A DNA stretch of 64,000 bases from Candidatus Pacearchaeota archaeon (lineage in GTDB: Archaea > Nanobdellota > Nanobdellia > Pacearchaeales > UBA284). How positions within the stretch are numbered: position 1 is the first letter of the stretch; every line of letters starts with the position of its first letter. Under the pieces are notes generated by a model, which searched no databases, was not told where the DNA came from, and saw nothing but the letters and a program-made list of their open reading frames with translations. Where the stretch lies: assembly GCA_026016245.1 (NCBI GenBank), contig CP061211.1, forward strand, positions 29,449 to 93,448, read 5' to 3'. Positions 1-64,000 of the stretch are shown one piece after another. The position numbers and the translations under genes were made by a program.

Positions 1-1
1 T

Positions 2-2233
2 TTTGCTGAAGAAGAAATACCACCAACAGAATGTAAAATTATAGATGCAGATGTTAAGACATATTGTGGAACTGAAGGATGTGATAATGGAGACAAAGTT
101 GAATTGAATATAACAGTAGAAGATATGAGTAAGTGTGAGGCATTAAATGTCAATAAAATGCAAATAGATGCTTTTTCAGATGCGCAATCACAACCAACAG
201 GCATGGTTATTGGTGGAGGAGCTTTATGTAATGTTTATATGGTTAATTCAAGTGTAATAAAACAAGGTGATACTTATTTAGGAAATTGGACTGTTATAGT
301 TCCTCAAGGCTGTCAAGGAGAAACTGTAGATGCGAATATAGCAAAAGTTTTCAATAATACTGGACAAATAGCACAAAAATTTGGAAATTTCGGATCTTTT
401 GATTTTGTTGATGAACCTACAAACTGGTATGTACTTGAAGATATTAGTGTTTCACCTTCAGTTTTTGTTTTGAATATTACTGACACACAACAACTTGAAG
501 TTATTGCATTAATGAAATGGGTAAAAAACAATAGCTTCTTTACTTTGGATGTAACCCAACAAGCAGATTATATTTCAAATGATACTAGCGTTGCTTCTGT
601 TTCAGCACTCGGCTTAGTTACTGGAATTGGAGATGGGACAGGAAAAATAACTGCAGAATACACACATTCTGAGGTCACAAAAGAAGACTCTAGTATTGTT
701 AATGTCAGATATTTTGAAGATGATTATATTAGATATATTAATCTGGCTTTAAATAAATATGAAATTGAAATAAATGAAGAAACAAGTTATGAAGTTAAGG
801 CTTATTGGTCTAATGGTCTGACAACTGATATAACTTCTGAATCAGATGTTCAGAGTTTAAATCCAAATGTTGCTTCTGTAAATCAAAATACTCATAGAGT
901 TAAGGGAGAGGATGAAGGAATAGCCATCATAAATGCTAGCTATATTCATAATAATCTTCCTTATGGAGATGAAAAATTTATAATTGTTACTGGAGAAGCA
1001 GTTGGAGAATATAATCTTTCAGTTGACACATGTGGAGATACATCTATTCCACCAGATGGAGATTGTGAAGATTTTATTAATGTGAAAGGTGAAATAACTG
1101 TTAATCAAGAATCTTGGGGCATTGCACCACAAGAAAGATTCCCACTTCCTTCAGATAATTATAGAGTTTCTTTTGGTCCTCTTCAGGATTGGTATGAACC
1201 TGGGGAGATGTCAGTATTTTTGCCTCCAAATGTTTCTTTGATGGGTATTTATACTAAAGAGCCTGTGGAGTATGCTCTAATAATTGTCCAAGCTAAAGAT
1301 GAACAGACAGGACAATTTATCAATGCTTTAATTAACTTATATCTTGAAGATGATCTTGTTAATTCTACTATAAATGATGTGAGATATAATTATTCAGAGA
1401 CATATCCTATTGAATTCACAGCTGAATTTGAAGACCAAAGTGGTTACATTACACCATCTAATTTAACAATAACAATTTATGGAAATGGAATTTATTTCTT
1501 TACAGTTTATTATGAAAAAGAAGCAGTTGGAGAATGTTTCTGTGAACCAAAGCATGTTCCTTGTGGTTTTTGTTATGATTTTTATTCTGAATGTGATGGC
1601 CCTCCACAAGGACCTGGACAAATAATTCCTTGTTCACCTGGTTGGATATGTAATTATGTGACAGGAAAATGTCAACCAACTTCAACCCAAGATGAGTGTC
1701 ATGATAATGCTACTACTTGTAATATTATCACTGGTTGTTATTGGGATTATCCAGACATCCCTCCTCCTTATTGTAAACATTGCCAAACAGAAGGTCCTGA
1801 AACATGTTCAGGTTATGATAATCAGGGAACTTGTAATTTAGATCCTTGTGTTGTCAAGAATGTTGGTTGTCCTTCTGGTGCTAGTGACTGTAGATGTGAA
1901 TGGGAAACTGATGAATGTATTCTTAAATATCAACAACAAACAAATGGAGATTTTTGTGAGATAACTTTAAGACAGGGGACTTGTGAAGAAGGTTGCCAAG
2001 GAAAAATAAATTATAGATGGCAAAATTATACTTGTGATCCTGGTTCATGTTCAGAACAAGCTTGCGTGGATTTAACCTATCCTCCCCCAGATTATACAAA
2101 ATCAGAATGTGTGATTTGTCCGACACCTTTTAGAGAGCTTCCATTTTTTTCATGGTGGAATATTTTAGCTGTTGTGTCTGTATTGATAGTGTTTTATATA
2201 TTCATGCTTAGAAAAAAGAGAATTAATTATTAA
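2..2233 (+). CDS. Large surface protein, 5'-truncated at the window edge. It has a Big_2-like domain, a Cys-rich C-terminal region and a C-terminal TM anchor.
   Basis: The frame is open from nt 2 (FAEEEIPPTECK...) into the 104 ORF. A Big_2-like motif is present (SVASVSALGLVTGIGDGTGKITAEY). There are many N-x-S/T sequons. Near the C-terminus there is a dense Cys cluster followed by a hydrophobic helix, WWNILAVVSVLIVFYIF, and then RKKR. Confidence 0.6.
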   Translation, partial: FAEEEIPPTECKIIDADVKTYCGTEGCDNGDKVELNITVEDMSKCEALNVNKMQIDAFSDAQSQPTGMVIGGGALCNVYMVNSSVIKQGDTYLGNWTVIVPQGCQGETVDANIAKVFNNTGQIAQKFGNFGSFDFVDEPTNWYVLEDISVSPSVFVLNITDTQQLEVIALMKWVKNNSFFTLDVTQQADYISNDTSVASVSALGLVTGIGDGTGKITAEYTHSEVTKEDSSIVNVRYFEDDYIRYINLALNKYEIEINEETSYEVKAYWSNGLTTDITSESDVQSLNPNVASVNQNTHRVKGEDEGIAIINASYIHNNLPYGDEKFIIVTGEAVGEYNLSVDTCGDTSIPPDGDCEDFINVKGEITVNQESWGIAPQERFPLPSDNYRVSFGPLQDWYEPGEMSVFLPPNVSLMGIYTKEPVEYALIIVQAKDEQTGQFINALINLYLEDDLVNSTINDVRYNYSETYPIEFTAEFEDQSGYITPSNLTITIYGNGIYFFTVYYEKEAVGECFCEPKHVPCGFCYDFYSECDGPPQGPGQIIPCSPGWICNYVTGKCQPTSTQDECHDNATTCNIITGCYWDYPDIPPPYCKHCQTEGPETCSGYDNQGTCNLDPCVVKNVGCPSGASDCRCEWETDECILKYQQQTNGDFCEITLRQGTCEEGCQGKINYRWQNYTCDPGSCSEQACVDLTYPPPDYTKSECVICPTPFRELPFFSWWNILAVVSVLIVFYIFMLRKKRINY

Positions 2234-2263
2234 ATTATTTTTTCCTGGTAAAAAAGAGGTGAA

Positions 2264-4942
2264 ATGATAAAAAAAGAAGGAGTGATTTTAGTATTAGTAT
2301 TTTTTATTTTATGTTGTTCTTTTAGTTCTGCTTCTGTTATTCCTGGAAATCCTTTTTTTAATTTAAGTCAAGGAAGTTTTGGTCCAGGCCAAGTTCTTGA
2401 GGGTTATTTTAACTTTTCTTTGGAAAATGAACCTGGTAATATTATGGTTAGCGGGCAAGTTGCTGCTGAGATGAAAGAGATGAATCTTCTTGATTTTTTA
2501 CAAGAAGGAGAAGTAGATTTTAATTGTGATCCTAGTGATTGTGATGTTACTTACCAGGCATCGATTCCTTCCCAAACAAAGACAGTAGTTCTTAGTGAAG
2601 AAGAGAAGTATTTTGGTTTAGTTGCTTTTGGTACTAATCCCCAGATTTTGAACTTAAGTTTTTATCTTACTGGACAAAGCACTGCTAATCCTATTTGTGG
2701 TGAATCTCCTTTGAAAATTGATTTGCTTGATGATGGCATTATAGATTATGAATATAAAGAGCCAAGTGGAGAATGGTGTTCTGATTTAAGACATAGTAGA
2801 TGTTATGATCCTTCTATTGCTACTGGTGTTTCTGTTTTAACTTCTACTCCTCTTTGCCAGAAAATTTCTCTGAATAAGACAGGAAGGTTAGAAGTTGCTG
2901 CTGAACTTAAAGTGTATAGTGGTGAACCTTGGGATTATGATATAGAATTTACTGTTTATGATTTAGGTGGTAGTTTAATTGGAAACTGCAGTGTTGATTA
3001 TTTTTATGAATTAGAATATAGTTTTGCAAAATGTTTTATAGGTCCTGAATTTCTAGGAGAGGAATCAACATTCTTTATTGAAGAAGCAGGTGATTATCTT
3101 CTTTGTATCAGGAATAAGGGAACAAGTAGTGCAGAATATTGGATTAAAAAAGAAACTCAAGAAGAGGTTTGTGGTTTTTATGGAGAGCCGCCTTCACAGA
3201 CTTATAATGAGGATTATTCTATTTATGTTCATGAAGCTAAATTTAATGCTTTTACTGAGGAAGTTGTTTTTGATGAGAGCATGCATCTTGGTGATGTTCC
3301 TTTAATGACTTATGTCCAGAATTATATTAATTCAGAATATGGAGGTAATTGTACTGGATTTAGTGGTTGTATTATTCCTATAAAATTTATTTCATCAGCT
3401 AGCCAGACTTTGACATTGAGTGATATCAACTTCAAATATCACCCACAAGGCACTTCTCCAACTTATAATAATTATTTTTATGATTTGATTGTTGAGTGGC
3501 CTAAAATTGATATGGATATACAGACAGTTCCATTCTCTATTCTTAATCTTAGTGCGCCTGAACAGCCAGGTTTCCAGATGGTTTTAGCTAAGATTGGAAT
3601 AGCTTCGAGAAGTCTTGGTTTTGATGTTGCAGAAGTCCCAACAATCCAAAGTGTTAGTCCTCTTATTGTAATTCCAGGAAAGCTAACAGAATTTAGGACT
3701 GTTGCTACTGCTCCAGCTGGCAAACAGATTATTCAATATAGATGGGATTTTGGTGATGGTTCAGGAGAGCAAATGACAGCTGGGCCTAATATAACACATA
3801 CATACAGCCAGATAAAAACATATATTTTAACTGTCAAGGCTCAAGATACTTCTGGTTTGGTTGGTTCAAGAACTTTTACTATTACCAGCAATATAACCCG
3901 CGAACTTTTGAATACTACAATACAGAATTTAAGAATAAGATTGGATAATTTTGCTTCTCAGTACAATAATATTGAATATTGGTACAGAGATATGATTGGA
4001 GTGAATGTTACAATAATAAGCACAACCCTTGATGTTTTAGAATCTCAATTAGCTACAGCAACCCAAACACAGCTTCTTGATATTAAAAATGAACTTGATG
4101 CTTTGAATGTTCCAATATCTATAAATGATACTTTGGTTTTGAGAGATTCTCCTTATATTCCAAATTTAAATGAAATAGATCCAAGTTATGTTAGTGATAT
4201 GACAGGAGAGGATTATGATTCAAATCTCAAAACAGAATATCAGAATGCTGTGGCTTTATGGCAGCAGGATAATGTTAATTTGAGATTAGGAGGAGAGGCA
4301 AAAGCTTTATTTTATGAAGATAGAATAGAAGATAAGATTACAGTTGTTAATATAAAAGTTGATCCTCTTGTTGGTATTTCTAATGCTTATGTTATTTTCT
4401 CCTTGCCTTATGGTGTTAGTTACAATGATGTCAGATTACTGCATGATGCATATGAAGTAAGTGATTTAAATGATGCTATTGGCTTTGTCTATACTGGCTT
4501 AAGTGGCTTGGAAACAATTAGTATAACATTGCCAGGCAAGGTTGATTTTTCAGATATTAATTTTTATATCTCACCTTCTCTTCAGGAAGTACAAGTAGGA
4601 GTACAACCTCTGACAGAGCCACCAAAGAAACCACCCTATCTTCTAGCAATATTTTTAATAATTGTTATTGCGATAGTTGTCCTTATTATCTTATGGTTTA
4701 TATGGAAAGGCTCTGGGAAAAGAGAGAAAAAGAAGCTGTTCAAGAATCCTATGGATCTTTATCATATTACTAATTTTATTTCTAACAATCAAGCTGCTGG
4801 AGTTCCAAAAAACAAGATAATAGAGAGGCTGAAAAAAGCTGGTTGGTCAAAAAAACAAATAGATCATGCTTTTAAACAAATTGGAAAACAGAAACCAATT
4901 TTTACACCTTCAGTGAAAAGAAGACCCACAAGAAGAATTTAA
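2264..4942 (+). CDS. Secreted surface protein with a PKD domain and a C-terminal TM anchor
   Basis: Signal peptide MIKKEGVILVLVFFILCCSFSSA. PKD-like motif (YRWDFGDGSGEQMTAGPNITHTYSQ...). C-terminal TM helix LLAIFLIIVIAIVVLIILWFIW followed by a basic tail. An AAGAGGTGA Shine-Dalgarno motif precedes the ATG. Confidence 0.6.
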   Translation: MIKKEGVILVLVFFILCCSFSSASVIPGNPFFNLSQGSFGPGQVLEGYFNFSLENEPGNIMVSGQVAAEMKEMNLLDFLQEGEVDFNCDPSDCDVTYQASIPSQTKTVVLSEEEKYFGLVAFGTNPQILNLSFYLTGQSTANPICGESPLKIDLLDDGIIDYEYKEPSGEWCSDLRHSRCYDPSIATGVSVLTSTPLCQKISLNKTGRLEVAAELKVYSGEPWDYDIEFTVYDLGGSLIGNCSVDYFYELEYSFAKCFIGPEFLGEESTFFIEEAGDYLLCIRNKGTSSAEYWIKKETQEEVCGFYGEPPSQTYNEDYSIYVHEAKFNAFTEEVVFDESMHLGDVPLMTYVQNYINSEYGGNCTGFSGCIIPIKFISSASQTLTLSDINFKYHPQGTSPTYNNYFYDLIVEWPKIDMDIQTVPFSILNLSAPEQPGFQMVLAKIGIASRSLGFDVAEVPTIQSVSPLIVIPGKLTEFRTVATAPAGKQIIQYRWDFGDGSGEQMTAGPNITHTYSQIKTYILTVKAQDTSGLVGSRTFTITSNITRELLNTTIQNLRIRLDNFASQYNNIEYWYRDMIGVNVTIISTTLDVLESQLATATQTQLLDIKNELDALNVPISINDTLVLRDSPYIPNLNEIDPSYVSDMTGEDYDSNLKTEYQNAVALWQQDNVNLRLGGEAKALFYEDRIEDKITVVNIKVDPLVGISNAYVIFSLPYGVSYNDVRLLHDAYEVSDLNDAIGFVYTGLSGLETISITLPGKVDFSDINFYISPSLQEVQVGVQPLTEPPKKPPYLLAIFLIIVIAIVVLIILWFIWKGSGKREKKKLFKNPMDLYHITNFISNNQAAGVPKNKIIERLKKAGWSKKQIDHAFKQIGKQKPIFTPSVKRRPTRRI

Positions 4943-4947
4943 TTTTA

Positions 4948-7212
4948 TTAAGAAGGTTTAGGAGCTGGAGGCAAAGGTTTTGGTTTTCTTACTGGTTTTA
5001 TTGGCATTGGTTTTGGCTTTATAGGTCTGGCTATTGGTTTTGCAGGCATTCTTACTGGCCTTGCTGGAGCTCTTCCTGGTGGCATTCTTCTTACAGGCCT
5101 AGATGGCATCATTCCAGGAAACTCCAATTTGGGTTTGGCTGGTTTTGCTTTCTTCCTTTTTTTAATGGATAGGAATATTAAAACACCTAATCCTAAGACT
5201 AAGAAAATGATGAGAGTTGTTAGCCATGGGAACACACTTGGTTTTTTACATTTCCCTAAACAACATCTGCTTGTATCAGAAGCTTCAACAATTGTTCCGT
5301 CACAAGCAAGGCTAGCATTACAGGCAGTTCCTCCTAAAGACGAACATGAACTTAAACAGCTTCCATCAACACAACATCTCGTAGCCTCACTTGTCTCATA
5401 CATTGTTCCAGAACAAATCTGTCCAGCTTCACAAGAAACACCAGGACAGGTTTTTGGAATACATTTCCCTCCTTGGATACAACAAGTTTGTTGGCCACCA
5501 GTATTAGCAGCCTCCACTAAAGTTCCGTCTTTACAATCCTCGTCACTAGCACAAATCTCACCACCCATTACAGCGCAGGTTTGAGAACCTGTACAAAAAC
5601 CTGATTCACAGCAATAATTTGTATCAGAAGCAACAATCCATCTGTCTGAAGGACATGATTTTCCTTGACTAGGATCACAAATCTCTCCTCCAAGATCAAA
5701 ACAAGTATCACTTGCTGTTGTGCAAACCCCTTTACAACAATAAGGAGTGTCAGCTGATACAATGAATGGAATTATATTACCAAGATTATCCAAACATTTC
5801 TGTCCAGAGCCGCAAATCTGGCCACCTATCTCATTAATACACATTGATTTATCATAAGGTTTACAACATTTCAATCCTGGCTCACAGATATAAGGAACTT
5901 CAGTTTCATTGTCAGAACAAGAACTTTTACAAGAACCATATTTATCTTCACATGACTGGGCAATATCACAACATTCACGATCTCCAAAACAAGCATAAGG
6001 TTGAGATATGCCACCACTATTACTGCAATTGATAACACAACTATATCCATATTGCTCACATTCAGAAAGTAATTCTAGAGTCGGCCAAACTCCAAGAAGA
6101 ATTAAAGCTGTATCACGAACATTATCGCAAGCTGATCCAGAACATTCCCAGCTTCCATCTTGTTTTTGTTCTTCTAATAATGTTTCTTTTGTCTTTTCAA
6201 TATCTCCTGCCATGGCTTGGGTCATTAATACAACAAGAGCAGTATCATAATATTTGTTAGAAGAACCTTGTCCAAGCCATAATCCATCAGCTCTTTGTAA
6301 TGCTATTAGTTCTGAAATAAAACTTTGTTTTTTTGTTATTTCATAAAGGAAAGGTTGAGGCATATATTGCAGATTTTCATCATAATTTATTACAAGGTAA
6401 GGCATAAATGTTTTTGCTGTATTTATTTTTCCTTGCTTCATGAATGCATAAGCTGTCCATAAACTTGCTTCATAATCACATGATCCAAGAGTTGTGATAC
6501 AAGAAGAATTCAAACCTATAGAAAGAAGTCCCTGAGGGCCAGCTTCTTCATACAAGCCAGGAACATACCAATCATTTTCTTTCTTGAATAAAAAATTAGC
6601 TATAACACTTTCATTACAACTGACATTGAAAATTTTATCAGAACATTCTGGACTAAGACTTAACCAATAATTTTCAGCTATTGTAAAACAAGATCCTGGA
6701 TTGCCTCCTAATTTGTCTTCTTTATCAATACTAATTTCATAATCAGTATTATCATAGAACAAAAGACAGCGGGCAGGAACATTGTTGGTTGTTAATTGCA
6801 AATACCAATCAATTCCAGTAGGCATGGCTGTCTTGTTTAATAGCCATTCATTTGCTTTTTCTGTGTCTTCTCCTATTGCATCAAGGGCAAGTTTTGCAAG
6901 AGCTGTATCTTTTGTTTTACAGTTTGGAGAAGGCCAGCATGTCTCATTTTCAAAGCTCTTGTCAATCAACTTTATTTTTGATGCTTTGGTTTGTGCAAGA
7001 CTCATTTCATCTCGTAAAACAAGTAATGAGAAAACATGTTGTTCTATATTGAGATTTTGCCATCTTCCAATAGCTTTATTTTTTAACCAGAGATAAGCTC
7101 TTTTAATTTGTATTTTTTCTTGTTCTTGCTGAGCAGAGATTAAAAAAGAGCATAAAAAAAGTATTAGAATAAATACTATAAATAATAGAGCAAAGCCTCT
7201 TTTCTTATTCAT
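4948..7212 (-). CDS. Secreted modular surface protein. Its parts are a signal peptide, alpha/alpha-toroid-like repeats, tandem Cys-rich modules, a TM helix, and a Pro/Lys-rich cytoplasmic tail.
   Basis: The N-terminal signal is MNKKRGFALLFIVFILILFLCSF. The QRADGLWLGQ...DGSWECSG segment resembles terpenoid-cyclase or thioester-type repeats. The repeated Cys-rich modules include GGEICDPSQGKSC, GGEICASDEDCKDG and GGTACNASLACDG. A TM helix, LTTLIIFLVLGLGVLIFLSI, is followed by the tail KPKPMPIKPVRKPKPLPPAPKPS. Confidence 0.55.
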   Translation of the reverse strand: MNKKRGFALLFIVFILILFLCSFLISAQQEQEKIQIKRAYLWLKNKAIGRWQNLNIEQHVFSLLVLRDEMSLAQTKASKIKLIDKSFENETCWPSPNCKTKDTALAKLALDAIGEDTEKANEWLLNKTAMPTGIDWYLQLTTNNVPARCLLFYDNTDYEISIDKEDKLGGNPGSCFTIAENYWLSLSPECSDKIFNVSCNESVIANFLFKKENDWYVPGLYEEAGPQGLLSIGLNSSCITTLGSCDYEASLWTAYAFMKQGKINTAKTFMPYLVINYDENLQYMPQPFLYEITKKQSFISELIALQRADGLWLGQGSSNKYYDTALVVLMTQAMAGDIEKTKETLLEEQKQDGSWECSGSACDNVRDTALILLGVWPTLELLSECEQYGYSCVINCSNSGGISQPYACFGDRECCDIAQSCEDKYGSCKSSCSDNETEVPYICEPGLKCCKPYDKSMCINEIGGQICGSGQKCLDNLGNIIPFIVSADTPYCCKGVCTTASDTCFDLGGEICDPSQGKSCPSDRWIVASDTNYCCESGFCTGSQTCAVMGGEICASDEDCKDGTLVEAANTGGQQTCCIQGGKCIPKTCPGVSCEAGQICSGTMYETSEATRCCVDGSCLSSCSSLGGTACNASLACDGTIVEASDTSRCCLGKCKKPSVFPWLTTLIIFLVLGLGVLIFLSIKKRKKAKPAKPKLEFPGMMPSRPVRRMPPGRAPARPVRMPAKPIARPIKPKPMPIKPVRKPKPLPPAPKPS

Positions 7213-7257
7213 AGTTCTCTAAGCATTTTAATATTTAAAAAACTTTTTAAATGTCAG

Positions 7258-8052
7258 ATGATACTAAGAAATATGGATAGAGATAAAAGAGGACAGGTAA
7301 CTCTTTTTATTATAATTGCTATTGTTATTGTGGCTGTTGTGATTCTAGCTATTGTTCTTGTCCCACAACTTCTTCCTAGAGAAAGAATTCCCCCAACAGT
7401 ACTTGATCCAGAAGCTTATATTGCTGATTGCGTTAACTTACATTTAGAACCATTAGTTGAGGTACTTGCAAGTCAAGGAGGCTATTTGGAAACAGGAAAT
7501 TGTATTTTTTATGAAGATATCTGCAGGCATTATTTATGTTATACTACTACTCCTTATATTAATTGCACTAATCAAGAACCTTTACTTAAAGAGCATGTTG
7601 AAGAAGAATTAAAAACTAAGCTGCAACAAGAAAATGTGGTTAAAAATTGTATTTCTAGTTTTGCTGAAGCTGCAAGAAAACAGAATTGGAATGTTGAAGC
7701 ATGCTCTGTTCCAAAATTTTCAGTTAATTTGACAGAAGGCAGGATTAATATCCCTATAGAGTGTGATATAACAATGTCTAAAGGACAGGAAGTTAAAAAA
7801 TTTGAAGAACTTAATCCTTTTTTAAAATGGCCTTTGTTTGAATTTGTTATACTTAGTAAAGAAATTATTAATGAAGAAATAGAAAATTGTGATTTTGATC
7901 CCTTAGCTTATATGACTATGCATTATCAGATTGAGATTGAGAAATTTAGAACAGGCGATGGAAGTAAGATTTATATACTTCGGGAAAGAGAAACTGGAAA
8001 AGAATTTGTATTTGCTGTAAGAAATTGTGTGTTACCAGGAGGGGTATTTTAG
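7258..8052 (+). CDS. Small membrane-anchored, Cys-containing hypothetical protein
   Basis: N-terminal TM helix LFIIIAIVIVAVVILAIVLV. No recognisable catalytic motif. Confidence 0.4.
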   Translation: MILRNMDRDKRGQVTLFIIIAIVIVAVVILAIVLVPQLLPRERIPPTVLDPEAYIADCVNLHLEPLVEVLASQGGYLETGNCIFYEDICRHYLCYTTTPYINCTNQEPLLKEHVEEELKTKLQQENVVKNCISSFAEAARKQNWNVEACSVPKFSVNLTEGRINIPIECDITMSKGQEVKKFEELNPFLKWPLFEFVILSKEIINEEIENCDFDPLAYMTMHYQIEIEKFRTGDGSKIYILRERETGKEFVFAVRNCVLPGGVF

Positions 8053-8053
8053 A

Positions 8054-11000
8054 ATGCCAAACAGGAAAAACAAAGGTGATATGGCAATAGCATTATTCCT
8101 TTCATTTTTGGCAGTAATGATGCCAGTGACCTTTACATCATTACAACCAGAATTTACAGAAGAAGGAATAAAACAAAATTCTATCATTGAAACTTTCTCA
8201 GAAATAGTCTTATTTTTTGATCTAATTCCAAGTGTAGCTGCTTCTGATTATTTTGGATGCTGTGAAGAAACAAAAAATAAAGCTAAATGTGTTATAACTC
8301 TTGAGAATGAATGTAAGGTTAATAAATGGCATAATGGAACAGCTTGTGATACTGTATGCCAGATAGGTTGTTGTATAGATAATGAAGGAATGTGTATTAA
8401 AAATTCTATAAATACAGATTGTCAACTTGGAACTTTTATTGTTAAGGATCCAAGTTGTGAACAGAGTCCTTTATGCAAGGAAGGTTGTTGTACAATTGGT
8501 TATCAAAAAAGATGGACAACAAATTTAACTTGTGTTAATGTTTATAATGGTGTTTGGGATAGTGCTGTTCCTGATTGGTTGACTTGTATTAAACAAGCTT
8601 ATGAAGAACAGCATGGATGTTGTAAAAGTTATGCTGGTTGTGAGTATATTACAGGACAAGAATGCCAGGGCAAATCAGGATATTTTTTCTCAAATATGAA
8701 GTGCTATGAGAATATTCCTGGCTGCGAGATTTGTCAATTACAGCCTACTGAAGGAAAATGTATAGAAGGTTTTCCTGATTTATACAAGACAGATAGTTGT
8801 GGGAATGTTTATAGTGATGAAATTAAAAAATATTGTACTGGTGGTTTTTGTAATCCTGAGACAAATCAATGTGAATCTGGAGATTGTTTTAATATCTACA
8901 AAAATTATGTTGGTGGAGAATTTGGGCCTAAAGAATCTTCAGACAAAGCAAAAAGTGGTGAGGCTTGGTGTGTTTATGATACTCTTAGTGACTTAGGTAA
9001 TGGAACAGCACCTGTAGGTTCACGACACTGGAGACGTTATTGTTTATATGGGCAAGAATATAATGAGCCTTGTGCAGATTACAGACAAGAAGTTTGTATG
9101 GGTTTTGGAGAAGGAGGGCAAGCAGAATATGCCAACTGTGCTCCAAATGGATGGAGACTATGTGCTAATGTTACATCAAAAAATGAATGTAATGAGAATC
9201 CTTTCTGTTTCTGGTGGACAGATTTTGGTGAACAACATGAAGACCTAGGTCTTGGTAGCGGATTGAAAGATGCAATTGATAAAGTAGGTAATGATAAATG
9301 GCGTATTTTTGCTGAAGAAAAAATAGAATCTGGAAAAAGTAAAAGAGAGAAAGGAGACCCACAAATTTGTTTACCTAAAATACCTCCAGGCTATAGTGAA
9401 CTTAATCAAGAGCTTGGTTGTGTTGGAGCTGGAAGTTCTATGTGTGTTTATGAAGAAGCTTGGTGGGGTTTAGATACAGAAAATAAAGAATGTCGTGATG
9501 ATGAATGGCGTATTACATCTGCACACACATGTAGAAGTGTAGGAGATTGTGGAACTTGGTTTAATTGGGTTGGAGAGCCTATGTCTGGTTTTAGGATCAT
9601 AGAAGTTGAAGAAGGAGATGTAGAAAGAGAGAAAAAAGAAATAATGATACCACAAGCATATACTGATTTTGTTTCAGAACATATTAAAGGAGTAAAGGGA
9701 GCTGGTGGCTTAGGCCTCTTGAATATTTTTGCAGCTGCTTTTGTAGTTTGGGCTGGAGGTTATTTAGGAGTTGCAGTTTTAGATCTAGTTGGTGTAGACG
9801 TTTTTTTCAGTGGTGTACCTTGGGCAATGTTTAGTGTCAGTAAAGGATCATTAACTACAGCAGGTATAGTGGTTGGATGGTCTATTATAGCTACTGGAGT
9901 GATCTTAATTTTATGGTCTTTTTGGATTTCACCAGGAGCAAAACAAGGAGCAATGCAATCAATTGGTGCTGGCCTTATTTCAGGAGGTGCTGCTGCTTTA
10001 GCAGGATTAACTGCTGTTCCTGCTGTACTTGTTGGCATTGTAATTGCTGGAATTGCTGCTCTTTTATACTGGTTAGGTTATAGTAAGGAATTTTATTATC
10101 AACAATGTAATCCTTCAATGCCTCCTCTTAATGGAAATGACTGTCATCTTTGTAATGAAGATTCTGAAAGGCCTTGTTCTAAGTATAGATGTGAGAGTCT
10201 AGGAGCTGCCTGTTCATATAATGATACTATAACTGTTGGTGGTAAAACATACCAGCTTGCAGATTCTGAATGTATAGCAACAATAAATGATGGTGCTCCT
10301 CCTTGGATTACTGAAATAGAGGCTTTTGACATGGAAGGAAGGAGTATCTTCAAAAGAACAGGATTAGGAACAATGCCTACAACCATCAATATTAATATGG
10401 GCGGCCAACCTATTCCTGATGGCACGCAACTTGTAATACAAATAAACTTGAATGAAAAAGCATTTTGTATGTGGGATATTGAAAGCACAGCCAACATTGG
10501 AGAGATGGACTTCCCTTATCAAAGTTCTGTATTGCGGGATGAGCTAAGACAGCAATTCCTAGTGAAACAGGCTCTGCCACAATATTATGTAAGATGTGCT
10601 GATGTTTATGGCAATGCGAACATTGCAGAATACATTTTCAAATTTTCAACTACAACAGGACCAGATTTAACACCACCAGTTATTTTAGGTACAGATAGAG
10701 ATTATAATCCTTATTTTGGATATAGTGTTACTGAGCTTCCTTTATCTATTTATATTAGTGAAGATGCTTTTTGTCGTTGGAACCCAGGACAGGACACTGA
10801 TTATGAATTAATGTCACAAGAAACAGAATGTGAAACAGATATCACACCGACTGGATGGGAATGTGAAACAACCCTCACTGGCTTGCAGCCAGATATTGCA
10901 AATCCTTTCTATATAAGATGTAAAGACAAAAGTCCTCAAGAAAATGTTATGCCTAGCGGTTACCTTCTTACATTACTTCCTACACCGCCTTTATTAATCA

Positions 11001-11557
11001 CTTCAATTGATCCAACAGATGGTTCTATAATTAAAGGATGCGAAGTTTCTGGTGTAGAACTTGAAGTTACAACTGCTGAAGGAGCAGATAATGGAATAGC
11101 TACTTGTTATTGGTCTAATGCTGATATTGGCATTGAACAAGGAATGACTAAATTTACTGAAACTAATACTGTTATTCATAGACAGAACCTTTCTGCTATG
11201 AGCCAGATTGTTTACATCAAATGTCATGATTCTGCTTTAAATATAGCAAATAATAGGACAAGCTTTACTGTAATTGTTGATACTTTCCCACCAAAAATAA
11301 CTCGTCTTTACAAATCTGGTGGAAGTCTTATTTTAAAGACAGATGAGAATGCTGTTTGTGCATATCACTATAGTGCTGGCAGAAAAATACATAATTGTAA
11401 TTTTGATCCTAAGGATACTCTCAGAGCAAGAAGGTTTGATACCACAGGAACTAAAGAACATAGAGTTTATGATGATGGAGAGCCTTGGCATGTAATATGT
11501 TATGATGAGTGTGATAATATTGGACAGTGTTTCGTAATATCTTCAATAGAATCTTAA
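8054..11557 (+). CDS. Giant Cys-rich surface protein with a central multi-TM block
   Basis: Start moved to MPNRKNKG (ATG 8054), which has a GGAGGGG SD 8 nt upstream and follows the upstream TAG stop. The N-terminal 500 aa are Cys-rich. Four to six hydrophobic helices span aa 540-680. A large C-terminal domain follows. Confidence 0.5.
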   Translation: MPNRKNKGDMAIALFLSFLAVMMPVTFTSLQPEFTEEGIKQNSIIETFSEIVLFFDLIPSVAASDYFGCCEETKNKAKCVITLENECKVNKWHNGTACDTVCQIGCCIDNEGMCIKNSINTDCQLGTFIVKDPSCEQSPLCKEGCCTIGYQKRWTTNLTCVNVYNGVWDSAVPDWLTCIKQAYEEQHGCCKSYAGCEYITGQECQGKSGYFFSNMKCYENIPGCEICQLQPTEGKCIEGFPDLYKTDSCGNVYSDEIKKYCTGGFCNPETNQCESGDCFNIYKNYVGGEFGPKESSDKAKSGEAWCVYDTLSDLGNGTAPVGSRHWRRYCLYGQEYNEPCADYRQEVCMGFGEGGQAEYANCAPNGWRLCANVTSKNECNENPFCFWWTDFGEQHEDLGLGSGLKDAIDKVGNDKWRIFAEEKIESGKSKREKGDPQICLPKIPPGYSELNQELGCVGAGSSMCVYEEAWWGLDTENKECRDDEWRITSAHTCRSVGDCGTWFNWVGEPMSGFRIIEVEEGDVEREKKEIMIPQAYTDFVSEHIKGVKGAGGLGLLNIFAAAFVVWAGGYLGVAVLDLVGVDVFFSGVPWAMFSVSKGSLTTAGIVVGWSIIATGVILILWSFWISPGAKQGAMQSIGAGLISGGAAALAGLTAVPAVLVGIVIAGIAALLYWLGYSKEFYYQQCNPSMPPLNGNDCHLCNEDSERPCSKYRCESLGAACSYNDTITVGGKTYQLADSECIATINDGAPPWITEIEAFDMEGRSIFKRTGLGTMPTTININMGGQPIPDGTQLVIQINLNEKAFCMWDIESTANIGEMDFPYQSSVLRDELRQQFLVKQALPQYYVRCADVYGNANIAEYIFKFSTTTGPDLTPPVILGTDRDYNPYFGYSVTELPLSIYISEDAFCRWNPGQDTDYELMSQETECETDITPTGWECETTLTGLQPDIANPFYIRCKDKSPQENVMPSGYLLTLLPTPPLLITSIDPTDGSIIKGCEVSGVELEVTTAEGADNGIATCYWSNADIGIEQGMTKFTETNTVIHRQNLSAMSQIVYIKCHDSALNIANNRTSFTVIVDTFPPKITRLYKSGGSLILKTDENAVCAYHYSAGRKIHNCNFDPKDTLRARRFDTTGTKEHRVYDDGEPWHVICYDECDNIGQCFVISSIES

Positions 11558-11558
11558 A

Positions 11559-12377
11559 ATGAAAATGAAAAAAAGAAAAGCAGGAAAAAAGAAAAATATT
11601 TTTGATATTATTGGTATGAGTTTTAGAAAGTGGTGGTATAATTTTATTATTGTCTTGCCTTTTGTTTTTAATGCTGTTGCTTCTATTATTGGTATTCTTA
11701 TTTTATTTTTAATCTTTGGTTTGCTTTTTATGGTAATTTTTGGTTTATCTCCTTTGGGTTTATTAGGAGATTTAGTTCTTTTAGGACAACTAGAAGGAGT
11801 AATTCCTGATTTTTCACCAGGAATTCTTATTTATCTTGCTCTTGTTTTCATTGTGATGATTTTAGTTCTTGAATTAATTAAGGCGTATTTCTATAGTGGT
11901 GGGATTGCCATGGCTTCTGAGATAGTTAGAGGAAAGAAAACAAGTTTAAGAGTTATGGATAAGAATGGATGGAAATTTTTATGGCGTTTTTGGATTATTG
12001 AGATTATTATTGCTCTTGGTGTTATTATCTGGTTATTTATTTTCGCACTGCCTTTTATTTTTACTCAAGACATATCCTTATTATCTATAATGGGTATAAG
12101 TGTCATACCTATGATGTTTGTTTATGTATTTTTCATTCTAGTTGAGTATTTTCTTGTTCTTGAAGATTTAAGTGTGTGGAAATCTTTTGAAAGAGGCATT
12201 TCTATAGTAAAAACTAATTATTGGGCAATGCTCGGTTTAGGTGTTTTATTTTTATTGATGACAGGTCTTGCTAGTTTTATTCCTTGGATTGGTGGTATCG
12301 CAAGTTTGATAATTTTTATTCCTTGCCAGACAATTGCTTTTGTTATTTTTGCTCTTAAGCGTGCATATCGACGGTAA
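11559..12377 (+). CDS. Polytopic integral membrane protein
   Basis: At least six hydrophobic helices. The start overlaps the TAA stop of the upstream giant protein (TAAAATG). Confidence 0.45.
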   Translation: MKMKKRKAGKKKNIFDIIGMSFRKWWYNFIIVLPFVFNAVASIIGILILFLIFGLLFMVIFGLSPLGLLGDLVLLGQLEGVIPDFSPGILIYLALVFIVMILVLELIKAYFYSGGIAMASEIVRGKKTSLRVMDKNGWKFLWRFWIIEIIIALGVIIWLFIFALPFIFTQDISLLSIMGISVIPMMFVYVFFILVEYFLVLEDLSVWKSFERGISIVKTNYWAMLGLGVLFLLMTGLASFIPWIGGIASLIIFIPCQTIAFVIFALKRAYRR

Positions 12378-12452
12378 ATAACAGATTTAGAACAATAAAG
12401 TTTATATATTCAAACCAGTTGTTCTTTATAATAAAAAAAGGAGAAGAAAGAT

Positions 12453-13094
12453 ATGCCAATAAAAATAATTAAGAATTTTTTCAAAAGAATATTTTATGGC
12501 ATGTTTGCTACTAAGAAACATGTTAAATTAGGTTTTTATGGGCCTCCTAATAGTGGTAAGACTACTCTTGCTAACAGACTTTGTAAGGATTGGTTAGGAG
12601 AAGAGCTTGGAAAAACAAGCAGAGTTCCTCATGAGACAAGAGAAATACAGATAAAGGAGAAAGTTGAGATAGATTTTAATGGAAAAAAGTTGACTTTTAA
12701 GCTAGTTGATACTCCTGGTATTGCCACAAGAATAGATTATGAGGATTTCTTGCATTATGGCATGAAGGTTAGAGAGGCTAAGAAAAGAGCTAAAGAAGCT
12801 ACAAGAGGTGTTATCGAGGCTATAAAATGGTTAGATGACATGGATGCTGTCATTATTGTTCTTGATACAACTAAAAATCCTTACACCCAGGTTAATATTA
12901 CTATCATAGGAAATCTTGTTGCAAGGAAAATTCCTGTGCTTATAGTAGCTAACAAGATAGATTTGAGAGGAGCAAGAGGAAAGATAAAAAAGATAGAGGC
13001 TGCATTCCCAGAATATGATGTTGTTGCTATAAGTGCAAAAAAAGGCAAAAACATGGAAGAGTTTTATGAGAATCTCTTTGCTCTTGTAAAATAA
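12453..13094 (+). CDS. Small P-loop GTPase
   Basis: G1 motif GPPNSGKTT, G3 motif DTPG and G4 motif ANKID, all in canonical order. Confidence 0.75.
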   Translation: MPIKIIKNFFKRIFYGMFATKKHVKLGFYGPPNSGKTTLANRLCKDWLGEELGKTSRVPHETREIQIKEKVEIDFNGKKLTFKLVDTPGIATRIDYEDFLHYGMKVREAKKRAKEATRGVIEAIKWLDDMDAVIIVLDTTKNPYTQVNITIIGNLVARKIPVLIVANKIDLRGARGKIKKIEAAFPEYDVVAISAKKGKNMEEFYENLFALVK

Positions 13095-13104
13095 GAAGAA
13101 AAAA

Positions 13105-13521
13105 ATGGCAAAGAAAAAAATAAAAACAAGGAGAAGCGATAAAGGGATAACAATACAATTCATCCCATATTCAGAAATAGCTTATCTCACTAGCTTTAGA
13201 CGTGTGAAGAAGTTAGTTGATTTAGCTGTCGAGAACAAGATTTTGCTTGTTCAGGGAAAGCTTGCTCCTGAAGAGGAAGTTGACTTGATTGAGGAAACAA
13301 TGAAACATATAGTTAAGAGTAAAAAATCAAAGTTTAGAGGAATTGAGTTAGCTACATTCTCACCGAGATCAAAAGAATTACCTTTTTTTACTTCAATGAA
13401 AGAGAAACTTGCAACAAGTTTATTTGGTGATAGAGATGTTATCACAGTTATTGGTCCTGCTACAATTGTCCGTGAAATTAAAAAAGATCCCACTAAGATA
13501 CAACTCCTTTTAAGGAAATAA
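13105..13521 (+). CDS. Conserved archaeal small protein, DUF2073-like (from recollection, unverified). GTPase partner.
   Basis: It sits between the GTPase and the Zn-ribbon gene, separated by 10-20 nt, matching a gene triad recalled from other archaea. Confidence 0.35.
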   Translation: MAKKKIKTRRSDKGITIQFIPYSEIAYLTSFRRVKKLVDLAVENKILLVQGKLAPEEEVDLIEETMKHIVKSKKSKFRGIELATFSPRSKELPFFTSMKEKLATSLFGDRDVITVIGPATIVREIKKDPTKIQLLLRK

Positions 13522-13539
13522 TAAAAATAATAATTAAAA

Positions 13540-13971
13540 ATGCCTCATCAATGTGTTCGCTGCGGAAGAATCTATGATAGTGCTGCTCCTGAAGTTCTAG
13601 AAGGCTGTTCTTGCGGTTCTCATTACTTTTTCTTCTTTAAGGATGAAGACTTGGCTATGCAAAAGGAAACTGAAAAGCTTACTAGAGATGAAAGAGAAGA
13701 GATTGTCAAGGATGTTAGTGAAATAGTCGGGCCAGATATAGAGAAGCCAATAATCCTTGATTTAGAAAGTATCAGAGTACAGAAACCAGGAAAGTTTGAG
13801 ATTGATTTGGTTAGAATCTTCAAGAGAAAACCTATTATATACAAGATAGAGGAAGGAAAGTATATCATAGATCTTGCATCAACTTTCCAGATGAAATTAA
13901 AGGAGAAAAAGATTGAAAAGTTAAAAAAGGTTGAAGTTCCAGAACCTAAAGAATCTAAAGAAGAGGATTAA
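13540..13971 (+). CDS. Zn-ribbon protein (DUF2072-like)
   Basis: N-terminal C-x2-C...C-x-C ribbon (QCVRCGRIYD...GCSCGSH) followed by a charged tail. Confidence 0.45.
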   Translation: MPHQCVRCGRIYDSAAPEVLEGCSCGSHYFFFFKDEDLAMQKETEKLTRDEREEIVKDVSEIVGPDIEKPIILDLESIRVQKPGKFEIDLVRIFKRKPIIYKIEEGKYIIDLASTFQMKLKEKKIEKLKKVEVPEPKESKEED

Positions 13972-14732
13972 CCCATATAACTTAGCTTTTTCTTTTCTTT
14001 CATTGTCTTTGCTTCTCCAAGTCTCATTAACAAACCCTTTAATTTTTCCTCAACTTCTTTTGCCTTCTCTAGTAAAGGTTTGTAATCTATAGTCAAGCCA
14101 AGATACTTGTCAAGTGCCTGGATTAATTTTGCTGCTGCTTTGTTGTCTGGTAATCCTGTATGAGTCTCAACAAAAAAACATGAGAATGAAACATCTTGAG
14201 CTTTCATTAGCAAAGCTCCTGTTACACCTATTATTATTCCTTCCTGTAATGGTTTTATTTTTGCTTCAATTAATGATTTTCTTTTTTCTTTCTTGTTGCT
14301 GTAGAAAAAAACATTAGCGTTTTTGATTTCTTCTGCTGATGCTACTCCTTCTAAACCAACAATTTCCTTTGCATTAATTTCTTTAGCTAGATCTATTATG
14401 GCGTCTGCTAAACGCCATTCTAAACCCTCAACTGGCGTTACTGCCTGCACAATTATTATATTTGTCTTTTTATCATAGAATATCTCCAAAGGATAGATAA
14501 CTTCATTCTTGTGAACAGCTGCTATTGGCATTAATTTATCACTAACTATCCTGCCTATAGGCTTTGCATTTAGATGCTTGATAATATATTCTGTTGCAAT
14601 AGTTGAAACAAAACCAAAACCAGGAAATCCTTCAACAATGATAGATCTCTGAGGTTTTTCTTCTGTAAACTCTATTCTTATTGCCCTACTATCTTGTCTT
14701 CTAACTTCTTTTTCCTCTATTGGTTTTTCCAT
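13968..14732 (-). CDS. PAC2 family protein, a putative proteasome-assembly-chaperone-like protein
   Basis: N-terminal IVEGFPGFGFVSTIA motif typical of the PAC2 family. Length about 250 aa. Confidence 0.45.
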   Translation of the reverse strand: MEKPIEEKEVRRQDSRAIRIEFTEEKPQRSIIVEGFPGFGFVSTIATEYIIKHLNAKPIGRIVSDKLMPIAAVHKNEVIYPLEIFYDKKTNIIIVQAVTPVEGLEWRLADAIIDLAKEINAKEIVGLEGVASAEEIKNANVFFYSNKKEKRKSLIEAKIKPLQEGIIIGVTGALLMKAQDVSFSCFFVETHTGLPDNKAAAKLIQALDKYLGLTIDYKPLLEKAKEVEEKLKGLLMRLGEAKTMKEKKKLSYMG

Positions 14733-14798
14733 CTTACCTCTTTTAATAGAATGAAAATGGCAGTTACCTTTATAAACTTTTTCTACTTATTTTAGATT

Positions 14799-16511
14799 AT
14801 GAAAGTTTTTGAAGAGAAAATAAAAGGGGCAATAGCAAAAGTTACAAAACTAAAAAAGAAAGAGATAACTTTGAGAGAACCTTTTGGTACTGCTACTAAA
14901 TTCGGGGATATTACCTTTCCTTGTTTTGATTTGGCAAAGAAAAAGAAAAAGAAAAAAAATCCTAAAGAAATAGCAAAAGAAATAGCCAACAAACTGAAAA
15001 AGAAACTACCTAATGAGATAGACAAGGTTGAGGCAGTTGGTGGATATATCAATTTTTTTATTAGCAAAGATTCTTTTACAAAAAACACAATAGAAAAAAT
15101 ATTGAAAGAAAAAAATAAATATGGTTGTCTTGGACTAAAAGGCAAGGCATTAATAGAGCATACAAGTATAAATCCTAATGCAAGCCCTCATGTCGGTAGA
15201 GTTAGAAATGCAATAATTGGGGACATTTTATCTAGATTATTAAAATTTCATGGTTATAAAACAGATATACATTATTATGTTAATGATGTGAGCAAGCAAA
15301 TGGCCTTACTTATTCTTGGTTCTAAAGGGGATGAGAGTTTTGATGATCTTCTAAACTTATATGTGTTTATGTCAGATGAAATGAAGAAAAAACCTGAGAT
15401 AGAAAAAAAGGTTTTTGAAATACTAAGGAAGGTTGAGGATAAGGATAAGGAAATAATAGGAAAATTGAACAAGCTTGTAAGGACAGCTATTGAAGGACAG
15501 AGTGAAATTTTGAATAAGTTAGGAATTTTTTATGATTCTTTTGATTATGAATCTGTTTATTTAGAAAAAGGAAAATTAAAGAAGATTTTAGAGCAGTTAA
15601 AGAAGACTAAAAGACTAAAGAAGGATGTTCAGGATAGATATATTCTTGATCAAAGTGATATGAAGTGGGAATTTGAAAAAGAAATGAAATCTCCAGTATT
15701 GGTTTTAACAAGAAGTAATGGTACAGGTCTTTATCCTTTACGTGATATTGCTTATACAATAGATAAATTGAAGAGTGCGCCTGTGAATATAATTGTTCTA
15801 GGAGAAGACCAGAAACTTTATTTCAAACAATTAAGCGCAACACTCGAGCTTTTAGGTTATAGAGCTCCTAGGGTTGTTCATTATTCTTTTATCTTGCTTA
15901 AAACAAAGAAAGGAGCTAAGAAAATGTCTACAAGAAGAGGGGAGGTTATCTTGTTGAGTGATTTTATCAAGGAAGCAATAAGAAAAGCAAGACAAGAAAT
16001 TAAAAAAAGAGGCAGGGAAAAAAATGTTGACATAGATACAGTCTCTGAAGCTATTGGTATTGGAGCTGTTCGTTATACAATAGCAAAAGTTGAGATGAAT
16101 AAAGACATAACATTTAACTGGGAAGAAGCTTTGAATTTTGAAGGCAATACTTCTCCTTACCTACAATACACACATGCAAGGGCTTCTAGTATAATAAAAA
16201 AGTTGGGAAAAGAAAAACTAGCAAATCCCTTATTCAACAAAGTTCATGAAAAAGAGTATGCCTTGGCAAAAGAACTTGGAAAATTCCCAAAAATTGTGTC
16301 AGATGCTTTAGAAGGATTAAAACCACATTTGTTATGCAATTATACTTATACTCTAGCCCATACTTTCAATGATTTCTATGAAAACTGTCCAGTGATTCAA
16401 ACAGAAGATAAAGAAATCAAGGCAAGAAGGGTGATGTTAGTTCAGACCACAATTATTGTTCTTAAGATTGTGCTTAATTTATTAGGGTTACCTGCTCTTG
16501 AAGCGATGTAA
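14799..16511 (+). CDS. argS: Arginine--tRNA ligase
   Basis: Class I signature NPNASPHVGRVRNAIIGD (an HxGH-type motif) and KMSTRRG (a KMSKS-type motif). A Lys-rich low-complexity insert lies near the N-terminus. Confidence 0.8.
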   Translation: MKVFEEKIKGAIAKVTKLKKKEITLREPFGTATKFGDITFPCFDLAKKKKKKKNPKEIAKEIANKLKKKLPNEIDKVEAVGGYINFFISKDSFTKNTIEKILKEKNKYGCLGLKGKALIEHTSINPNASPHVGRVRNAIIGDILSRLLKFHGYKTDIHYYVNDVSKQMALLILGSKGDESFDDLLNLYVFMSDEMKKKPEIEKKVFEILRKVEDKDKEIIGKLNKLVRTAIEGQSEILNKLGIFYDSFDYESVYLEKGKLKKILEQLKKTKRLKKDVQDRYILDQSDMKWEFEKEMKSPVLVLTRSNGTGLYPLRDIAYTIDKLKSAPVNIIVLGEDQKLYFKQLSATLELLGYRAPRVVHYSFILLKTKKGAKKMSTRRGEVILLSDFIKEAIRKARQEIKKRGREKNVDIDTVSEAIGIGAVRYTIAKVEMNKDITFNWEEALNFEGNTSPYLQYTHARASSIIKKLGKEKLANPLFNKVHEKEYALAKELGKFPKIVSDALEGLKPHLLCNYTYTLAHTFNDFYENCPVIQTEDKEIKARRVMLVQTTIIVLKIVLNLLGLPALEAM

Positions 16512-16633
16512 GATTTTTTTCAATGTATTATCTTTAATTTATTTAATTCTTCTTTTTGGGATATATATCCTACAACATATTCTTTTAAATGCTTTAAAAT
16601 TTAAAAAGATTTAATCTAAATTAAAGTAGGGGA

Positions 16634-18007
16634 GTGTTTAAAAAAATGAATCTTGGAAATTATGAGGCAGATAGGATAGGATATCTGAACAAATGCCACG
16701 AAACTGCCAAAATGTTATCTTACAGAGATTTAAGATTCTCCGCAGAAAGATTGGATATAAGGGATTTTGCTACCAGAGCAGGATCAATTCTTGAAGAAAG
16801 GAAAAAGTTAGAAGATTTAGTTAAAGAATTTCCAGAATTAGGGTGTTCTGTAAATGATCTTTTGGCGGAGGCAGAAAAGATGTGTATGGAAAAAAATAAT
16901 TATATTAATCATGCTCCTTTTGAGTATTCTATACTTATGGAGGTAAAGGAGGAAAATGGAGACTCTTTAATTGAAGTTACACTTCCTATTTTTCTGAAAA
17001 GTAAAAAAAGAATGTTGCAAAAAAAATTAAATAGGGCCTTGCTTGGTGTTTTAGCTAAGAAAGATACTAATGATATAATCTCTGGAGATAATAAAAATCA
17101 ATTTGTGAGTTATATTGTAAAATCTAAATCAAATTTAGTCTATGGGAGAGCTTTAGAAATTGCAGAGGAGTTAAAACAAAGACTAGATAGGCATCTTAAA
17201 AAAGAAAACCTGATATTAGAAAATATTTATTTTTTAAATAATGATTCAATTTCTAATTCAAAAAAGACGGGTGCTCTAGAAGAGAGAATACAAAAAACAG
17301 AAAGGGGAGTTGAGCAGGATTCTAGAGAGGAGACAGATGTCATAAAAATCAGGGGAGGTATGACTCAAAAAGAAATAAGTAGTATCTTAGGCATTAGCCA
17401 GTCTCTTTTGAGTAAGGTGACTAAAGAAAAATTCAAATCTCATTTAGTTAAGGGGCAAGGATATTCAAAAAAAATGTTGGATTATATTATAAAAAAAGCA
17501 CAAGCTGGGATTTTTACAGAGGTTGAGGCAATGCAGAGAGTTGGTGACAATTTTGGAGAAATTAAAAGACAATTGAAAAAAGTAACTTATGACGGGACTT
17601 TATTTTATATTAAAAAAAGTTTAAGAAAAATTAAACTCAAGTCTGAACATAAAAAAATAAAACCTAAAGATGGAGATATTATTATTGAATCTGAAATTTC
17701 TAAAAAAGAATTCTTATCCCTTTTAGGATACAACCTAAATTATTTAAGTATTTTAAGAACAAAAAATAAAAAATATATGGAAAATATCCCTGCGTATGAA
17801 AAGAATCTTAAGGGTGCAACATTAACCTTTCTAATAACCCATGAACTTTTTGGAGTTCTAACTGAACATGATGCAATAGAAAAACTTGATGAGGATTTTG
17901 AAGAGTTTAAAGATAAGTTTGGGGGCTTAGTCTATAAAGGGCAAAAATATTACATCAAAAAGAAAATCCGCCAATTTAAAAAATTAAAAAGAAAATTTAA
18001 AAAGTAG
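16634..18007 (+). CDS. Lys-rich hypothetical protein with a possible HTH segment
   Basis: MTQKEISSILGISQSLLSKV resembles a helix-turn-helix. The rest is coiled and Lys-rich. Confidence 0.3.
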   Translation: MFKKMNLGNYEADRIGYLNKCHETAKMLSYRDLRFSAERLDIRDFATRAGSILEERKKLEDLVKEFPELGCSVNDLLAEAEKMCMEKNNYINHAPFEYSILMEVKEENGDSLIEVTLPIFLKSKKRMLQKKLNRALLGVLAKKDTNDIISGDNKNQFVSYIVKSKSNLVYGRALEIAEELKQRLDRHLKKENLILENIYFLNNDSISNSKKTGALEERIQKTERGVEQDSREETDVIKIRGGMTQKEISSILGISQSLLSKVTKEKFKSHLVKGQGYSKKMLDYIIKKAQAGIFTEVEAMQRVGDNFGEIKRQLKKVTYDGTLFYIKKSLRKIKLKSEHKKIKPKDGDIIIESEISKKEFLSLLGYNLNYLSILRTKNKKYMENIPAYEKNLKGATLTFLITHELFGVLTEHDAIEKLDEDFEEFKDKFGGLVYKGQKYYIKKKIRQFKKLKRKFKK

Positions 18008-18025
18008 TCTTTTCTCTTATTTAAA

Positions 18026-19294
18026 ATGAACATCTATATTGAAACTTATGGATGTAGTGCAAATCAGAGCGATGGAGAGATTATGAAAGGGCTGTTAAGC
18101 AGAAGTTTTTCTATTACTGAAAATGAGAAGTTAGCTAATATAATTATTCTGAATACATGTATTGTTAAAGGTCCTACATTAAAGAGAATGGAATCAAGAA
18201 TCAAACATTTTTCTAGGAAAAGATTGATTGTTAGTGGATGTATGCCTGAAGTTTTGTCTGAAAGAATAAGGAAACTTGCTCCTAAAGCAAGCATGATTAG
18301 TACACATCATGTCAAACAGATTGTTAAAGTTGTTAAGAATATTATTGAGGATAAGAAAGTTGAATTAATTGGTAAAAAGAAAGAAGTAAAGTTGTGTATG
18401 CCCAAAATTCCAAAGAATAAAATTATAGGAATTACTCAATTAAGCAATGGTTGTCTAGGAAATTGTGCTTATTGCATTGTAAAAAATGTTAAAGGAAATT
18501 TGTTTTCATATCCTCAAGATAAGATTTTGAAAGATATTAAGCAGAATTTAAGAGCTGGATGCAAGGAAATATGGTTAACAAGCCAGGATAATGCTGCTTA
18601 TGGTTTAGATAATGGAAAAAATGAACTTCCTATATTATTGAAGAAAATATTATTTCTAAAGAATAGGTTTTTTATTCGTTTGGGTATGATGAATCCTTCT
18701 ACTTTATTGCCTGTAGTTAATGAAATTATTGATTGTTATAAAAATAAGAAGATGTTTAAGTTTTTACATCTGCCTGTTCAGAGTGGAAGTGATAAAATTT
18801 TGAAATTAATGAATAGAGGCTATAGAGTTAAAGATTTTATTAAGATTGTTGAAAAATTTAAGAGAGAGATTCCTGACCTGACTTTGAGCACAGATATTAT
18901 TGTTGGTTTTCCTTCTGAGAGTAAAGAGGATTTTGAAAAAACCTTGGCTTTAGTGAAAAAAATTAAGCCAGATATAATTAATATTAGTAAGTATTGGCCA
19001 ATGCCTAGAACTTCTGCTTCTGAGATGAAACAGTTGGATGAGAAGGAGAAAAAGAAAAGGGCTTTTAGATTAATGAAATTGCATCAGAAAATTGCTCTTG
19101 AGAAAAATGAGAAGCTTGTTGGAAAGAGAATCAGGATTTTTGTTGATGCTAAGGGTTTTGATGATACTTGGCTTGCTAGAACAATGAATTATAAGGTTGT
19201 AGTGTTAAAGGGAAAAAAATTACTTGGCAGAGTTGTGGATATTGAAATTAGAAAAGTAACTAGCCATTATCTTATGGGGGTTTTGTTAGAGTAA
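18026..19294 (+). CDS. Radical-SAM methylthiotransferase of the MiaB/RimO/MtaB family, probably a tRNA ms2t6A enzyme
   Basis: N-terminal methylthiotransferase motif TYGCSANQSD. Radical-SAM motif C-x3-C-x2-C (GCLGNCAYC). C-terminal TRAM-like domain. Confidence 0.8.
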   Translation: MNIYIETYGCSANQSDGEIMKGLLSRSFSITENEKLANIIILNTCIVKGPTLKRMESRIKHFSRKRLIVSGCMPEVLSERIRKLAPKASMISTHHVKQIVKVVKNIIEDKKVELIGKKKEVKLCMPKIPKNKIIGITQLSNGCLGNCAYCIVKNVKGNLFSYPQDKILKDIKQNLRAGCKEIWLTSQDNAAYGLDNGKNELPILLKKILFLKNRFFIRLGMMNPSTLLPVVNEIIDCYKNKKMFKFLHLPVQSGSDKILKLMNRGYRVKDFIKIVEKFKREIPDLTLSTDIIVGFPSESKEDFEKTLALVKKIKPDIINISKYWPMPRTSASEMKQLDEKEKKKRAFRLMKLHQKIALEKNEKLVGKRIRIFVDAKGFDDTWLARTMNYKVVVLKGKKLLGRVVDIEIRKVTSHYLMGVLLE

Positions 19295-19333
19295 TTTAGT
19301 AATATTTATAAATTTCTTAAGCCTTTTTATTTT

Positions 19334-19981
19334 ATGATAATACAACTTCATAAAGAAGATTTAAAAAGCGTTATGAAATTAGAAAGAAATTCTTGGATTC
19401 CTTTTCTACAAGCAGATGAAAAGACTATTCTAAAAAGATTTGATTTAGGGCATATTATGCTTGGAGCACAAGAAGATAGTGATTTGGTTGGAATGATATC
19501 TTTTTCATATTCTAATTTTTCTCCAGATGATTATCCAAGTTTTCCAAAAACATTTAGAGAATTTTCATCACAACCGATTTTAAAAAATTATAATACAGCA
19601 TTTTGCTATAACTTAGCAATACTTCCTGACAAGAGGGGATATAGGTATGCCTCCTTACTAATAAGAGCTGGATGGGACAAAGCAAAAAAGGATGGGTGTA
19701 TGTATGGTGTAGCAGATGGTAGATGTTCTTCATATAATGGAAGCTCTGAATTTGAGCAAGAACAGATTAAACAGAATACTGAATTTAAAAAAATAATTGA
19801 TAGGTACTTAAAAGAAGGAATATTTCCTCAACAGAAAGAATTTTTGAAAGACCCTACACTTGCGTTTTATCATAGGGTGACAGGTTGTAAATTCTTATGG
19901 TTAATCCCTAACTTTTTGCCAGAAGACAAACCTGCGGGAGGATTAAGGGTAATATCCTATAAAAATATTTTAGAAAAATAA
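19334..19981 (+). CDS. GNAT-like acetyltransferase
   Basis: LAILPDKRGYRYASLLI loosely resembles GNAT motif A. Confidence 0.3.
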   Translation: MIIQLHKEDLKSVMKLERNSWIPFLQADEKTILKRFDLGHIMLGAQEDSDLVGMISFSYSNFSPDDYPSFPKTFREFSSQPILKNYNTAFCYNLAILPDKRGYRYASLLIRAGWDKAKKDGCMYGVADGRCSSYNGSSEFEQEQIKQNTEFKKIIDRYLKEGIFPQQKEFLKDPTLAFYHRVTGCKFLWLIPNFLPEDKPAGGLRVISYKNILEK

Positions 19982-19982
19982 A

Positions 19983-20708
19983 ATGATTTCATTATCTAGA
20001 GAATGGATTTCTGTATCTAAAGCAATATATGGTCAAGAATTTATAGATGAATTAGCTGAATTTTTAAGACAACAAAAGGTTAAAATAATTCTTGAATGTG
20101 GTTGTGGTGGTGGGCATATTCTACATGGTCTTGTAAACAAAGGATTTTATGGTTTAGGAATTGATTCAAATAAGGAAATGATTAATCATGCATTAAGAAA
20201 TTATAAGAATCTAAATATAAAATATAAACAAATGAATTGGTTAAATATAGATGAATTAAAAGAAAATTTTGATGCAGTTATATGTCGAGGGAATAGCCTG
20301 GTTTTTGTGACTAGCTGGGAAAAGAAAAAACAAGATTTTGATCCAAACGTTGCAAAAGATTGTCTAGTTAAAAGTATAAATAAATTTTTTGAAAAAATTA
20401 GAGATGGTGGTTTACTCTATGTGGATACAATTTCTCAAATAGAAATCAATAATAATGGTGGGCCAATTGAATTTAAAACAGAAAAAATACAATTAAAAGG
20501 AAAAATAGAATACGATTGGAAGAGGAGAATAAGATATATTTATGGTGGTGGTAAAGTAAATGGGAAAGAATTTTATGGAAGTTCAACTAGTTATTTGATA
20601 ACACCGAAAGAACTAGAGGATATCATTAAGACTTTTAATCCCTCCGCTATTTGGACGCCAGAACTAGTGCATGAAAAAGATTATCATGTAATTTGTGCAA
20701 GAAAATAA
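19983..20708 (+). CDS. Class I SAM-dependent methyltransferase
   Basis: Motif I ILECGCGGG. Confidence 0.65.
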   Translation: MISLSREWISVSKAIYGQEFIDELAEFLRQQKVKIILECGCGGGHILHGLVNKGFYGLGIDSNKEMINHALRNYKNLNIKYKQMNWLNIDELKENFDAVICRGNSLVFVTSWEKKKQDFDPNVAKDCLVKSINKFFEKIRDGGLLYVDTISQIEINNNGGPIEFKTEKIQLKGKIEYDWKRRIRYIYGGGKVNGKEFYGSSTSYLITPKELEDIIKTFNPSAIWTPELVHEKDYHVICARK

Positions 20709-20781
20709 TAATAAAATAAAAAAATAGGAAAAGGAAAAATCCTCTTTCTTCTACCTCTTTTTTTGTTCTCAAGCAGCCTGT

Positions 20782-21600
20782 TTATCTTATTTTTATCTTA
20801 CTTAGTGGTTTCATTGTTGCCCAACTTGTCTGGAAGATCTGTCCTAGTGCGTTGGTAAAGAAAGGACTGTTAATCCATATTCCAACATCATAATTTGGAT
20901 GCACTTCCTCATCATCTAGGATCATAAACATCATCTCTTTGTTGTCCATAAATGCAAATCTTGCTTTGAACTTGCCATTTTTGATCTCTGCCACTTTGCT
21001 TAGGTCTTTGGCGACTTTGTAGTTCTTTGGGGTTATTGGTGCAGCTATCTGAATTTTTACACCTTTTTTCTTCGCTTTTTCCATTGCTGTCTTTAATGAT
21101 TCAAATTTTCTGTTTAAGCCATCTGCACTTGTCACGATTGTTACATTCTTGCTGGCATTCCTAATCATCATATCAAGATGATTGTAGATGTTATGCCTTC
21201 CTCTTATTGCTCCACTTAAGTCTGTAGGTTCAATGTATTTTATTCCGTTTGTGTAAAGATTACCTAGTTCAGAAAGAACATCGCTTTCTTTTAACTCATC
21301 CAATCTTTTTGATGTTGACTGTGCATTCCTCATAACATTCCTCTTAACTCTCTCCACTACTTCAGTTGGTTTTAGAGCCACGAACTTAATTGGTTTTCCT
21401 AGTTTTAGTACAACAAAACCTTTTTTTTCTAAAGATTCAAGAATGTCATATGTTCTACTTCTTGGAACACTGCTTATATCACTCAACTCACCTGCTGTGC
21501 TTACCCCTCTTGATAACAATGCAGTCCATACTTTTACTTCATAGAGATTCAAACCAAAAATCTTCCTAAGTCTGCTTAAAAACTCGTCCTTAACAATCAT
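20782..21600 (-). CDS. TrmB-family transcriptional regulator
   Basis: N-terminal winged HTH (LYEVKVWTALLSRGVSTAGELSDISSVPRSRTYDILESLEKKGFV). Confidence 0.65.
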   Translation of the reverse strand: MIVKDEFLSRLRKIFGLNLYEVKVWTALLSRGVSTAGELSDISSVPRSRTYDILESLEKKGFVVLKLGKPIKFVALKPTEVVERVKRNVMRNAQSTSKRLDELKESDVLSELGNLYTNGIKYIEPTDLSGAIRGRHNIYNHLDMMIRNASKNVTIVTSADGLNRKFESLKTAMEKAKKKGVKIQIAAPITPKNYKVAKDLSKVAEIKNGKFKARFAFMDNKEMMFMILDDEEVHPNYDVGIWINSPFFTNALGQIFQTSWATMKPLSKIKIR

Positions 21601-21674
21601 TTTATTTACTTATGTATAGTAAACTTATTGTTCTTAATATAAAGTAGTATTTAAAGTTTTCTGTGTTAATTCAC

Positions 21675-24524
21675 TTATTTTAAGACGCTGAAAGCTATCT
21701 TTATCGTCTGTTTTTTAATTTTAGTTTTATATCCATGTTTTTTCTTTTCTTTTACCTCTTTTCCTAGTGTAAGTTTTGAAGCATTAACCCTCTCCTTAAC
21801 AAAACTCTCAAATTTTTTGACATATTCTTGAATTTTTTTCTCGCAATCTATTGTCAAGGAAATTTTTTGTTCCTTTTTCAAGCCAGCTTTTTTTCTTGCT
21901 CCCTGAATAAATCTTGTTATTTCTCTGACATAGCCCTCTGCTTCAAGTTCAGAAGTAATTTTTGTATCCAGAGTTACTTCTAGAATTTTTTTCTCACCTA
22001 CTTTTTTCTTTATATTTATTTTTTTAATATTAGTTTGTTTTAGAATTACATTATTGAATTGCGGATTTAATTTTTGGTTTGTTTCTACTGTCAAATTTGC
22101 AAGAGGCCATCTGATACCCCTAGCTTTTTCAGATCTTGCTGCCAAAGTTTTTTCAATAATTTCCTGAGCTAAAGCAAAATCTTGTTCAAGCTTGCTATTC
22201 ATTATTTTTTTATTTTCTTTAGGCCAGGAATGAAGATGAATAGATTCTTCCTTTAGTTTGAATTTTGTTTTTAATTCCTGATATAGAGATTCTGTTATGA
22301 ATGGGCAGATTGGAGCAAGAAGTTTTAATAGCTCTGTATAAACATAATATATCACACTGAGTGTTTTTTCATTTTTTTCACTTATTTTGTCTCTTACAAA
22401 TTGGATATACCCCCTACTAAAATCATTAAGCCAGAAGTCTATCAGTGTTTTTGTTGCAGTGTGTGGATGTAAATTATCTAATTCTTGTGTCATTTTTTTT
22501 ATTATTGTATTTAATCTTGATAAAATCCACTTATCTTCTATGTTTTCTGTTTTTAATTGCTGTATTTTATTTGATTCTAAAACAAGCCTACTTATGTTCC
22601 AGAAAATATTTAATGCGCGACTGGAATCTTTTGTGCTGTTCCAGCCAAACCATAATTCTGCTGTAGGATCTTGCGAGCAGAATACAAGCCTTAAAGGATC
22701 TGCCCCAAGTTTTTCAAGAGCTTCCTTAGCCCAGATAGCATTTCCCAAAGATTTATGCATTTCTTTTCCTTTTTCATCTTTTAATGTTTCATAACCCATT
22801 ATTGATTTATAAGGAGTTTTTCCAGTCAAGGTCACAGATGCCCAGAATAATGCATTAAACCATCCACGGTACTGGCCAGGCATATTTTCACAGATAAAGT
22901 CTGGGGGGAACCACTTTTCCCACTCTTTCCGGTTTGTTAGATAACCTATTGTTGAGAAAGGAACTATGCCGGCATCTAACCAAGCGTCACCAACATCAGG
23001 AACTCTTTTCATTTCTCTACCACATTTAGGACATTTTAGAATCACATTATCAACCCATGGCCTATGTATTTCTTTTAACTGCTTTATTCCTTTTATTGCT
23101 TTCTTTTTTAATTCTTCTAAAGACCCTATAACCTCCAAAAAGTTGCATTTTTCACATTCCCAGAATGGAAGAGGCAAACCATAATATCTTTTTCTAGAGA
23201 TCAGCCAATCAGACATAGCATCAAACCAGTCTTCCTGCCTTTTCTTTCCATATTCAGGGAACCACTTAATTTTTTTATTCTCTTTTTTTAGTTTCTCTCT
23301 AATTTCATCAGCTTTGATATACCACTCATCCACAAGTCTAAAAACAAGTTCCTCTCCACACCTCCAGCAATGAGGATATCTATGAAAATAAGATTCAATC
23401 TTGTAGATAAAACCTCTTTTTTCCATATCTTTTAACACGAGTTTGTTTACTTCTGAATAAGATTTTCCACTAAAAGCTTGCCAGTTTTCTAGATAAACTC
23501 CTGCCTGGTCAAGAGGAGAGACTGCAGGAAGATTTTCTTTTTTTCCTAAATCATAATCCTCTGCTCCACAGCCAGGAGCAATGTGAACAATGCCCGTGCC
23601 TTCTTCTTCTGATGCAAGCCCCCAGGATAGCACAATGAAAGGTGACTTTGCTTTTTTTTGTTCAGGTAATTCAGAATAAGGCATTTCATATCTCATTCCT
23701 ACTAATTCTTTTCCTAGTTTTTCTTCTATAATCTTATAATCTTTTTTAAGAATATTCTCTACTTGGCTCTTGACTAGCCAGTATTTTTTCCCTTTATATT
23801 CTACTTTAGCATACATTAGGTTAGGATTGACTGCAATAGCAACATTTGCAGGAACTGTCCAGGGAGTTGTTGTGAATATTAAGAAGTATTTATCTTTCTT
23901 GCCTTTCACAGGAAATCTCATGAATAATGCTGTATGTTTAACTTCTTTATAGCCTGCTGTAACAATATCGTGTTTTGAACTTGCTGTACCACACCTAGGG
24001 CACCAAGGGACAGCATCCTTACCTTTATACAGCCAACCTTTCTTGTAATATTCTTTCAGAAGATGCCAATTATGCAGGTTATTTTCATCAGTATTTGTAT
24101 AGTAAGAATTATCCCAATCCATCCACTGCCCAAGTCTTATAGAATCCTCTGTCTGGAGTTTAGCAAATTTTCTTGTTCTAGCCTTGCATCTTTCTGCAAA
24201 TTTTAAAACTCCAAACTTCTCAATATCCTCTTTTCTCTTGAATCCGAGATCTTTTTCCTCCTCTCTTTCAATCCAAAGCCCTTGGCAATCAAATCCATTT
24301 TGGAATCTTTGGTCATAGCCCTGCATTGCCTTGAATCTCTGGAACAAGTCTTTGTAAGTTCTACCCCAAGCATGATGCACCCCCATCGGATTATTAGCTG
24401 TTATAGGGCCATCTAGAAAAGAAAATCTTTTATTACCTTTATTTTTCTGTCTAAGTTTTTCAAATATCTTCTTCTCTTTCCAAAACTTCAATATTTGTGG
24501 TTCTGTGGATATAGGATTGTACAT
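21675..24524 (-). CDS. ileS: Isoleucine--tRNA ligase, compact form (ValRS is the less likely alternative)
   Basis: N-terminal ILKFWKEKKIFEK. An FLDGP...HH.WG motif of the HIGH class. Also WCPRCGT, GTGIVHIAPGCGAEDY, HCWRCGEEL, RVPDVGDAWLDAG and KMHKSLGN. Confidence 0.65.
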   Translation of the reverse strand: MYNPISTEPQILKFWKEKKIFEKLRQKNKGNKRFSFLDGPITANNPMGVHHAWGRTYKDLFQRFKAMQGYDQRFQNGFDCQGLWIEREEEKDLGFKRKEDIEKFGVLKFAERCKARTRKFAKLQTEDSIRLGQWMDWDNSYYTNTDENNLHNWHLLKEYYKKGWLYKGKDAVPWCPRCGTASSKHDIVTAGYKEVKHTALFMRFPVKGKKDKYFLIFTTTPWTVPANVAIAVNPNLMYAKVEYKGKKYWLVKSQVENILKKDYKIIEEKLGKELVGMRYEMPYSELPEQKKAKSPFIVLSWGLASEEEGTGIVHIAPGCGAEDYDLGKKENLPAVSPLDQAGVYLENWQAFSGKSYSEVNKLVLKDMEKRGFIYKIESYFHRYPHCWRCGEELVFRLVDEWYIKADEIREKLKKENKKIKWFPEYGKKRQEDWFDAMSDWLISRKRYYGLPLPFWECEKCNFLEVIGSLEELKKKAIKGIKQLKEIHRPWVDNVILKCPKCGREMKRVPDVGDAWLDAGIVPFSTIGYLTNRKEWEKWFPPDFICENMPGQYRGWFNALFWASVTLTGKTPYKSIMGYETLKDEKGKEMHKSLGNAIWAKEALEKLGADPLRLVFCSQDPTAELWFGWNSTKDSSRALNIFWNISRLVLESNKIQQLKTENIEDKWILSRLNTIIKKMTQELDNLHPHTATKTLIDFWLNDFSRGYIQFVRDKISEKNEKTLSVIYYVYTELLKLLAPICPFITESLYQELKTKFKLKEESIHLHSWPKENKKIMNSKLEQDFALAQEIIEKTLAARSEKARGIRWPLANLTVETNQKLNPQFNNVILKQTNIKKINIKKKVGEKKILEVTLDTKITSELEAEGYVREITRFIQGARKKAGLKKEQKISLTIDCEKKIQEYVKKFESFVKERVNASKLTLGKEVKEKKKHGYKTKIKKQTIKIAFSVLK

Positions 24525-24594
24525 AATAATTCCATGGTTAAATATCTTTTAAACTTTTTTGTTAATAAAAAGAAAAAGAGAATATAAACATTAT

Positions 24595-24852
24595 TTACAT
24601 CAATTCCTCATCCTCTTCTTGGCCCCAGTCATCAAATTCTTCTTGCTCTTCCCCTACTTCATTACCAAATATACTTTCTTCTTTTTTAGCCCAAGGCTTA
24701 TCTGTTTCTTCAGATTCTTCAAGACTATCTTTTTTTTCCTTAAACCCTTTCTTTTCAACTTTAGCTACTTTTATTTTTCTCTTACTTGCTTTTGCTTTCT
24801 TTATCTTTGTTTTTCTTGCCTTTCTTGCTCTTGTTTTTTTCTTTCTTGGCAT
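24595..24852 (-). CDS. Small bipolar protein with a strongly basic N-terminal half and an acidic C-terminal half
   Basis: Starts MPRKKKTRARKARKTKIKKAKASKRKIK and ends EEQEEFDDWGQEEDEELM. Confidence 0.35.
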   Translation of the reverse strand: MPRKKKTRARKARKTKIKKAKASKRKIKVAKVEKKGFKEKKDSLEESEETDKPWAKKEESIFGNEVGEEQEEFDDWGQEEDEELM

Positions 24853-24988
24853 CTTACCTCTAAGAATTTAACTTAAAAAATAGTGAGAAAAGGTATTTAT
24901 AAATTTTACTATGGCTAATTTAATCATTATGAAAAGAAAAAAATAAATAAGTAAAAATAAATAAAATAAAAATTCAAATTAATTTCCC

Positions 24989-25483
24989 TTAACTTTTAGT
25001 GTTAAAAATTTCAGTTGGTGTTAGTAATGAGATCGCTGCTTTATCACTAACAATTTCCACTTTAATGATCTTATCTGGATTCTTTAGATCAACTTTCTGT
25101 TTGTCCACTACCTCTGTTAACTTGATGATTATGTCTTTAGGATATTTCTGAGTCACTTTTCTTTTTGCTAGATCCATCTTCCATTTCTCTTCTGGTTTTA
25201 TTCCTTCTTGTATTTTCTTTATACAATTCTGTATGTCTTCTAGAGATGAACCGCACCACTCATCAACAGGCCACCAGTAAAAAGTGTATTTGAATTTTGC
25301 TTTGTCAATGTTTGACAATGCCTTTATTACTTCTCTAGGATTGTCTGCTTCAAGCTCTGCTAATCCATCCTCTACTTTTTCTATTTTTAATCCCTTATCT
25401 ACCTCTTTTGCAATTGCCTCTATTTCTGCTTTTACAGATTCTTCATGTACAGGATCAAAAGTAACCAATAAATTTGACTCCAT
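24989..25483 (-). CDS. Hypothetical protein
   Basis: 164-aa ORF with no diagnostic motif. Confidence 0.3.
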   Translation of the reverse strand: MESNLLVTFDPVHEESVKAEIEAIAKEVDKGLKIEKVEDGLAELEADNPREVIKALSNIDKAKFKYTFYWWPVDEWCGSSLEDIQNCIKKIQEGIKPEEKWKMDLAKRKVTQKYPKDIIIKLTEVVDKQKVDLKNPDKIIKVEIVSDKAAISLLTPTEIFNTKS

Positions 25484-25530
25484 TTACACCTCCTATTCAG
25501 AAAAATAGAGAATGCTATAAATAACTTTCT

Positions 25531-26901
25531 GTGAGCAAAAGAGGAAATCGTTGTCACTTAAAAGTAGATAGTGAACGAAAACTTTATAAATACAAAAAGC
25601 ATTGGAAAAATATGACATTGGGACTTATACCTCTTATCTTACTTGCTGGTGGAAATGAACCAGAAGCAACAATTCCTGATACATGTTATGTTTGGGAAGA
25701 TATAACAAAAAAAGGAACTGTTGTGTGGGTAAAAGGATTCTATGGTTATGCTTTAGGCGAGAATCGTAAAGAATCTCTTGAAGAGGATTACCCAAGATGG
25801 ATCAATCCTTTCTTATTAACACATGGATATCCTGCTTTAGATGTAACTTATGATCTTATCATAGATTCTGAAAAAGCCATCAAATCAGAACACGATTATC
25901 AAAATGGTGTGAAATCCTACACCTTTCCTATGTGTCATGATGCTTTCATAAGAAGAGTAGTTGAGCCAGTAGAGCAAAAACTCATAGAAGAACCAAAAAA
26001 ACCAAAAATAAAACAAGATACTACATTTTTGCCACCAGTAGTATTACAAGACACTACTAAAGGACCAGATATTGTTATACAAGACACTATACCAGGACAA
26101 CCGATTATTGTACAAGATACTATAATATTAGAACCAGAAATATTGTCACTTCCTGAAGGCCCAAAAGGATTATTCGCGATGGATAAAAATTTTGGAAGTA
26201 TTGGTGTTTTTTACAGAGATGACAGAGAAAGAGATGAAAAATATTTGGCCATGAATCCAAAACTAAATTTCTTTATCCCTCTAGACAAGAATAAAGCAGA
26301 TATAGGATTAGGAGCTTATGTTTTAAATAATGAGAAGGGTGATGAGAATTTTATAGGTAAAGGTCGTGCTGGTATCCACACATCTTATGCAGGTGGTGGT
26401 GTTGAGATTTCAAGTGATATTGATGGAAGAGTTGATGTAGGACCTTATGCAGTTGTTGGAATTCCTCTACAATATGTAACTATTGGTGCAAAAGGAGAAG
26501 TAGGTATTAATGCTAATGAAAATATAAAGATGAGGCCTTCACTTGAAGGTTTTATTTTTTACAGAGCTCCTAGAGATAATTTCAGATTCAAATTGAGTGC
26601 GAGAAATGGTGTGGATCTTCTTAAAGGACATTATGTTAACAAAGCTAATCTTGATTTTATGATAGGCTCTTTACTTTTTGGTTTAGAAGGAAAAACAAAC
26701 AAGGGAGCAGAGATATGGCCTCATGAAGAAGTGGGAAATGTTATAAAGAGTATTGAAGGAAAAGCCTATATTGGCGGAAGATGGAAATTAGACAAAAATA
26801 CTGGTCTTTATCTAAAAGGCCATGTTTCAGGAAAACATGATAGAGATAGAACATTGAAGGCAGTTGAAGGTGGAATTGAATTAGGTTTAGATTTCTATTA
26901 A
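25531..26901 (+). CDS. Beta-rich secreted protein with tandem V(I/L)QDT repeats and an OMP-like C-terminus
   Basis: The likely start is MTLGLIPLILLAGG (about nt 25612), which gives a signal peptide. The tandem repeats read VVLQDT, IVIQDT, IIVQDT. The C-terminal half is Gly/Tyr-rich with alternating hydrophobic residues and ends GLDFY. Confidence 0.4.
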   Translation: MSKRGNRCHLKVDSERKLYKYKKHWKNMTLGLIPLILLAGGNEPEATIPDTCYVWEDITKKGTVVWVKGFYGYALGENRKESLEEDYPRWINPFLLTHGYPALDVTYDLIIDSEKAIKSEHDYQNGVKSYTFPMCHDAFIRRVVEPVEQKLIEEPKKPKIKQDTTFLPPVVLQDTTKGPDIVIQDTIPGQPIIVQDTIILEPEILSLPEGPKGLFAMDKNFGSIGVFYRDDRERDEKYLAMNPKLNFFIPLDKNKADIGLGAYVLNNEKGDENFIGKGRAGIHTSYAGGGVEISSDIDGRVDVGPYAVVGIPLQYVTIGAKGEVGINANENIKMRPSLEGFIFYRAPRDNFRFKLSARNGVDLLKGHYVNKANLDFMIGSLLFGLEGKTNKGAEIWPHEEVGNVIKSIEGKAYIGGRWKLDKNTGLYLKGHVSGKHDRDRTLKAVEGGIELGLDFY

Positions 26902-26931
26902 GATTTAGATTAAATTTAAAATTTTTTAGAA

Positions 26932-27048
26932 TTATTTAGCAGCCATTCTTCTCTGCTTTCTCTTTCTCTTTTCCCTCTTCATACGTTTTCTCTGCCATTT
27001 CCATCTCATCTGTTTCTTTTTTTTCCATCTTCTGCTTGATCTCTTCAT
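26932..27048 (-). CDS. rpl41e: Ribosomal protein eL41 (L41e). A 38-aa ORF below the ORF-track length cutoff.
   Basis: Minus-strand translation is MKRSSRRWKKKKQMRWKWQRKRMKREKRKRKQRRMAAK, which has the RRWKKK..MRWKW..KR character of the eL41 family. Its ATG overlaps the rpoL TGA stop (ATGA). Confidence 0.55.
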   Translation of the reverse strand: MKRSSRRWKKKKQMRWKWQRKRMKREKRKRKQRRMAAK

Positions 27049-27332
27049 TTTCTGAAAGCTTTCTTGAATTCTCTTGCTAATTCAGAATTAATTTTCTGAA
27101 TCTTGGCAATTGTGTCAGCAAGAATTTTTTTTGAATCTTTTCCAGATGTTTTTAAAACTAATCGGGGATTTTTAGTTGGGTGTTTTCTACTCCAGGCAGC
27201 AACTTCTGTGGCTTTATCTTTCCATAACATACTCCTAAGAAGTTCAGCCATTGTAAGATTATCTAATTCAATTTCAAGCTCATTCTTTTTGTATTTTATT
27301 AACTTGACTTCCATCTTTATTATAAAACTCAA
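27045..27332 (-). CDS. rpoL: DNA-directed RNA polymerase subunit L (Rpo11)
   Basis: NELEIELDNLTMAELLRSML...VAAWSRKHPTKNPRLVLKT matches the Rpb11/RpoL pattern. Confidence 0.65.
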   Translation of the reverse strand: MSFIIKMEVKLIKYKKNELEIELDNLTMAELLRSMLWKDKATEVAAWSRKHPTKNPRLVLKTSGKDSKKILADTIAKIQKINSELAREFKKAFRK

Positions 27333-27342
27333 GAAATCCTAT

Positions 27343-27978
27343 TTAAATTTTTTCCTCTTCCCGTATCTCCTTCATTACCTCTTCCCCCACTTCTTCTTTC
27401 TCTTCTGCTGGCTTTTCCTCTACTTTCTCTATTTCTTTATCTGTTCTTTTCATCCTTTCTAGCAAATCACGAATTCTCGTATGTTTTGTTGTTTCTATAT
27501 TAAAGTCTATGGTTTCTTCTTTTTTTTCTGCTGGCTCTCCTTTCTCTTCTTTTTCAAGGTGCTTTATAAATTCTTTTTCATCCAGAACTTTTTCTTTCTC
27601 TTTCTTTTCTTCTACCTCAGTTTCTGCCTTTTCTTTTTCTTCTTTCTCTTTAAGCAATCTTCTTCTTTCTTTCACTTTTTCATATCTCTTTCTAAGATCT
27701 TCAAGAGTTACTTTTGATGACGGTTTTTCTAATGGTTTTGGTTTAAATCCAGACATTTCTTCTAAAATTTCATGCACAGAACGTCTTGGAATATCTTCTT
27801 CCCTAACATCAAGTGGTTTTTTTATTAATATTACAGGATTTGCTATGACACATCTCTGACAGATTTTTTTAAGTTTGCCATCTATAACAGCACTAACAAG
27901 AACACCCCTATAGCCACATTCCTCACATTCCTCTTCCTTATTAATGTTCATAGATTTTATGGACTCAAACATAAACAC
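27343..27978 (-). CDS. Zn-ribbon protein with a long Lys/Glu-rich coiled tail
   Basis: CEECGY...CQRC ribbon near the N-terminus, then a KE-rich low-complexity region. Confidence 0.35.
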   Translation of the reverse strand: MFMFESIKSMNINKEEECEECGYRGVLVSAVIDGKLKKICQRCVIANPVILIKKPLDVREEDIPRRSVHEILEEMSGFKPKPLEKPSSKVTLEDLRKRYEKVKERRRLLKEKEEKEKAETEVEEKKEKEKVLDEKEFIKHLEKEEKGEPAEKKEETIDFNIETTKHTRIRDLLERMKRTDKEIEKVEEKPAEEKEEVGEEVMKEIREEEKI

Positions 27979-28035
27979 AATAATATTTTTAACTTTTAAT
28001 ATCTTACGGTTTTTTATTATAGAGTTACAATTATT

Positions 28036-29097
28036 ATGTTATCCATAATATTACCAACAAAAAATGAAGCAACAAATATTAGGAATCTTTTTAATAGAAT
28101 TTCTAGAATAAAGAAAAAGATTGGAGATTTTGAGATAATCCTTGTTGATAGTGATAGCAAGGATAACACTATCAAAGTAGCTAAAAATTTTAGTAGAGTT
28201 TATAAATTAAAAGTTCAAGTTTTTAATTCTGGTAAGAAGGATTTGAGTAATTCAGTTCTTGTTGGTTTAAAAAAAGCTAAAGGCAGTATTGTTTGTATAA
28301 TGGATTCTGATTTGCAGCATCCTCCAGAGATGATCCCTTTAATGATAAAGACCTTGAATAGAGAGAATGCTGATATCATAATTGCTTCAAGATTTGTTAA
28401 AGGTTCTAAACTTAGATTTGGACCCTGGAGAATCTTTGTTTCAAAGGTTTATTGTTTACTTGCACATTTATTTATTCCTAAATCTTTGTATATCAAGGAT
28501 CCTGCAACTGGCTTCTTTGTTTTCAGAAAAAAAATTCTGAAGAAAGCAAGATTAAGGCCTCTGGGTTTCAAAATTCTTCTAGAGATTCTGGCAAGAGCAA
28601 AATATGATAAAGTTATTGAGGTTCCTTTTTCATTTAAAGAAAGGAGAGAGGGAAAGAGCAAATTTAATTTCAAGCAGACTTTTATGGCTTTCAGGCATTT
28701 GCTTAGACTTGCCAAAAGTGGAAGAGAACATTATCGTTTCTTGAAATTCTGTGCTGTTGGAGCTAGTGGAATTGTAGTGAATGAAGGCCTGCTTTGGCTT
28801 TTGACAGAGTTCGCTGGCCTATTTTATCTTATATCTGGGGCTATTGCTATTGAATCTTCTATCTTATCTAATTTTATTTTGAATGATTTATGGACTTTTA
28901 GAAAAGAGAGAAAAGGAAAATACTTGAAAAGGCTCTTGAGGTTTAATGTAGCTAGAATTTTTGCATTGGGTATTAATTTTTCAGTCTTATTGGCTCTAAC
29001 TTCTTTAGGTGTGCACTATCTTATCTCTAATCTTTTTGGTATTGTTCTGGCTACCATGTTTACCTATCTCAGCAGTTTATGGTGGGTTTGGAAATGA
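28036..29097 (+). CDS. GT2 glycosyltransferase, dolichyl-phosphate sugar synthase-like, with a C-terminal GtrA-like TM domain
   Basis: Starts MLSIILPTKNEATNI. Catalytic-region motifs VDSDSKDNT and DSDLQHPP. The C-terminus has 3-4 TM helices. Confidence 0.7.
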   Translation: MLSIILPTKNEATNIRNLFNRISRIKKKIGDFEIILVDSDSKDNTIKVAKNFSRVYKLKVQVFNSGKKDLSNSVLVGLKKAKGSIVCIMDSDLQHPPEMIPLMIKTLNRENADIIIASRFVKGSKLRFGPWRIFVSKVYCLLAHLFIPKSLYIKDPATGFFVFRKKILKKARLRPLGFKILLEILARAKYDKVIEVPFSFKERREGKSKFNFKQTFMAFRHLLRLAKSGREHYRFLKFCAVGASGIVVNEGLLWLLTEFAGLFYLISGAIAIESSILSNFILNDLWTFRKERKGKYLKRLLRFNVARIFALGINFSVLLALTSLGVHYLISNLFGIVLATMFTYLSSLWWVWK

Positions 29098-30449
29098 AAA
29101 AAAATAAGAAAAAAGAATTTATAATTATAGGAATTTTCCTTCTAGTCCTTTTAATTTTATTTTTAATTCTCAATTGGTTTAGTCCTATGTTATTATGGGA
29201 TGAGAATGTTTATCTAGGAAATGCAAGAAGTCACATTTCTAATAGTGCATTTACAGAGGATTTTAGATTTCCTCTCTTAGAGTATCTTATAGCTTTTGCA
29301 TGGTTTTTTTCTGGAGAAAGTATTTTTATTGCTCAGCTGATTATTATTCTTTTTAGTCTTGCATCAGTTTTTTTTCTTTATCTTATAAGCAAAAGATTTT
29401 TTTCAGAGAGATTTTCCTTTCTGCTTTGCTTCTTCTTTGCTTTATGCCCTTTAATTCTTTTTTGGGGTTTTCGTGCTTATGCTGATATTCCTGCAATGTT
29501 TTTTGTTATCCTCTCATTTTACTTCTTGTTAAAATCAGAAAAAAATAATAAAATTATTTTTCTAGCTTTAGCTGGCTTTGTGGCAGCTCTTGCTTTCTTA
29601 ACTAGGTTTCCAACTGCTTTATTTGCTTTATCTGCTGGCCTTTACTTTATTTTCAAAAAAAGATTTAAAGATTTAGGTATTTTTACTCTTTTTTTTATTG
29701 TTGCTCTTTTGCCTTGGCTTACATGTAATTATTTGAGTTATGGAAATTTTATATGGGACCTTCAGGAGCAGTATCTTGTGATAAGTAAATGGACTTCTTC
29801 TGAGCCTATAATCAAGCAGATAACTAACCTATTTGTCTATATTAATTTTTTAATCCCTTTACTATTGCTTCTTGGAATTTATGTTACAATAAGAAAGAAT
29901 GAAAAATTTAATTTATTAATTTTGATTTATGTTATCTTGTCTTTTATTTATTATCTCTTTTTTGTTAGGCTGAAAGATGCTCGTTATTATCTTACATTTT
30001 TACCCTTCATTTATCTTATTTCTTTTCAAGGCTTATATTATCTGAAGAAAAAGAAAATTTTTAGATATGTGTTTATGATTCTGATTATTATTCTGGTTTT
30101 AAACACTGTGTTTATTTTTGGTTATTTGGCTGGTAAGAATTATTGTGAAAAAAATAGCTCAATTACTCAATCTATAAATTATTTAAAAGGTGAAGTAGAT
30201 GTAGATGATGTTGTGTTGAGTAATGTTTGGCCTTGGTTTGGTTATCATCTTAATGTTAAGGTCTTTAGTTTATGGGATAAAAATATTGGGATATTGCTGG
30301 AGACGTATGAACCGGTTTATGTTGTTTATTGTGATGGACTGGGCATAGAATATGAAAAAGAAATTCTTGATAATTCTACAAATCTGAAATTAGAACAAGT
30401 TTTTAGAGGAAGATGTGGAGAGAAAGTTTATATTTATAGAGTAATTTAA
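29079..30449 (+). CDS. GT-C fold glycosyltransferase (PMT/ArnT-like, GT39/83-like)
   Basis: Polytopic, with 10 or more TM helices. Its position next to the Dol-P-sugar synthase fits a GT-C enzyme. Confidence 0.5.
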   Translation: MVGLEMKKNKKKEFIIIGIFLLVLLILFLILNWFSPMLLWDENVYLGNARSHISNSAFTEDFRFPLLEYLIAFAWFFSGESIFIAQLIIILFSLASVFFLYLISKRFFSERFSFLLCFFFALCPLILFWGFRAYADIPAMFFVILSFYFLLKSEKNNKIIFLALAGFVAALAFLTRFPTALFALSAGLYFIFKKRFKDLGIFTLFFIVALLPWLTCNYLSYGNFIWDLQEQYLVISKWTSSEPIIKQITNLFVYINFLIPLLLLLGIYVTIRKNEKFNLLILIYVILSFIYYLFFVRLKDARYYLTFLPFIYLISFQGLYYLKKKKIFRYVFMILIIILVLNTVFIFGYLAGKNYCEKNSSITQSINYLKGEVDVDDVVLSNVWPWFGYHLNVKVFSLWDKNIGILLETYEPVYVVYCDGLGIEYEKEILDNSTNLKLEQVFRGRCGEKVYIYRVI

Positions 30450-31141
30450 TCAAGATCTTCAAAAATTTCTTCAAATTCTTCTTTTGGATGGAATCCTATG
30501 TAAACCTTGTTATTCATCACAGTGCTAGGTAATGTGTTGATGCTGTAAAGTTCTTTTAAGCTATTTATTATTCCTAGATCTAAATCACCATCAATAGAAT
30601 AAACTTTAATTTTTTCATAACCATACTTATCTGATAAATAACTTAAAATATAACCTTGTTTTTCTGATTCACCAATATTTTCTTTCTTATTTGAATAAAA
30701 GAATAAGATAATAGTATAATCCTCTTCACATTTTTCAATTCTTTTTCTGATAAGTAGATAATGCTGTATTTGTAATAAGGTATAAGGCTTTTTTAATTCA
30801 ATAACTCTTTTGTCATTCTTCCCTAACTGATTTTCAAGCATTATTATTCGTGTTCCTAAATTATCTATTCTCTCTCCTAGTGCATAGAGAAAATAAGTGC
30901 CACAAGGATTATATTCTGCCAGGGCATTTTGCAATTCAATATCAAGCATTTCTAATCTTATGTCTTCCTCTGTTGTTGTTATAGATTTCATCTTACTTGA
31001 TGTGACTGCTGAACCTATGAGGATGCCTATAATGAAGAACAAAGTAGCTAGGGCAATTGCTAAGAGATATCTCTCTAAGGATAATCTAGACTTTTTGACT
31101 GTTTTTGTTCCCCTCTTTCTCTTTCTTATCTGAATGACCAT
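30446..31141 (-). CDS. Membrane-anchored hypothetical protein
   Basis: Single N-terminal TM helix LLAIALATLFFIIGILIGSAV. Confidence 0.3.
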   Translation of the reverse strand: MVIQIRKRKRGTKTVKKSRLSLERYLLAIALATLFFIIGILIGSAVTSSKMKSITTTEEDIRLEMLDIELQNALAEYNPCGTYFLYALGERIDNLGTRIIMLENQLGKNDKRVIELKKPYTLLQIQHYLLIRKRIEKCEEDYTIILFFYSNKKENIGESEKQGYILSYLSDKYGYEKIKVYSIDGDLDLGIINSLKELYSINTLPSTVMNNKVYIGFHPKEEFEEIFEDLD

Positions 31142-31203
31142 CTTATCATCTTGCTTTTGGAATTTATAAAAATTTATATAGAGAAAAGAATATTTTGGAT
31201 TTG

Positions 31204-32310
31204 TTAATATTTTACATTAATACCCTTATAACTAAGAATTCTAATTACTGAAGAATCAATTCTTTTTTCATCAATAATACCATCTTTTACTGCTTTTTCA
31301 ATGATTTTTATCATATGATAAATATTTTTTATGTTTGGGTCAGTATTAAGAATGATATCATTATCAGCTTTGAACAGATCCATATACATCTGATCTTCAT
31401 TTGTATAATAGTCTCTTAATCCTAACATTCTGATTTCATCTGTGATTATTAATCCATCAAACTTATTTCTTAATTCATTTGTCAATTGTTCTGAAACAAC
31501 AGCTGGCTTTGATTCTGAATTTAAAATTCCTTCTGTGATTACATGTGAAACCATAATAGCAGACACATTACTTTTGATACTTTCTTCAAAAGGAAATAAA
31601 TCATTACTATCTATTTTAACATAAACAACATATTTATGAGGATCTTGAATAGAAAGTGTTTTTCCTGGATAGTGTTTGGAAGTTGCAATAATGCCATTTA
31701 ATTGTAGGCCATTAATATAAGCATTAGCTTTTTCTGAAATTTCTTCTGGCGTGCCAATAAAACTTCTACAATTCCATATTTCATCCTTAAGGTCAACTAC
31801 TGGAGCAAAATTTATTGTAAATCCTAAGGTTTTAAGTAACTTCCCTTCTTCATAACCTACCTGATAGGCTTCTTCTTTAGTTTTAATTTCTTTCAGAGAA
31901 GGAAAATGATGGAAGTTTTCAAAAGGATTCCAGCAGCCTTCTAAATCAGTAGAAATAAATAAAGGGATATAAGCGTCTTTTTGGAAATAATTAATTTTAT
32001 CAATAAATTCTTGAGCATTACTTTTTGCACCAAGATGAATTCCCCCTATTAACATGTTCTGCAAAGCATTTTTATTTTCTTCTTTCCCAGATGTAATGAT
32101 CATTTGGGCAATTTTTTGTTTCAAGGTTAAGGAATTAAGATATAGGGTATTTGTGGATTTATCATAAATGACCTTGGTTGGAGGTTGAATTTCAAGGGGT
32201 TTATCTTTTTCAAAATTTATAAAAACTAAAATTAGACACAATATTATAAGCAGAAAAGTTAAAAGAATCCCTATATTGATCTTGCTTATTTTATTTGATT
32301 TTGACATCAT
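31204..32310 (-). CDS. Glycoside hydrolase family 3 N-terminal domain, beta-N-acetylhexosaminidase-like
   Basis: KIAQMIITSG, ISTDLEG and SKHYPG correspond to the GH3 KxGQ...D...KHFPG pattern. Confidence 0.6.
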   Translation of the reverse strand: MMSKSNKISKINIGILLTFLLIILCLILVFINFEKDKPLEIQPPTKVIYDKSTNTLYLNSLTLKQKIAQMIITSGKEENKNALQNMLIGGIHLGAKSNAQEFIDKINYFQKDAYIPLFISTDLEGCWNPFENFHHFPSLKEIKTKEEAYQVGYEEGKLLKTLGFTINFAPVVDLKDEIWNCRSFIGTPEEISEKANAYINGLQLNGIIATSKHYPGKTLSIQDPHKYVVYVKIDSNDLFPFEESIKSNVSAIMVSHVITEGILNSESKPAVVSEQLTNELRNKFDGLIITDEIRMLGLRDYYTNEDQMYMDLFKADNDIILNTDPNIKNIYHMIKIIEKAVKDGIIDEKRIDSSVIRILSYKGINVKY

Positions 32311-32632
32311 AACCTTCTTTTTTGCAATAATTAAAAATTTTGTAATTTATTAAATAACTATAGTCAGAACTTTCAGAGATATAACAATACAAGTCAAAAT
32401 TTTCTGAATCTATTTTTTTGCAATTAAGTTGTTTTTGCAATTCATAACAACACCTATTTATGTCTGATATCTCACCCAACTCATCAACATTTTGAAAATA
32501 ACATTTAGGAGAAGACATATCTAAATTATAAATCATATCTCCTGTAACTGAATTTAAAGGATAAATTAGATTTATAGCCAAGATGATTACTAGTAGAATT
32601 AATATAATATTGATTGTTTTTACTGCTCTCAT
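32291..32632 (-). CDS. Small secreted Cys-containing protein
   Basis: N-terminal hydrophobic segment. 113 aa. Confidence 0.3.
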   Translation of the reverse strand: MRAVKTINIILILLVIILAINLIYPLNSVTGDMIYNLDMSSPKCYFQNVDELGEISDINRCCYELQKQLNCKKIDSENFDLYCYISESSDYSYLINYKIFNYCKKEGYDVKIK

Positions 32633-32665
32633 ACAGTAAGAATTATTTTATGATTTTAAAAAGTT

Positions 32666-33499
32666 TTATGTTAACAGAGCTCTTGCTGCGGTAACAACTA
32701 GATAAGTGAATATGAGTAGTATTGCGCTGTGTTTGATACCATAATGTATTGATCCTTGGCTTAACTTGCCTATAACTAAGCCAGCAAACAAGGCTTGGAC
32801 AAGTAGTAAGATAAAGAATGATCTTTCAATTATCTCTGTTGAAATTCCTCCACCAACAGAGATGCCAAGACCAGTTGTTTGAATTTCTGTTCCTGTTAAT
32901 GCCCCAGCAATGAGGGGCATGAATTTTAATTCAACAAAAAGCATGATAACAACAAAGATAAAGAAAATTATATAACCTTGAACAACCATGCTATAAACTC
33001 TTGCCATTCTCTCCTTTTTTAAGTCCTCTATTTCATTAACACTTTTTACAACAGCATCTAGGACAGAGCCTATCTCCCCTCCAGAAGTTTCAGCCTCAAT
33101 AATTAATTCTACAGAACGTGAGATAACTTTATTCTTGATGTCAGATGCAAAAGTCCTTAGTGCTTGTTTGACAGGAATAGCTATCTTGATCTGATTTGCT
33201 AATTTCTGAATATGAGGGGTAAGACTACTATAGTCTTTTGATGCCACATTTATTATGCTCCTTGATATTGGTGCACCTACTCTAACACTTTCAACTAGAT
33301 TACGAGCAAACTCAAGGAACATCTCTTCCTTTTCTTTTTCACGTCCTGTTTCTGTTATAAAGGAGATAAGGAAAGGCAAGACAGCTATAACTATTGCTAT
33401 GCCAAGAAGAAAGTAAAAAAGGCTTTTGAGGAAGATAAGGCTAAGTACAACTATCAAGATTGATGTTATGATTGCGATTACTTGTATTTTTTTAGGCAT
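32666..33499 (-). CDS. Type II secretion F-domain membrane protein, the C-terminal half of a FlaJ/TadC-like platform
   Basis: Polytopic, with a T2SSF-like cytoplasmic domain. Adjacent to a second T2SSF-like gene and the ATPase. Confidence 0.55.
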   Translation of the reverse strand: MPKKIQVIAIITSILIVVLSLIFLKSLFYFLLGIAIVIAVLPFLISFITETGREKEKEEMFLEFARNLVESVRVGAPISRSIINVASKDYSSLTPHIQKLANQIKIAIPVKQALRTFASDIKNKVISRSVELIIEAETSGGEIGSVLDAVVKSVNEIEDLKKERMARVYSMVVQGYIIFFIFVVIMLFVELKFMPLIAGALTGTEIQTTGLGISVGGGISTEIIERSFFILLLVQALFAGLVIGKLSQGSIHYGIKHSAILLIFTYLVVTAARALLT

Positions 33500-33505
33500 T
33501 TTATT

Positions 33506-34783
33506 TTAAATTTCTGGTTGTGTTAAATGTAAAAATATGAGGAAAATGATGTTGAGTAGGGCTATGGCAACTATCCCTACATTAGCAAGTGTTGAGGCAG
33601 GCATTCCTATGAAGCTTGTGCCTATGATTGAGATTATTGCTAAGAGGAGCATGAATATAAGTGGAGCTGCAATAAGCAAGGCAGTATAAATATCAGAATA
33701 CATACCTATAATATTTGAGTATCTTTCATGGCTAAGTTTATAGTCAAGAAGACTATTTTTTGCTTTCTCATTTAAATAAATAGTTAGATTGCCTCCTGTA
33801 GTGATTGTGGTGGCCATTCCATTGAGCAAGTCAGCAAATTTTCTGCTTGATGTTTGTCTTGATACATTTTTTAAAGCAGTTGTTAAATCATAGCCAAAAA
33901 CATTAATCTGATTCACTATTTTTTTCATTTCTGTACTAAAGGCCTTATATTCTTTTGTTAGAGCCATTATTGAAAAAATTCTTGAAGGTTCTACTTTGCT
34001 AGAAGCTATGGCTGCCATATGAGATGTTGCAAAAGGAAGTTCAGAATCTACCTTCTTCCCATGAGAAGATGCTGTGTTTGACGGCCAGCTTAGTGTGAGG
34101 AAAAATATTATAGCTGTTAAAGCAATAACTATGGCAAAATTTCTTATGGCTGTGCTAAGAGAAGTTGTAAAGAAAAGAGCAATTACAAGAATTATAATAA
34201 AGGATAGTAGAGTTAAGAATAATATTATAGAAATATAGCTGCTGAGAGTGTAGGGCATGTTAGCTTTTCTCAGATCTTTCCCTATACTTTTGAAGAATGG
34301 TTTTTTAGAAAGTTTTTTTGAAGTGTTGTAAAAAATCTTATTTGCAAATGAAGCCAGGGCAGAAGGTCTTGCTATTATTTCCTCAGTTATCTCAGGTTTT
34401 TTCTTCAGAATTTTTTTTCTGACTTTTCTGAGGGCTTTTTTTTCTATTCCCAAGTCTTCTAAAAATTTTTCCTTACTTTCTTTTGTGATATAAACTGGGC
34501 CTGACACTGTTGTTATTCTTTCATATTTTTTTCTTTTTGCAGATGGCCTTTTTACTGGTTTTGCTTTTTCAACCACTATGCTTTCAACAAGAGCTCCAAT
34601 TGGTTCATTAATTAGCTGAAGTTGATTAATCAGAGCCATGGCTGATTTTTCTATCATTACTTTTTCTTCACCTCTGGCAATATTATAAGAAGCAGATAAA
34701 GCATACAATTCACGTACTATCTTTTCTGATCTGCTGATATTAGATTTTATTGATCCCAGAGCTTCTTCTAGTATAGACACCAT
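33506..34783 (-). CDS. Type II secretion F-domain membrane protein, the N-terminal half of a FlaJ/TadC-like platform
   Basis: T2SSF-like segment and multiple TM helices. Confidence 0.55.
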   Translation of the reverse strand: MVSILEEALGSIKSNISRSEKIVRELYALSASYNIARGEEKVMIEKSAMALINQLQLINEPIGALVESIVVEKAKPVKRPSAKRKKYERITTVSGPVYITKESKEKFLEDLGIEKKALRKVRKKILKKKPEITEEIIARPSALASFANKIFYNTSKKLSKKPFFKSIGKDLRKANMPYTLSSYISIILFLTLLSFIIILVIALFFTTSLSTAIRNFAIVIALTAIIFFLTLSWPSNTASSHGKKVDSELPFATSHMAAIASSKVEPSRIFSIMALTKEYKAFSTEMKKIVNQINVFGYDLTTALKNVSRQTSSRKFADLLNGMATTITTGGNLTIYLNEKAKNSLLDYKLSHERYSNIIGMYSDIYTALLIAAPLIFMLLLAIISIIGTSFIGMPASTLANVGIVAIALLNIIFLIFLHLTQPEI

Positions 34784-34787
34784 TTTC

Positions 34788-34979
34788 CTATTTTACTCTC
34801 CTTATTTTTAATTCAGATAGATTTTTTTTGATATTTCTGTTGAGAGTAATAATATCTTTTTTTATCTCCTCAACTTTTTTCTCATCACCAACTTTTAGAG
34901 CCTGCTCGAGAGCTATGGTAGATTCTTTTGATGATAAAATCAATTGCATTAGAGAAGCTATTTTATCGCTTGATATCAT
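34788..34979 (-). CDS. Small coiled-coil protein between the ATPase and the platform
   Basis: 63-aa ORF tightly packed within the operon. Confidence 0.3.
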   Translation of the reverse strand: MISSDKIASLMQLILSSKESTIALEQALKVGDEKKVEEIKKDIITLNRNIKKNLSELKIRRVK

Positions 34980-34986
34980 TTTTTAT

Positions 34987-36564
34987 TTATTTTAATCTTT
35001 TTGCTTCTTCTGGCACATATTTTGAAAGCACAGCTTTTGGATTCTTATAGTATTCATTGATCATTTTCTGTACTGTTGAAAAATCATAAATTCTCTTTTT
35101 ATACAAGGCAAAGAGCAGTTTTGTTCTGATTTTGAATTCTCTAAGAATCTGTTCTTTTGAAAGTCCATAACGTTTTTGTATTTTCTCAAAAACTTTACTT
35201 TCTGTTTTAAAATAAAAAGAATCTTCAGATGGATTCCACATGAAAGGTGTATTTGTAAGGGCAATGCCTTCTGCTGTAACATCAACTACTTCAATAACTT
35301 CCCTCAGACGTCTTGTTTCTTCTTTATCAACCAAAGCATGAGTCATTACAGCTACAGCATCTAGACTGTTTACAAGAGTTGGGCTAAGATTTATTGGTGG
35401 TGTTTCTAATCTTCTTATCACTGTTTCTACAGAATCAGCGTGCATTGTACTAAGTGATGGATGGCCTGCTGCCATTGCCTGGAATAAGACAAAAGCCTCT
35501 TTACCTCTGACCTCACCAACAATGACATAATCAGGATTTTGCCTGAAACTTTCTTTAAGCAAAGTAAACATATCTATCTCTCCTGCTCCTGCAAGTCCTG
35601 CTCTGGCTACGCTTGGGAGCCAGTTTTCTCTTGGCAAATTAATCTCCCTAGTGTCCTCAACAGAAACAACTCTTGCTTCAGGTGGAATAAAGAAAGCTAG
35701 AGCATTCAACATAGAGGTTTTCCCTGAACCTGTCCCTCCTGTTATTAAGATATTTGCTTTGTACTGCATAAGAATCCAGAAATAAGCCAGCATTTCCGGA
35801 CTTAATGTGTTCATAGAAATAAGCTGTATAGGTGTCCAAGGAACTTTAGTGAATTTTCTTATTGTGAAAGTTGGCCCTCTACTTGTTATTTCAGTTGTGT
35901 ATGTGGCATTTACTCTAGAACCATCAGGAAGTGTTCCATCAAGCAAGGGAGTGGCATAAGAAATGTAACGTCCACATCTTTGAGCAAGTTTTTCAACAAA
36001 ACTTGCAAGCTCTTTTATATTTTTATAAGTAAGATTTGTTTTCATATTTCTGTAAAGTCTGTGAACTATGTAGACAGGTGTATTAACCCCATTACACTCT
36101 ATATCCTCAATGAAAAAATCTCTAAGCAGGGGTTCAGTTTCATTAAGGCCAATAAAATCACGGTAAAGATAATAAAAAATTCTTGAATAGGATTCTTCAC
36201 TTAATGTTCTTCCTAGCTCATTTAGAATAAGCTTGGCCATCTTGTCAATATAAGATAAAAGAGCTTCTTGTGTTTTTTCTATTACTGCTCCAAGATTAAT
36301 CAATTCGAGCATTCCTGATTCTATCTCTTCTAAAGTCTTTTTTTCAAATTCATTTAATATGGGCTCTTCTACTTCATAAATCAGTTCAGAAGATTTTTTA
36401 TTCCAGTATATATGTGCTGTTGCATGAGGTGCAATTAAGATGTAGCGAATATTTATCTTTGTCTTGTCCTCCACTCTCCTTAAAACAGGAATTTCTGGAT
36501 TAATATTGATTACAGGATGCTCTGGTTTTGGTGGTGAAGGGATTTCTGGAACTGGCAAAGCCAT
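34987..36564 (-). CDS. Secretion ATPase of the FlaI/TadA/VirB11 family, the type IV pilus or archaellum assembly motor
   Basis: Walker A GGTGSGKTS. Downstream Asp box, Walker B and His box. Confidence 0.8.
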   Translation of the reverse strand: MALPVPEIPSPPKPEHPVININPEIPVLRRVEDKTKINIRYILIAPHATAHIYWNKKSSELIYEVEEPILNEFEKKTLEEIESGMLELINLGAVIEKTQEALLSYIDKMAKLILNELGRTLSEESYSRIFYYLYRDFIGLNETEPLLRDFFIEDIECNGVNTPVYIVHRLYRNMKTNLTYKNIKELASFVEKLAQRCGRYISYATPLLDGTLPDGSRVNATYTTEITSRGPTFTIRKFTKVPWTPIQLISMNTLSPEMLAYFWILMQYKANILITGGTGSGKTSMLNALAFFIPPEARVVSVEDTREINLPRENWLPSVARAGLAGAGEIDMFTLLKESFRQNPDYVIVGEVRGKEAFVLFQAMAAGHPSLSTMHADSVETVIRRLETPPINLSPTLVNSLDAVAVMTHALVDKEETRRLREVIEVVDVTAEGIALTNTPFMWNPSEDSFYFKTESKVFEKIQKRYGLSKEQILREFKIRTKLLFALYKKRIYDFSTVQKMINEYYKNPKAVLSKYVPEEAKRLK

Positions 36565-36649
36565 TTTTATCTATCTCTTTTATTACCTCTTTTATTCTCT
36601 AAAATATATATTAAAATAGGAGAATTGTTATTTAAATTTAACGAAAATT

Positions 36650-36910
36650 TTATTTTTTATCTCTTGATTTATACATTTCAAGCCATTCTTTGCTCAATGG
36701 CCAACCTTCAAATTTTTCACACGGAAACTTATCACAATCTTTAGAGCAGACATCAGTCTTATTGCTGACTGCACACCCAAGTATAGGGCAATTAGCCTTT
36801 ATACTTTTTAAGAATTCAATATGTTCTTTTGTTTTATCACAACCTTTACAAATTCCCTTAACAAACAAACCACAAGTTTCACAACAAATACCACAAGCAC
36901 CGACTTTCAT
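36650..36910 (-). CDS. Cys-rich putative metal-binding protein, about 14 Cys in 86 aa
   Basis: [19 protein letters not shown]...CPILGC...[10 protein letters not shown]. Confidence 0.4.
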
Positions 36911-37095
36911 TTCCCTTCTTCCTCTTTTTTCTTCTTCCTCTTCCTTATCCAGCCCAATCTTTTTTTATTTCTTCCTAACTTATGGGCCTTACGGCACTTC
37001 CCAGAACAAAAATGAAGGATCTTGCCTTCAGCAGTAACAAACATTATGCCTTTTCCAGGTTCAATATCTTGAGAACAGAAAGTACATTTTGCCAT
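36907..37095 (-). CDS. rpl24e: Ribosomal protein eL24 (L24e)
   Basis: [20 protein letters not shown]...[16 protein letters not shown]. Confidence 0.85.
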
Positions 37096-37096
37096 T

Positions 37097-37606
37097 TTAT
37101 GTAATAAATATTTCTCTTCTCTTAGGAATGATTATATTTCCAGAGTATTTTAATTCATGGGCTTTTCTTTCTTTAAAAAATATGGTTTCTAATCCATCAA
37201 ATTTTTTAATATCCCCTTGGTTTTCATCGAAATATTCATATTTTCCTTGTTTAAATTTTACAGGACCTCTAAATGGCCTTTCTATTTTAATATTTTGTAG
37301 TGTTTCTTTTAAAAAATCAAAAGTTTCTTCAGCAAATTCATAATCAAGATTGGCATCTATCATGCTAGTCATGCCCCAACCATAACTCATAGACCATATA
37401 AGTTCTCCCTTAAATCTTACAGTTTCAAAGCCACGAATAAGATAAAAACCTACATAATAATCTTCATATTTTAAATCTCTTTCATTATATTCAAATTTTT
37501 TAAATCCTGGGATTTCAGAAACTACTTCTTTCCCATCACCAGCCCAAGTCACTTTTTTAGCTTTAACTAAAAATTTTGCAAGCTCTTGCCTATGTATTTC
37601 TTCCAT
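37097..37606 (-). CDS. Hypothetical protein inserted between rps28e and rpl24e
   Basis: 169-aa ORF with 1-2 nt spacing to both neighbours. Confidence 0.4.
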
Positions 37607-37607
37607 T

Positions 37608-37901
37608 TTATGTAAAAGCTCCTTTCATCACTTTAGTTCTGATTCTTCTAGCCTCAATTTGAGTTTCCCTTAACATCAAAACATCTCTTAATCTTACAGG
37701 ACCTTTAACATTTCTCCTAATGAGCTTGCCTTTATCAGACCCTTGAAGAACTCTAACCTTAACTTGTGTTAGCTCTCCTCTAAAGCCTGTCCTTCCACTT
37801 ATTTCTTCAACTACTGCAGGCACAGCACCGCCTACTATCTTATCTACACCTTTCATACCTGCTGTTTTAGTCTCTCTAATATGCTGCTGCTTTCTTCCCA
37901 T
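37608..37901 (-). CDS. rps28e: Ribosomal protein eS28 (S28e)
   Basis: [57 protein letters not shown]. Confidence 0.85.
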
Positions 37902-37910
37902 TTTACCTTA

Positions 37911-38321
37911 TTATTTATTTTTTTCAGGTTTTTCTGCGGGCTTAGCTTCTTCTTTTTTCTCCATAGGTTCTTCCTTTTCCTTTTTTGCAGGCTTTGTCTT
38001 AGTTTTTCCTAGAAATGAGATTTGTGATGCAGCATCTCCTGCCTCTATAACAGCAATAGAAGCGCATCCAACATTAATACCTGCAGCCACTCCCAGCTTT
38101 TTTTTACTGTCTGCTGTTGTGTAAGCAATTCCTTTTTCATCACACAATAAAGGCAGATGTTGTATAACTTCTTTAGGTTCAACATCCTCTGCTATAACAA
38201 CTAGCTTTGCTGTTCCTCTCTCTATTGCTTTGGTAACTTCATTTGTTCCTTTCTCTATTTTTCCAGTCTTTCTTGCTAACTCCACGACTTCATAAGCAGA
38301 AACCATTTTAACCTCCCTCAT
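37911..38321 (-). CDS. rpl7ae: Ribosomal protein L7Ae (kink-turn binding) with a Lys/Glu/Pro-rich C-terminal extension
   Basis: [11 protein letters not shown]...[18 protein letters not shown], then a roughly 25-aa KE-rich tail. Confidence 0.85.
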
Positions 38322-38514
38322 CTTTTAATTTAAAATCAGTCATATGGTCTAAAGAATTAGAAAAAAGAGATTTAAAAAGGTTTCGAGAAAAATAAAATAT
38401 CAATAAAATAATAAAAAAAGAAAAAAAAGAAAAATAAAAAGGTTAAAAAATAAAAAATTAAATTTTTGTTTTGTTGTTTTTGTTTTGTTTAGCCTTCGGG
38501 ATTCTCAACTAGAC

Positions 38515-39894
38515 TTAGTAGTAGCTCTCAATAGCTTCAGGCTTTTCCTCTTCACCAGCTTGTTTTTGTTTTACAAGCAAGAATACAAGTAAAACAATAA
38601 CTGCAATAGCAAGGATTATACCTACAACCATTAAGATTGCTTCCCAGTCTACTCCGTTACTTTGTTCAACGTTTGCAGTAAAGTTGAACTGCTTAGCTTC
38701 ATTGCCATACTTAACACGTACAGTGAAAGGATATTTTCCTTCAGATGTGTCTTCATTAATATCTAAGTAGACATTAATTATCCTGCTCTCTCCATTTGCT
38801 AGACTGAAAGAAGCTGGGTTGATTTTGACTGTAGACCAGCCATTAGCTCCTAGAACTTCAACAACAAAGTTTTCGCTAGTTTCACCAAGGTTTGTCACAA
38901 AAAGACTGAATTTAGCCTCTTCACCTTGTTTTGCAAAAGCTTCTGTAATCTGTGGAAGAACTTCAATCTCTCTTTCAGCTTCTCTTTCAAGGACAAGAGT
39001 TCTAGTTTCTCTTGTTTCAAGCTCAGAGTTGTAAACTTCAATAACAAGATTGTAGATTCCTTCATCTTCTGGCAATCGTAGAGCTATAGTTACTTTTTCT
39101 GCATCTTCGTACTTACCGTCACGGCTTCCTAGATCGCCTAGATAGACAGTTCTTTCTATGCAAAGTTCAGGAATGCTTAGCTTAACAAAGACATCTTCTG
39201 CAACATGGTTTCCTCTATTCTTAACAACAATATCTGCATAAAGAGTTGTATCTGCTTCGAATGTAACTGAACATCCACCACAGACTCCTTTATAGAAATT
39301 GTTGTGATCATAAAGATCAACAGACAAAATCTCAAGAAGATTTGAAACACGTTGCACGTCAGTCTTTATTTCAGCTTCATCCACACCACTGAATTCTTTC
39401 TTGCCTTCTATCTTGACGTGTAGAGTATACTGGTCACGAGCATCGACATCATAAGGTATCTCTAAAAATAGAGTCTTAGAGTAAAGATTACCTCTGAAAA
39501 CATCGAATTCACCAGTTCTGTCCTCTATCTCTTCTCTGTAGCCGTTTATCCAAGCGTGAACTTTCACTTCGTCTAGGTTTCTATTAGCCTTAAATACAAC
39601 TTTAACAGACATGCTTTCTCCTCTTTCAAGAGCAGGAGTTGCAATCTGCCATGTATAGCAAGTGTATCCACCATCTATAACAGGATCAGGTTCCCAATAA
39701 GGTGGTGTTGGCCAACAATAACCATACCAAACAACATTGCTGTTGACATATACAGTCATTTCTTGGATTTCAGGCATAGTATCTTGATGCCATTCATCAG
39801 CAACTGCTCCACCAAGTAACCCTAGAAATACTCCAACAAAGGCCAAAACTAAAAACAAACCAAGTTTGTTTTTCATTTTGTTTTGGTTTTTCAT
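38515..39894 (-). CDS. Secreted surface protein with a C-terminal TM anchor
   Basis: N-terminal signal/TM segment. Beta-rich CARDB-like repeats. C-terminal helix ILMVVGIILAIAVIVLLVFLLV followed by a short charged tail. Confidence 0.5.
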   Translation of the reverse strand: MKNQNKMKNKLGLFLVLAFVGVFLGLLGGAVADEWHQDTMPEIQEMTVYVNSNVVWYGYCWPTPPYWEPDPVIDGGYTCYTWQIATPALERGESMSVKVVFKANRNLDEVKVHAWINGYREEIEDRTGEFDVFRGNLYSKTLFLEIPYDVDARDQYTLHVKIEGKKEFSGVDEAEIKTDVQRVSNLLEILSVDLYDHNNFYKGVCGGCSVTFEADTTLYADIVVKNRGNHVAEDVFVKLSIPELCIERTVYLGDLGSRDGKYEDAEKVTIALRLPEDEGIYNLVIEVYNSELETRETRTLVLEREAEREIEVLPQITEAFAKQGEEAKFSLFVTNLGETSENFVVEVLGANGWSTVKINPASFSLANGESRIINVYLDINEDTSEGKYPFTVRVKYGNEAKQFNFTANVEQSNGVDWEAILMVVGIILAIAVIVLLVFLLVKQKQAGEEEKPEAIESYY

Positions 39895-40160
39895 TTATAT
39901 TTATTTAATTTTAAAATTGTTTATGTTATTATTTTCAAGTGACAGCCTTTTATAAACCTTTCTGTTATTCGGTTATTTGTTACCACCTATTTAGAATAAC
40001 AAGAATAATAACAAAATTTCCCAGAATCAGAAGAAAATAAAATCCCGACGGTAAAGTATATATTAACTTATTAGTGGTAACACACCAAAACATTTAAATA
40101 GCTCCTTTTCTTGCTTATTTCATAAAAATTAAACTAAATTGAAAGTTAAAAAAACAAAAA

Positions 40161-40487
40161 ATGGAAGATAATGCAATAAAAAGAGTGTATAAATCTAGAA
40201 GAATTGTTGTTCATCCTGATGTTGTTGATAGATCAAGAAACTGCGGAATAGGACGTTCTCTTTGTATGAATGTCAGCACAAGAGAAATTTCAGAATTATA
40301 TGATTTAGGGAAAATAGTAAGAACTGAAAAAGAAAAACAATATTTCTTCAATAAAGATCCTGCAAGTCAATTTTGTAAAGATTTTTTTGAATTAATGATA
40401 TTATATGAAATAACAAAGAAAAAAATAAAAAAATATTTTGAAAAACTAAATTTTAAAAAAACAAAAAATGAGAAAACCAACATATGA
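40161..40487 (+). CDS. Hypothetical protein
   Basis: 108-aa ORF. Overlaps the next gene by 20 nt. Confidence 0.3.
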   Translation: MEDNAIKRVYKSRRIVVHPDVVDRSRNCGIGRSLCMNVSTREISELYDLGKIVRTEKEKQYFFNKDPASQFCKDFFELMILYEITKKKIKKYFEKLNFKKTKNEKTNI

Positions 40488-41013
40488 AGAACAAAACAAG
40501 TTTTTAGAATCATATGTAGCACCAATTACATTAGATGCTGATGTTGAACAAGTTATTGAGAACATCAAAGAGAACAGTAAAGAAGCAAAGTGGAAAAGAG
40601 AATATTATGCAAAGAGATTAGATGATGAAAATTTCTTGAAAGAATCAGAAAAAGCTGGAGTTTTTATATCTCTTGCTTCTATGGATATTAGAGACTGCAG
40701 TTCTTTTGAGAAGTTAATGTCTAAAATGAGACATAAAATTAAAGGAACAGAAGAATATGAGGCAGATCAAATAGACAAAAAACTATTTAATTACAAGTTT
40801 ATAGGTCCAGAATCTCTTATAAAACTATTTAATTACAAGTTTATAGGTCCAGAATCTCTTATAAAACTATTTAATTACAAGTTTATAGGTCCAGAATCTC
40901 TTCCTGATTGCTTTAAGATTTATTTTAACCATCTAGGAAAAGAAGATAATAGACCTTGTCCATGTGGTTCTGGAAAACCTGCTGATAGATGCTGCATAAA
41001 AGAAGATAAATAA
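40468..41013 (+). CDS. Protein with a C-terminal SEC-C metal-binding motif and three perfect 14-aa tandem repeats
   Basis: C-terminal PCPCGSGKPADRCC is a SEC-C-type motif. Repeat unit KLFNYKFIGPESLI, three copies. Confidence 0.5.
   Translation: MRKPTYEEQNKFLESYVAPITLDADVEQVIENIKENSKEAKWKREYYAKRLDDENFLKESEKAGVFISLASMDIRDCSSFEKLMSKMRHKIKGTEEYEADQIDKKLFNYKFIGPESLIKLFNYKFIGPESLIKLFNYKFIGPESLPDCFKIYFNHLGKEDNRPCPCGSGKPADRCCIKEDK
40780..40901 (+). repeat. Perfect 42-bp tandem repeat, 2.9 copies, in-frame within a CDS
   Basis: The unit aaactatttaattacaagtttataggtccagaatctcttata repeats exactly. Confidence 0.9.
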
Positions 41014-41026
41014 TTTTTTTCTATTT

Positions 41027-42016
41027 TCATAACCACTTAACTTCAACATCATCTGTTCTTTCATAAGGATTGATATCAACTTTTTCTATCTCGCATCTCT
41101 GTCCAGCCTTAAACATAAGAATGCCAAGCCAAGCAATCATTGTGGCATTGTCTGTCAAAAATTCATTAGGAGGGCAGAAGAATTTAGCATCTCGTTCCTT
41201 ACACATAATCTTGCACATTTCTTGAAGTCTTGTATTGCAAGCAACACCCCCACCTAATAACAACTCTTTTTTCTTGAGATGTGCCATTGCTCTTTCAGAT
41301 ACTTCAACTAACATGGCAAAAGCATGTTCCTGCAATGAAAAAGAAAGCTCTTCAATTTTATTTCCTTTATCATATTTTTGCTTTAAATTAGTGAGCAGGC
41401 CAGAGAAGGCAACATCCATGCCTTTCACAGAATAAGGAAGCTCAATAAAGTTATTAGATTTTTTAGCAAGTTCAGCAATTCTTGGGCCGCCAGGAAAGCC
41501 CAATCCTATATATCTTGCAAATGAATCAATAAAATTACCTACTCCAATGTCAAGAGTTTCACCAAAAATTCTGTATTTGCCAGAAGCATAGCTTATCACT
41601 TGTGTATTAGCTCCTGAAACATATAACAAGACAGGATCTTTTGCTTTTGTAAGAAGCTTGCCAATTTCAAGATGAGCAATGCAATGATTTACTGGAATTA
41701 AAGGGATATTCAATTTTTTAGCCAGTTCTTTTGCAAACCTCATTCCTTGAAGTAAGCAAGGAGCAATACCAGGACCTTGAGAAAAAGAGATAATATTAAT
41801 ATCATTAAGAGCTAAGCCTGCCTCATTCAAAGCATCATTTAATATTTTATCTTTAATTTTTTTATGATGCTTTGCTGCTTCATTAGGAATTATACCTCCT
41901 TTTTTTGTTGTATAGGAATCTCTAACATTAGCTAATACTTTTCCTTTGCTATCTATAATACCTACACCAAATGTATGGGCAGTGCTTTCTATTCCCAAGC
42001 AAACCAATTTTTTCAT
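41027..42016 (-). CDS. kae1: tRNA N6-adenosine threonylcarbamoyltransferase Kae1/TsaD, stand-alone
   Basis: MKKLVCLGIESTAHTFGVGII and PVNHCIAHLEIG. ASKHA fold. Length 329 aa. Confidence 0.8.
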   Translation of the reverse strand: MKKLVCLGIESTAHTFGVGIIDSKGKVLANVRDSYTTKKGGIIPNEAAKHHKKIKDKILNDALNEAGLALNDINIISFSQGPGIAPCLLQGMRFAKELAKKLNIPLIPVNHCIAHLEIGKLLTKAKDPVLLYVSGANTQVISYASGKYRIFGETLDIGVGNFIDSFARYIGLGFPGGPRIAELAKKSNNFIELPYSVKGMDVAFSGLLTNLKQKYDKGNKIEELSFSLQEHAFAMLVEVSERAMAHLKKKELLLGGGVACNTRLQEMCKIMCKERDAKFFCPPNEFLTDNATMIAWLGILMFKAGQRCEIEKVDINPYERTDDVEVKWL

Positions 42017-42133
42017 AACAGATTGAGAGGAAAATAACTTTTATATTTTACTAAACTAAAAAGCTATAAAAGTTTGTTATATTCAATCGCTACGGGGCAA
42101 AACTTTATTAATGAATCTTATTTTTATTAATAT

Positions 42134-42484
42134 ATGAAGATAACTATTTGTTGTTCAAAAAAATATTTTCCAGAAATTCAAAAGTTTTTAGGAAGTTTAA
42201 ATGATTCTAAAAATGAATTTTTAACTCCTGATTTGAATTTTATGGGTGAAATAAATGAGACGACAAAAAGGAAGCTTTCCGATGTCCATCATGAAAAAAT
42301 TAGGAGTAGTGATGCAATATATATTTACAATCCAAATAACGAAATTGGCCGAAGTACTAATTTAGAGATGGGATTTGCCATCGCATTAAATAAAAAAATC
42401 TTTGCATTCAAAAAAATAGGAGAACCTGGTTTAGATTGTTTTATAGAGAAATTATTAACATTAGAAGAGTTAACAAAATTATAG
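42134..42484 (+). CDS. Nucleoside 2-deoxyribosyltransferase-like small protein
   Basis: GRSTNLEMGFAIALNKKIF resembles the DSGTAFEIGYA catalytic-Glu motif. Confidence 0.35.
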   Translation: MKITICCSKKYFPEIQKFLGSLNDSKNEFLTPDLNFMGEINETTKRKLSDVHHEKIRSSDAIYIYNPNNEIGRSTNLEMGFAIALNKKIFAFKKIGEPGLDCFIEKLLTLEELTKL

Positions 42485-42564
42485 TTTTGCCCCTTCACGA
42501 CTCTGGATTTTTCCCTTCGGGGACGTTGCACTAAAATTTTACCCTTCAGAGAATATAACAGGAA

Positions 42565-42837
42565 TTAAGTACATCTTTTCCTATGTACATTCAAATATCT
42601 CCTCAAGAAATAATTCACAAAGCCATCTTCATCTTTTTGTAATGCTTTATAATATGCTCGCCTTTTAGCATACTTAATGATTAACATTGGATAATTATTA
42701 TACCACAAAATATGATTCATGATCAATCGACCAATCCTTCCATTCCCATCCCCAAATGGATGGATTTTCTCAAATTTGTAATGAGCTCTGGCAGCTAGCT
42801 CTACAGGATTCTTGTGGCAAGCTATTACACCAAGCAT
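42565..42837 (-). pseudogene. Fic/Doc-family gene remnant
   Basis: The Fic motif HPFGDGNGR is 26 aa from the ORF start. Upstream, 37 codons stay open and then hit an in-frame TAA at 42847-42849. The N-terminal roughly 100 aa of a Fic core are missing. The divergent neighbour starts at 42958. Confidence 0.55.
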
Positions 42838-42957
42838 GGCTTTTGTTTATGCTACTGTTATTAGTCTTCTTTCAGTAATTTTATTTCTTGCGCATAAATA
42901 ACTAGACAGAAAGTTTATATACTCCTTTTGTGCAGTAAAAAAAGGCTTTGGTAGAAG

Positions 42958-43863
42958 ATGTCAAAAAAATCATACAAATCCAAAAAATATTATAAGCAAT
43001 TAGTTGAGGAAGCAGGTATCGCTATTTTAATTGATGACGAAAAAGGGAATTTCAGATTTGGTAATAAAAAATTTGCAGAGCTTTTTGGTTATTCTACAGG
43101 AGGGATATTAAAAAAATCAATAAAAGATATTGTTCATCCTGATGATGTTGAAAGAGTTATGGAAATCCACAGAACAAGAGTTAGAGGAGAAAAAGTTCCT
43201 TCAAATTATGAATTTAAAGGTATAACAAAAGATAAAAAACCTATATGGTTAGAAATACACGCTGAACAGTTAAGAGAGAAAGACAAGATAGTAGGAACTC
43301 GTTCTTTTATCTGGGAAATTACTGATCGTAAGAAAAAAGAAGAGTATATGGTTTATTTAGCTTATCATGATGTTCTTACAGGCTTGGCTAATAGGTGGTT
43401 GTTGTATGATAAGTTTGATTCAGAGTTAACTCATATAAGCCGTCACAATCTTAAAGATATTTTAATGTCTGTAATGTATCTTGATTTGGATTATTTTAAG
43501 GATATTAATGATAATTTAGGACATAACACTGGGGATATGTTATTAAGGGATGCAGCAAGAAAATTAGAAAAATGTGTTAGAAAGGGCGATACTTTAGCTC
43601 GTCTTGGAGGAGATGAGTTTTTAATTCTATATACTAATGTTACAAAAAAAGAAGATATTAAATTTTTAGCAGATAAAGTCTATGAAGTTTTTCAAAAACC
43701 ATTTAATATTAGTAATAAAAAAATAAACATGACTACTAGCATGGGTATTTCAGTATATCCTAATGATAGTGAAGAGATAGAACAGTTAATTGATAATGCT
43801 GATAAAGCACTTTATGTCGCTAAAAGGAAAGGAAGAAATAGGTATGAATTTTTCAGCCAATAA
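42958..43863 (+). CDS. PAS-GGDEF protein, a putative diguanylate cyclase
   Basis: N-terminal PAS-like fold. GGDEF active site in RLGGDEFLILY. RYEF near the C-terminus. Confidence 0.7.
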   Translation: MSKKSYKSKKYYKQLVEEAGIAILIDDEKGNFRFGNKKFAELFGYSTGGILKKSIKDIVHPDDVERVMEIHRTRVRGEKVPSNYEFKGITKDKKPIWLEIHAEQLREKDKIVGTRSFIWEITDRKKKEEYMVYLAYHDVLTGLANRWLLYDKFDSELTHISRHNLKDILMSVMYLDLDYFKDINDNLGHNTGDMLLRDAARKLEKCVRKGDTLARLGGDEFLILYTNVTKKEDIKFLADKVYEVFQKPFNISNKKINMTTSMGISVYPNDSEEIEQLIDNADKALYVAKRKGRNRYEFFSQ

Positions 43864-43896
43864 ATAATAATAGAATAAAAAATTAGCTAAGGGAAA

Positions 43897-44265
43897 ATGT
43901 CAAAAAGTATTTTGATTGTTGAAGATGAAGGAATCGTAGCAATGGATATAAAAAGAACTTTGCAAGGTTTTGGATACTCAGTTATTGGTATTGTGCCTTC
44001 TGGGGAAGAAGCTATTGAAAAAGTAAAAAATGCTTGTCTTGATTTAATACTTATGAATATATCATTAAGAGGAAATATGGATGGTATTGAAGCTGTTGAA
44101 AAAATACATGAGAATTCTGATATTCCTATTATTTACATTACAGGACACTTTAATGACGAGCTTTATGAGCGAGCAAAAAAGACAAAACATTTTAGATATT
44201 TAAAAAAACCATTGAATACAGAAGAGTTACAAAAAACCATAGAAGCAGCATTCTGCAAAAAATAA
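43897..44265 (+). CDS. Stand-alone response-regulator receiver (REC) domain
   Basis: ILIVEDEG...DLILMNISLRGNMDG carries the phospho-acceptor Asp context. K at the expected position. Confidence 0.7.
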   Translation: MSKSILIVEDEGIVAMDIKRTLQGFGYSVIGIVPSGEEAIEKVKNACLDLILMNISLRGNMDGIEAVEKIHENSDIPIIYITGHFNDELYERAKKTKHFRYLKKPLNTEELQKTIEAAFCKK

Positions 44266-44302
44266 AATATAAAAATAAAAAAAGAAAAATTAAATCTGGG
44301 GT

Positions 44303-44455
44303 TTACTTCTTTTTCTTCTTCTTTTTGGCCTTCTTTTTTTTCTTTTTTCTTCCACCACGAGCCATTTTTGCTTCACAGACATTACCTTTTCCGTCGATGT
44401 AGTATAAGTATCCTTTCTTTCTTTTTACTGCGCCTTTAACAAGAACTTTTCCCAT
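44303..44455 (-). CDS. Unannotated 50-aa basic protein, below the ORF-track length cutoff
   Basis: Translation MGKVLVKGAVKRKKGYLYYIDGKGNVCEAKMARGGRKKKKKKAKKKKKKK. Strong SD AGGAGGT at 44466-44472, 10 nt from the ATG. Confidence 0.5.
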   Translation of the reverse strand: MGKVLVKGAVKRKKGYLYYIDGKGNVCEAKMARGGRKKKKKKAKKKKKKK

Positions 44456-44537
44456 TTTTTATTTAACCTCCTTTTGATTTAAATTGACCTTAGCCATTTA
44501 ATTAATAATTTAAGGCAGAACTATTATTTAAATCTTT

Positions 44538-44921
44538 CTATTCTCCGTCGATAGATTTTTTGTATCTGCTGAATAGTCTCTTTATTCTTGCTTTTGTTAT
44601 GACATTATGGTGCCTGAAACCGCCGCCAAAGCTCTTCGGTATATGCAACAATTCATGAATCAAGGTTTTAAGCTTCTCTTCCTCGCTTTGTTTATCAAAA
44701 TTTTTACTTATCACTTCTATTATATAAGCTGGTTCTGCCCCGAGAGAGAGCTGCATCACCTTCGGTAATGAATGGCATCGAGCTATTATTCCTCTAGATT
44801 TTGAACCATGACTTCTCAAACAAAATATTCTGTCTTTGTTAAGATGCCCCATATCTAAAATATTAATTATCAAATCTATTTTTCTCTTGATATCTGGAGC
44901 ATCTTCATATTTTATTCTCAT
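44538..44921 (-). CDS. Minimal HExxH zinc metalloprotease-like protein, WLM/DUF45-like
   Basis: LIHELLHIPKSFGGGFRHHN. Length 127 aa. Confidence 0.45.
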   Translation of the reverse strand: MRIKYEDAPDIKRKIDLIINILDMGHLNKDRIFCLRSHGSKSRGIIARCHSLPKVMQLSLGAEPAYIIEVISKNFDKQSEEEKLKTLIHELLHIPKSFGGGFRHHNVITKARIKRLFSRYKKSIDGE

Positions 44922-45799
44922 TTTTTGAATTTTACCCTTATCTTACTATCTCTTATAGTAATCATAGCATATTTACCATACTTGGCTGCTCCTGGATTTA
45001 TGATAAGGGTTTTTCCTATTTTATCTTGTCCTTGGTTTTCATGCATGTGACCAGCCACACACAATAAAGGTTTATGCTTTTCTATTATTTTACGAGTAAG
45101 ATAAGAACCATAATGTTTTCCTTTAGCTAATTTATGTGCTCCTTTTGCCCTTATTAAATCAAGTTTTGTTTTGTATGGAACATTATGAGAAATAAAAATA
45201 AAATTTTTCCTATCTATTTTTTTTATTTCTTTCTCTATTCTCTTTTTTTGATTTCTATAATCTTTCAATCTTAATCTTAATTTATCTTTCATTCTAGGTT
45301 TAATACCATAATAAGAACTTCTTGGATAACCCACAAAATAAAGATTTTCAAAATTTACTAACTTATAGTCAGCAACTTTTATTTTATGCTTTTTAAGAAG
45401 AGGAGTAATTAAATCTTTTTTGTGCAATCTTCTTCTACGGGGGCTGGAAATTTCACCTATATCTCTATAAGTAGTTAGGTCTATATTTCCTGTGACTGAT
45501 ATTGCTGGTATATTTAAATTACCTATATAAACAATAACTTTCTTCCCATCTCTTAAATTTTTTTTTGTGAATTCTTTTTGTTTTTTCTTTCCTATTACTT
45601 GCCATAATGGTTTGTCTGTCCCATAAGAATATTTGAAAATAAGTTTTCTTTCATAAAGAGGACAGAAATCTCCCGGACTTATGATTAAATCTGGTTTTTC
45701 TTTTTTGATTACTTTTTTTATGAAATAAGGGATTTTTCCATGAAAGTCGCCAATTGCTAAGATCTTTATCTCTTTCATTTTGGTAAGTTTCTTGCCCAT
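44918..45799 (-). CDS. Calcineurin-like metallophosphoesterase
   Basis: GDFHG, PGDF, GN.D and GHMHE motifs in order. Confidence 0.7.
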   Translation of the reverse strand: MGKKLTKMKEIKILAIGDFHGKIPYFIKKVIKKEKPDLIISPGDFCPLYERKLIFKYSYGTDKPLWQVIGKKKQKEFTKKNLRDGKKVIVYIGNLNIPAISVTGNIDLTTYRDIGEISSPRRRRLHKKDLITPLLKKHKIKVADYKLVNFENLYFVGYPRSSYYGIKPRMKDKLRLRLKDYRNQKKRIEKEIKKIDRKNFIFISHNVPYKTKLDLIRAKGAHKLAKGKHYGSYLTRKIIEKHKPLLCVAGHMHENQGQDKIGKTLIINPGAAKYGKYAMITIRDSKIRVKFKK

Positions 45800-46653
45800 C
45801 TGTTGAGATTTTTTATTACTTTTTCTGGTGTTAATGATTCAAGTTTTTTAACAAGAGTTTTGTCTTGCAACATTTTTTCATTGAGTGGAACTGAGATGCC
45901 ATCCACTTCTTTTGGACTTTTCATATGCAGACTAAAAGGACATCTTGCTAGTTTTCCACTTGGTGTCTGGCTTGGATCTATTATTATTGTATTAAAAGTT
46001 TTTTCATGTCCCCCTTTTACTTTTATTTTTGTTTCTTTGCTGATTTTTTGAGCCCATCTTCCTGTGAAACTTTCCAAAGGCTTATCTTTTTTACAACTTA
46101 TGTATTTTTGATAGAAACTTTGTGGCACAGCCTTGTTTAGCATTAAATAGAGATGAAAACTCTTGCCTGTCCACATCAAGAAAGTTTTGAACTTGATTAA
46201 TTTTTTAAATTCTTTATCACTCCTTATTGTTTTTATTAAAGCTATGATAACTTGTTGGGTTTGCTGCGCTGTTGTTCCTTTTCCTCTATCAATATCAAAG
46301 AAAATTCTGTCTATTGGCTTGCCTTTTCCTTCCCTGTTGGTGGCATAGAAAAAATCTATTAGTTTGGCTTGAGGAAAATATCCCCATATCTTATCTTGCT
46401 GTTTTGTTATCTTGTCTCTTGCTCTTTTTAGATTAGTCTTACTTCTTAATTCTAAGAGTTTATTATCCACAACACTGAATTCTTCAATGTATAAAGGTTG
46501 GGCTTTGGAGCCTCTTTTTATGAAAAAACCAAAAGGAAGCCATACTTTTGATGCAATTTCCTTGTTTTTCAGAAAATTTTTTAGTTTATTTGCGATAGCA
46601 CTATAGTATGAAAGAACGTCAGTCTTGCCAAAAGGTTTGAGTATATCTTGCAT
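45775..46653 (-). CDS. Archaeo-eukaryotic primase (AEP) superfamily protein, resembling the DNA primase small subunit PriS
   Basis: Motif I FFDIDRG (D-x-D). Motif II WTGKSFHLY (sGxxGxH). Motif III IIDPSQT..KLARCPFSLHMKS. Confidence 0.5.
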   Translation of the reverse strand: MQDILKPFGKTDVLSYYSAIANKLKNFLKNKEIASKVWLPFGFFIKRGSKAQPLYIEEFSVVDNKLLELRSKTNLKRARDKITKQQDKIWGYFPQAKLIDFFYATNREGKGKPIDRIFFDIDRGKGTTAQQTQQVIIALIKTIRSDKEFKKLIKFKTFLMWTGKSFHLYLMLNKAVPQSFYQKYISCKKDKPLESFTGRWAQKISKETKIKVKGGHEKTFNTIIIDPSQTPSGKLARCPFSLHMKSPKEVDGISVPLNEKMLQDKTLVKKLESLTPEKVIKNLNRWARNLPK

Positions 46654-46675
46654 GTTTGTAAAATGTAAGAAACAT

Positions 46676-46689
46676 TTATAAATATATAC
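46676..46689 (+). promoter_or_regulatory. Putative archaeal TATA box for the rps12-rps7-fusA operon
   Basis: tttataaatatata lies about 40 nt upstream of the rps12 ATG, with a GAGGGT SD in between. Confidence 0.35.
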
Positions 46690-46723
46690 GAAAATTAACT
46701 TATATCAGATTATAGAGGGTAAA

Positions 46724-47146
46724 ATGGGAATGTTGAATGCTCGAAAAATTAAGAAGAAAAGGAAGAAGTTCCGTTGGTCTAGTCAGAAGTATAAAAAAAG
46801 ATTATTGAAATTAAAGGAAAAGTCTGACCCTCTTCAAGGCACAAGCCAGGCTAAAGGAATTGTTTTAGAAAAGGTGCAATTTGAAGCAAAGCAGCCAAAC
46901 TCTGCTATGAGAAAGTGTGTTAGAGTCCAGCTTATTAAGAATGGAAGGCAAGTCACTGCCTATGTTCCTGGCAATCTAGCTTCTAAGTTTATTGACGAGC
47001 ACGATGAGGTTATGATAGAAGCTATTGGAGGAAAACAAGGAAGAGCTAAAGGAGATATCCCTTGTGTTAGATATACTGTTATCAAGGTAAATGACCAGCC
47101 TCTTGCGATGTTAGTTAGAGGTAAGATAGAGAAAGGTGGAAGATAA
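46724..47146 (+). CDS. rps12: Ribosomal protein uS12
   Basis: [13 protein letters not shown]...[15 protein letters not shown]. Confidence 0.85.
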
Positions 47147-47741
47147 AGAGAATAAGATGAAAATTTTTGATTTATATGGTACTGAAGATGTGAAAATTGA
47201 GGATTTTGGTTTGAAGAGATATATTAATCTAGATATAAAACTAGTGTTAAAATCCAGAGGAAGATATCGTGAGAGATTTGGTAAGGCTAAGGTAAATATT
47301 GTTGAGAGGCTGATAAATATTGTTGCTGTTCCAGGTCATAGAGGAAAGAAACACAAAATTATGACCAAATCTTGTGGTAAGTATACAAAAGGAGCTAATA
47401 TTGTGCTAGGGGCTTTTAAGATTATTGAGGAAAGAACCAAAGAAAATCCTATTCAAGTTCTTGTTAGAGCTGTAGAGAAAGCTGCTCCAAGAGATGAAAT
47501 AACAACTATAGAGTATGGGGGTGCTAGATATCCTCAAGCAACTGATAGCGCACCTCTTAGAAGATTAAATGTTGCCTTAAAGCATATTGTTCATGGAGCT
47601 TACGATAAAGCTTTTGCCAAAAAAAAGAAGATTCCTGAAACACTTGCAAATGAAATCATTCTTGCGTCTAAAGGGACTAATGAGAGTTTTGCTATAACCA
47701 AAAAAATTGAAACAGAAAAACAAGCTGATTCTGCACGTTAA
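47136..47741 (+). CDS. rps7: Ribosomal protein uS7
   Basis: uS7 signature with archaeal length. The start may be the internal MKIFD. Confidence 0.8.
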
Positions 47742-47745
47742 AAAG

Positions 47746-49905
47746 ATGGTTGAGGACAAAAAAACACATAAAATAACAGAATTAATGTTTAAACCCAAAT
47801 ATATTAGGAATATTGGTATAGTTGCACATATTGATCATGGAAAGACTACTATGACAGATTCCTTACTTGCTGGAGCAGGTATGATATCTGAAGATTTGGC
47901 TGGGAAGCTACTAGTTATGGATTTCCACGAAGATGAGAAAGCAAGAGGAATTACAATTGATAGTGCTAATGTGAATATGGTCCATAGTGTTGAAGGCAAG
48001 GACTATTTGGTTAATCTTATAGATACCCCAGGACATGTTGATTTTTCAGGAGAAGTTACAAGAGCAATGAGAGCTACTGATGGAGCTATTGTTCTTGTGG
48101 ATGCAGCAGAGGGAATGATGCCACAAACAGAAACTGTATTAAGACAGGCATTAAGGGAGAGAGTTAAACCTACTTTGTTTATCAATAAAGTTGATAGGTT
48201 GATAAAGGAATTAAAACTTAATCCTCAAGAAATTCAGAATAGGCTGTTGAAAACAATAGACTCTGTTAATAAATTTATTCTAAGTATTGCATCAAAAGAG
48301 TGCAAGAGCTGGTTGGTGGGTGTTAAAGAAGGAAGTGTTACTTTTGGTTCTGCAAAAGATAGATGGGCAATGTCTATTCCTTTTATGCAAAAAACTAATC
48401 TCAGTTTCAAGGATGTTATTGATGCTTATGAAAACAATAAGTTGGAGGAGATGGCAAAAAAAGCTCCCCTCTACACTATAATTATGAATATGGTTGTTAA
48501 GCATCTTCCAGATCCTATCGAAGCTCAAGTTTATAGAATCCCTAAAATATGGCATGGAGATATTGAAAGTGAGGAAGGACAGGCATTGAAAAATTGTGAT
48601 CCTAAAGGCCCTGTTATTTTTGTTCCTACTAAAATTGTTATTGATAAACATGCTGGAGAAGTTGCTGGTGGAAGACTTTTCTCTGGATCAATAAAAAAAG
48701 GCCAGGAATTATGGATGAATATGGCTAAAAAAACTGTGAGAGTGCAGCAAGTTAATGTTTATAGAGGCAGTCGAAGACTTATTATTGATGAGGCTCCTGC
48801 TGGAAATATTGTTGGGGTAGTAGGATTAACTGGAGTTTCTGCTGGAGAGACTGTAAGTAGTGAAAAAGTTGAACCTTTTGAAGCTCTAAAACATATGTTT
48901 GAGCCAGTTGTTACAACAAGCATTGAAGCAAAGAAGCCAGCTGACCTACCAAAACTTATCTCAGTTCTCAAACAGATAGGAAAAGAGGATCCTACTATAA
49001 AGATTGAAATTAATGAAGAAACAGGGCAACATCTACTTAGCGGAATGGGTGAATTACATTTAGATGTTGTTGCCAATAGAATCAAAACAGAGAAAGGTGT
49101 TGATATAAGCACAAGCCCACCAATAGTTGTTTATAGAGAAACAATAACCAAGCCAAGTAGAACTTTTGAGGGAAGAAGTCCAAACAAACATAATGTCTTT
49201 TTCTTGCAAGTAGAACCATTAGAAAATGCTGTTTACAAAGCAATTAAAGATGGAGAGATCCCTGAAGTAAAGATAAAGAAGAAAGATGAAAATCTATCTA
49301 AGATTCTTACTTCTTTGGGTGTAAGCCATGATGAAGCTAAGCAGTATAAGGAAGTTTACAGAGATTGTGTTCTTTGTGATAAGACTAGAGGTATAGTACA
49401 TATAGGAGAGGTTATAGAAATGGTTATGGCAGCATTTGAGCAAGTAGTTGATTCAGGAATTCTTGCAAAAGAACCTTGCATGAAAATGAAAGTCTCTCTT
49501 ATGGATACAAAACTTCACGAGGACGCTATCCATAGAGGTCCTGCACAAGTTCTTCCAGCAGTGAGAGATTCATTAAGACTAGCGATGCAAGATGCTAGGC
49601 CCTTGATGTTTGAGCCACTTCAAAATATATTAATAGAAGCTCCTTTCAGATTTATAGGAGAAGTTACAAAAACAATACAGAGCAAGAGGGGCCAATTGCT
49701 TAGTATGGATCAGGAAGGAGAGCATTTGAGTGCAAAAGCCAAGCTTCCAGTAAGTGAGATGATTGGTTTAAGCAATGAACTTAGAGGAGCCACAGAAGGA
49801 AGAGCAACCTTCTTCATTACTAATCAGCTTTTTGCTCCTGTTCCAAAAGATCTGCAAGAAAAAATCATCAGACAGATAAGACAGAGAAAAGGTATTGAGA
49901 GTTAA
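47746..49905 (+). CDS. fusA: Elongation factor 2 (aEF-2)
   Basis: AHIDHGKTT, DTPGHVDF and NKVDR motifs. Start moved to MVEDKK (ATG 47746), just after the rps7 stop. Confidence 0.85.
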   Translation: MVEDKKTHKITELMFKPKYIRNIGIVAHIDHGKTTMTDSLLAGAGMISEDLAGKLLVMDFHEDEKARGITIDSANVNMVHSVEGKDYLVNLIDTPGHVDFSGEVTRAMRATDGAIVLVDAAEGMMPQTETVLRQALRERVKPTLFINKVDRLIKELKLNPQEIQNRLLKTIDSVNKFILSIASKECKSWLVGVKEGSVTFGSAKDRWAMSIPFMQKTNLSFKDVIDAYENNKLEEMAKKAPLYTIIMNMVVKHLPDPIEAQVYRIPKIWHGDIESEEGQALKNCDPKGPVIFVPTKIVIDKHAGEVAGGRLFSGSIKKGQELWMNMAKKTVRVQQVNVYRGSRRLIIDEAPAGNIVGVVGLTGVSAGETVSSEKVEPFEALKHMFEPVVTTSIEAKKPADLPKLISVLKQIGKEDPTIKIEINEETGQHLLSGMGELHLDVVANRIKTEKGVDISTSPPIVVYRETITKPSRTFEGRSPNKHNVFFLQVEPLENAVYKAIKDGEIPEVKIKKKDENLSKILTSLGVSHDEAKQYKEVYRDCVLCDKTRGIVHIGEVIEMVMAAFEQVVDSGILAKEPCMKMKVSLMDTKLHEDAIHRGPAQVLPAVRDSLRLAMQDARPLMFEPLQNILIEAPFRFIGEVTKTIQSKRGQLLSMDQEGEHLSAKAKLPVSEMIGLSNELRGATEGRATFFITNQLFAPVPKDLQEKIIRQIRQRKGIES

Positions 49906-49941
49906 GAGTTAAGTATTTAAAATATCCTTCTATAAAAAATC

Positions 49942-50361
49942 ATGACAGAACAAAAACAATATCAAGATTTATTAGAAAAGGCATATAAAGAAGTCAAGCA
50001 AGTCAAGACAATTGAGCGTTTCGAGATTCCTAAGGTTGAATCACACATAGTAGGATATCAAACCATAATCAGCAATTTCTCCCAGATATGCTCTAATTTA
50101 AGAAGAAAACCAGAACACCTTGCAAAATTCTTAGCAAGAGAATTAGCAACTCAAGGAAATATCAAAGGAGATAGATTAATTTTAAATAGAAAATTAAGTT
50201 CCAGGATGATTAATGAAAAAATTGAGGCTTATGTTAAAGAATTTGTCTTATGCCCAGAATGCGGCAAGCCAGATACTGAACTTATTAAAGAAGGTAAATT
50301 CATGTTCCTACATTGTCTTGCTTGCGGAGCAAAACATTCTGTTAGGGCAAAGATTGTTTAA
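49942..50361 (+). CDS. Translation initiation factor 2 beta subunit (aIF-2 beta)
   Basis: C-terminal Zn ribbon CPECGKPDTELIKEG...LHCLACG. Confidence 0.8.
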   Translation: MTEQKQYQDLLEKAYKEVKQVKTIERFEIPKVESHIVGYQTIISNFSQICSNLRRKPEHLAKFLARELATQGNIKGDRLILNRKLSSRMINEKIEAYVKEFVLCPECGKPDTELIKEGKFMFLHCLACGAKHSVRAKIV

Positions 50362-50362
50362 A

Positions 50363-50725
50363 ATGGTAAGAATCGATAAAAAACTTAAAAATTTAATTCA
50401 AAAAAATATTCTGGCATTTGCTACATCTTATTCTAAAAAACCAAATGTGGTAGCTATTGCTTGTGTTAAAGTAACAGGACCAGATACTTTAGTTATTACA
50501 GACAATTATATGAATAAAACAAAAAAGAATTTACTGAAAAATAAAAATGTTGCCATAGTTGTATGGAACAAAAAAGGAACTATTGGCTATCAGTTAAAGG
50601 GAAAAGCAAATTATATTACAAAAGGCAAATGGTTAAAGTTTGTTAAAAATATGAAAGAAAATAAAGAAATGCCAGCAAAAGCTGCAATAATAGTTAAAGT
50701 AAAAGAAGTCTATAAACTTGCTTAA
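50363..50725 (+). CDS. PNPOx-like FMN-binding split-barrel protein
   Basis: Start taken at MVRIDKK immediately after the aIF-2 beta stop. VVAIACVKVTG...VAIVVWN pattern. Confidence 0.45.
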   Translation: MVRIDKKLKNLIQKNILAFATSYSKKPNVVAIACVKVTGPDTLVITDNYMNKTKKNLLKNKNVAIVVWNKKGTIGYQLKGKANYITKGKWLKFVKNMKENKEMPAKAAIIVKVKEVYKLA

Positions 50726-51032
50726 GATGCCAAAAATTCTTGTCAAGATACATCAAGCATATAGAGAAGTTATTTCTATTTGTGATTCTGATTTAATAGG
50801 GAAGAGGTTTGAAGAGGGAAATATGCAGCTTGAGGTTAGTGAGCAATTTTACAAAGGAGAGGAGATGTCTAAAGATAAAGTCATAGAACTCTTGAAAGAA
50901 AAATCACAAGAGAATGCATGTTTTAATTTTGTTGGAAAGCAGGCTATTGAGACTGGGATTAAAGCAGAGATTGTTGATGAAGGTAGGGTTATAGAAATTC
51001 AGGGTGTGCCTCATGCAATGGCTCTTCTTTAA
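50718..51032 (+). CDS. Hypothetical conserved small protein
   Basis: 104-aa ORF overlapping the upstream gene by 8 nt. Confidence 0.3.
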   Translation: MLKMPKILVKIHQAYREVISICDSDLIGKRFEEGNMQLEVSEQFYKGEEMSKDKVIELLKEKSQENACFNFVGKQAIETGIKAEIVDEGRVIEIQGVPHAMALL

Positions 51033-51067
51033 AAGCTTTTATAAGCTTATTTTATTTCTTTTATAAA

Positions 51068-51400
51068 ATGGCTAGATTCAAAAAGAAAAGGAAAAAACAA
51101 ACAAAAGAAGAGGTATTTAGAGTTAGGCTGCCTAGGGGTAAAGAAGTTTTAGGAATTCTTGAACAGAGATTAGGAGGAAATAGAATGACGATTAAATGTC
51201 TAGATGGTAAAAGTCGTATTTGTAGAGTTCCTGGAAGATTAAGAAGAAGACTTTGGTTGAGAGAAGGTAATGTTGTGTTAGTTGAGCCCTGGGAGTTAGG
51301 TGGAGAAGAGAAAGGAGATATAATATGGAAATATCATCCTGCTGAAGTTGACTGGCTAAGACGTAAGGGTTTTCTTAAGACTTTGGAAGAAGAGTTTTGA
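51068..51400 (+). CDS. Translation initiation factor 1A (aIF-1A)
   Basis: RVRLPRGKEVLGILEQRLGGNRMTIKCLDGKSRICRVPGRLRRRLWLREGNVVLV is an S1-like OB fold. Confidence 0.8.
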   Translation: MARFKKKRKKQTKEEVFRVRLPRGKEVLGILEQRLGGNRMTIKCLDGKSRICRVPGRLRRRLWLREGNVVLVEPWELGGEEKGDIIWKYHPAEVDWLRRKGFLKTLEEEF

Positions 51401-51566
51401 TTTTGTTACTATTTCTAAATTCCATTAGTAGAAGTTCATAAAGCAAAGATATCAGATATTTGGGGTAAATTCTTATCTATGGTAAACGAATCAATAAAAG
51501 AATATAATGAGAGTTTAAGAGTTATTGAATAGTTAAATATTTAATTTAGATTTCTTTTATTTTTTC

Positions 51567-52118
51567 ATGCAAAAAGTTCCTTTAGAAAAAAGGTTGAGTA
51601 TAGTTAAGAAAAATAAAGCAAGGTTAGAGAAAGCCCTTAATGTTTCTTTGGAATTTTCAGGAAAAACTGTTTTAATAGAAAGCGAGGATTCTTTTGCTGA
51701 GTATCTTGCTGGCGAGATTCTTGATTCTATTTCTCTTGGTTTTGATATTGATACTGCTTTACTGCTTAAAGATACAGATTTCATGCTGAAGAAGATAGAT
51801 ATAAAAACTAGGACTAAAAGTTCTAGAGTCCATATTGTTATTGGGAGGATAATTGGCAAGCAAGGAAGGACAAAGGAACTTATTGAAAAGTTGAGTGAGT
51901 GTGATATTGTTTTGATGGATCATATTGTTGGAATTATTGGAAGGAGTGAGAATGTTGATGTTGCAAGCCATGCTATAGAGGCTTTAATTCGAGGATCCTC
52001 ACAATCAAAAGTTTATACTTATCTTGAAAAAAGTAGAAATAGATTAAGGGAATTGGCTGAAGAGGATATTGAAGAGATGATTAAGAAAGAAGAAAAAAAG
52101 GAAGAGGATAAGAAATAG
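51567..52118 (+). CDS. KH-domain RNA-binding protein, aDim2/Pno1-like
   Basis: Two KH-like segments, including IVIGRIIGKQGRTKELIE. Located next to aIF-1A. Confidence 0.6.
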   Translation: MQKVPLEKRLSIVKKNKARLEKALNVSLEFSGKTVLIESEDSFAEYLAGEILDSISLGFDIDTALLLKDTDFMLKKIDIKTRTKSSRVHIVIGRIIGKQGRTKELIEKLSECDIVLMDHIVGIIGRSENVDVASHAIEALIRGSSQSKVYTYLEKSRNRLRELAEEDIEEMIKKEEKKEEDKK

Positions 52119-52119
52119 A

Positions 52120-52129
52120 TTTATAAATA
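52120..52129 (+). promoter_or_regulatory. TATA box for tRNA-Asn
   Basis: tttataaata is centred about 26 nt upstream of the tRNA 5' end. Confidence 0.45.
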
Positions 52130-52150
52130 ATTCTTAACTTTTTATTCTAT

Positions 52151-52284
52151 GCTCCGGTAGCTCAGTGGCTAGAGCACACGGCTGTTACTACAGCTTTCTT
52201 TAGAAAAGAAAGCTCTAGGAGGTAAAGAAACTATTTTTGCCTGCAGAAACCGTGGGGTCGTAGGTTCGAATCCTATCCGGAGCG
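52151..52284 (+). tRNA. tRNA-Asn(GUU) with a 61-nt intron at the canonical 37/38 position
   Basis: Acceptor stem GCUCCGG/CCGGAGC. D arm GCUC...GAGC. Anticodon stem CACGG/CCGUG. Anticodon GTT at 52184-52186. Intron 52188-52248 has a GCTGT/ACAGC helix consistent with bulge-helix-bulge. T arm GTAGG-TTCGAAT-CCTAT. Confidence 0.75.
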
Positions 52285-52350
52285 CTTCTTGTCTTCTTTT
52301 TATTTTTTCTAAAAACATTTTTAAATTAAAATTGCTTTATATTTGTTATT

Positions 52351-52499
52351 GGGCCCGTAGCTCAGCCTGGTTTAGAGCACTACGCTGATAGCCTTACTAC
52401 AGCCTCTTAAAGGGGGTGATGGAACTGGAGCGCTTTGCGTTCCACTGTAGTTTGGTTCTAGAAACGTAGGGGTCATGGGTTCGAATCCCATCGGGCCCA
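52351..52499 (+). tRNA. tRNA-Ile(GAU) with a 73-nt intron at 37/38
   Basis: Acceptor stem GGGCCCG/CGGGCCC. Anticodon stem CUACG/CGUAG. Anticodon GAT at 52387-52389. Intron 52391-52463. T arm GGGTT... TTCGAAT. Confidence 0.75.
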
Positions 52500-52524
52500 C
52501 TCCAAACCAAATAAAAAGAGGATA

Positions 52525-53208
52525 ATGGACAAAAAAAAGAAAACAAGACTTTTGATAGCAGTTTGTGCTATGCTTTTTATGATTCTTGTATATTTTTTAT
52601 TTGCAATATTTGTTTTAAAAATTCCTATTTTTTGGAAAAAGACAATAACAGGTAAAGGTACTGTGGGTATAGTTTCTGTAACCATAGTGCCTGTATGTAC
52701 TTTTTATATTGGCCCTGGATGGAGTTTATTATCATTATGTGCAAATGCCACCAACAAATCTGTGGATGGTGTTTTTCAGAATATAAGTTATAGGTATGTG
52801 ATGAGATGGAACACAACAAGAATGGAGTATGATATTTATAGTCCAAGAGCTGTAAATAATCCTTTTGACAGTCTTGATGTTAATGAATCATATTTTGTTT
52901 TAGATTATTCTAGTGAGATATTTTCTGTATTTGGACCACCTAATTCTGATATGGATATAGCAATGGTTCAAGGATGGGATGCTCCTAGCTGGCCTTATCT
53001 TTTTGAGACTAATGTAACTAAATATATAGATTCAGCAAAACACAGGTATATGATGAAATGGGACCTCCCTGGTCAAGAATTTGACATCTATAGCCCTAGG
53101 GCAGCGCAGAATCCTTTCACAAAAATATATAAGGGAGAAGGCCAATTTATTTATGCATATCTAAATCACACACTTCAATATAATAAAACATATTTATTTG
53201 ATCCATAA
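52525..53208 (+). CDS. Secreted hypothetical protein with an internal duplicated motif of about 45 aa
   Basis: N-terminal TM/signal segment. The repeats are YRYVMRWNTTRMEYDIYSPRAVNNPF and HRYMMKWDLPGQEFDIYSPRAAQNPF. Confidence 0.4.
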   Translation: MDKKKKTRLLIAVCAMLFMILVYFLFAIFVLKIPIFWKKTITGKGTVGIVSVTIVPVCTFYIGPGWSLLSLCANATNKSVDGVFQNISYRYVMRWNTTRMEYDIYSPRAVNNPFDSLDVNESYFVLDYSSEIFSVFGPPNSDMDIAMVQGWDAPSWPYLFETNVTKYIDSAKHRYMMKWDLPGQEFDIYSPRAAQNPFTKIYKGEGQFIYAYLNHTLQYNKTYLFDP

Positions 53209-54928
53209 TTATAAAATGAGAATAAAAAAAGAGGTTTTGGTTTTAGTATTTCTAGTGTCTATTCTTTTTTTGAGCAGTGCTGTTAAGACAGATATTTTCA
53301 TGGGAACTTGTGAAGGTTTTGTTTTTTATCTAAATGGGACAAAAGTTACAGGAGCTAATGTTACTGTCTCTGTTGATGGCTGTACAACACCACCTGAAAA
53401 TTGTGTCAGAAGCGCTTTGACTGATTTAGGTGGCTATTATGTTATAGCTAATCTTAACTTGCAGCCTTATGGAAATGTTAGTGTTACAGCAAAAAAAGGA
53501 ACTTTTTACAGAACAAACACAGGACAGGCAGATGCATATCAAGCTGCTTTTGTTAATGTCACTCTATGTGAAGCTCCAACATCTCCATCACTTGTTCCTG
53601 TTCCAGACAGCCATTATCCTAACATAACTTTTTGGTTTAACTGGAGTTCTGGAACTTCTCCTTATGCTACTTTTGACCAGTGGAATTTTGATAATTCTGG
53701 TTGGATAACTGCCACTTCCCCCCAAAGCAAAACAAACCTTGCTTTTAAGAATTATACATGGAGTGTTAAAACATGTCTAAGCTCTTTGCCTTCTTGTTGC
53801 TCGCCTCCATCTACTGATACCTTTTCAGTTTACAACACACCCCCTTGTGTTCCAATCCTGACACCACAACCAGATACATATAGTAATACTGTTACTTTAA
53901 ATTGGACTTCAAATACCACTGCCCCATGTCCTGATGCTGATAATGATATAACATATTATAATTTCAGAATAGATGGAAATTTAACAACTCATGCTACTCC
54001 TCCTATGATCATAAGTGGTTTAGGTTATGGTTCTCACATATGGCAAGTACAAGAATGTGATCTATGGGAGTGCAGTGCTTGGGCATCTGACACTTTCAAT
54101 ATTGGAAATAACCCTTGCCCTTCTCCAAATCTAACAAATCAATCAGATACTTGTGTTAATCAAGTAACATTAAAATGGACTTCTGCTAATATAGATGGTG
54201 AGGGAGATGCTTGTCATGATGAATTTTATTTCCATGGCACTACTCAAAGTCCTGCAAGCTCGCCACAAACACTCATTCTAACAGATCAAGCTCTTTATAC
54301 ATGGCGTGTCAGGACTTGCGATAATTATTCAGCATGTTCTGATTGGGTTGAAGATAGTTTTATTTTCTGTACTTGCCCACCACTCATAGAAGAAGTTGAA
54401 GGAGAAAGAAGAGGCTATGTTGGTGGCTGTAGACTTCCAGCTGGCTATGAAATTGTTTTTTCAGTGCCCAGAGATGTTTATCCAGGAGAACATTTTAAGA
54501 TTGATGTGGGCTTTAAATACTTCCTATCTATCACTGACCTAATAATTGAAACTGAATCCCCTGAAGGTATAGAGGTAGAGACATTGAATTATTGTCCTGT
54601 TTCTGGAAATACTAATATGAATCTTAAATTAGAAGGAAGAGTTCCTGTTGATTTTAGGGAAGGGACTTATTATCTTTTTGTTAAGGGATATGATAGTAAA
54701 AAGCTTTTATTCAATAAACCTATAGAGCTGAAAGTTGTGAGCCCTCCTACTACAATTGTTAGCTTGTTAAGGCTGCCTTACTTGCCTTGCTGTATAATCT
54801 TGCTTATTTTGATAATATTGATACTTGCTGCAGCATCTATATGGGCTGGAAAGGAAGTTTACAAGAGAATGAAAGAAAAAGGAGAAAAAAGAACAAAGAT
54901 GCTGAAAAAAATAAAAGAAGGGATATAA
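53198..54928 (+). CDS. Surface protein with Ig/FN3-like repeats and a C-terminal TM anchor
   Basis: N-terminal signal peptide. Repeated LNWTSNTT- and LKWTSANI-type modules. C-terminal helix ILLILIILILAAASIWAG followed by a KR-rich tail. Confidence 0.5.
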   Translation: MIHNYKMRIKKEVLVLVFLVSILFLSSAVKTDIFMGTCEGFVFYLNGTKVTGANVTVSVDGCTTPPENCVRSALTDLGGYYVIANLNLQPYGNVSVTAKKGTFYRTNTGQADAYQAAFVNVTLCEAPTSPSLVPVPDSHYPNITFWFNWSSGTSPYATFDQWNFDNSGWITATSPQSKTNLAFKNYTWSVKTCLSSLPSCCSPPSTDTFSVYNTPPCVPILTPQPDTYSNTVTLNWTSNTTAPCPDADNDITYYNFRIDGNLTTHATPPMIISGLGYGSHIWQVQECDLWECSAWASDTFNIGNNPCPSPNLTNQSDTCVNQVTLKWTSANIDGEGDACHDEFYFHGTTQSPASSPQTLILTDQALYTWRVRTCDNYSACSDWVEDSFIFCTCPPLIEEVEGERRGYVGGCRLPAGYEIVFSVPRDVYPGEHFKIDVGFKYFLSITDLIIETESPEGIEVETLNYCPVSGNTNMNLKLEGRVPVDFREGTYYLFVKGYDSKKLLFNKPIELKVVSPPTTIVSLLRLPYLPCCIILLILIILILAAASIWAGKEVYKRMKEKGEKRTKMLKKIKEGI

Positions 54929-55761
54929 TGGCAAGGAAGAAAACTAAAAAGAAAAAGAGAAAAAGGAAAACAAGGAAGAAGCAAAAGAAAACAAAACAAA
55001 AAATCACCATTCTTGTTTTAAGTATAGTTATGATTGCTCTTATCTTATCTCTTGTTTTTACTATTCTTATTTCACTCTCCCTTTTTCCTGTTTCAGTGGT
55101 AGAGGAAGAGCCACAAAAGATAGAGTTCATGATAAAAAAACCATTGCTTAATTCAACCCAAGCTGTAACTTATTTGCCTGCTGTTGATAAGGAGGGCAAT
55201 GGTGTCATGACTGTGCTTGTGGTGGAAGCTGTTCCAGGAAGTGGGAGAACTTTAGTTGACATAGACAATTTATTGTTCTGGGCTGATACACAACATAGTA
55301 TTAGAATAGCTAAGAATGTGGCATCAGAAATAACAGAAGAGGATATTAATAATTATGATTTTGTTTATAATATTTATGCTAATGCTTCTGTCATAGGTAG
55401 GGAAAGTGCTGGAGCTGCGATAACCATAGCAACAATATCTATTTTAGAAAATAAAGAATTGAGGGATGATGTTGTTATAACAGGGACAGTGAATCATGAT
55501 GGCACTATAGGTCCTGTTAGTGCAATACTTCCTAAAGCAAAAATCTCTGGGGATGCTGGAGCAAAAATTTTCCTTGTCCCCCTACTTCAAGGTCAGGAGA
55601 TTATTTATGAGACAAGAGAACATTGTGAGAAATTTGGCCCGAATGAATTCTGTACAACAGAGCAAGTTCCAAGGAAAGTTAATATAAGTGAAGAGGCTGG
55701 TATAGAGGTTATAGAGGTTGGAACAATAGAAGAAGCTTTAGAATACTTTTTTGAAAAATAG
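54928..55761 (+). CDS. Membrane-anchored Lon-like (S16) peptidase-domain protein
   Basis: Start at MARKK (TAATG overlap with the upstream stop). KR-rich N-terminus, one TM helix, then a Lon proteolytic-domain-like segment (GRESAGAAITIATISIL, TGTVNHDGTIGPV, KAKISGDAGAK). Confidence 0.55.
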   Translation: MARKKTKKKKRKRKTRKKQKKTKQKITILVLSIVMIALILSLVFTILISLSLFPVSVVEEEPQKIEFMIKKPLLNSTQAVTYLPAVDKEGNGVMTVLVVEAVPGSGRTLVDIDNLLFWADTQHSIRIAKNVASEITEEDINNYDFVYNIYANASVIGRESAGAAITIATISILENKELRDDVVITGTVNHDGTIGPVSAILPKAKISGDAGAKIFLVPLLQGQEIIYETREHCEKFGPNEFCTTEQVPRKVNISEEAGIEVIEVGTIEEALEYFFEK

Positions 55762-55776
55762 AAATAAATAGATAAA

Positions 55777-56535
55777 ATGGTTGCTTTTGATATTATAGGA
55801 AATATAGCTATATTACACCTAGATAAAGTTACAAGACAAAATAAAAAATTTGCAAAGGTTCTATTAAAGAAACATAAGAATATCAAATCAGTTTATAGTC
55901 AGAGCAAAATATCTGGTAGGCTTAGAATTCCAAAGCTGAGATGGATTGCTGGCAAGAAGCAGACAGAAATACTACATAAGGAAAGTGGCTGTGTGCTAAA
56001 ACTTGATATCAACAAGTGTTATTTTAGTCCAAGACTAGGTACTGACAGATTAGAAATAGCAAAAAAAGTCAAAAGAGGTGAGAAAGTTCTTGTCATGTTT
56101 TCTGGAGTAGCACCTTATGGTATTGTAATAGGAAAAAAGAGCAAAGCAAAAGAAATTTATTGTATTGAAATTAGCAGGATGGCTTCAAAATATGCTAAAG
56201 AAAATGTCAGACTAAACAAATTGGCGAATATAAAAATCATCCAAGGAGATGTCAAGAGAATTATTCCTAAATTAAAGACAAAATTTGATAGAATTGTCAT
56301 GGCAAGACCTCAGTTAAAAGAGACTTTCTTAAAAGAGGCTTTCAAAGTTTCTAAACTTGGTACAATAATTCATTTTTATGATTTTGTAAAAGAACAAAAT
56401 TTGAAGGAAGTAGAATACAAGATAACGAGAGAAGCAGAAAAAGCAAAAAAGAAAATTAAGATAACAAAAATAAAAAAAGTCAGGGAGATAGCTCCTTACA
56501 AATATCATATTAGGATAGATTTTAGAATTAAGTAA
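55777..56535 (+). CDS. tRNA methyltransferase of the Trm5/Tyw2 (Met-10+) family
   Basis: FDIIGNIAIL start. Class I SAM fold VLVMFSGVAPYG. Confidence 0.55.
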   Translation: MVAFDIIGNIAILHLDKVTRQNKKFAKVLLKKHKNIKSVYSQSKISGRLRIPKLRWIAGKKQTEILHKESGCVLKLDINKCYFSPRLGTDRLEIAKKVKRGEKVLVMFSGVAPYGIVIGKKSKAKEIYCIEISRMASKYAKENVRLNKLANIKIIQGDVKRIIPKLKTKFDRIVMARPQLKETFLKEAFKVSKLGTIIHFYDFVKEQNLKEVEYKITREAEKAKKKIKITKIKKVREIAPYKYHIRIDFRIK

Positions 56536-56567
56536 ATTTTTAAAGTTATAAATCAAAATAAATAAAG

Positions 56568-57137
56568 ATGGCAAATATAAAAAGTGTCTTGAAAAAAACA
56601 TGGGATTTTTTGTGGCACAGCAATAGTATCTGGAGCTGGATTGTTGATTTAATTCTAGTTTTCCTTATAGTGAAATTTATTATATTCCCCTTATTTGGCT
56701 TGATTCTTTGCACTCCTTTGCCTTTTGTTATTATTGAGAGCCATAGTATGGAGCATGAGGGTAATTTTGATTCCTGGTTTTCCTTGCATGGCCAGTGGTA
56801 TTTAGATAATGACATAACAAAAGAACAAGTTAGAGAATGGTCCTGGAACAAAGGTCTTGATAAAGGCGACATTATAGTTGTGAAAGGAGAGGAAAGTTAT
56901 GAGCTAGGCAATGTTATTATTTTCAAAATACAGGAACAAGCAACCCCTATCATACATAGGATTGTGGAAGTAAAAAGTGAGGATAGTGAGATTGTTTTCG
57001 AAACAAAAGGTGATCATAATGATGGTCAGTGGCCTTATGAAGAAAATATAGGAGAAGAGCAGATTTTAGGCAAAGCAGCAGTCAGAATCCCGAAACTTGG
57101 CTGGGTTAAGCTTTTCTTTGTTGAACTTTTCAGGTAA
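56568..57137 (+). CDS. Signal peptidase I (archaeal Sec11-type, S26B)
   Basis: N-terminal TM helix. SHSMEH (Ser box), GDIIVV, HRIVEV and GDHNDG boxes. Confidence 0.6.
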   Translation: MANIKSVLKKTWDFLWHSNSIWSWIVDLILVFLIVKFIIFPLFGLILCTPLPFVIIESHSMEHEGNFDSWFSLHGQWYLDNDITKEQVREWSWNKGLDKGDIIVVKGEESYELGNVIIFKIQEQATPIIHRIVEVKSEDSEIVFETKGDHNDGQWPYEENIGEEQILGKAAVRIPKLGWVKLFFVELFR

Positions 57138-57215
57138 TTTATTTAATACCCCTCTAAAGTTTTAATTTCTAATAGAAAAGTTTTTAAATATAGAAACTAA
57201 AGTTAAAAGAATAAA

Positions 57216-57524
57216 ATGAAATTTTGTCCGAAGTGTGGGGCTATTTTAGTACAAAAAAAGAAGAATTTTTCTTGTCCTAAATGTGGTCATAGATCTAAAG
57301 AAAAAATAAAAATCATTAGTTCTGAAAAAGTTGGTAAGGTGACAAAGATAGATGTTTTACATGAGAAAGATTCCAGTGTTTGGCCAGTTGTTACAGAGAC
57401 CTGCCCTGAATGTGGTAATGATAAAGCATATTATTTTTCTGCTCAAATGCGATCAGGAGATGAAGCCGAGACCCAATTTTTCAAATGTGTTAGGTGTAAA
57501 AAAACTTGGAGAAAATATTCCTAA
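57216..57524 (+). CDS. tfs: Transcription factor S / RNAP subunit M (TFS)
   Basis: N-terminal Zn ribbon CPKCG...CPKCG. C-terminal TFIIS-type ribbon CPECGN...RSGDEAETQFFKCVRCKKTW. Confidence 0.8.
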   Translation: MKFCPKCGAILVQKKKNFSCPKCGHRSKEKIKIISSEKVGKVTKIDVLHEKDSSVWPVVTETCPECGNDKAYYFSAQMRSGDEAETQFFKCVRCKKTWRKYS

Positions 57525-57550
57525 CTTCTTTCTTTCCTAACTTATAAAAA

Positions 57551-57558
57551 TTTATAAA
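57551..57558 (+). promoter_or_regulatory. TATA box upstream of the tRNA-Lys-like gene
   Basis: tttataaa is centred about 27 nt upstream of 57582. Confidence 0.4.
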
Positions 57559-57581
57559 CAAATTTTCCTTCTTTTAGTAAT

Positions 57582-57690
57582 GGGTATATATCGAAGTCTG
57601 GCAGAGCACCTGGCTCTTAATAAGGGCATATCCCTTATCAACCCTAAAGGAGATACCAGGGTGTCGCGCGTTCGAATCGCGTCGGGCCCA
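57582..57690 (+). tRNA. tRNA-Lys(CUU)-like gene with a 35-nt intron at 37/38 and a degenerate 5' 13 nt
   Basis: The D loop through the 3' end is a perfect tRNA. It has AGTCTGGCA-GAGC, anticodon stem CCTGG/CCAGG, anticodon CTT at 57616-57618, T arm GCGCG-TTCGAAT-CGCGT, and 3' acceptor CGGGCCC plus A. The 5' 13 nt read GGGTATATATCGA, where GGGCCCGTAGCTC would be needed. Confidence 0.5.
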
Positions 57691-57697
57691 TAAAAAG

Positions 57698-58072
57698 ATG
57701 AAAAAGTATAATATTCTGAATGAAATTAATAAAGCAGTTGATTCTCATATATTGGTTATTGTTGAGGGCAAAAAAGACAAAAAAGCTCTTGAAAAGATTG
57801 GTTTTGAGAATATTTTTATTTTACATGGTAGACCTCTTTATGTTCAAATAGAAAAAATTTCTTCTGAGGTAAAAGAATGTATCATATTGACAGATTTTGA
57901 TAAAAAAGGCAAACAGTTGTATCATTGGCTAAAAAAAGAGCTTGTCAAGAATGGAGTTAGGATAAATGATAGATTAAGGAGAGTAATACTGGGAGAAAAG
58001 GTCAGCCATATTGAGGGCTTAGCGACTTTTATACAGAATCAGAATAGAAAAAAAGTCAGACTAATAGCTTGA
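57698..58072 (+). CDS. Small Toprim-domain protein (COG1658-like)
   Basis: ILVIVEGKKDKKAL...CIILTDFDKKG carries the Toprim E...DxD pattern. Confidence 0.55.
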   Translation: MKKYNILNEINKAVDSHILVIVEGKKDKKALEKIGFENIFILHGRPLYVQIEKISSEVKECIILTDFDKKGKQLYHWLKKELVKNGVRINDRLRRVILGEKVSHIEGLATFIQNQNRKKVRLIA

Positions 58073-58094
58073 TAAATCCTTTCTTTGTTTTTGT

Positions 58095-58361
58095 TTATTT
58101 TCTCTTTCTTTTGTGTTTCTTGTTGTTTGAGTTGATAAGTTTTAGACATTCATTACAGAGAAACATTCCTTCATGTTTTGATAGAATGTCAAAGCCGCCA
58201 CATTCCTCACATGTGCCTTCCTTGACCCATTTCTTCTCCATGAATTTAAGTTCCCTGAATTGCGCTTCTTTGAGTGCATCTGTGTCCTGCAAAAGATACC
58301 ATTCAGTGAATCTTGTCATTCCATTAGCCTCTTCATCTCGAATTAAATTTTTTCTTTTCAT
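58095..58361 (-). CDS. Small protein with a C-terminal Zn ribbon
   Basis: WVKEGTCEECGGFDILSKHEGMFLCNEC. Confidence 0.4.
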   Translation of the reverse strand: MKRKNLIRDEEANGMTRFTEWYLLQDTDALKEAQFRELKFMEKKWVKEGTCEECGGFDILSKHEGMFLCNECLKLINSNNKKHKRKRK

Positions 58362-58532
58362 TTTCCTTAGCCACAGGTATATAATAAAGAACCCATATAA
58401 ATACTTGAGCTATATAAAGTATATATGGTATATACCTCTAACAACTGCATGATAATAACATGAAAAAAACCATTATTTTTTAGAATATAAATATTTAAAA
58501 GCATATAGAGTATATATTTTCTACAAAGGCTA

Positions 58533-59495
58533 TTGGAAATGGAAACTAGAAAAATCATTAAATTTGGAAACTCATCTCACATAATTTCTATTCCAAAGTC
58601 CTGGATGAAAGAAAACAAACTAAAGAAAGGTGATGTAGTGTATCTAAAACAGAATTCTAATGGCGAACTTTTAGTATTACCAAAAGAAAGAAGTGATATT
58701 ATTTATAAAAAAGCTGTAATACATGCTACATCTAAAGATATGAAATTAATACAAAGAGAAATTCTTGCCGCATATATTAAAGGTTTCAATGTTTTGTCAG
58801 TAACTGCACCAAATATCAAGGAAAAAATTCCGGAAATAAAAAAGAATTTGAAACAATTCATTGGTATAGATATTATTGATAAAAATTCCAAAGAAATAGT
58901 TGCTGCCGATTTTCTTGATATTAACAATGTTTCAATTAAGAGCATAATCAGAAGAATAGATAATAATGTGAGAAGTATGTTTGAGGATCTTCAATTTTGT
59001 TTAGATAATCACAAAATCAATGAAAAAGAGTTTAATGAAATATACGAAACTGATGGTGATGTTAATAAATTCTACTTCCTTTTATGGAAATTAACAGTTT
59101 ATGGTCTTGAGAATCCCTCTATCTTGAATAAATGGGGTTTTAATTCAGTAGAGTTGACACATACTTGGTGGTTAGGTATGAATATGGAAAGAATTGGGGA
59201 TGAATTAAAAAGAATCGCCCGTGAATTAAAACACAAGAAATTTAATAGGACAACAATAAAAAAGATTTTAGAAATTTTTATAATCATTAAAAAAACTTAT
59301 CTTGATGTGATGCATTCCTATTACAAGAAAGATATCAAGCTTGCTTATAATGCATCTTCAAAAAAAGAAGATATTATGAAAAGAGGTGATTCTATTTCAG
59401 CTAATAATCTGAAGGTTGGAAAAATATGTGAGAAATTGAAATCAGCTCAAAGTTATATTCATAATATGGCTAAATGTACAATTTACTTTACTTAA
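58533..59495 (+). CDS. PhoU-family regulator with an N-terminal AbrB/SpoVT-like domain
   Basis: N-terminal KIIKFGNSSHIISIPKSW swapped-hairpin domain. Two PhoU-like helical repeats. Confidence 0.5.
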   Translation: MEMETRKIIKFGNSSHIISIPKSWMKENKLKKGDVVYLKQNSNGELLVLPKERSDIIYKKAVIHATSKDMKLIQREILAAYIKGFNVLSVTAPNIKEKIPEIKKNLKQFIGIDIIDKNSKEIVAADFLDINNVSIKSIIRRIDNNVRSMFEDLQFCLDNHKINEKEFNEIYETDGDVNKFYFLLWKLTVYGLENPSILNKWGFNSVELTHTWWLGMNMERIGDELKRIARELKHKKFNRTTIKKILEIFIIIKKTYLDVMHSYYKKDIKLAYNASSKKEDIMKRGDSISANNLKVGKICEKLKSAQSYIHNMAKCTIYFT

Positions 59496-59496
59496 A

Positions 59497-60795
59497 ATGT
59501 TGAAACCATCACCAAAGGAAAAAAGTTCGATGTTAGGAGTAGAAATGTCAAGAGAGGAACTAGAAGAACATCTCTCATCAATTCTCTCTAGATATCTTGC
59601 TGGAGTAAAGGTTGTTGGTGTAGATGTTGTTCCTATAGAGAGATCTATTTTCAATAGGAGACAGGGAAATAAAACCCTAACAAATAAGATTACTATTAAA
59701 GATTATACAGCATATCCCTCTCCTGGTTCTAATTTACATCTTCCTATGAATTTTATAATTAAAAAAGATAAAGACGAAGCACATTATGCTTTGAGAAGAA
59801 CAATATTAGATATATGCAACAAAGATCCACTTAGACCAGATAGATATAGTTCTTTTCTTGGTGCATGGGCAGGAACATTTCCTTATTGTTGGAGTGTAGG
59901 ATATGAACCTTTTGATAAATTAAAATTAACTCTTTCTACTTTTGTTTCTGAAAAATCACTCGATGAAAGGATGAAAGAGCTTGTATCAGGAATAAATAAT
60001 GGAAATTCAAAATTAATTGATGTTGAAATACTCAAGCAAGCAAATAATCCAAAAATAGTTATACATGAAAAATTATCTCTCTATGAAGGAGCAATAGTAA
60101 GAGATCTGAGAAGTAAAATAAGAGAACCTTCCTTAGAAGATTTAACTAAGATTTACATGAATTCCCTTGTGTTTTTATCTGGAAAAGATGCTAAAGGATG
60201 GCCTAAATCTTTGAAAAAAGAAACAGAAAAAGCTTTTAAAAATCTGGCCAAAAAATACTTAGCTGAAGATAACCTTAAAACCTTAGATCAGTTTGATGGC
60301 TATCCTTGGCATAATTTATTTGTATGTTTAGTAGATCCTGGAAGTGTAAAAAGGATTTCAAGAGGGATTGGTTTGGCTGCTCAGTGGTGTTTCCCAACTA
60401 TATTTAATTATTTCAAGAATCCAAAAACAACAATAAAAATTTTAACAGAAGATTATGTTAAAAAAAGAAAAAATTTTTTAGAAGAATTGCAAATAAAAGA
60501 TGCCCCAGAAATAAATCAGGAAGAATTGGAAAGAGCTATTTATTTTGGTGGTCTTTTTATAAATACTAGACATACTTCTGTAGTTGGGAATGGCTCTGAT
60601 GAAGACATAAAACCATATATAAATTCAATTAAGACATTATTCAAGATTTGTGAAAACATAGAATCAGGTAATACAAAAAAATTGAGAAAACCATATGAGG
60701 AATTTGGTTTATTTGAAAAAAAATCTCTTGTTGGAAAAGTTGCATCCACAGCAAAATTAACAGCAAAACAAGTAACTAGAGTAATGAATAGTTAA
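59497..60795 (+). CDS. Hypothetical protein
   Basis: 432-aa ORF. Translationally coupled to the PhoU-like gene (1-nt gap). Confidence 0.3.
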   Translation: MLKPSPKEKSSMLGVEMSREELEEHLSSILSRYLAGVKVVGVDVVPIERSIFNRRQGNKTLTNKITIKDYTAYPSPGSNLHLPMNFIIKKDKDEAHYALRRTILDICNKDPLRPDRYSSFLGAWAGTFPYCWSVGYEPFDKLKLTLSTFVSEKSLDERMKELVSGINNGNSKLIDVEILKQANNPKIVIHEKLSLYEGAIVRDLRSKIREPSLEDLTKIYMNSLVFLSGKDAKGWPKSLKKETEKAFKNLAKKYLAEDNLKTLDQFDGYPWHNLFVCLVDPGSVKRISRGIGLAAQWCFPTIFNYFKNPKTTIKILTEDYVKKRKNFLEELQIKDAPEINQEELERAIYFGGLFINTRHTSVVGNGSDEDIKPYINSIKTLFKICENIESGNTKKLRKPYEEFGLFEKKSLVGKVASTAKLTAKQVTRVMNS

Positions 60796-60796
60796 A

Positions 60797-61375
60797 TCAC
60801 TCTTCCCATTGTCCTGATTCTTTTCTCCTACAATTTGCGCAAAGATATCTGTTACCTATCTTATAAAGTAAATCAAAAACACCACATTCATGGCAAGGTC
60901 CCTCTCTCACCCAACGAAATTCATCCACTGCCCTGATACGCTTCCATTTCTCTTCTTCCTCCGCAATCTTAACATTCTGGAAAGCAATATCAAAAAGATC
61001 TGGCTGTATTTTCAGAATGTCCTTCTCTGTAAGAAAGCCAATAACCTTATGATTAACAAGAACAGGAAGCCATCTTACTCTTTTCTTTTTCATAGTCACA
61101 AGAGCATCAAAAATGTCCTTCCCAGGCTTGATTCCATGAACTTTCTTTGTCATTATCTTATTTACCTTGGTCTTTTTTTTATTGAGACTTTTGGCCATGG
61201 CCCTTACTAAATCACCTTCTGTAACTATTCCTTTCAACATTTGATCAGATCTGACAATAACAGAACCAACTCCCTTTTTAACCATAATTTTAGCACATTC
61301 AACCATAGTTATATCTGGCTTTATTGACACAAATTTCCTGGTCATGACATCACCTACTTTAATCCCGACTTTCAT
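60797..61375 (-). CDS. Tandem CBS-domain protein with a C-terminal Zn ribbon
   Basis: Two CBS motifs (GDVMTRKFVSI..., and a second CBS motif). C-terminal WVREGPCHECGVFDLLYKIGNRYLCANC. Confidence 0.6.
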   Translation of the reverse strand: MKVGIKVGDVMTRKFVSIKPDITMVECAKIMVKKGVGSVIVRSDQMLKGIVTEGDLVRAMAKSLNKKKTKVNKIMTKKVHGIKPGKDIFDALVTMKKKRVRWLPVLVNHKVIGFLTEKDILKIQPDLFDIAFQNVKIAEEEEKWKRIRAVDEFRWVREGPCHECGVFDLLYKIGNRYLCANCRRKESGQWEE

Positions 61376-61397
61376 AAACGCAGATAGTTATTTTGTT

Positions 61398-63203
61398 TTA
61401 AATAGTTTTTGTTAAGAAATCTTTTATTTCTGGAAGATGGGGAATTAGTATTTTACTCCAAGTTTCATAATTATATTCATAAGATATTTCTTTAAGTATA
61501 TCTATGGGGATAAAATCACTTTTTACAATAGAAGATTCTTTTGGTCTTACATTTCCATCTGTTTGGATAGCATAAATAAATCCAAAATGAACTCTATCTA
61601 CTGGTTTTTCACTTGCCATTAATGTTCCAACAAGAACTGGTTCTGATGATTGTTTTTCAAATTTTACTTCTTCTTCATGAACTTCACGTTTTACACAATT
61701 TAACAAATAGTCTGGCCTGTCAGATTCATTTATGTGACCTCCAACACCAATAGAATACTTACCAAAAAGTCTAGAATCTCCATATGCTTTTATATCCTTT
61801 GTTCTAACATAATAAAAAACTTCATCTTTATTATTATCTTTTCTAAAAATTAAAACATAAGGCACTATTTGTAATATCTCTTGATCTTCCTCACAATCAT
61901 ATCTTAATGAAAACATAGGAGCCGCTTGTACGAGTTTTTCCAAATTCTTTGCTTTGGTTGGAGTTATAATTTCAAAACCTTCTTTAGAGTCACGAAATTC
62001 AAGCAGTTCTCTTTTTGGTAAAGCTAATACTTTTCTGTTTAATTTTTTGTAGTCTTTCCCAAGTTTCGGGAAATCTACTTTTTTAAAATTATTTGATAGC
62101 CTAGGTCCTATTTGTCCATTATAACTAGAACCTTTGTCTTTTCCATAACATTTTTTTGGAGTTAAACCACGGAAAATCTGTAGTTCGCTTATAGCCATTC
62201 CATCTCTCAAAATCATTGGAGAAATTTCTTCAGATCTAACCTCAAAAACAGCACATCCATTAAAACCATTATCAAAAAAACCTGCAAAATGTAACGGCCC
62301 ATGTATGCCAACATGTGAATGGTCTTTTAATTCAGCGCTTAGGTTTGATGGAATTTTAATATATTCTTTTGAAGATAATAAATAACACTTTCCTGGTTTG
62401 ATTTCTACTGTGTTATTTTTCATGATTATAGGCTCAAAATATTCTTCAACATTATATCCCTCTTTTTCCTTAATATCTATGGGAATAGGGTTATTCCTTG
62501 CTTTAAATCCAACTATCCCAGAAGTTTGTTTTCCTGAAATATCTAAAGTTAATCTTAATCCATCATGAATTTGTGGATTTTTTATCTCTTTTAAAGAATC
62601 TTCCTCTATAGAGTAAAGTATAGGCTCTTTTTGATATTCTTTTTCTAGTTCTTTATCTGTTAATTTATTTTCATTTCCTATGAGAAATCTTAGTTGATTA
62701 AAAGTCATTCCTGGCTGTATTATTAAATTAAAAGCAAGAGGTTGTAAGAGCAGCCAGAGTTCTAATTTTTTATTGCTAACTGTAACTTCATCAAAACAAT
62801 CATGATAATCTGTGAGTAGCCTGTTTAAAATAAAAACTCTCCCTCTACTGCTTTTTGGAGAAGATTTGACTCTAAAATTCCCAGGTAGCATAAGTTTTTC
62901 TTCCAGAGGCAAGAGATAGCTATACCCTTTTTTTATTTCAAATTCTTTATCTATAGTATGTTTTTGACGTCTTTTGTTAGGAAGTTGTAATAAACTTCTA
63001 TAAACAGGCTCATAATTGCTTGGCCTAAAAAGACCACCACTTTCTGTATCAATAACATAAACTTCATCTCCTATCCTTGGTTCAAAAGAAGATGGTTGAA
63101 TTCTATTTTCTAAATCTTCATTTGAAGTAGAAATAATTTCTTCTTCCACAGCTTGTTTAATTTCAAAATCCACTAAACATCTAGAAGTTGATTTGTCTAA
63201 CAT
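61398..63203 (-). CDS. Fusion protein with dCTP-deaminase/dUTPase-fold domain(s) and a C-terminal NUDIX hydrolase
   Basis: AGFFDNGFNGCAVFEV resembles the DCD motif AGFIDPGFEGQITLEL. The C-terminal Nudix box is GGHINESDRPDYLLNCVKREVHEEE. Confidence 0.5.
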   Translation of the reverse strand: MLDKSTSRCLVDFEIKQAVEEEIISTSNEDLENRIQPSSFEPRIGDEVYVIDTESGGLFRPSNYEPVYRSLLQLPNKRRQKHTIDKEFEIKKGYSYLLPLEEKLMLPGNFRVKSSPKSSRGRVFILNRLLTDYHDCFDEVTVSNKKLELWLLLQPLAFNLIIQPGMTFNQLRFLIGNENKLTDKELEKEYQKEPILYSIEEDSLKEIKNPQIHDGLRLTLDISGKQTSGIVGFKARNNPIPIDIKEKEGYNVEEYFEPIIMKNNTVEIKPGKCYLLSSKEYIKIPSNLSAELKDHSHVGIHGPLHFAGFFDNGFNGCAVFEVRSEEISPMILRDGMAISELQIFRGLTPKKCYGKDKGSSYNGQIGPRLSNNFKKVDFPKLGKDYKKLNRKVLALPKRELLEFRDSKEGFEIITPTKAKNLEKLVQAAPMFSLRYDCEEDQEILQIVPYVLIFRKDNNKDEVFYYVRTKDIKAYGDSRLFGKYSIGVGGHINESDRPDYLLNCVKREVHEEEVKFEKQSSEPVLVGTLMASEKPVDRVHFGFIYAIQTDGNVRPKESSIVKSDFIPIDILKEISYEYNYETWSKILIPHLPEIKDFLTKTI

Positions 63204-63335
63204 TTTAATCCCAAACTGATTTATTTTAAATAGATTATGTGGGAATAAAATATATATTACAAAATTAGAGAAAACTTTTTAAATCTGCTAAGCAAGGGTT
63301 ATATAGGTTAAGGGTATAATTATATTTTTGAAAAA

Positions 63336-63623
63336 ATGGCTGAACAAAGAGTAAAAATTGAAGGAACAAATGATTTAGATGTTAGTTATGCTTTAGCTTA
63401 TCTAGCTGGTTTCCGAAAAGGCACTCTTGTAACACCTAGATATCCCGGTAAACAAGGATATAGAGAAGTTATGGTGTTTCATAAAGATACAATTGCAAAA
63501 GATCCAGATTTATTCCTACTTACACAATCTCCTGATATAGTGGTAAGTGCTTTGCTTAATAGTGAATATTTAATAGATTTTAAGAAAGAAAAAGTTGATC
63601 CAGCTTTGAAGAAATTAGATTAG
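63336..63623 (+). CDS. Hypothetical small protein
   Basis: 95-aa ORF upstream of the thermosome gene. Confidence 0.3.
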   Translation: MAEQRVKIEGTNDLDVSYALAYLAGFRKGTLVTPRYPGKQGYREVMVFHKDTIAKDPDLFLLTQSPDIVVSALLNSEYLIDFKKEKVDPALKKLD

Positions 63624-63641
63624 CTTGTTCCCAAAAATAAA

Positions 63642-64000
63642 ATGGCTGAAAAACAACCAATATATGTATTGCCTGAAAACATCCAAAGAATGATAGGTAG
63701 AGATGCTCAGAGAAACAATATTTTGGCAGCTAGGCTTGTAGCAGATGCAATAAAAACCACACTAGGACCTAAAGGAATGGACAAGATGTTAGTAGATAGT
63801 ATAGGTGATATTACAGTTACAAATGATGGTGTTACTATTTTGGATGAGATGGAGATTGAACATCCTGCTGCAAAGATGATGGTTGAAATTGCAAAAACTC
63901 AAGAAGATGAGGTAGGAGACGGAACTACAACAGCTGTAATTATCGCAGGAAAACTTCTTGAAAATGCTGAAAAACTTTTAGATGAGAAGATACATCCTAC
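63642..64000 (+). CDS. ths: Thermosome (group II chaperonin) subunit, 3'-truncated at the window edge
   Basis: [37 protein letters not shown]...TNDGVTIL...[10 protein letters not shown]. Confidence 0.85.

Follow-up and report, generated by a model that had tools for sequence, protein, structure and literature searches.

Near one end of the window, the whole 64,000-nucleotide stretch of Pacearchaeota DNA analysed here, lies a conserved, uncharacterised cell-envelope gene set and not a variable island. Its conserved unit across Pacearchaeota, Woesearchaeota and Nanoarchaeota is the gene pair g4-g5, joined more loosely by g3; g1, g2 and g6 are clade-specific additions. We tentatively propose, at a probability of about 40%, that the products of g4 and g5 form an obligate complex of the envelope that pilin-type helices hold in place and that is probably tied to type-IV-filament biology and adhesion. 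This proposal draws on the coupling of the two genes, the fission and fusion of g5, the N-terminus of g4, the pilin-like neighbours of the pair in related genomes, an assembly ATPase with two platform genes in the window, the conservation of g4 and g5, the Ig/FN3, Big_2 and PKD modules of the locus, and the flexibility of g4 in its choice of partner. The locus is a 100% match to locus tags IB618_00175-00185 of a Candidatus Pacearchaeota MAG. All six ORFs announced in the earlier note are present, with lengths as given there, but g3 is encoded on the minus strand, so that it converges with g2 and diverges from g4.

The coupling of g4 and g5 is pervasive. Of 123 testable g4-like genes on MAG contigs of Pacearchaeota, Woesearchaeota and Nanoarchaeota, 119 have a g5-like follower, on the same strand and at -150 to +1000 nt. 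The g5-like gene comes either as a single fusion (47 of the 119) or in two pieces that encode a secreted head and an anchored stalk, the follower being the N-terminal half in 68. This split N-half (g5N) has a Sec signal only and no anchor of its own, and the split C-half (g5C) matches positions 1-30 plus 610-1195 of the g5 profile. In the window, the gaps between g4 and g5 and between g5 and g6 are 1 nt each. No description of the pairing, of the fission and fusion, or of the associated pilin-like cluster was found in the literature searched. That the proteins would have no characterised function was correctly anticipated, as the g3, g4 and g5 families have no Pfam, NCBIfam or PDB-sequence assignment and every source calls the proteins hypothetical. 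Their distribution is the same as that of the families of 'Module 98' of Castelle et al. 2021, which are lineage-restricted, unannotated, mostly membrane or extracellular families of Pacearchaeota and Woesearchaeota, given in aggregate (PMC8204110).

The gene g4 (7258..8052, plus strand) encodes 264 aa, or 259 aa from the ATG at 7273. A short basic leader and the stretch K-R-G-Q-V-T-L-F-I-I-I-A-I-V-I-V-A (nt 7285-7335) precede an alpha/beta domain of about 215 aa. The family motif is K-[KR]-G-Q-V-T-L-F-I-I-I-A, in which Q13 is invariant and K10, T15, F17, I18 and A21 are conserved at 90% or more; the leader ends in G, position +1 holds the invariant Q and +3 holds T, and a hydrophobic stretch of over 20 residues comes next. 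This resembles the EppA/Epd class III signals of Methanococcus maripaludis, in which Gly closes a short basic leader, Gln occupies +1, a residue with a hydroxyl group stands at +3 and a long hydrophobic helix follows, and suggests that the g4 signal may be cleaved. However, EppA substrates are described as having Glu at +5 (PMC3875500), where g4 has Phe. Further against a filament reading, class III signal and pilin profiles did not match g4, and its predicted helix is broken past residue 38. The comparison with archaellin and PilA N-termini in the PDB was not significant (E 0.38 and 2.4). Also unlike Epd pilins, g4 has a domain of unmatched fold (pLDDT 93 and pTM 0.82 for the predicted model, with no Foldseek match in the PDB at E<=1e-3) and is almost always paired with a Cys-rich partner of about 1200 aa. 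Relatives number 8,783 cluster representatives at E<=1e-3, and K175, E207 and a QGGY motif are near-invariant polar features.

Its partner g5 (8054..11557, or from 8027, plus strand) is a polytopic protein of 1167 aa. From N- to C-terminus it has a helix, an ectodomain rich in Cys (nt 8252-9613), a Gly-rich stretch of TM segments (nt 9614-10093), and a last part (nt 10094-11554) comprising a CxxC-rich knot and four Ig-like domains. Fifty-five of its 64 Cys are conserved at 90% or more. Ig/FN3 arrays were the sole kind among the 50 best Foldseek matches in PDB and BFVD. Two features argue against the filament reading: the central hydrophobic cluster comprises about four helices and would keep g5 from being extracted into a filament, and in the window's clade position -1 of the N-terminus is neither G nor A. 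In favour of that reading, several homologues have KRA or KKAG followed by xSYxE, with E at +5. Against it again, basic residues past the last TM of some homologues would argue for a cytoplasmic C-terminus.

Four small K[GA]Q pilin-like gene families lie directly 3' of g5C in 21 loci, an S_layer_C gene comes next in three loci, and in most Woesearchaeota and Pacearchaeota the g4-g5 module is duplicated and then followed by four small pilin-like genes, so that the set looks like a type-IV-filament-associated surface assembly. The bacterial minor-pilin operon fimU-pilVWXY1E includes the large adhesin PilY1. The cluster of the related genomes is similar in combining about four small pilin-like genes with a protein of about 1100-1200 aa bearing adhesin-type domains, but the four families are absent from this window, g4 has no counterpart in the bacterial operon, and g5, with its TM segments and Cys-rich and Ig-like domains, matched neither the PilC/PilY1 beta-propeller nor a vWA domain and thus has no homology to PilY1. 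Outside the locus, the minus strand of the window carries type-IV-filament assembly genes (32666..36564) for one T2SSE ATPase and two T2SSF platform proteins, arranged in the Epd-like or 'system 1' layout seen in the Epd pili of M. maripaludis (PMC3875500) and in DPANN system 1 (bioRxiv 10.64898/2026.04.22.720090). [quoted passage not shown] The likeness to Epd extends to pilin genes scattered away from the one-ATPase, two-platform locus, as in the window, and to DUF361 pilin-like proteins, some of them large (PMC3875500). Against a link between the pair and this machinery stand the distance of 21 kb in the window, the lack of a prepilin peptidase among the window ORFs scanned, and the lack of type-IV-filament assembly genes among five fully annotated distant loci and the commonest neighbour families.

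The widely conserved g3 (4948..7212, minus strand; 754 aa) is a type I membrane protein with a Sec signal, a weak terpene-cyclase-like alpha/alpha-toroid region (nt ~6088-7125), about six Cys-rich repeats of the form C-x-LGG-x-C...CC-x-G-x-C (nt 5263-6075), a TM (nt 5155-5241) and a Pro/Lys-rich tail. In 37 of 87 loci (or 36 of 84 when counted by clustering) a g3 homologue is found no more than 6 kb upstream of g4, mostly on the opposite strand, and the repeat-plus-TM module is common to g3 and a 419-aa neighbour family. The N-terminal region resembles cyclase and prenyltransferase toroids in two QW-like repeats and in weak profile matches (PDB 6vpt, E 4e-4; SHC, E 2e-3 in PDB and 5e-5 in Pfam). 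Nevertheless, the toroid scores under the Pfam gathering score and lacks the DxDD and thioester CxEQ motifs, and its extracellular position and fusion to Cys repeats and a TM make a role as a binding scaffold more likely than one as an enzyme. Between the divergent g3 and g4 lie 45 nt (7213..7257), A/T-rich and containing TTTAATATTTAAAAA as read directly from the sequence, which may be a shared TATA-type promoter region.

The remaining genes have narrower distributions. The gene g1 (2..2233, or from 104, plus strand) reaches the window edge, so that at least 743 aa are present, the C-terminal part of a secreted protein of about 1100 aa (orthologues, 1100-1158 aa). It has a Big_2 domain (nt 440-655), a second Ig-like domain, a Cys-rich region (nt ~1559-2116) and a TM (nt 2138-2218) within a conserved 'LPFF-TM-RKK' C-terminus; its PDB sequence match is to teneurin-like Big_2 pairs, and the orthologue in locus L007 has an N-terminal NosD/beta-helix domain. 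This clade-specific accessory is the one mosaic gene of the block, separate halves matching separate genomes at 50%, 70% and 26% identity. The gene g2 (2264..4942, plus strand), confined to the near clade, encodes an 892-aa type I membrane protein with a Sec signal, a domain of about 450 aa of no recognised type, a PKD domain (nt 3638-3886), a TM (nt 4622-4720) and a conserved, basic cytoplasmic tail of 73 aa (nt 4721-4939); its orthologues occur in 7 related loci at 48-57% identity, with one further weak match. The polytopic membrane protein predicted after the array is indeed there: g6 (11559..12377, plus strand; 272 aa) matches DUF7847 (E 1e-8) and is accessory, being downstream of g5 in L008, L011 and L012 and missing from L001 and L007.

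These proteins are a composite of types, and the single homogeneous array of giant, C-terminally anchored glycoproteins envisaged in the earlier note does not stand. Its reading of secreted or membrane proteins from a DPANN archaeon was right, given the Sec-type signals on g2, g3 and g1 orthologues; two intron-containing tRNAs in the window mark an archaeal origin. So was its identification of adhesin-type modules (Big_2, E 5e-8 in g1; PKD, E 4e-12 in g2). Cys richness holds for g1 (4.9%), g3 (7.0%), g5 (5.5%) and g4 (3.8%) against 1.1% in the remaining window ORFs (binomial P <1e-12 for g1, g3 and g5, 9e-4 for g4), but not for g2 (1.6%, P = 0.13). The asserted abundance of N-x-S/T sequons is clear in g1 (15 versus 6.5±2.2 in composition-matched shuffles), weak in g2 and g3, and absent in g4 and g5. 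C-terminal TM anchors with basic tails are restricted to g1-g3, which resemble archaeal C-terminally anchored surface glycoproteins and S-layer proteins in their Sec signals, large ectodomains with Ig-like modules and C-terminal TM and basic tail, a likeness that the g1 sequons extend; g4 (N-terminal anchor) and g5 (N-terminal helix and central helices) have other topologies. Homology searches did not return known S-layer or pilin proteins. No S-layer domain matched in the locus proteins, related genomes having a separate S_layer_C protein, and no PGF-CTERM or archaeosortase signal model matched.

Could the locus instead be a hypervariable island whose giant glycosylated adhesins determine the specificity for a host or partner and change rapidly from strain to strain? 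The sequon-rich g1, mosaic between close genomes and with two genes in its region in L008, the beta-helix, Big_2 and PKD modules typical of adhesins, and the glycosyltransferase genes within the window would suit this account, which we nevertheless consider improbable overall and largely refuted for g2-g5. The block g1-g2-g3(-)-g4-g5 is syntenic on at least three other Pacearchaeota contigs, with order and orientation preserved in L001, L007 and L008 amid the same core replication and translation genes (PCNA, primase, oapABC-like genes, ArgRS). The g2-g5 identities of 44-77% are little lower than those of adjacent genes (g4, 73/73/66%; ArgRS, 72/72/68%; g5, 77/52/44%), g4 and g5 being conserved equally to, or somewhat below, adjacent housekeeping genes. 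Conservation of g3, g4 and g5 across the three lineages and the uneven sequon and Cys enrichment weigh further against it. Thus hypervariability did not survive comparison with related genomes, and since GC content (0.32-0.36) does not differ from the remainder of the window and neither the scanned ORFs nor the RNA searches showed an integrase or a flanking tRNA, 'island' is a descriptive word only. More improbable still is that g5 is a Cys-rich fusogen or cytoplasmic-bridge device whose Gly/Ala-rich segment enters the host membrane. That segment is indeed hydrophobic, poorly conserved (mean column conservation 0.26) and set between disulfide-type Cys-rich ectodomains, but the prediction for it is one of ordinary TM helices, the 50 best Foldseek matches (PDB, BFVD) include neither fusexins nor fusion proteins of class I, II or III, and no relatives were found among IMG/VR viral contigs.

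A more serious competitor, though still unlikely, makes g3, g4 and g5 a housekeeping scaffold of the wall or membrane skeleton (for example, S-layer spacers or anchors of very small cells) unrelated to type IV filaments, with the g4 N-terminus an uncleaved signal anchor packing on the g5 TM. A near-universal g4 of constant length (most of the 5,912 cluster representatives at E<=1e-10 have 250-270 aa), about as conserved as ArgRS and MiaB and seated with g5 amid core genes, would be expected of such a scaffold, as would an S_layer_C gene after or near the pair in three distant loci, the polytopic g5, and a g4 with neither pilin profile match nor Glu at +5. It sits poorly with a g4 helix far better conserved than the g5 TM region against which it would pack, with the pilin-like genes recurring right downstream of the pair, and with the canonical N-termini of some g5 homologues. 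Rather doubtful, in turn, is that g4 is a dedicated tether, chaperone or maturation factor for whatever secreted protein lies downstream (g5, g5N or another), with no filament and with g5 an autonomous Cys-rich receptor or binding protein. The same-genome g4 paralogue IB618_02155 has an identical N-terminal motif and is followed by an unrelated 343-aa Sec-signal protein, which fits g4 as an anchor or adaptor for a secreted protein; g5N lacks any anchor, and the near-invariant polar residues of g4, in a fold unmatched in the PDB, could form a binding or active site. But nothing in fold or motif pointed to an enzyme or a chaperone, the pilin-like N-termini of g5C and the four neighbours are left unexplained, and this account overlaps the envelope-complex proposal without excluding it.

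Under the proposal of a g4-g5 envelope complex, g5 would unite two modules that are separate genes in many relatives, a Cys-rich secreted head and a membrane-anchored stalk composed of a pilin-like N-terminal helix, Gly-rich hydrophobic segments, the CxxC knot and four Ig-like domains. A highly conserved helix resembling an EppA-type class III (prepilin) signal would hold g4 in the membrane, and g4 would dock the head and keep it there, in an assembly whose logic may be comparable to that of a minor-pilin plus large-adhesin cluster. With its toroid and Cys-repeat stalk, g3 would be a third conserved envelope component, and g1 (beta-helix/Big_2), the fastest evolving, and g2 (PKD) clade-specific adhesin-like additions. 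Locus proteins may serve in host attachment. For a widespread gene pairing that had never been assigned a function, the likely role would be in adhesion or cell-cell contact.

Region 1-12377 of the window is not an island; it is a block kept in synteny, and its core is conserved far across the lineage. It holds six open reading frames: g1 (2..2233, plus strand, running off the edge of the window), g2 (2264..4942, plus), g3 (4948..7212, minus), g4 (7258..8052, plus), g5 (8054..11557, plus; 1167 aa in the NCBI model, 1176 aa from a GTG at 8027) and g6 (11559..12377, plus), the polytopic membrane protein that the earlier note had correctly placed after the array and which carries DUF7847. The array itself, described as five consecutive genes, is broken by g3 on the minus strand: a 45-nt A/T-rich spacer separates the divergent g3 and g4, and a single nucleotide lies between g4 and g5 and again between g5 and g6. 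IB618_00175, IB618_00180 and IB618_00185, from a Candidatus Pacearchaeota MAG (710-kb contig), are 100% protein matches, all annotated as hypothetical. The Pacearchaeota assignment fits the window's archaeal housekeeping genes and two tandem tRNA genes (52151-52284 and 52351-52499, plus strand; 134 and 149 nt), found by Rfam and not by ARAGORN, that presumably contain introns.

The order and orientation g1-g2-g3(-)-g4-g5 are identical in three other Pacearchaeota contigs (L001, L007 and L008), all with GTPase-OapB-OapC-PAC2-ArgRS-MiaB-TrmB on the right flank; L007 and L008 have a TP_methylase gene on the left, and g6 is found in some, not all, of the three. Given that the GC content of the region (0.32-0.36) is similar to that of the rest of the window, that housekeeping genes flank it and that the same block recurs in the same context, a horizontally acquired island is rejected. 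Protein identities between the window and L007, L008 and L001 respectively are 73, 73 and 66% for g4, 77, 52 and 44% for g5, 64, 65 and 47% for g3, and 55, 57 and 50% for g2, beside 72, 72 and 68% for ArgRS and 72-91, 74-92 and 62-83% for the other housekeeping neighbours. Hypervariability, a possibility raised for the whole locus, survives this cross-genome comparison for g1 alone and not for g2-g5: g1 is mosaic, its separate halves matching separate genomes, and the g1 region of L008 contains two genes. Further afield, tblastn with g1 and g2 returned no match in more distant genomes, where g4 and g5 are still adjacent and co-oriented, often 0-1 nt apart; g1, g2 and g6 are clade-specific. The small GTPase, OapB and OapC genes directly downstream (12453-13971, plus strand) resemble the origin-associated oapABC trio and hold that position in related genomes, whereas further away it is PCNA and primase that flank g4-g5. 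Orc1/Cdc6 did not turn up among the scanned ORFs of the window.

The coupling of g4 to g5 extends across Pacearchaeota, Woesearchaeota and Nanoarchaeota MAGs. A g4-profile scan of GTDB species genomes detected at least 309 g4-encoding stretches, and the 79 loci retrieved bear Pace-, Woese-, Nanoarchaeota or generic archaeal MAG labels apart from three oddly labelled ones, probably mis-binned. When g4- and g5-family HMMs were run over six-frame ORFs of all loci, a g5-like gene directly followed the g4-like gene in 119 of 123 testable cases. In 47 of these the partner is a full-length fused gene (1040-1390 aa), and in 68 it is an N-half (g5N) comprising a Sec signal and the Cys-rich domain (profile positions ~40-525), with the C-half (g5C; profile positions 1-30 plus 610-1195) coming next wherever the contig continues. 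g5 is a secreted head fused to a membrane-anchored stalk, and the two-gene module, or three genes where g5 is split, is present in every related locus examined. The pattern of fusion and fission is a classic sign that head and stalk work together, and the constant g4-first order argues for g4 as part of their assembly. The usual layout is g4a-g5(fused)-g4b-g5N-g5C. In L002, L004, L006 and many of L014-L087 (for example L004 9239-18983) the module is tandemly duplicated and followed by four pilin-like genes; the window's clade has only the first module at this site.

The g4 family is very large: clustered at 50% identity, 8,783 representatives match at E<=1e-3, and 5,912 do so at E<=1e-10; lengths are mostly 250-270 aa among the best 150. 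No relatives were found in IMG/VR viral contigs by the g4-profile scan. The family N-terminus reads K-[KR]-G-Q-[VIM]-T-[LI]-F-I-I-[IL]-A-I, with an invariant Q and with conservation of >=90% at K, T, F, I and A. The leader, MDRDKRG or MILRNMDRDKRG, is short, positively charged and within the 5-13 aa range; K10 is >=90% conserved, [KR] and [GA] occupy the next two positions, and the invariant Q13 falls at +1. EppA substrates are described with leaders of 5-13 aa that end in Gly and are followed by Gln at +1 and by Glu at +5 (PMC3875500). All of these N-terminal features are present in g4 except Glu at +5, where g4 has a near-invariant Phe; Sulfolobus and Haloferax pilins likewise lack this Glu (PMC3875500), and several g5 homologues possess it. 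Among Pfam matches, no pilin or class III signal family was listed for g4 (E<=0.1) or for 52 family members (E<=0.01); NCBIfam gave no match for g4, PDB matches to archaellin (E 0.38) and PilA (E 2.4) were non-significant, and the N-terminal 41 aa had nothing significant in the PDB. In the confident AlphaFold model of g4 (52 sequences; pLDDT 93, pTM 0.82) a TM helix leads into an alpha/beta domain; Foldseek with this model found no PDB match at E<=1e-3.

The Cys-rich N-domain of g5 spans residues ~67-520, and 36 of its 43 cysteines are >=90% conserved. A poorly conserved, Gly-rich hydrophobic stretch of about four helices follows, and the C-terminal part consists of a CxxC-rich knot and of four Ig-like domains, in every one of which a Cys pair is conserved. 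Among g5 homologues the N-terminus varies: at one extreme it is a plain Sec signal (...VSA|CC), at the other KRA/KKAG and then xSYxE, which places Glu at +5. In the window's clade, g5 lacks both G and A at -1. In g5 and 36 homologues Pfam recognised just Big_13, Y_Y_Y and DUF4625, in some members, and the 50 best Foldseek matches of the g5 model (pLDDT 76) in the PDB and in BFVD were all generic Ig/FN3 arrays, a signal that masks the Cys-rich domain at the N-terminus. A PDB sequence-profile match of influenza B neuraminidase to a g5 Ig-like domain (E 0.002) was taken as spurious, and a reading of g5 as a viral-type fusogen found no support and was rejected.

The claims made for the array as a whole hold for some of its members. 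Cys makes up 4.9-7.0% of g1, g3 and g5 against a background of 1.1% (P<1e-12), is moderately enriched in g4 and is not enriched in g2. Richness in N-x-S/T sequons stands clearly for g1 (15 against 6.5±2.2 in composition-matched shuffles) and marginally for g2 and g3, and fails for g4 and g5, which have no excess over such shuffles. Likewise, the C-terminal TM anchor with a basic tail belongs to g1-g3, type I proteins with Sec signals, and not to g4, which has an N-terminal helix only, or g5, with an N-terminal helix and a central hydrophobic cluster. The Big_2 domains of g1 and the PKD domain of g2 were borne out by Pfam.

These domains are the only route by which g1 (paired Big_2) and g2 (PKD) match known structures. 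More broadly, Pfam and NCBIfam scans of the six proteins and of 52, 36 and 36 family members yielded only Big_2, PKD, DUF7847, scattered Ig-like matches and a sub-threshold cyclase repeat, and PDB sequence-profile searches with the g5, g4 and g3 families and with g1 and g2 added to the spurious neuraminidase only PKD, Big_2 and weak toroid matches. Orthologues of g1 have Sec signals, with a NosD/beta-helix N-terminus in L007, and all have in common, despite the mosaic remainder, a C-terminus (2117-2233) of R-x-[LM]-P-F-F-x-W, TM and RKK. The conserved 73-aa cytoplasmic tail of g2 (4721-4939; KKLFKNPMDLY...QL.K.GW.K.QI.YA.KK) is in no assigned family; the tail of g3 is Pro/Lys-rich. The g1 end motif, likewise outside any assigned family, could be a sorting signal; no NCBIfam CTERM model matched g1-g3, the LPFF-TM-RKK end of g1 included, and archaeosortase substrates (PGF-CTERM and relatives) were rejected on that basis. 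The third conserved neighbour of g4-g5 is g3, a widely conserved family found nearby in 36 of 84 loci by clustering and in 37 of 87 by tblastn; its 68 homologues are every one annotated as hypothetical. A weak, terpene-cyclase-like toroid signal (PDB 6vpt, E 4e-4) precedes about six Cys-rich repeats. A squalene-hopene or terpene cyclase enzyme was rejected, given scores below the Pfam and NCBIfam cut-offs (SQHop_cyclase_C, 22.9 bits against 26.1 over only ~65 residues; TIGR01507, 22 against 431), a partial toroid match and the presence of neither DxDD nor CxEQ. Profile-profile comparison found no relationship between g3 and the Cys-rich domain of g5, and a BLAST match between the two (E 9e-5, without composition correction) was attributed to Cys bias.

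Clustering of neighbouring ORFs from 84 non-redundant loci recovered a PCNA-like protein in 50 and a primase-like protein in 41. A 419-aa secreted, C-terminally anchored family occurs in 23 loci, often beside g3 (for example L004 3355-4656 and L006 1824-3173, both minus strand), and has the last Cys-rich repeat and TM in common with g3 (E 4.6e-12); a window ORF encoding an NPCBM_assoc/DUF11 surface protein (38515-39894) matches it weakly (E 1.4e-3). Directly after the split g5C in 21 loci stand four small families, each with K[KR][GA]Q and a hydrophobic stretch at its N-terminus, and an S_layer_C gene comes next in L004, L005 and L006. None of the four pilin-like families is in the window.

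The window has its own type-IV-filament locus (32666-36564, minus strand) with one T2SSE ATPase, bearing a PilB3_C tail, and two T2SSF platform proteins, the layout of Methanococcus maripaludis Epd pili (PMC3875500) and of the DPANN 'system 1' (bioRxiv 10.64898/2026.04.22.720090). A 118-aa ORF with an N-terminal hydrophobic helix (32291-32647, minus) adjoins it and could be a pilin; K[GA]Q pilins do not lie beside this locus, and a search of the scanned window ORFs for Peptidase_A24 found none. Nearby are GT2+GtrA (Dol-P-sugar synthase-like) and PMT_2 (GT39-like) glycosyltransferases (28036-30449, plus; 31204-32310, minus), adjoined by a GH3 hydrolase; these glycosyltransferases may act in protein glycosylation, which would bear on g1 with its many sequons. 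The gene for a PAS-GGDEF diguanylate cyclase (42958-43863, plus; GGDEF E 3e-48) has a local GC of 0.30, like its neighbours; archaea are not known to have established c-di-GMP signalling, so the gene may be a bacterial acquisition. Overlapping genes for a LigD-type Prim-Pol domain protein (45775-46653, minus) and a calcineurin-like metallophosphoesterase (44918-45799, minus) may form a repair module.

Taken together, g4, head and stalk would associate physically in an envelope complex, held there by helices of the pilin type, tied to type-IV-filament biology through prepilin-type processing and pilin-like neighbours, and serving adhesion or contact. In its fullest form, to which we give about one chance in four, the proposal is that g4, g5 in its split and duplicated forms and the four K[GA]Q genes make up an undescribed envelope organelle of Pacearchaeota, Woesearchaeota and Nanoarchaeota, a contact apparatus dependent on type IV filaments. 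A dedicated pilin-like adaptor with a new fold would present a giant disulfide-rich head on a stalk of Ig-like domains, by which these ultra-small archaea would grip partner cells. PilY1-type adhesins have a C-terminal PilC/PilY1 beta-propeller domain and are encoded with minor pilins; Pfam found no such domain in g5 or 36 homologues, the best Foldseek matches being Ig/FN3 arrays, and pilin-like families accompany g5C in the 21 related loci and not in the window. An archaeal S-layer protein was rejected, with no S-layer family (such as S_layer_C or S_layer_N) in g1-g5 by Pfam or NCBIfam and separate S_layer_C genes near the pair in L004, L005 and L006.

Two main rivals must be weighed. The complex may be a structural scaffold independent of filaments. 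Alternatively, g4 may serve secreted partners in general as a tether or chaperone. A distant g4 paralogue in the window's own genome, IB618_02155 (L088 10001-11774), has an identical N-terminus, KRGQVTLFIIIAIVIVA, and 1 nt after it comes an unrelated 343-aa Sec-signal protein low in Cys, so g4-type proteins may be adaptors for various secreted partners. Function is a proposal here, in organisms that are uncultured, but the comparative signal is strong and leads to predictions that can be tested.

No function is annotated for any of the core families. An earlier study notes, in aggregate, hypothetical membrane families that are specific to the lineage and common to Pacearchaeota and Woesearchaeota (PMC8204110). 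Searches of the literature on cysteine-rich DPANN surface proteins, DPANN class III signals and attachment in Woese- and Pacearchaeales yielded no account of these families, and no description of the g4-g5 module, its fission and fusion or the pilin-like cluster was found in the literature searched. Pacearchaeota and Woesearchaeota are abundant and uncultured, with tiny genomes, and how they build an envelope and contact partners is the question to which these genes speak. A vague surface-protein array has become a set of defined targets (the module, the g4 family, the high-confidence g4 model and the recurrent pilin-like link), and the fusion and fission history of g5 predicts which parts interact. 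Were the complex a mere structural scaffold, its components would still be among the lineage's largest unannotated envelope families and merit family definition. If it is an adhesion or contact device, it would provide markers and antigens with which to visualise and enrich these cells, and a new accessory class for archaeal type IV filament systems.

Follow-up and report, generated by a model that had tools for sequence, protein, structure and literature searches.

A 38-codon gene assigned to ribosomal protein eL41/eS32, missed by annotation, at the end of rpoL in a Pacearchaeota genome

The stretch of DNA analysed here, 64 kb in length and referred to as the window, carries on its minus strand, at 26932..27048, an open reading frame of 38 codons closed by a TAA stop at 26932-26934. 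Sequence comparisons support the view that this is a real, strongly conserved gene and an orthologue of the archaeal ribosomal protein eL41/eS32; the gene is absent from the source annotation. The frame reads ATG AAG AGA ... GCT AAA TAA and gives the peptide MKRSSRRWKKKKQMRWKWQRKRMKREKRKRKQRRMAAK, 38 aa, in which 24 of the residues are Lys or Arg. Both the sequence and the translation were exactly as claimed in an earlier reading of the window (hereafter the sequence-only reading).

A single-sequence search of the PDB with the window peptide retrieved eL41/eS32 chains exclusively. The best were the L41e/eS32 chains 9fny, 6skf, 6sw9 and 6tmf from Thermococcales ribosomes, 36-37 aa in length, with E-values from 7.7e-5 to 3.4e-4, and the alignment was free of gaps, with query residues 1-34 placed on chain residues 1-34. 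A profile of 22 DPANN homologues (alignment A1) reached a best E of 6.5e-9 against the PDB, and all 27 of its matches at E <= 1 were eL41/eS32, the eukaryotic ones included. Since a Lys/Arg-rich ORF could come by chance from purine-rich DNA, a shuffle control was run. The window peptide scored 28.7 bits against a profile of archaeal eL41 of the non-DPANN type, and 5000 shuffles of its residues gave -10.2 +/- 3.5 bits with the same profile and a maximum of 13.4 (z = 11), none of the 5000 reaching the real score. Ungapped identity to Thermococcus eL41 was 20/37, compared to 8.2 +/- 2.1 for the shuffles. Alignments A1 and A2 both show the core M14-R15-W16-K17-W18 without any variation, and the 13 residues ahead of it were conserved as well. 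AlphaFold2 with alignment A2 placed a helix over residues 3-37 with a mean pLDDT of 89.7; a lone helix fits eL41 but says little for it in particular, and a prediction that leaves out the rRNA cannot reproduce the N-terminal hook, which is buried.

The archaeal eL41 is a protein of 37 aa, of which residues 1-14 are buried between helices h27, h44 and h45 of the 16S rRNA close to the P site, and after them comes a helix of about 20 residues (PMC7005279). This helix extends to the subunit interface, and in the solved ribosomes of Pyrococcus and Thermococcus the protein lies on the small subunit's interface side. In P. abyssi, R15 touches ac4C1479 of h45 (Coureux et al. 2020, PMC7005279). The protein was renamed eS32 because it is structurally part of the small subunit, and its tryptic fragments are too small for proteomics (PMC11724365). 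We infer a ribosomal location for the peptide in the present organism as well. The Thermococcales proteins (PDB 6SW9, 9FNY, 6SKF, 6TMF), 36-37 aa against 38 aa in the window, have in common with the window peptide the pattern MKR..R.WKKK..MRWKW, including R15, and a basic helical C-terminal half. The window peptide differs from them at residues 4-5 (SS instead of RP), 13 (Q instead of R) and 19-20 (QR instead of IK), and in its C-terminal tail, which ends in MAAK. Two types can thus be written, MKRSSRRW...QMRWKWQRKR for DPANN and MKRRPRKW...RMRWKWIKKR for Thermococcales. The eukaryotic eL41 (RPL41) is 25 aa long, is represented by Pfam PF05162 (Ribosomal_L41) and forms the intersubunit bridge eB14. 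Its positions 1-21 align with the helical core of the window peptide from M14 onwards (DPANN profile, E 0.006-0.9), and it is without the N-terminal extension of 13 residues that characterizes the archaeal form.

Homologues were searched for with the 38-aa peptide padded with three in-frame upstream residues, FQK. Protein databases yielded 76 of them, several named L41e (JGI) or L41E (NCBI) and many 'hypothetical'. Public DPANN gene calls were 63-92% identical to the window peptide and had the core MKRSSRRWKKKxQMRWKWQRKR in common with it; one, from Ca. Woesearchaeota CG1_02_47_18, is named 'LSU ribosomal protein L41E', the JGI name being 'large subunit ribosomal protein L41e'. Conservation among the homologues begins exactly at MKRSS, and the upstream extensions picked by gene callers are mutually unrelated, which fixes the true start. 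Many of the public DPANN calls (P0001-P0039) carry such spurious upstream starts, with 3-20 unrelated residues added, and are deposited as 'hypothetical protein'. One carries an acetolactate synthase-like name.

One genome per species was scanned with a 33-nt motif back-translated from WKKKxxMRWKW, and at least 120 loci were found. Among the matches listed, all but one of 80 titles were archaeal, and the taxa comprised Woese-, Pace-, Nano- and Micrarchaeota, Thermococci, Hadarchaeota, Thermoplasmata and MAGs labelled Methanosarcinales. The 120 scan loci listed, 10 earlier loci and the window together formed a set of 131 loci. In nearly all of these the motif lies in an ORF of 32-39 aa that starts with ATG, TTG or GTG 7 codons upstream. 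Synonymous and non-synonymous codon differences from the window gene stood at 17:4 in locus L070, 11:4 in L001 and 15:4 in L097. Entropy was 1.56 bits at the third codon position against 0.94 and 0.84 bits at the other two, in a calculation limited to codons that the search motif leaves free, because the motif itself fixes first and second positions. Comparison at the codon level supports purifying selection on the eL41 reading frame. The identity as eL41 proposed in the sequence-only reading is thus borne out by the end-to-end alignment with PDB eL41/eS32 chains, by conservation across DPANN and other archaea and by this selection. An alternative frame of 30 aa inside the ORF (26936-27028, MEKKETDE...) was also considered and rejected, as the codon periodicity of the variation fits the eL41 frame.

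The loci were not uniform in type. Micrarchaeota (L012, L014, L016, L020 and others) carried a distinct subtype, (M/L)GS(I/R)PRKWKKKGRMRWKW...KRRVGEL, often with a TTG start and with a C-terminal RRVGEL tail, conserved within the subtype, that the Pace- and Woesearchaeota type lacks. The DPANN type (MKRSSRRW...) was also found on L015 (DATJPO010000025.1), a contig of a MAG labelled 'Candidatus Omnitrophota bacterium', and in several MAGs labelled 'uncultured Methanosarcinales' (L024, L038, L042, L044, L051, L053, L054 and L087). These labels suggest binning contamination or mislabelled bins.

The exact 38-aa peptide was absent from a collection of 15 billion proteins, and the same collection holds RpoL (UZE93999.1), a THUMP protein (UZE93997.1) and a GtrA glycosyltransferase (UZE94001.1) from the window. 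The source record, deposited as Ca. Pacearchaeota with IB618_ locus tags, is missing the eL41 gene, and an independent Logan assembly of the same sequence has an empty stretch in its gene calls from rpoL to the convergent 456-aa gene. That gene callers would pass over this ORF therefore agrees with both the source proteins and the calls of the independent assembly. Pfam PF05162 gave no match to the window peptide even at E <= 10. In the controls it scored yeast eL41 at 42.2 bits, and the verified Thermococcus eL41 at 21.9 bits, also under the cut-off of 22.3; the model has 25 positions and was built on the 25-aa eukaryotic protein, and archaeal members are not reliably recognised by it. NCBIfam has no eL41 model and matched neither the window peptide nor the Thermococcus and yeast controls. 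Since the verified archaeal control is also missed, the failure of Pfam and NCBIfam to match the window peptide is uninformative. Of the alignments suggested in the sequence-only reading as a check, the one with archaeal eL41 sequences came out in favour of eL41, and the one with Pfam Ribosomal_L41 did not, with a model that misses the verified Thermococcus protein too. In published tables eL41 is absent from many archaeal phyla (PMC9932298), and Coureux et al. had voiced the suspicion that so small a protein is hard to detect (PMC7005279).

A frame of only 38 codons, with a low-complexity Lys/Arg composition, without a Pfam or NCBIfam match and left uncalled by two annotation pipelines, might be nothing but a chance opening in the purine-rich, A/T-rich DNA downstream of rpoL. 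Against this stand the shuffle z of 11, the same ORF architecture at 130 loci besides that of the window, spread over many archaeal lineages (among the matches listed), the mostly synonymous codon changes with their third-position periodicity, and the fact that every PDB match was eL41/eS32. We regard a chance origin as extremely improbable, and indeed as already refuted by the conservation. A conserved peptide could still be merely eL41-like, that is, a basic DPANN micropeptide with a nucleic-acid-binding or regulatory role outside the ribosome. There is no ribosome structure for any DPANN archaeon, and the DPANN and Thermococcales types differ at several positions, both of which leave some room for such a role; it is nevertheless very unlikely in view of the equal length and gap-free alignment over residues 1-34, of the invariant residues, which include rRNA-contacting ones of P. 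abyssi, and of the number of eL41-like ORFs within the 64-kb window, which is one. Orthology to the ribosomal protein eL41/eS32 is accordingly the reading that we keep.

The gene upstream of eL41 is rpoL, encoding RNA polymerase subunit L (Rpo11) of 89 aa, at 27045..27314 on the minus strand. It matched Pfam RNA_pol_L_2 with 35.7 bits (cut-off 27), and NCBIfam RpoL equivalogs matched it at E 1.8e-12, all below their cut-offs. The window RpoL is identical to UZE93999.1, which is deposited as 'hypothetical protein IB618_00265'; this label is a second annotation gap beside eL41. At 27045..27048, on the minus strand, the TGA stop of rpoL and the ATG start of eL41 join in an ATGA with an overlap of -4. 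The end of rpoL reads ...AGA AAA TGA; the eL41 ATG is made up of the final A of the AAA codon and the TG of the stop. The overlap with rpoL, with both genes on the minus strand, is therefore present as the sequence-only reading had described it.

Further upstream, 28 nt from rpoL and in the same direction, the ORF list has a gene of 211 aa (27343..27978, minus strand) whose product contains CxxC...CxxC followed by a Glu/Lys-rich tail. This Zn-ribbon/EK-rich protein gave no Pfam or NCBIfam family match. A homologue with 25% identity (E 2e-9) occupies the same position in L001 (2107-2682, plus strand). Judged from the spacing, the 211-aa gene is probably the first of a three-gene transcription unit that ends in eL41. 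The window and L001 have in common the order GtrA glycosyltransferase, Zn-ribbon/EK-rich gene, rpoL and eL41, with a class-I tRNA synthetase further along. On the other side of eL41, according to the sequence and the ORF list, an A/T-rich spacer of 30 nt (26902..26931) leads from the eL41 stop to the end of the convergent 456-aa ORF (25531-26901, plus strand), which had no Pfam or NCBIfam match. The spacer is likely to serve as a transcription stop region. In L001 the genes just downstream of eL41 are co-directional, namely a 50-aa gene, a Y1_Tnp (IS200-like) transposase and a 278-aa gene, in place of the 456-aa ORF of the window, so that L001 and the window are unlike at this site. In other lineages, the Pfam-annotated neighbourhoods placed eL41 beside Dus, beside an iron-dependent repressor with RFC, or beside a tRNA-intron endonuclease. 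In a Thermococci MAG it lies between ORFs of 267 aa and 218 aa with no rpoL detected, a neighbourhood unlike that of the window.

Other features of the window were recorded during this work. An 85-aa ORF at 24595-24852 on the minus strand combines a highly basic N-terminal half (KKKTRARKARKTKIKK...) with a C-terminal half that is highly acidic; the Logan assembly lists it among its gene calls, and it had no Pfam or NCBIfam family match. Rfam found two tRNA genes on the plus strand, at 52151-52284 (134 nt, 56.2 bits) and 52351-52499 (149 nt, 54.9 bits), and ARAGORN found no tRNA anywhere in the window. The lengths of 134 and 149 nt suggest long or unusually placed introns.

Conservation of the ORF downstream of rpoL in related genomes had been proposed as a check in the sequence-only reading. 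The ORF itself is conserved, but a place behind rpoL was detected in few loci. Among the matches listed, three of the 131 loci had an rpoL ahead of eL41, namely the window and two relatives, L001 (GCA_026395795.1) and L070, both Pacearchaeota MAGs, as seen with a narrow detector, an iterated profile from Pacearchaeota RpoL only, by which a distant RpoL could be missed. The -4 overlap occurred in 2 of 119 distinct eL41 loci (among the matches listed), and the other of the two has a different upstream gene. A GGAG or GAGG preceded eL41 in 31 of the 119 loci, again among the matches listed; neither was present in the 20 nt before the ATG of the window gene. In L001 the two genes are 74 nt apart, and GGAGG lies 9 nt ahead of the eL41 ATG; in L070 the junction reads TGA-ttggaaa-ATG, a spacer of 7 nt, so that the ATGA overlap is absent in both of the relatives that have rpoL upstream. 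Compared to L070, the window is short of 5 nt (TGATT) at the junction. Loss of TGATT would have removed the ancestral rpoL stop and made rpoL two codons longer, up to the TGA now shared in part with the eL41 start. Since the overlap is not conserved in the relatives and other lineages place eL41 beside unrelated genes, coupling to rpoL is not a selected feature of the family. We regard the overlap, which is recent and lineage-specific, as a local side effect of genome compaction and not as a regulatory link under selection.

As to expression, eL41 would be the last gene of the co-directional cluster formed by the Zn-ribbon/EK-rich gene, rpoL and eL41, and it would be transcribed together with rpoL. 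Ribosomes ending at the TGA of rpoL would then restart at the overlapping ATG of eL41, that is, by termination-reinitiation. Such coupled expression is the most likely mode because the eL41 ATG follows rpoL without a spacer and has nothing like a Shine-Dalgarno sequence ahead of it. Huber et al. (2019, PMC6728339) reported that ATGA-overlapping gene pairs are coupled by termination-reinitiation in Haloferax volcanii and E. coli. By analogy rpoL and eL41 may be translationally coupled as well. The window pair resembles the pairs of that study (PMC6728339) in being co-directional, in its -4 overlap and in being without an upstream Shine-Dalgarno sequence. It is unlike them in that it joins a subunit of RNA polymerase to a ribosomal protein and not two subunits of one complex, and in that its coupling is presumed from the arrangement of the genes. 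Orthology to eL41 and the last place in the cluster, with co-transcription with rpoL and termination-reinitiation as the most likely mode of expression, form a reading in which we have high confidence.

The gene could also be real and yet be expressed independently of rpoL translation, the overlap being a neutral by-product of compaction. The A/T-rich stretch inside the 3' end of rpoL could act as an internal promoter and give an mRNA with a short leader or none, although such a stretch tells little in a genome as A/T-rich as this one; direct initiation of a non-Shine-Dalgarno kind would serve as well. Several of the comparisons point in this direction. The overlap was not kept between relatives, L070 having its 7-nt spacer and L001 its 74-nt spacer with a GGAGG of its own, and one 5-nt indel is enough to account for it. 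Only 31 of 119 eL41 loci (among the matches listed) have GGAG or GAGG, which means that many start without Shine-Dalgarno, and eL41 is in most lineages a solitary gene with unrelated neighbours. On the other hand, ATGA pairs were coupled in experiments in an archaeon and a bacterium (PMC6728339), and a junction without a spacer, as in the window, could not accommodate a ribosome-binding site of its own for eL41. Nor do the two modes exclude each other. We consider independent expression possible but rather unlikely, and continue with termination-reinitiation from rpoL as the preferred reading.

A stronger proposal can be built on the same observations, that the 5-nt deletion made an obligatory translational link between an assembly subunit of RNA polymerase and a ribosomal protein, and that eL41 is near-universal in DPANN, its reported patchiness in Archaea being largely an annotation artefact. 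We find this improbable and put it forward as speculation. If true, the obligatory link would couple what the transcription machinery puts out to what the translation machinery does, in a very small (~0.7 Mb) genome. The window gene itself is a further member of a known family and an ordinary kind of gene, and it brings no new biology. Its value lies in annotation, as a ribosomal protein is missing from the gene list of this genome. The gap has a systematic cause: a model is wanting in NCBIfam, the one in Pfam is based on the eukaryotic protein, and the ORF is skipped or wrongly extended by gene finders. Since the scan found eL41 in many archaeal groups, a six-frame census would probably revise the phyletic pattern of this protein.

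Follow-up and report, generated by a model that had tools for sequence, protein, structure and literature searches.

A predicted PAS-regulated diguanylate cyclase with an intact GGDEF active site at a syntenic, probably vertically inherited locus of a Pacearchaeota clade

The window, by which we mean the whole 64-kb stretch of DNA analyzed in this study, is clearly archaeal (Pacearchaeota, DPANN). It encodes proteins of archaeal families, namely OapB/OapC, PAC2, TrmB, Kae1, L7Ae, eIF-2beta, and eIF-1A, together with a TFS-type zinc ribbon protein, a KH protein, and a FlaI-like ATPase accompanied by two T2SSF proteins. The S12 and S7 genes were recognized through orthologous genes in the loci L001, L002, and L004, and the EF-2 gene through its orthologue in L002. 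Two tRNA genes, 134 and 149 nt long, were found by Rfam and missed by ARAGORN; they matched the full 71-position tRNA model, and their extra length is read as long introns. An earlier note on this DNA had reported a PAS-GGDEF protein with an intact active site, followed by a CheY-like receiver and neighbored by a Fic remnant and a SEC-C protein. All of these were found, and the features of the region are as follows.

40468-41013: gene for a SEC-C motif protein, assigned by Pfam
42565-42837, minus strand: Fic gene fragment, matching only positions 58-93 of a 93-position profile
42914-42921, plus strand: octamer TTTATATA, resembling a TATA box and lying 37 bp ahead of the PAS-GGDEF start codon
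42958-43863, plus strand: PAS-GGDEF gene for a predicted sensor diguanylate cyclase of 301 amino acid residues (NCBI UZE94019.1)
42988-43332, plus strand: PAS sensor domain, residues about 11-125 (Pfam PAS, PAS_9, PAS_3, PAS_4, and PAS_8)
43360-43842, plus strand: GGDEF catalytic domain, residues 135-295 (PF00990 over its full length)
43579-43590, plus strand: I-site R208-K-G-D211 (RxxD), the product-inhibition site, five residues before the GGDEF motif
43606-43620, plus strand: active-site motif G217-G-D-E-F221, read from the sequence
43897-44265, plus strand: stand-alone receiver (REC) gene, 122 amino acid residues (PF00072)
44056-44058, plus strand: codon AAT for Asn54, where receivers carry the phospho-acceptor Asp (alignment and codon reading)
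44918-45799: metallophosphoesterase gene, overlapping and apparently co-transcribed with a LigD-type PrimPol gene

The catalytic domain matched PF00990 with an E-value of 3.3e-48 and 163.9 bits (cut-off, 23.8), covering profile positions 1-161 of 161, and NCBIfam TIGR00254 (GGDEF) with 147.7 bits (cut-off, 37.4). Five Pfam PAS models exceeded their cut-offs within residues 11-125 (E-values of 1.6e-11 to 3.8e-7), and NCBIfam TIGR00229 (PAS) gave 78.8 bits (cut-off, 22.9). Chance does not account for scores of this size. In the AF2 model of the protein (pLDDT 97, pTM 0.84), a PAS fold consisting of a five-stranded sheet with flanking helices is framed by two further helices, one at the N-terminus (residues 3-17) and one that forms the linker (residues 122-136). 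The LOV flavin-binding motif (GXNCRFLQ) was not seen when the protein sequence was read by eye, and neither the sequence nor the model gave any other hint of a PAS ligand. The GGDEF domain of the model was superposed on those of YfiN, PA0575, and T. maritima with rmsd values of 1.2-1.5 Å, and the best Foldseek matches, with E-values of 8e-24 to 3e-22, were to PAS-GGDEF(-EAL) proteins and to a diguanylate cyclase activated by LOV. The protein is identical to UZE94019.1, which NCBI lists under 'Candidatus Pacearchaeota archaeon' on a contig of 710,724 bp and whose automatic annotation already carries a GGDEF label.

The motif region of the protein reads R215-L-G-G-D-E-F221. Among 77 homologues, G217, G218, D219, and E220 were invariant and F221 was nearly invariant, and the motif was conserved in the three archaeal orthologues. 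In the I-site, D211 was invariant and R208 nearly so; we take this site to correspond to R359xxD362 of PleD. An RxxD I-site is typical of diguanylate cyclases, though not obligatory. Residues D176, K181, N184, D193, K289, and R293 are also present and, on the basis of a motif alignment and knowledge of the family, presumably correspond to D327, K332, N335, D344, K442, and R446 of PleD, respectively. The first five of these occupied invariant columns. With the exception of R293, whose column was not invariant, all the catalytic and binding residues mentioned, including R215, were in invariant or nearly invariant columns, and the domain kept all 24 columns that were invariant among the 77 homologues. 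At the position of D193, Asp is the canonical guanine-specifying residue, and Hypr enzymes have Ser. The RYEF segment near the C-terminus, which the earlier note had considered probable, was located at R295-Y-E-F298, within the usual C-terminal GRNRYEF of the domain. Judging from these residues and the model, the protein is a predicted diguanylate cyclase, that is, a canonical enzyme in an unexpected host and not a new kind of enzyme.

The octamer TTTATATA upstream of the gene was not enriched in the window, with 8 copies against 8.9 expected, and 4 of its 5 plus-strand copies were 44-71 bp upstream of plus-strand ORF starts, as counted from the first base of the octamer. It is a possible archaeal promoter element, and this reading of the sequence is suggestive only.

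To this locus, an independent Logan assembly (L001) was identical over 6,397 bp spanning Kae1, GGDEF, REC, and S12. In two related lineages, GGDEF orthologues with 67-68% identity were found in the equivalent slot between Kae1 and the S12-S7-EF-2 operon, where Kae1 was followed by a variable stretch, the GGDEF gene, an ORF for a small basic protein, a metallopeptidase gene, and S12-S7-EF-2; L002, L004, and L167 are the loci with synteny to the window. The orthologous loci came from ENA, Logan, and two JGI samples, on contigs of at least six datasets. Neither chimerism of the assembly nor contamination explains the GGDEF gene, and the identity with L001 and the synteny in the sister lineages bear out that the contig is not chimeric, a point that the earlier note had singled out for checking.

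Between the lineages, the neighboring genes were 79-89% identical, and the GGDEF gene was 68, 68, and 81% identical. The comparison of GC content and codon usage, proposed in the earlier note as a way to recognize a foreign segment, gave no such signal: GC, GC3, and synonymous codon use of the GGDEF gene deviated from the mean of the window genes by about 1 sd, and by no more than 1.3 sd, on the host-typical side. Because its composition is host-like and it has co-diverged with its neighbors in three lineages, the gene appears to be old and vertically inherited in this clade. The dN/dS of the GGDEF gene was 0.12-0.21, compared with 0.14 for both Kae1 and the KH protein, and these GGDEF values are approximate because dS (0.9-1.3) was close to saturation. 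Lineage-specific substitutions in the GGDEF gene numbered 58 in the window lineage and 17 and 21 in the other two, and this excess could reflect a partial relaxation of constraint.

Among 5.8 billion protein clusters, only three were more than 43% identical to the PAS-GGDEF protein, and all three were in archaeal contexts. The other 6,250 matches were at most 43% identical, and the named ones were bacterial. The best genome matches were Syntrophales MAGs, with 38-40% identity over the full length, and the top 80 matches in a scan of GTDB representative genome contigs were all bacterial. When metagenome contigs were scanned with a mixed alignment, which matches generic GGDEF patterns, the best among the matches listed was 39% identical. 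The nearest relatives of the PAS domain (P0006, P0007, and P0008; 45-50% identity) and those of the GGDEF domain were different proteins, all at about or below 50% identity. A scan of viral contigs found no relatives of the GGDEF protein and therefore gave no pointer to a virus-borne gene. Since the relatives outside the clade are at most 43% identical and the named ones are bacterial, a bacterial horizontal origin is the best reading, in agreement with the nearest-neighbor comparison that the earlier note had suggested for this protein. Of the horizontally acquired segment put forward in that note, the bacterial origin thus stood, whereas a recent transfer did not agree with the host-like composition and the co-divergence. 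Vertical inheritance across many archaeal genomes, named in the note as evidence against its reading, was thus borne out in part, for three lineages. Acquisition from a bacterial host, which the note had raised as a possibility, is speculative. These sequence comparisons are best read as one old bacteria-to-archaea transfer followed by vertical inheritance in a narrow Pacearchaeota clade.

The REC gene starts 33 bp downstream of the PAS-GGDEF gene on the same strand, and the two are probably co-transcribed. Its product matched PF00072 with an E-value of 1.1e-22 and 80.8 bits (cut-off, 30.2). Asn54 was aligned with the Asp of four solved receivers (3cg0, 3h5i, 1s8n, and a designed receiver); at this position, 116 of the 120 nearest REC homologues have Asp and two others have Asn. 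The AAT codon was identical in L001, and the rest of the pocket (E9, D10, T82, and K104-P105) was conserved. The closest relatives, at 50-56% identity, were a mixture of methanogen and bacterial stand-alone receivers. Stand-alone REC proteins are the commonest archaeal response-regulator type (Galperin 2018). The REC homologues P0126, P0127, and P0230 lay within ordinary clusters of two-component genes or on short contigs, contexts that are uninformative on the partner of this REC.

The best solved relatives of REC were the receiver domains of REC-PAS-GGDEF proteins (3cg0 and 3h5i). An origin of the two genes by the splitting of one REC-PAS-GGDEF gene was rejected because the identity between REC and the receiver domains of the closest REC-PAS-GGDEF homologues was only 26-34%. 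At the equivalent place in L002, L004, and L167, representing both sister lineages, no REC gene followed the GGDEF gene, and REC is therefore not a conserved partner of the cyclase. The best explanation of these sequence data is that REC is a later, lineage-specific addition that has lost the phospho-acceptor Asp.

The remaining neighbors were also surveyed. For the Fic remnant, there were 132 close relatives with identities of up to 89%, and all those with names were from DPANN archaea, which contradicts the view of the earlier note that this family is otherwise bacterial. In PADLOC and PHROGs scans of ten neighboring proteins, the GGDEF protein matched no known defense-system model, and the Fic remnant was the only one of the ten that matched candidate defense Fic families. 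A defense-island reading for the cyclase was dropped on this result. The metallophosphoesterase was considered as a cyclic-dinucleotide phosphodiesterase and set aside; because its gene overlaps the LigD-type PrimPol gene, appears to be co-transcribed with it, and does not occur in the sister lineages, a role in DNA-end processing is more likely.

The window was searched for other parts of a c-di-GMP circuit. In the proteins scanned across the 64 kb, out of a genome of about 710 kb, there was no Pfam match to PilZ, EAL, HD-GYP, or MshEN, and no HisKA or HATPase_c domain of a histidine kinase. No c-di-GMP riboswitch was found in the window at the Rfam gathering thresholds. As a crude test, regular expressions for PilZ, MshEN, HD-GYP, and VpsT motifs were run on the six-frame ORFs of the window, with no match. 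No MshEN domain is present in the FlaI-like ATPase (34987-36564). As a c-di-GMP target, the type IV pilus genes of FlaI-like type in the vicinity would be a reasonable guess.

Taken together, positions 42958-43863 probably encode a genuine archaeal, PAS-regulated predicted diguanylate cyclase that is catalytically competent, as judged from its residues and model, and that was acquired once from bacteria and then vertically inherited under purifying selection. From family knowledge and the model, the protein would dimerize through its N-terminal helix, PAS domain, and helical linker, and a signal sensed by the PAS domain would shift the two GGDEF domains relative to each other. Each GGDEF domain would hold one GTP-Mg2+, the two GTP molecules would be condensed to c-di-GMP, and the output would be limited by c-di-GMP at the RxxD I-site. 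Any action that REC may have on the cyclase would proceed through phosphorylation-independent protein-protein contact and not as a two-component output. That this Pacearchaeota (DPANN) clade both makes and uses c-di-GMP is a tentative and rather doubtful extension. Since the surroundings of the gene show no canonical PilZ, EAL, or HD-GYP parts, c-di-GMP would then act via unrecognized archaeal effectors, such as the neighboring pilus machinery of FlaI type or the REC without Asp, or cross-domain on a bacterial partner.

An assembly or binning artefact, in which a bacterial GGDEF and REC fragment was misjoined to an archaeal contig, has been a historical worry for archaeal GGDEF proteins in unfinished genomes (Galperin 2018; Romling 2022), and the closest homologues outside the clade are indeed bacterial. 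This explanation is effectively refuted by the identical 6.4 kb and matching gene order in the independent L001 assembly, the same order in at least five other datasets, at orthologous loci that have diverged from this one, and the host-like composition of the GGDEF gene, its co-divergence with its neighbors, and the TATA-like element upstream of it. The co-transferred PAS-GGDEF and REC module of the earlier note, in which phosphorylation of REC would control the cyclase, draws on the adjacency of the two genes on one strand with a 33-bp gap and on 3cg0 and 3h5i as the best solved relatives of REC. It is nevertheless very unlikely, and we do not retain it: Asn54 replaces the phospho-acceptor Asp, both sister lineages are without REC, the identity to the nearest REC-PAS-GGDEF receiver domains is only 26-34%, the stand-alone receivers closest to it come from methanogens as well as bacteria, and the window has no histidine kinase.

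The other rivals accept the gene as archaeal and concern what its product does. The GGDEF protein might no longer synthesize c-di-GMP and serve as an I-site receptor or scaffold, as degenerate bacterial GGDEF domains do and as has been reported for the inactivated Micrarchaeum REC-GGDEF protein; it might then sense the c-di-GMP of neighboring bacteria. The intact RxxD, the lack of partner enzymes or effectors in the window, the failure to detect c-di-GMP in archaea in the literature, and the life of DPANN cells attached to other cells are consistent with such a role; it is unlikely, however, given that all catalytic and substrate-binding residues are kept in three lineages under purifying selection, while receptor-type GGDEF domains normally lack the GG(D/E)EF motif or the metal ligands. 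Purely by inference, an active enzyme might also deliver or leak c-di-GMP to a bacterial partner or host and alter its biofilm or motility. Pacearchaeota have reduced genomes and are presumed symbionts, the 64 kb yielded neither an internal effector nor a phosphodiesterase, and Syntrophales provide the genome homologues that are closest over the full length; in published work, the syntrophic bacterium Syntrophobacterium fumaroxidans controls its aggregation with methanogens by c-di-GMP. No export or delivery system is linked to the GGDEF gene, however, and we regard this use between organisms as quite unlikely. A different product, either 3',3'-cGAMP as made by Hypr GGDEF enzymes or c-di-AMP, appears highly improbable. 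The use of c-di-AMP is known in archaea, and GGDEF enzymes can be promiscuous (Hallberg 2016, as cited in a review), but Asp193 (the PleD D344 equivalent) and N184 are kept in all three lineages. From family knowledge, these two residues are canonical and guanine-specific, and in Hypr enzymes Ser takes the place of D344.

The statement of the earlier note that GGDEF domains are essentially absent from archaea agrees with the literature, which says the same of c-di-GMP (Galperin 2018; Romling 2022; reviews up to 2024). According to these reviews, archaea are without c-di-GMP, which has never been detected in any archaeon, and archaeal GGDEF matches need to be confirmed as truly archaeal. The present locus provides this confirmation for one clade, with an intact domain, synteny in three lineages, host-like composition, and purifying selection. 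The production and role of c-di-GMP in archaea are now directly testable with a defined protein of 301 amino acid residues, and a genome of about 0.7 Mb with an apparently single cyclase offers a minimal system for non-canonical effectors. If this clade does make and use c-di-GMP, it would be the first case of the messenger in Archaea.

The closest known counterparts are bacterial PAS-GGDEF cyclases, such as the LOV-activated enzyme of PDB 8c05, the PAS-GGDEF portion of RbdA/PA0861 from P. aeruginosa (PDB 5xge), and the 325-residue Syntrophales protein P0040. They are similar in size and share with the window protein the order of N-terminal helix, PAS domain, helical linker, and GGDEF domain, as well as all catalytic and I-site residues. 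In contrast to them, the window gene has a host-like composition and adjoins the S12-S7-EF-2 operon on a DPANN chromosome; its product has no EAL domain and no visible LOV motif, and no canonical effectors are encoded in the window. PleD and WspR, in which REC is fused to GGDEF, also bring these two domains together and have an RxxD I-site (PleD match, E-value of 7e-22). Because the window REC is a separate downstream gene, lacks the acceptor Asp, and has no counterpart at the sister loci, phosphorylation-driven dimerization as in these proteins is inapplicable. Atypical receivers without the aspartate include RitR, which has Asn at the acceptor position, and FrzS. The window REC resembles them in the replaced acceptor and the retained E9, D10, T82, and K104, and is likewise presumed to be phosphorylation-independent, but it stands alone with 122 amino acid residues and has no output domain.

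Earlier archaeal GGDEF proteins are CAJ37382 of Methanocella arvoryzae and the REC-inactivated-GGDEF proteins of 'Ca. Micrarchaeum acidiphilum', the latter described as inactivated with the question of contamination left open (Galperin 2018). They share with the window protein a GGDEF domain encoded in an archaeal genome and a presumed horizontal acquisition, and going by their description they differ from it in that the window domain is intact, syntenic in three lineages, and under purifying selection. Among second-messenger systems based on cyclic dinucleotides, only that of c-di-AMP is established in archaea (Romling 2022 and a further review). Its DacZ-type diadenylate cyclases are unrelated to GGDEF proteins, and the system differs from that predicted here in fold, nucleotide, and known targets.

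The ORF listing, together with Pfam and NCBIfam searches, placed a PAS-GGDEF gene and an adjacent receiver (REC) gene on the plus strand, at the positions that an earlier, sequence-only note had assigned to them. These genes and their neighbors are as follows.

Genes at the cyclase locus
42958–43863, plus strand: PAS-GGDEF protein, 301 aa
43897–44265, plus strand: REC, 122 aa (Response_reg, E 1.1e-22)
42565–42837, minus strand: Fic fragment, 90 aa (Pfam)
40468–41013: SEC-C motif protein (Pfam)
44303–44455, minus strand: basic ORF, convergent with the GGDEF and REC genes, 50–54 aa across lineages
10969–11133 of L002 and 974–1126 of L004 (sister-lineage loci): the same basic ORF

In the PAS-GGDEF protein, the Pfam GGDEF profile was covered whole by residues 135–295 (E 3.3e-48; 163.9 bits against a cut-off of 23.8), and five Pfam PAS models matched residues 11–125. 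TIGR00254 and TIGR00229 of NCBIfam scored 147.7 and 78.8 bits against 37.4 and 22.9, respectively. The active-site motif is RLGGDEF (G217–F221), and 24 of the 24 invariant columns in an alignment with 77 homologues were kept, confirming the intact active site described previously; the RYEF segment suspected near the C-terminus is present as R295–F298, part of the usual GRNRYEF. Based on motif alignment, we take D176, K181, N184, D193, R215, K289, and R293 to correspond to D327, K332, N335, D344, R366, K442, and R446 of PleD, respectively, R208xxD211 to its I-site R359xxD362, and GGDEF 217–221 to its GGEEF 368–372. Asp193 is the canonical guanine-specific residue, in place of which Hypr cGAMP synthases have Ser. 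A very confident ColabFold model (pLDDT 97, pTM 0.84) comprised an N-terminal helix (3–17), a PAS core, a linker helix (122–136), and the GGDEF domain. Its Foldseek neighbors included the PAS-GGDEF-EAL protein RbdA (5xge, E 8e-24) and the LOV-activated cyclase 8c05, and the GGDEF domain superposed at 1.2–1.5 Å on those of YfiN, PA0575, and T. maritima. The gene product is predicted to be a canonical PAS-GGDEF diguanylate cyclase. Such an enzyme would act as a parallel dimer; its PAS domain and linker would control how the two GGDEF domains, each loaded with GTP, are arranged, and the RxxD site would give product inhibition.

Whether archaeal GGDEF genes represent contamination has been questioned (Galperin et al. 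2018), and archaeal GGDEF proteins "need to be confirmed in archaeal contigs" (Romling 2022). The window encodes the archaeal markers OapB/OapC, PAC2, TrmB, Kae1, L7Ae, eIF-2beta, eIF-1A, a TFS-type zinc ribbon, a KH protein, and the FlaI-like ATPase and two T2SSF proteins described below; S12 and S7 were recognized via orthologous genes in L001, L002, and L004, and EF-2 via L002. The GGDEF protein is identical to NCBI UZE94019.1, [quoted passage not shown], from a 710,724-bp contig. L001, a 6,397-bp contig of an independent Logan assembly (run DRR463595), is identical to window 40873–47269 and spans Kae1, the Fic remnant, GGDEF, REC, metallopeptidase, metallophosphoesterase, PrimPol, and S12. 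The sole close GGDEF homologues among 5.8 billion protein clusters, P0002/P0121 (68%) and P0003 (67%), occupy the same slot in collinear archaeal loci (ENA ERZ27236675, Logan SRR26701722, ENA ERZ23491060, JGI 3300009429, and JGI 3300013797). The order in L002 is T2SSF, T2SSE, L24e, S28e, L7Ae, surface protein, Kae1, a variable stretch, PAS-GGDEF, the basic ORF, metallopeptidase, S12, S7, EF-2, eIF-2beta, DUF424, and eIF-1A. Because L001 is identical and the same-slot orthologues lie in collinear loci, a chimeric assembly, which would have overturned the earlier reading, and bin contamination are ruled out for practical purposes.

Elsewhere in the window, the genes of the origin-associated proteins OapB and OapC (13105–13971, plus strand) adjoin the PAC2 gene. 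A chromosomal replication origin may lie close to them; cumulative GC skew showed no sharp turn there. Two plus-strand tRNA genes, 52151–52284 (134 nt) and 52351–52499 (149 nt), matched the full 71-position model (Rfam RF00005, 56 and 55 bits) and were missed by ARAGORN; their extra size is read as long introns.

Across the window lineage and two related Pacearchaeota lineages, the GGDEF proteins were 68%, 68%, and 81% identical, comparable to the KH protein (68%) and DUF424 (70%); neighbors were 79–91% identical (Kae1, 81%; S12, 88–89%; EF-2, 86–91%). With dS near saturation, dN/dS was 0.12–0.21 for GGDEF, 0.14 for Kae1 and KH, and 0.04–0.07 for S12 and S7. The GC content of the GGDEF gene was 0.291 (z −0.96) and its GC3 0.192 (z −0.83), with synonymous codon use on the host-typical side (z +1.3), and REC composition behaved alike; the composition check proposed earlier thus found both genes host-like and spoke against recent import. 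In view of its co-divergence, dN/dS, and host-like composition, recent import of the GGDEF gene was rejected, and the gene is therefore old in the clade, adapted to host composition, and kept by selection. Its vertical inheritance under selection in this narrow Pacearchaeota clade is firmly established.

Beyond the three archaeal clusters, 6,250 more matches were found, all at 43% identity or less; those with names were bacterial, among them Legionella, Brevibacillus, Syntrophales, and "Deltaproteobacteria". In a search of GTDB species representatives, Syntrophales/Syntrophaceae MAGs gave the best matches over the full length (38–40%). The closest PAS relatives (P0006–P0008, 45–50%) differed from the closest GGDEF relatives (P0005, P0043, and P0081, 46–49%), and the P0006 and P0007 loci were rich in kinase, REC, and HD-GYP genes, as is typical for bacteria. 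No viral relatives were found. One ancient bacteria-to-archaea transfer is the most economical reading of these comparisons; horizontal acquisition, as proposed in the earlier note, is favored by the bacterial matches, but not as a recent event, the gene being host-like and vertical within the clade.

The window cyclase carries 58 lineage-specific substitutions; its counterparts in the two sister lineages carry 17 and 21. The GGDEF domain holds 39 of them, dense at residues 147–172 (including a 3-residue deletion), 226–233, and 269–278; despite about 3-fold more changes, the checked catalytic residues are unchanged. Either a new interaction surface or partially relaxed constraint could account for this faster change, which coincides with the presence of REC.

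Stand-alone REC is the commonest archaeal response-regulator form (Galperin et al. 2018). Aligned to four solved receivers, the window REC has Asn54 (codon AAT in both assemblies) facing the phospho-acceptor position, which is Asp in 116 of the 120 nearest homologues, and it keeps E9, D10, T82, and K104. Two others among these 120, the stand-alone receivers P0230 and P0232 (locus L172; 121 aa, 49–50% identity), also have Asn, and one of them adjoins a Y1 transposase gene; the change may be recurrent in this receiver subfamily. No close orthologue was found, the best matches (50–56%) being divided between methanogens (Methanobacterium, Methanosarcinaceae) and bacteria. In the sister lineages, no REC follows GGDEF, and Pfam scans of the window proteins revealed no histidine kinase. 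The window REC is therefore an Asp-less, lineage-restricted receiver, gained by the window lineage or lost by the others. Co-transcription with the cyclase gene, 33 bp away, is probable, and REC would influence the cyclase, if at all, independently of phosphorylation. The two genes had been regarded as a signaling module, a view that does not fit Asn54, the lack of REC in the sisters, or the low identity (26–34%) between it and the receiver domains of related REC-PAS-GGDEF proteins.

A search for c-di-GMP partners, also proposed earlier, covered the 64-kb window (9% of the genome). PilZ, EAL, HD-GYP, MshEN, and kinase domains were not detected by Pfam in its 58 proteins, nor partner motifs by regex in six-frame ORFs, nor a c-di-GMP riboswitch by Rfam; PADLOC assigned the cyclase to no defense system. 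About 6–10 kb upstream of the cyclase gene, on the minus strand, lie a FlaI-like ATPase gene (34987–36564) and two genes for T2SSF membrane proteins (33506–34783 and 32666–33499), all conserved in the sister lineages (ATPase, 87% identity). The ATPase scored 386 bits against the NCBIfam archaellum FlaI model, under the cut-off of 550. Related bacterial ATPases are c-di-GMP targets via MshEN domains; no such domain or motif was found in this one.

Compared with L002 and L167, window 30446–52118 is a collinear backbone with several small window-lineage insertions.

Insertions in the window lineage
31204–32632: GH3 gene and 113-aa ORF
37097–37606: DUF5680 gene
40161–41013: 108-aa ORF and SEC-C protein gene
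42134–42837: Nuc_deoxyrib_tr-like gene and Fic
43897–44265: REC
44918–46653: metallophosphoesterase and PrimPol genes
50213–50725: PNPOx gene

Between Kae1 and GGDEF, L002 instead has HhH-GPD, cupredoxin, and fragmented adh_short genes; gene turnover is concentrated in this gap. Close relatives of the Fic fragment number 132 (up to 89% identity; 67–158 aa, mostly about 130–158 aa in full), and the fragment matches the PADLOC candidate-defense Fic models (PDC-S04, SoFic). The window copy lacks about 55–60 N-terminal residues and keeps the HPFGDGNGRIGR motif. Its earlier listing as a bacterial-family neighbor does not hold: every named close relative is from DPANN (Aenigmarchaeota, Nanoarchaeota, and Woesearchaeota), and it belongs to a mini-Fic/Doc family with named members from DPANN alone. 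Because identity is so high across DPANN phyla, a mobile toxin-like gene circulating among them is suggested. The SEC-C protein ORF contains a perfect 42-bp × 3 tandem repeat (100% matches; 40779–40902) that encodes LIKLFNYKFIGPES three times and appears to have expanded in frame very recently. The very basic ORF encodes MGKVLVKGAVKRKKGYLYYIDGKGNVCEAKMARGG and then a Lys tail; it is 88–96% identical between lineages, as conserved as S12 or better, and had no match in Pfam, NCBIfam, PHROG, or PADLOC; its product may be an unrecognized nucleic-acid-binding or ribosome-associated protein. The calcineurin-type metallophosphoesterase and LigD-type PrimPol genes (minus strand) overlap one another and also the conserved metallopeptidase gene, and are inserted between the latter and S12. 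Missing from L002, L004, and L167, they are probably a DNA-end-processing or repair cassette. A role of the metallophosphoesterase as a cyclic-dinucleotide phosphodiesterase was considered and found no support.

Our literature search found no paper analyzing this cyclase or its clade. A groundwater study counted diguanylate cyclase genes in ultra-small MAGs, with DPANN not separated out. According to a 2023 review, c-di-GMP has been detected in no archaeon, and a 2024 review states that archaea "do not have c-di-GMP". What is out of the ordinary is the host, not the enzyme, and this locus brings the long-standing question of archaeal c-di-GMP within reach of experiment. Galperin et al. (2018) reported one archaeal GGDEF protein, in Methanocella arvoryzae, plus a REC-GGDEF protein in Micrarchaeum; the latter is inactivated, whereas the window cyclase has its invariant residues intact.

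Follow-up and report, generated by a model that had tools for sequence, protein, structure and literature searches.

LigD-like repair in archaea has been stated for 'very few species', for example Methanocella paludicola (PMC12019639). The stand-alone NHEJ set of M. paludicola (Ku, Pol, PE and Lig; 5DMU; PMC4797286) is an archaeal precedent for LigD functions that are split among genes. In bacterial LigD, the polymerase is a domain (PolDom or Prim-PolD; M. tuberculosis 2IRU, 2R9L), and in the mycobacterial Prim-PolC/LigC excision-repair complex a PolDom-like AEP, which acts on short gaps together with BER enzymes, is encoded with a ligase (5OP0, 6SA0; PMC5663958). The AEP superfamily also includes the replicative primases. 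In DPANN cluster 2 archaea, Pacearchaeota among them, the primase is a fused PriS-PriL protein of 390-430 aa (PMC7414124, PMC10250227), and the monomeric fused enzyme is exemplified by N. equitans NEQ395 (PMC10250227).

The locus studied here lies in a 64-kb stretch of a Pacearchaeota (DPANN) genome, which we refer to as the window, and consists of three genes on the minus strand (44538-46653) for an AEP, a phosphoesterase and a peptidase. All three are real genes, and exact copies of the trio are found on an independent Logan contig. From the structural model and the comparisons below, we read the AEP as a stand-alone repair-type polymerase rather than a replicative primase, its predicted fold being nearest to LigD PolDom and Prim-PolC.

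The AEP gene (45775..46653, minus strand) is an ORF of 292 codons and the peptidase gene (44538..44921, minus strand) one of 127 codons. Between them, on the same strand, the longest ORF for the phosphoesterase spans 44918-45799 (293 aa). The original prediction described overlaps of 25 and 4 nt between these genes. Gene calls, strand and the 4-nt overlap were confirmed, whereas the 25-nt value depends on the longest-ORF start of the phosphoesterase and is probably 4 nt as well. The homologues of this protein begin at MKILAIGDFHG, which equals Met8 at position 45778, and the NCBI product (P0241) has 286 aa; the gene thus likely covers 44918..45778 (286 aa). Read from the sequence, the ATGA start of the phosphoesterase overlaps the AEP stop, and the ATGA start of the peptidase overlaps the phosphoesterase stop. 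Since the homologues set the start at Met8, both junctions are probably ATGA overlaps of 4 nt. With longest-ORF starts, neighbouring same-strand genes overlap at 11 of 41 junctions in the window, at a coding density of about 90%. Because same-strand overlaps are this common, overlap by itself is weak evidence for functional coupling.

On the downstream side, 79 nt from the peptidase, lies a gene for a very basic, conserved 50-aa protein (44306..44458, minus strand), with GGAGG as its ribosome-binding site. Locus L001 has it among its called genes, and in L002 and L169 the peptidase is likewise followed by genes for near-identical small proteins. Probably, this gene shares a transcription unit or a syntenic block with the peptidase. 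On the upstream side, a divergent intergenic region of 70 bp (46654..46723) separates the AEP gene from the S12-S7-EF2 operon. It contains the A+T-rich element tatatatttataaat (46674-46688), whose centre precedes the AEP ATG by about 28 nt. This element may be a candidate TATA box for a leaderless AEP mRNA, similar strings being frequent in DNA with 30% G+C.

A search with the AEP returned 513 homologues at E<=1e-3. Across 42 aligned homologues, D120-x-D122, H167, D226 and R237-x-P-x-S/L-x-H243 show no or almost no variation. All three AEP/PriS motifs had been predicted for this protein; DxD, sxH and D...R-x-P-x-S/L-x-H are indeed present, but motif II reads WTGKSFH, i.e. sxH, and not literally sGxxGxH. 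The DxD, sxH and D motifs together with an AF2 model (pLDDT 93) that matches AEP structures place the protein in the AEP superfamily. The best nine Foldseek matches of the model are all M. tuberculosis LigD PolDom structures (2iru/2iry/2r9l; E 3e-11 to 1e-9, TM 0.56-0.62), the best of which aligns over the whole chain (E 3e-11, TM about 0.6). PolDom and the AEP have in common the DxD, sxH, D catalytic set and the R..H nucleotide-binding motif, although their sequence identity is only 18-19%. The next matches are, in this order, Prim-PolC, the Methanocella NHEJ Pol and P. aeruginosa LigD Pol. The fold match to Prim-PolC (E 2e-6, TM 0.45-0.5) is weaker than that to PolDom, and the Methanocella Pol belongs to a different family, because it reaches a TM of only 0.5 at 12% identity. 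Human and yeast PriS gave Foldseek E values of at least 1e-3 and TM scores of 0.36-0.45.

Sequence models were consulted as well. The Pfam model LigD_Prim-Pol (PF21686) matches the AEP over its full length with 31.0 bits, which is borderline, at 3.6 bits over the gathering cut-off (GA) of 27.4; the same model also gives 28 bits to a DPANN replicative primase, that of locus L167. NCBIfam ligD_pol (TIGR02778) gives a score of 27, where the cut-off is 214.7. HMMER profiles of the AEP family reach no PolDom, neither among the PDB sequences nor in a library of 1.84 billion proteins, and Pfam yielded no match of the AEP to DNA_primase_S (PF01896) at E<=1. The window protein holds two cysteines, neither of which is conserved, and no conserved Zn or Fe-S cysteines occur among the 42 homologues. 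The original prediction had left room for the AEP being the housekeeping PriS. This identity was rejected on the missing PriS-model match and on PolDom as best fold match, and the lack of conserved Zn or Fe-S cysteines points in the same direction. In the databases, an identical protein (UZE94024.1) is labelled 'hypothetical protein'.

We also compared the AEP with the fused PriS-PriL primase of DPANN cluster 2, which shares its superfamily, occurs in the same organisms and has a similarly borderline PF21686 score. The L167 example matches both the PriS and the PriL Pfam models, but its similarity to the AEP is marginal (E 0.01) and covers motif III alone. Furthermore, the fused primases have 390-430 aa and a PriL-like Fe-S domain, whereas the window AEP has 292 aa and no conserved cysteines. 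On the basis of this comparison with L167, the AEP is not the DPANN fused primase. A tblastn search with the L167 primase against 169 sequences (the fetched loci and the window) retrieved only the query itself, and the 64-kb window yielded no PriL-like gene with this probe. Complete Methanobacterium genomes carry PriS/PriL, and the AEP family is present in complete genomes of this genus, too. The window protein would be an additional AEP alongside the replicative enzyme; that the two co-occur in this genome rests on the literature cited above.

The AEP family is tight. Its members are single-domain proteins of about 300 aa that share 46-71% identity across phyla, and all are annotated as "hypothetical protein"; clustering at 50% leaves only 114 representatives. 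They occur in DPANN, Altiarchaeia, Hydrothermarchaeota, Methanocellales and cultured Methanobacterium, and a Methanocellales MAG holds a member about 50% identical to the window protein. DPANN genomes reduced to about 0.7 Mb have kept the family, most archaea are without it, and its tree broadly tracks taxonomy. A "Rosetta stone" search for proteins in which the AEP is joined to PE, Lig or the phosphoesterase returned none, every match of the exhaustive search being at most 355 aa long. In this respect the family differs from LigD, as no member is fused to Lig or PE.

In order to survey the genomic context, 82 non-redundant AEP loci were compiled and the Pfam families of 131 immediate neighbours were tallied. 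In 12 Methanobacterium loci, the gene that immediately follows the AEP is for an ATP-dependent ligase, and in five of these the two genes overlap by 4 nt; in a thirteenth locus the ligase gene is 4.1 kb downstream. The LigD_N 3'-phosphoesterase (PE) is present in 10 of the 82 loci, in four of these immediately upstream on the same strand. Other repair genes in the 82 loci are those for EndoIII (6), UvrB (2), NUDIX (7) and UDG (14). Among the 131 neighbours, the top Pfam families include NUDIX (5), LigD_N (4), HhH-GPD (3), Metallophos (3), Nre (2) and DNA ligase (2), with NreA occurring next to the AEP in other lineages. In five loci, a second, independent phosphoesterase of the Metallophos_3 type adjoins the AEP, beside an AEP/PE pair. 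A 129-aa gene (cluster 'c19') is located directly downstream of the AEP in five Woesearchaeota/Nanoarchaeota loci; it was considered as a divergent peptidase and rejected, as the hhalign probability is 0.2% and HExxH is absent. The 64-kb window itself was found to contain no ligase and no PE.

These neighbourhoods recall the described systems in several ways. Some relatives of the AEP are encoded beside genes for PE and ATP-dependent ligase, which recalls LigD. The proximity of ligase, EndoIII, UDG and NUDIX genes resembles the Prim-PolC setting, but the Methanobacterium partner is a ligase of three-domain, Lig1-type replicative architecture. The PE-AEP and AEP-Lig operons are reminiscent of the split Methanocella set. 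The latter, however, includes Ku, and no Ku association was found for the AEP family among the 131 immediate neighbours, where Ku is not one of the 25 listed families that are each common to at least two neighbours. The reading of the AEP as a repair polymerase is based on its predicted fold, which is closer to PolDom than to PriS, and on the repair-gene neighbours in other lineages.

For an accessory repair enzyme, conservation of this degree is unusual, and the family could have a more central role. One may therefore think of a function in replication, with the AEP as an alternative or auxiliary primase or as a factor in Okazaki-fragment or origin-related synthesis. Such a role would account for the strong conservation and for the Methanobacterium operon that pairs the AEP with a Lig1-type ligase, and it would fit the small number of representatives, the retention in strongly reduced DPANN genomes and the ability of LigD-type AEPs to prime in vitro. 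Yet the AEP lacks the PriL-like, helix-bundle or zinc module with which other primases initiate, and its neighbours are repair genes instead of replisome genes. Dedicated primases already exist in Methanobacterium and in DPANN (PMC7414124 for the latter). Moreover, the family is not a core part of the replisome, because it is absent from most archaea. Taken together, we regard a replication role as very unlikely.

For the second gene, 291 homologues were retrieved. The protein scores 70.3 bits with Pfam Metallophos_3 (PF14582; cut-off 28.2) and 42 bits with PF00149. The DxH, GD and GN motifs, H205 and GH251xH253 are invariant, so that the dinuclear metal site is intact, and by these residues gene 2 encodes an active-looking calcineurin-like phosphoesterase of the Metallophos_3 type. 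Its nearest structures are Aquifex aq_1956 (2YVT) and Thermus TT1561 (1UF3), which carry the same calcineurin-like metal-binding motifs; aq_1956 is the closest solved relative (2yvt, E 5e-14 with the family profile). The sequences align over the C-terminal third only, and an insert rich in lysine and arginine occupies about residues 150-200 of gene 2. The original prediction of a calcineurin-like phosphoesterase with the fold of Mre11/SbcD was correct as to the calcineurin-like class. It did not extend to Mre11/SbcD orthology: those nucleases have a capping/DNA-binding domain and a Rad50/SbcC partner, whereas gene 2 has neither a capping nor a DNA-binding domain and no Rad50/SbcC neighbour, and only generic Metallophos models match it. 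In its usual context, this phosphoesterase is part of a GatB-AspRS-[MPE]-GatC-GatA cluster, with AspRS upstream in 29 of 79 loci, and it adjoins an AEP in none of 80 loci. This setting favours a housekeeping role that is unrelated to the AEP.

The third gene has 2169 homologues, and its product matches Pfam PF18894 ('putative phage metallopeptidase') with 86.3 bits (cut-off 23.7). The HELLH motif at 89-93 (H89, E90 and H93 invariant), H104/H105 and the ARCH motif at 47-50 are conserved; judging from these positions, the protein is a minimal zincin metallopeptidase. While the AF2 model is confident (pLDDT 92.8), the structural matches are weak, namely SPRTN (6mdx, E 0.056, TM 0.45 over 88 columns) and M. 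jannaschii selecase (4qhf, TM 0.5-0.6). SPRTN/SprT and minigluzincins share the minimal HExxH zincin fold with the peptidase and lead its Foldseek list (probability 0.97-0.99, TM 0.45-0.6), but with E values of only 0.06-0.2. The peptidase has no DNA-binding domain, and its third ligand is probably His104/105 within a GGGFxHH motif that is absent from SPRTN/SprT and minigluzincins. No SprT-like or WLM Pfam model matches at E<=1, and the peptidase profile, like that of the AEP, reached no solved structure. Thus, of the predicted WLM/SprT-like HExxH protein of 127 aa the minimal zincin holds, and the resemblance to WLM/SprT is a weak one at the fold level. Elsewhere in archaea, the peptidase is coupled to AlaX (L167, L168) or isolated (L166). 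No literature on function was found for PF18894, COG4900 or COG2129. The role of the peptidase could be protein-adduct removal or unrelated housekeeping.

Whether the three genes form a module can be judged from their distribution. The complete trio was found only in this organism; a conserved three-gene operon was found neither in the 82 AEP loci nor in the 80 phosphoesterase loci. The pairs, in turn, recur in close relatives: AEP-peptidase pairs at 12 loci, and phosphoesterase-peptidase pairs in L169, L170, L089 and the P0265 contig. Across genomes, the slot beside the S12 operon contains AEP-peptidase, phosphoesterase-peptidase or all three, tightly coupled each time. The peptidase is the syntenic anchor of this slot, and the link of the AEP to both neighbours is a local arrangement in only a few relatives. 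The proposal of a DNA-repair module has support for the AEP, which elsewhere neighbours ligase, LigD-type PE, EndoIII, UvrB and Nre genes, and not for the trio, given the AEP-free loci of the phosphoesterase and the other contexts of the peptidase.

A chance juxtaposition of unrelated housekeeping genes in a compact genome has to be weighed at this point. In this scenario the AEP would still be a repair polymerase, while the phosphoesterase and the peptidase would serve other processes, e.g. related to AspRS/GatCAB or AlaX. The usual Gat/AspRS cluster of the phosphoesterase, the AlaX-coupled or isolated peptidases and the frequency of overlapping genes in this densely coded window all fit such an arrangement, as do the closest AEP relatives (L006, L007), which have no phosphoesterase between AEP and peptidase. 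It is, however, at odds with the repeated filling of the S12 slot by tightly coupled pairs or the trio, and with the independent association of a second Metallophos_3 type with the AEP/PE pair. We consider chance juxtaposition possible but doubtful.

The alternative proposal of a mobile-element replication module, or of a defence locus, would make the AEP a plasmid or viral replicase or a defence-associated Prim-Pol. Many AEPs and PF18894 'phage metallopeptidases' do travel on mobile elements, and the phosphoesterase has generic matches to a PHROG family and a PADLOC candidate model. Neither PHROG nor PADLOC models match the AEP or the peptidase, though, and no AEP relatives were found in the viral contigs of IMG/VR or in phage and plasmid records. 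The G+C content around the locus is similar to that of the remainder of the window, the chromosomal synteny is conserved with the S12-S7-EF2 operon on one side and Kae1 on the other, and the AEP tree is broadly taxonomic. A mobile-element or defence origin is largely refuted by these results and must be seen as extremely improbable.

The best explanation, which we hold to be probable, is a repair-type AEP with a gap-filling mechanism and the adjoining phosphoesterase as proposed end cleaner; what the analysis shows are the identities of the genes, their fold and conservation, the intact active sites and the gene contexts, while all activities and the cooperation of the trio are what we infer. 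At a nick, a short gap or a broken end, the AEP would add a few (ribo)nucleotides by means of a two-metal site formed by D120, D122 and D226. A 3'-end-cleaning phosphoesterase would take off 3'-phosphates or surplus ribonucleotides, and an ATP-dependent ligase would finally seal the strand. In other lineages, the LigD-type PE and Lig encoded beside the AEP would be the partners. In this Pacearchaeote, and here our confidence is lower, the end cleaning would be supplied by the calcineurin-type metallophosphoesterase that is translationally coupled to the AEP. A more far-reaching version appears unlikely to us: a Ku-less end-cleaning and gap-filling module in which the calcineurin-type phosphoesterase displaced the LigD-type PE and the zincin clears protein adducts, the AEP family being the main gap-filling repair polymerase of DPANN and some methanogens.

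As a local arrangement, the three-gene operon is alone of modest interest. What this analysis adds is a sharply bounded, conserved PolDom-like AEP family in DPANN, Altiarchaeia, Hydrothermarchaeota, Methanocellales and Methanobacterium, which has remained behind the annotation "hypothetical protein" throughout. Members in cultured strains, namely M. oryzae DSM 11106 and Methanobacterium sp. ACI-7, make direct tests possible; the M. oryzae orthologue is WP_429222060.1. If the family constitutes the main gap-filling repair polymerase, LigD-like repair in archaea would be far more widespread than stated (PMC12019639). Were the family a repair polymerase, it would also fill a gap in the account of how nicks, gaps and breaks are repaired in organisms whose 0.7-Mb genomes encode few DNA polymerases.

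The window belongs to a Candidatus Pacearchaeota (DPANN) genome, has a G+C content of ~30% and carries the archaeal markers Kae1, an S12-S7-EF2 operon, aIF1A, aIF2-beta and intron-bearing tRNAs. As originally predicted, it harbours three minus-strand ORFs, each with many homologues: a primase-polymerase-like protein (AEP; 45775-46653, 292 aa), a phosphoesterase (longest ORF 44918-45799, 293 aa) and a peptidase (44538-44921, 127 aa). The AEP exactly matches GenBank entry UZE94024.1 (locus tag IB618_00400), carried on a 710,724-bp contig, and a 70-bp region upstream of its gene separates it from the divergent S12 operon. The ORFs do overlap, but the 25 nt proposed for one junction, alongside 4 nt for the other, hinges on choosing the longest ORF. 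Since phosphoesterase homologues begin MKILAIGDFHG and the NCBI product has 286 aa, the gene probably starts at Met8 (45778), which would make both junctions ATGA with 4-nt overlaps. On their own, such overlaps carry little weight, being frequent in this genome; with longest-ORF starts, 11 of 41 same-strand junctions in the window overlap. Downstream of the peptidase lies a conserved gene for a very basic 50-aa protein (44306-44458, minus strand) with a GGAGG ribosome-binding site. Copies of this 40-50 aa protein (MGKVLVKGAVKRKxGYLYY[IV]DGKGNVCEAKMARGG plus a poly-Lys tail) also occur in the homologue loci L002 (7384-7506) and L169 (6649-6777), always 3' of a PF18894 peptidase.

Elsewhere in the window, the plus strand encodes a small GTPase (12453-13094), OapB (PF09846, 13105-13521) and OapC (PF09845, 13540-13971), an 'origin-associated protein' set, so that a replication origin may be near 12453-13971. 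The same strand carries a gene for a PAS-GGDEF protein (42958-43863) whose GGDEF motif is intact and, just behind it, one for a stand-alone receiver domain (43897-44265). Diguanylate cyclases are rare in archaea, and the PAS-GGDEF gene could be a bacterial acquisition or a sign of c-di-GMP signalling in a DPANN archaeon. Two long plus-strand tRNA genes (52151-52284, 134 nt; 52351-52499, 149 nt), found by Rfam and missed by ARAGORN, presumably contain introns. A 1176-aa ORF (8027-11557, plus) has no Pfam match, and a 90-aa fragment (42565-42837, minus) with only a Fic domain core may be a remnant.

Gene 1 is an AEP but not the housekeeping PriS that had been considered. Its sole Pfam match, over the full length, is LigD_Prim-Pol (31 bits versus a cut-off of 27.4); DNA_primase_S does not match, and scores on the NCBIfam LigD models fall far under their cut-offs. 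An alignment of 42 homologues revealed invariant D120, D122, H167 and D226 as well as the invariant block D226-P-S-Q-x-P-S-G-K...R237...H243. No cysteine is conserved among them, hence the protein lacks a zinc or Fe-S module. The AlphaFold model is confident (pLDDT 93.2, pTM 0.89), and the polymerase domain (PolDom) of M. tuberculosis LigD takes the first nine places among its PDB matches (E 3e-11 to 1e-9, TM ~0.6, 18-19% identity), ahead of Prim-PolC, the Methanocella NHEJ polymerase, P. aeruginosa LigD-Pol and CAPP. For PriS, the human and yeast structures match only at E >=1e-3.

For replication, DPANN cluster 2 archaea, including Pacearchaeota, use a monomeric primase of ~390-430 aa in which PriS and PriL are fused and which bears an Fe-S domain (PMC7414124; PMC10250227; bioRxiv 10.64898/2026.06.17.729505), and from this literature the organism of the window would be expected to have one as well. 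An Aenigmarchaeota example in locus L167 (6652-7953, minus strand, 433 aa) matches the PriS and PriL Pfam models, and its alignment to the window AEP reaches only E 0.01, near motif III. It also scores 28.2 bits on LigD_Prim-Pol (PF21686), barely over the gathering cut-off of 27.4; borderline matches to this model therefore do not tell a repair AEP from the replicative primase of DPANN archaea. That the AEP itself acts in replication, as its conservation, striking for a repair enzyme, might suggest, is unlikely.

Searched exhaustively with HMMER and the AEP profile, 1.84 billion cluster representatives gave 114 matches, ~45 of them full-length members (270-355 aa), with neither domain fusions nor bleed into bacterial LigD. 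This is a discrete family. Its members share 46-71% identity with the window protein and occur in Pacearchaeota, Woesearchaeota, Nanoarchaeia, Aenigmarchaeota, Micrarchaeota, Iainarchaeota, Altiarchaeia, Hydrothermarchaeota, one Methanocellales MAG and 13 species of Methanobacterium (complete genomes and M. oryzae DSM 11106 among them). By and large, their neighbour-joining tree mirrors taxonomy. Every source, RefSeq entries for cultured strains included, names the protein "hypothetical protein". IMG/VR and the phage and plasmid collections yielded no relatives, PHROG and PADLOC models did not match, and the suggested mobile-element replication module was rejected.

Among 82 non-redundant AEP loci no neighbour is universal, yet repair genes recur. 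A three-domain ATP-dependent DNA ligase is present in 13 Methanobacterium loci; in 12 it is the next gene downstream, overlapping by 4 nt in five of these, and in the other it lies at a distance of 4.1 kb downstream. A UDG is found a few kb off. In the Methanobacterium loci (L031-L056), the ~0-7 kb past the AEP hold, after the AEP-ligase pair, a tandem array of 2-5 small ATP-cone ORFs, then DUF72 and UDG, and a second, lower-scoring ligase-like gene lies ~6 kb downstream; upstream are glutaredoxin and a ferredoxin-thioredoxin-reductase-like gene. A LigD_N 3'-phosphoesterase occurs in 10 AEP loci, immediately upstream on the same strand in four, with 4-nt overlaps in L045 and L072. Further neighbours are an EndoIII-type glycosylase (six Micrarchaeota loci), UvrB (two Altiarchaeia loci), NUDIX (seven loci; divergent immediate neighbour in four from Pacearchaeota/Woesearchaeota) and a second Metallophos_3-type phosphoesterase (five loci). 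When the Pfam families of 131 immediate neighbours were counted, letting only two loci stand for Methanobacterium, the top counts were PhageMetallopep 6, NUDIX 5, LigD_N 4, HhH-GPD 3, Metallophos 3, Nre 2 and DNA ligase 2; translation-related genes likewise rank among the top families, and Ku is absent from the 25 families listed. Taken across lineages, the functions that ligase D combines, POL, PE (3'-phosphoesterase) and LIG, appear around the AEP in genes that are separate but coupled, a split with a known precedent in Methanocella paludicola (PMC4797286). In their excision-repair genes, the neighbourhoods are reminiscent of the mycobacterial Prim-PolC/LigC system (PMC5663958).

The peptidase is a PF18894 protein (86 bits versus a cut-off of 24) of a family widespread in archaea (2169 matches, including Heimdallarchaeia, Micrarchaeota and Aenigmarchaeota). 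HExxH, H105, the ARCH motif and E69 are invariant and H104 nearly so; the model (pLDDT 92.8) shows a minimal zincin fold. Of the proposed SprT/WLM resemblance only a weak fold match to SPRTN persists (E 0.056, TM 0.45), besides selecase (TM 0.5-0.6), Ste24 and HtpX; the Pfam SprT and WLM models do not match. Twelve loci have the peptidase downstream of the AEP, four of them within 25 nt, and all twelve belong to Pacearchaeota, Woesearchaeota and close relatives. In other settings the peptidase is coupled to an AlaX-like gene (L167, L168) or has no such partner (L166). In five Woesearchaeota/Nanoarchaeota loci (L016, L025, L061, L063, L079), a 128-152 aa family without Pfam match, 'c19', takes the place of the peptidase directly downstream of the AEP with 4-nt overlaps; by hhalign it is unrelated to the peptidase.

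Gene 2 does encode a calcineurin-like phosphoesterase; it belongs to the Metallophos_3 type (70 bits versus a cut-off of 28), and all its metal-binding motifs are invariant. The nearest solved structures, aq_1956 and TT1561, have no assigned function, and orthology to Mre11/SbcD was rejected. Its family lies next to an AEP in none of 80 metagenomic loci; the usual setting is a GatB-AspRS-[MPE]-GatC-GatA cluster, MPE being the phosphoesterase (AspRS upstream in 29 of 79 loci). In Nanoarchaeia, among the family's metagenome loci (L086-L165), the GatC-like protein has 86 aa, and GatA often precedes a metallo-beta-lactamase-fold gene and FtsZ. This context hints at a role tied to tRNA or translation. 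Some closer relatives of the window phosphoesterase (45-52% identity) are paired with the peptidase. In L169, the S12 operon adjoins a phosphoesterase-peptidase pair with a 4-nt overlap and no AEP, L170 has the same overlap, and in L089 and a further contig (P0265) one gene separates the two.

In Pacearchaeota and relatives, the slot beside S12-S7-EF2 closes with the peptidase and the small basic protein, Kae1 following further on. The place before the peptidase is taken by the AEP alone in L002, L006, L007 and others, or by the phosphoesterase alone in L169; both together were seen only in the window organism. The suggested DNA-repair role is supported for the AEP, by its repair-gene neighbours and PolDom-like fold, rather than for the trio as a unit. 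The main alternative is that the genes beside the AEP are housekeeping genes with no relation to it, crowded together in a compact genome; it is favoured by a genome about 90% coding and by the phosphoesterase's usual GatCAB/AspRS context. It is conceivable, if rather doubtful, that in the window lineage the calcineurin-type phosphoesterase would take over the 3'-end cleaning done elsewhere by the LigD-type PE. For the AEP, the best-supported reading, and in our view a probable one, is a LigD-PolDom-like repair polymerase that would fill gaps or extend ends before ligation. The finding of greatest value is that archaea have a broadly distributed, unannotated family of PolDom-like AEPs.
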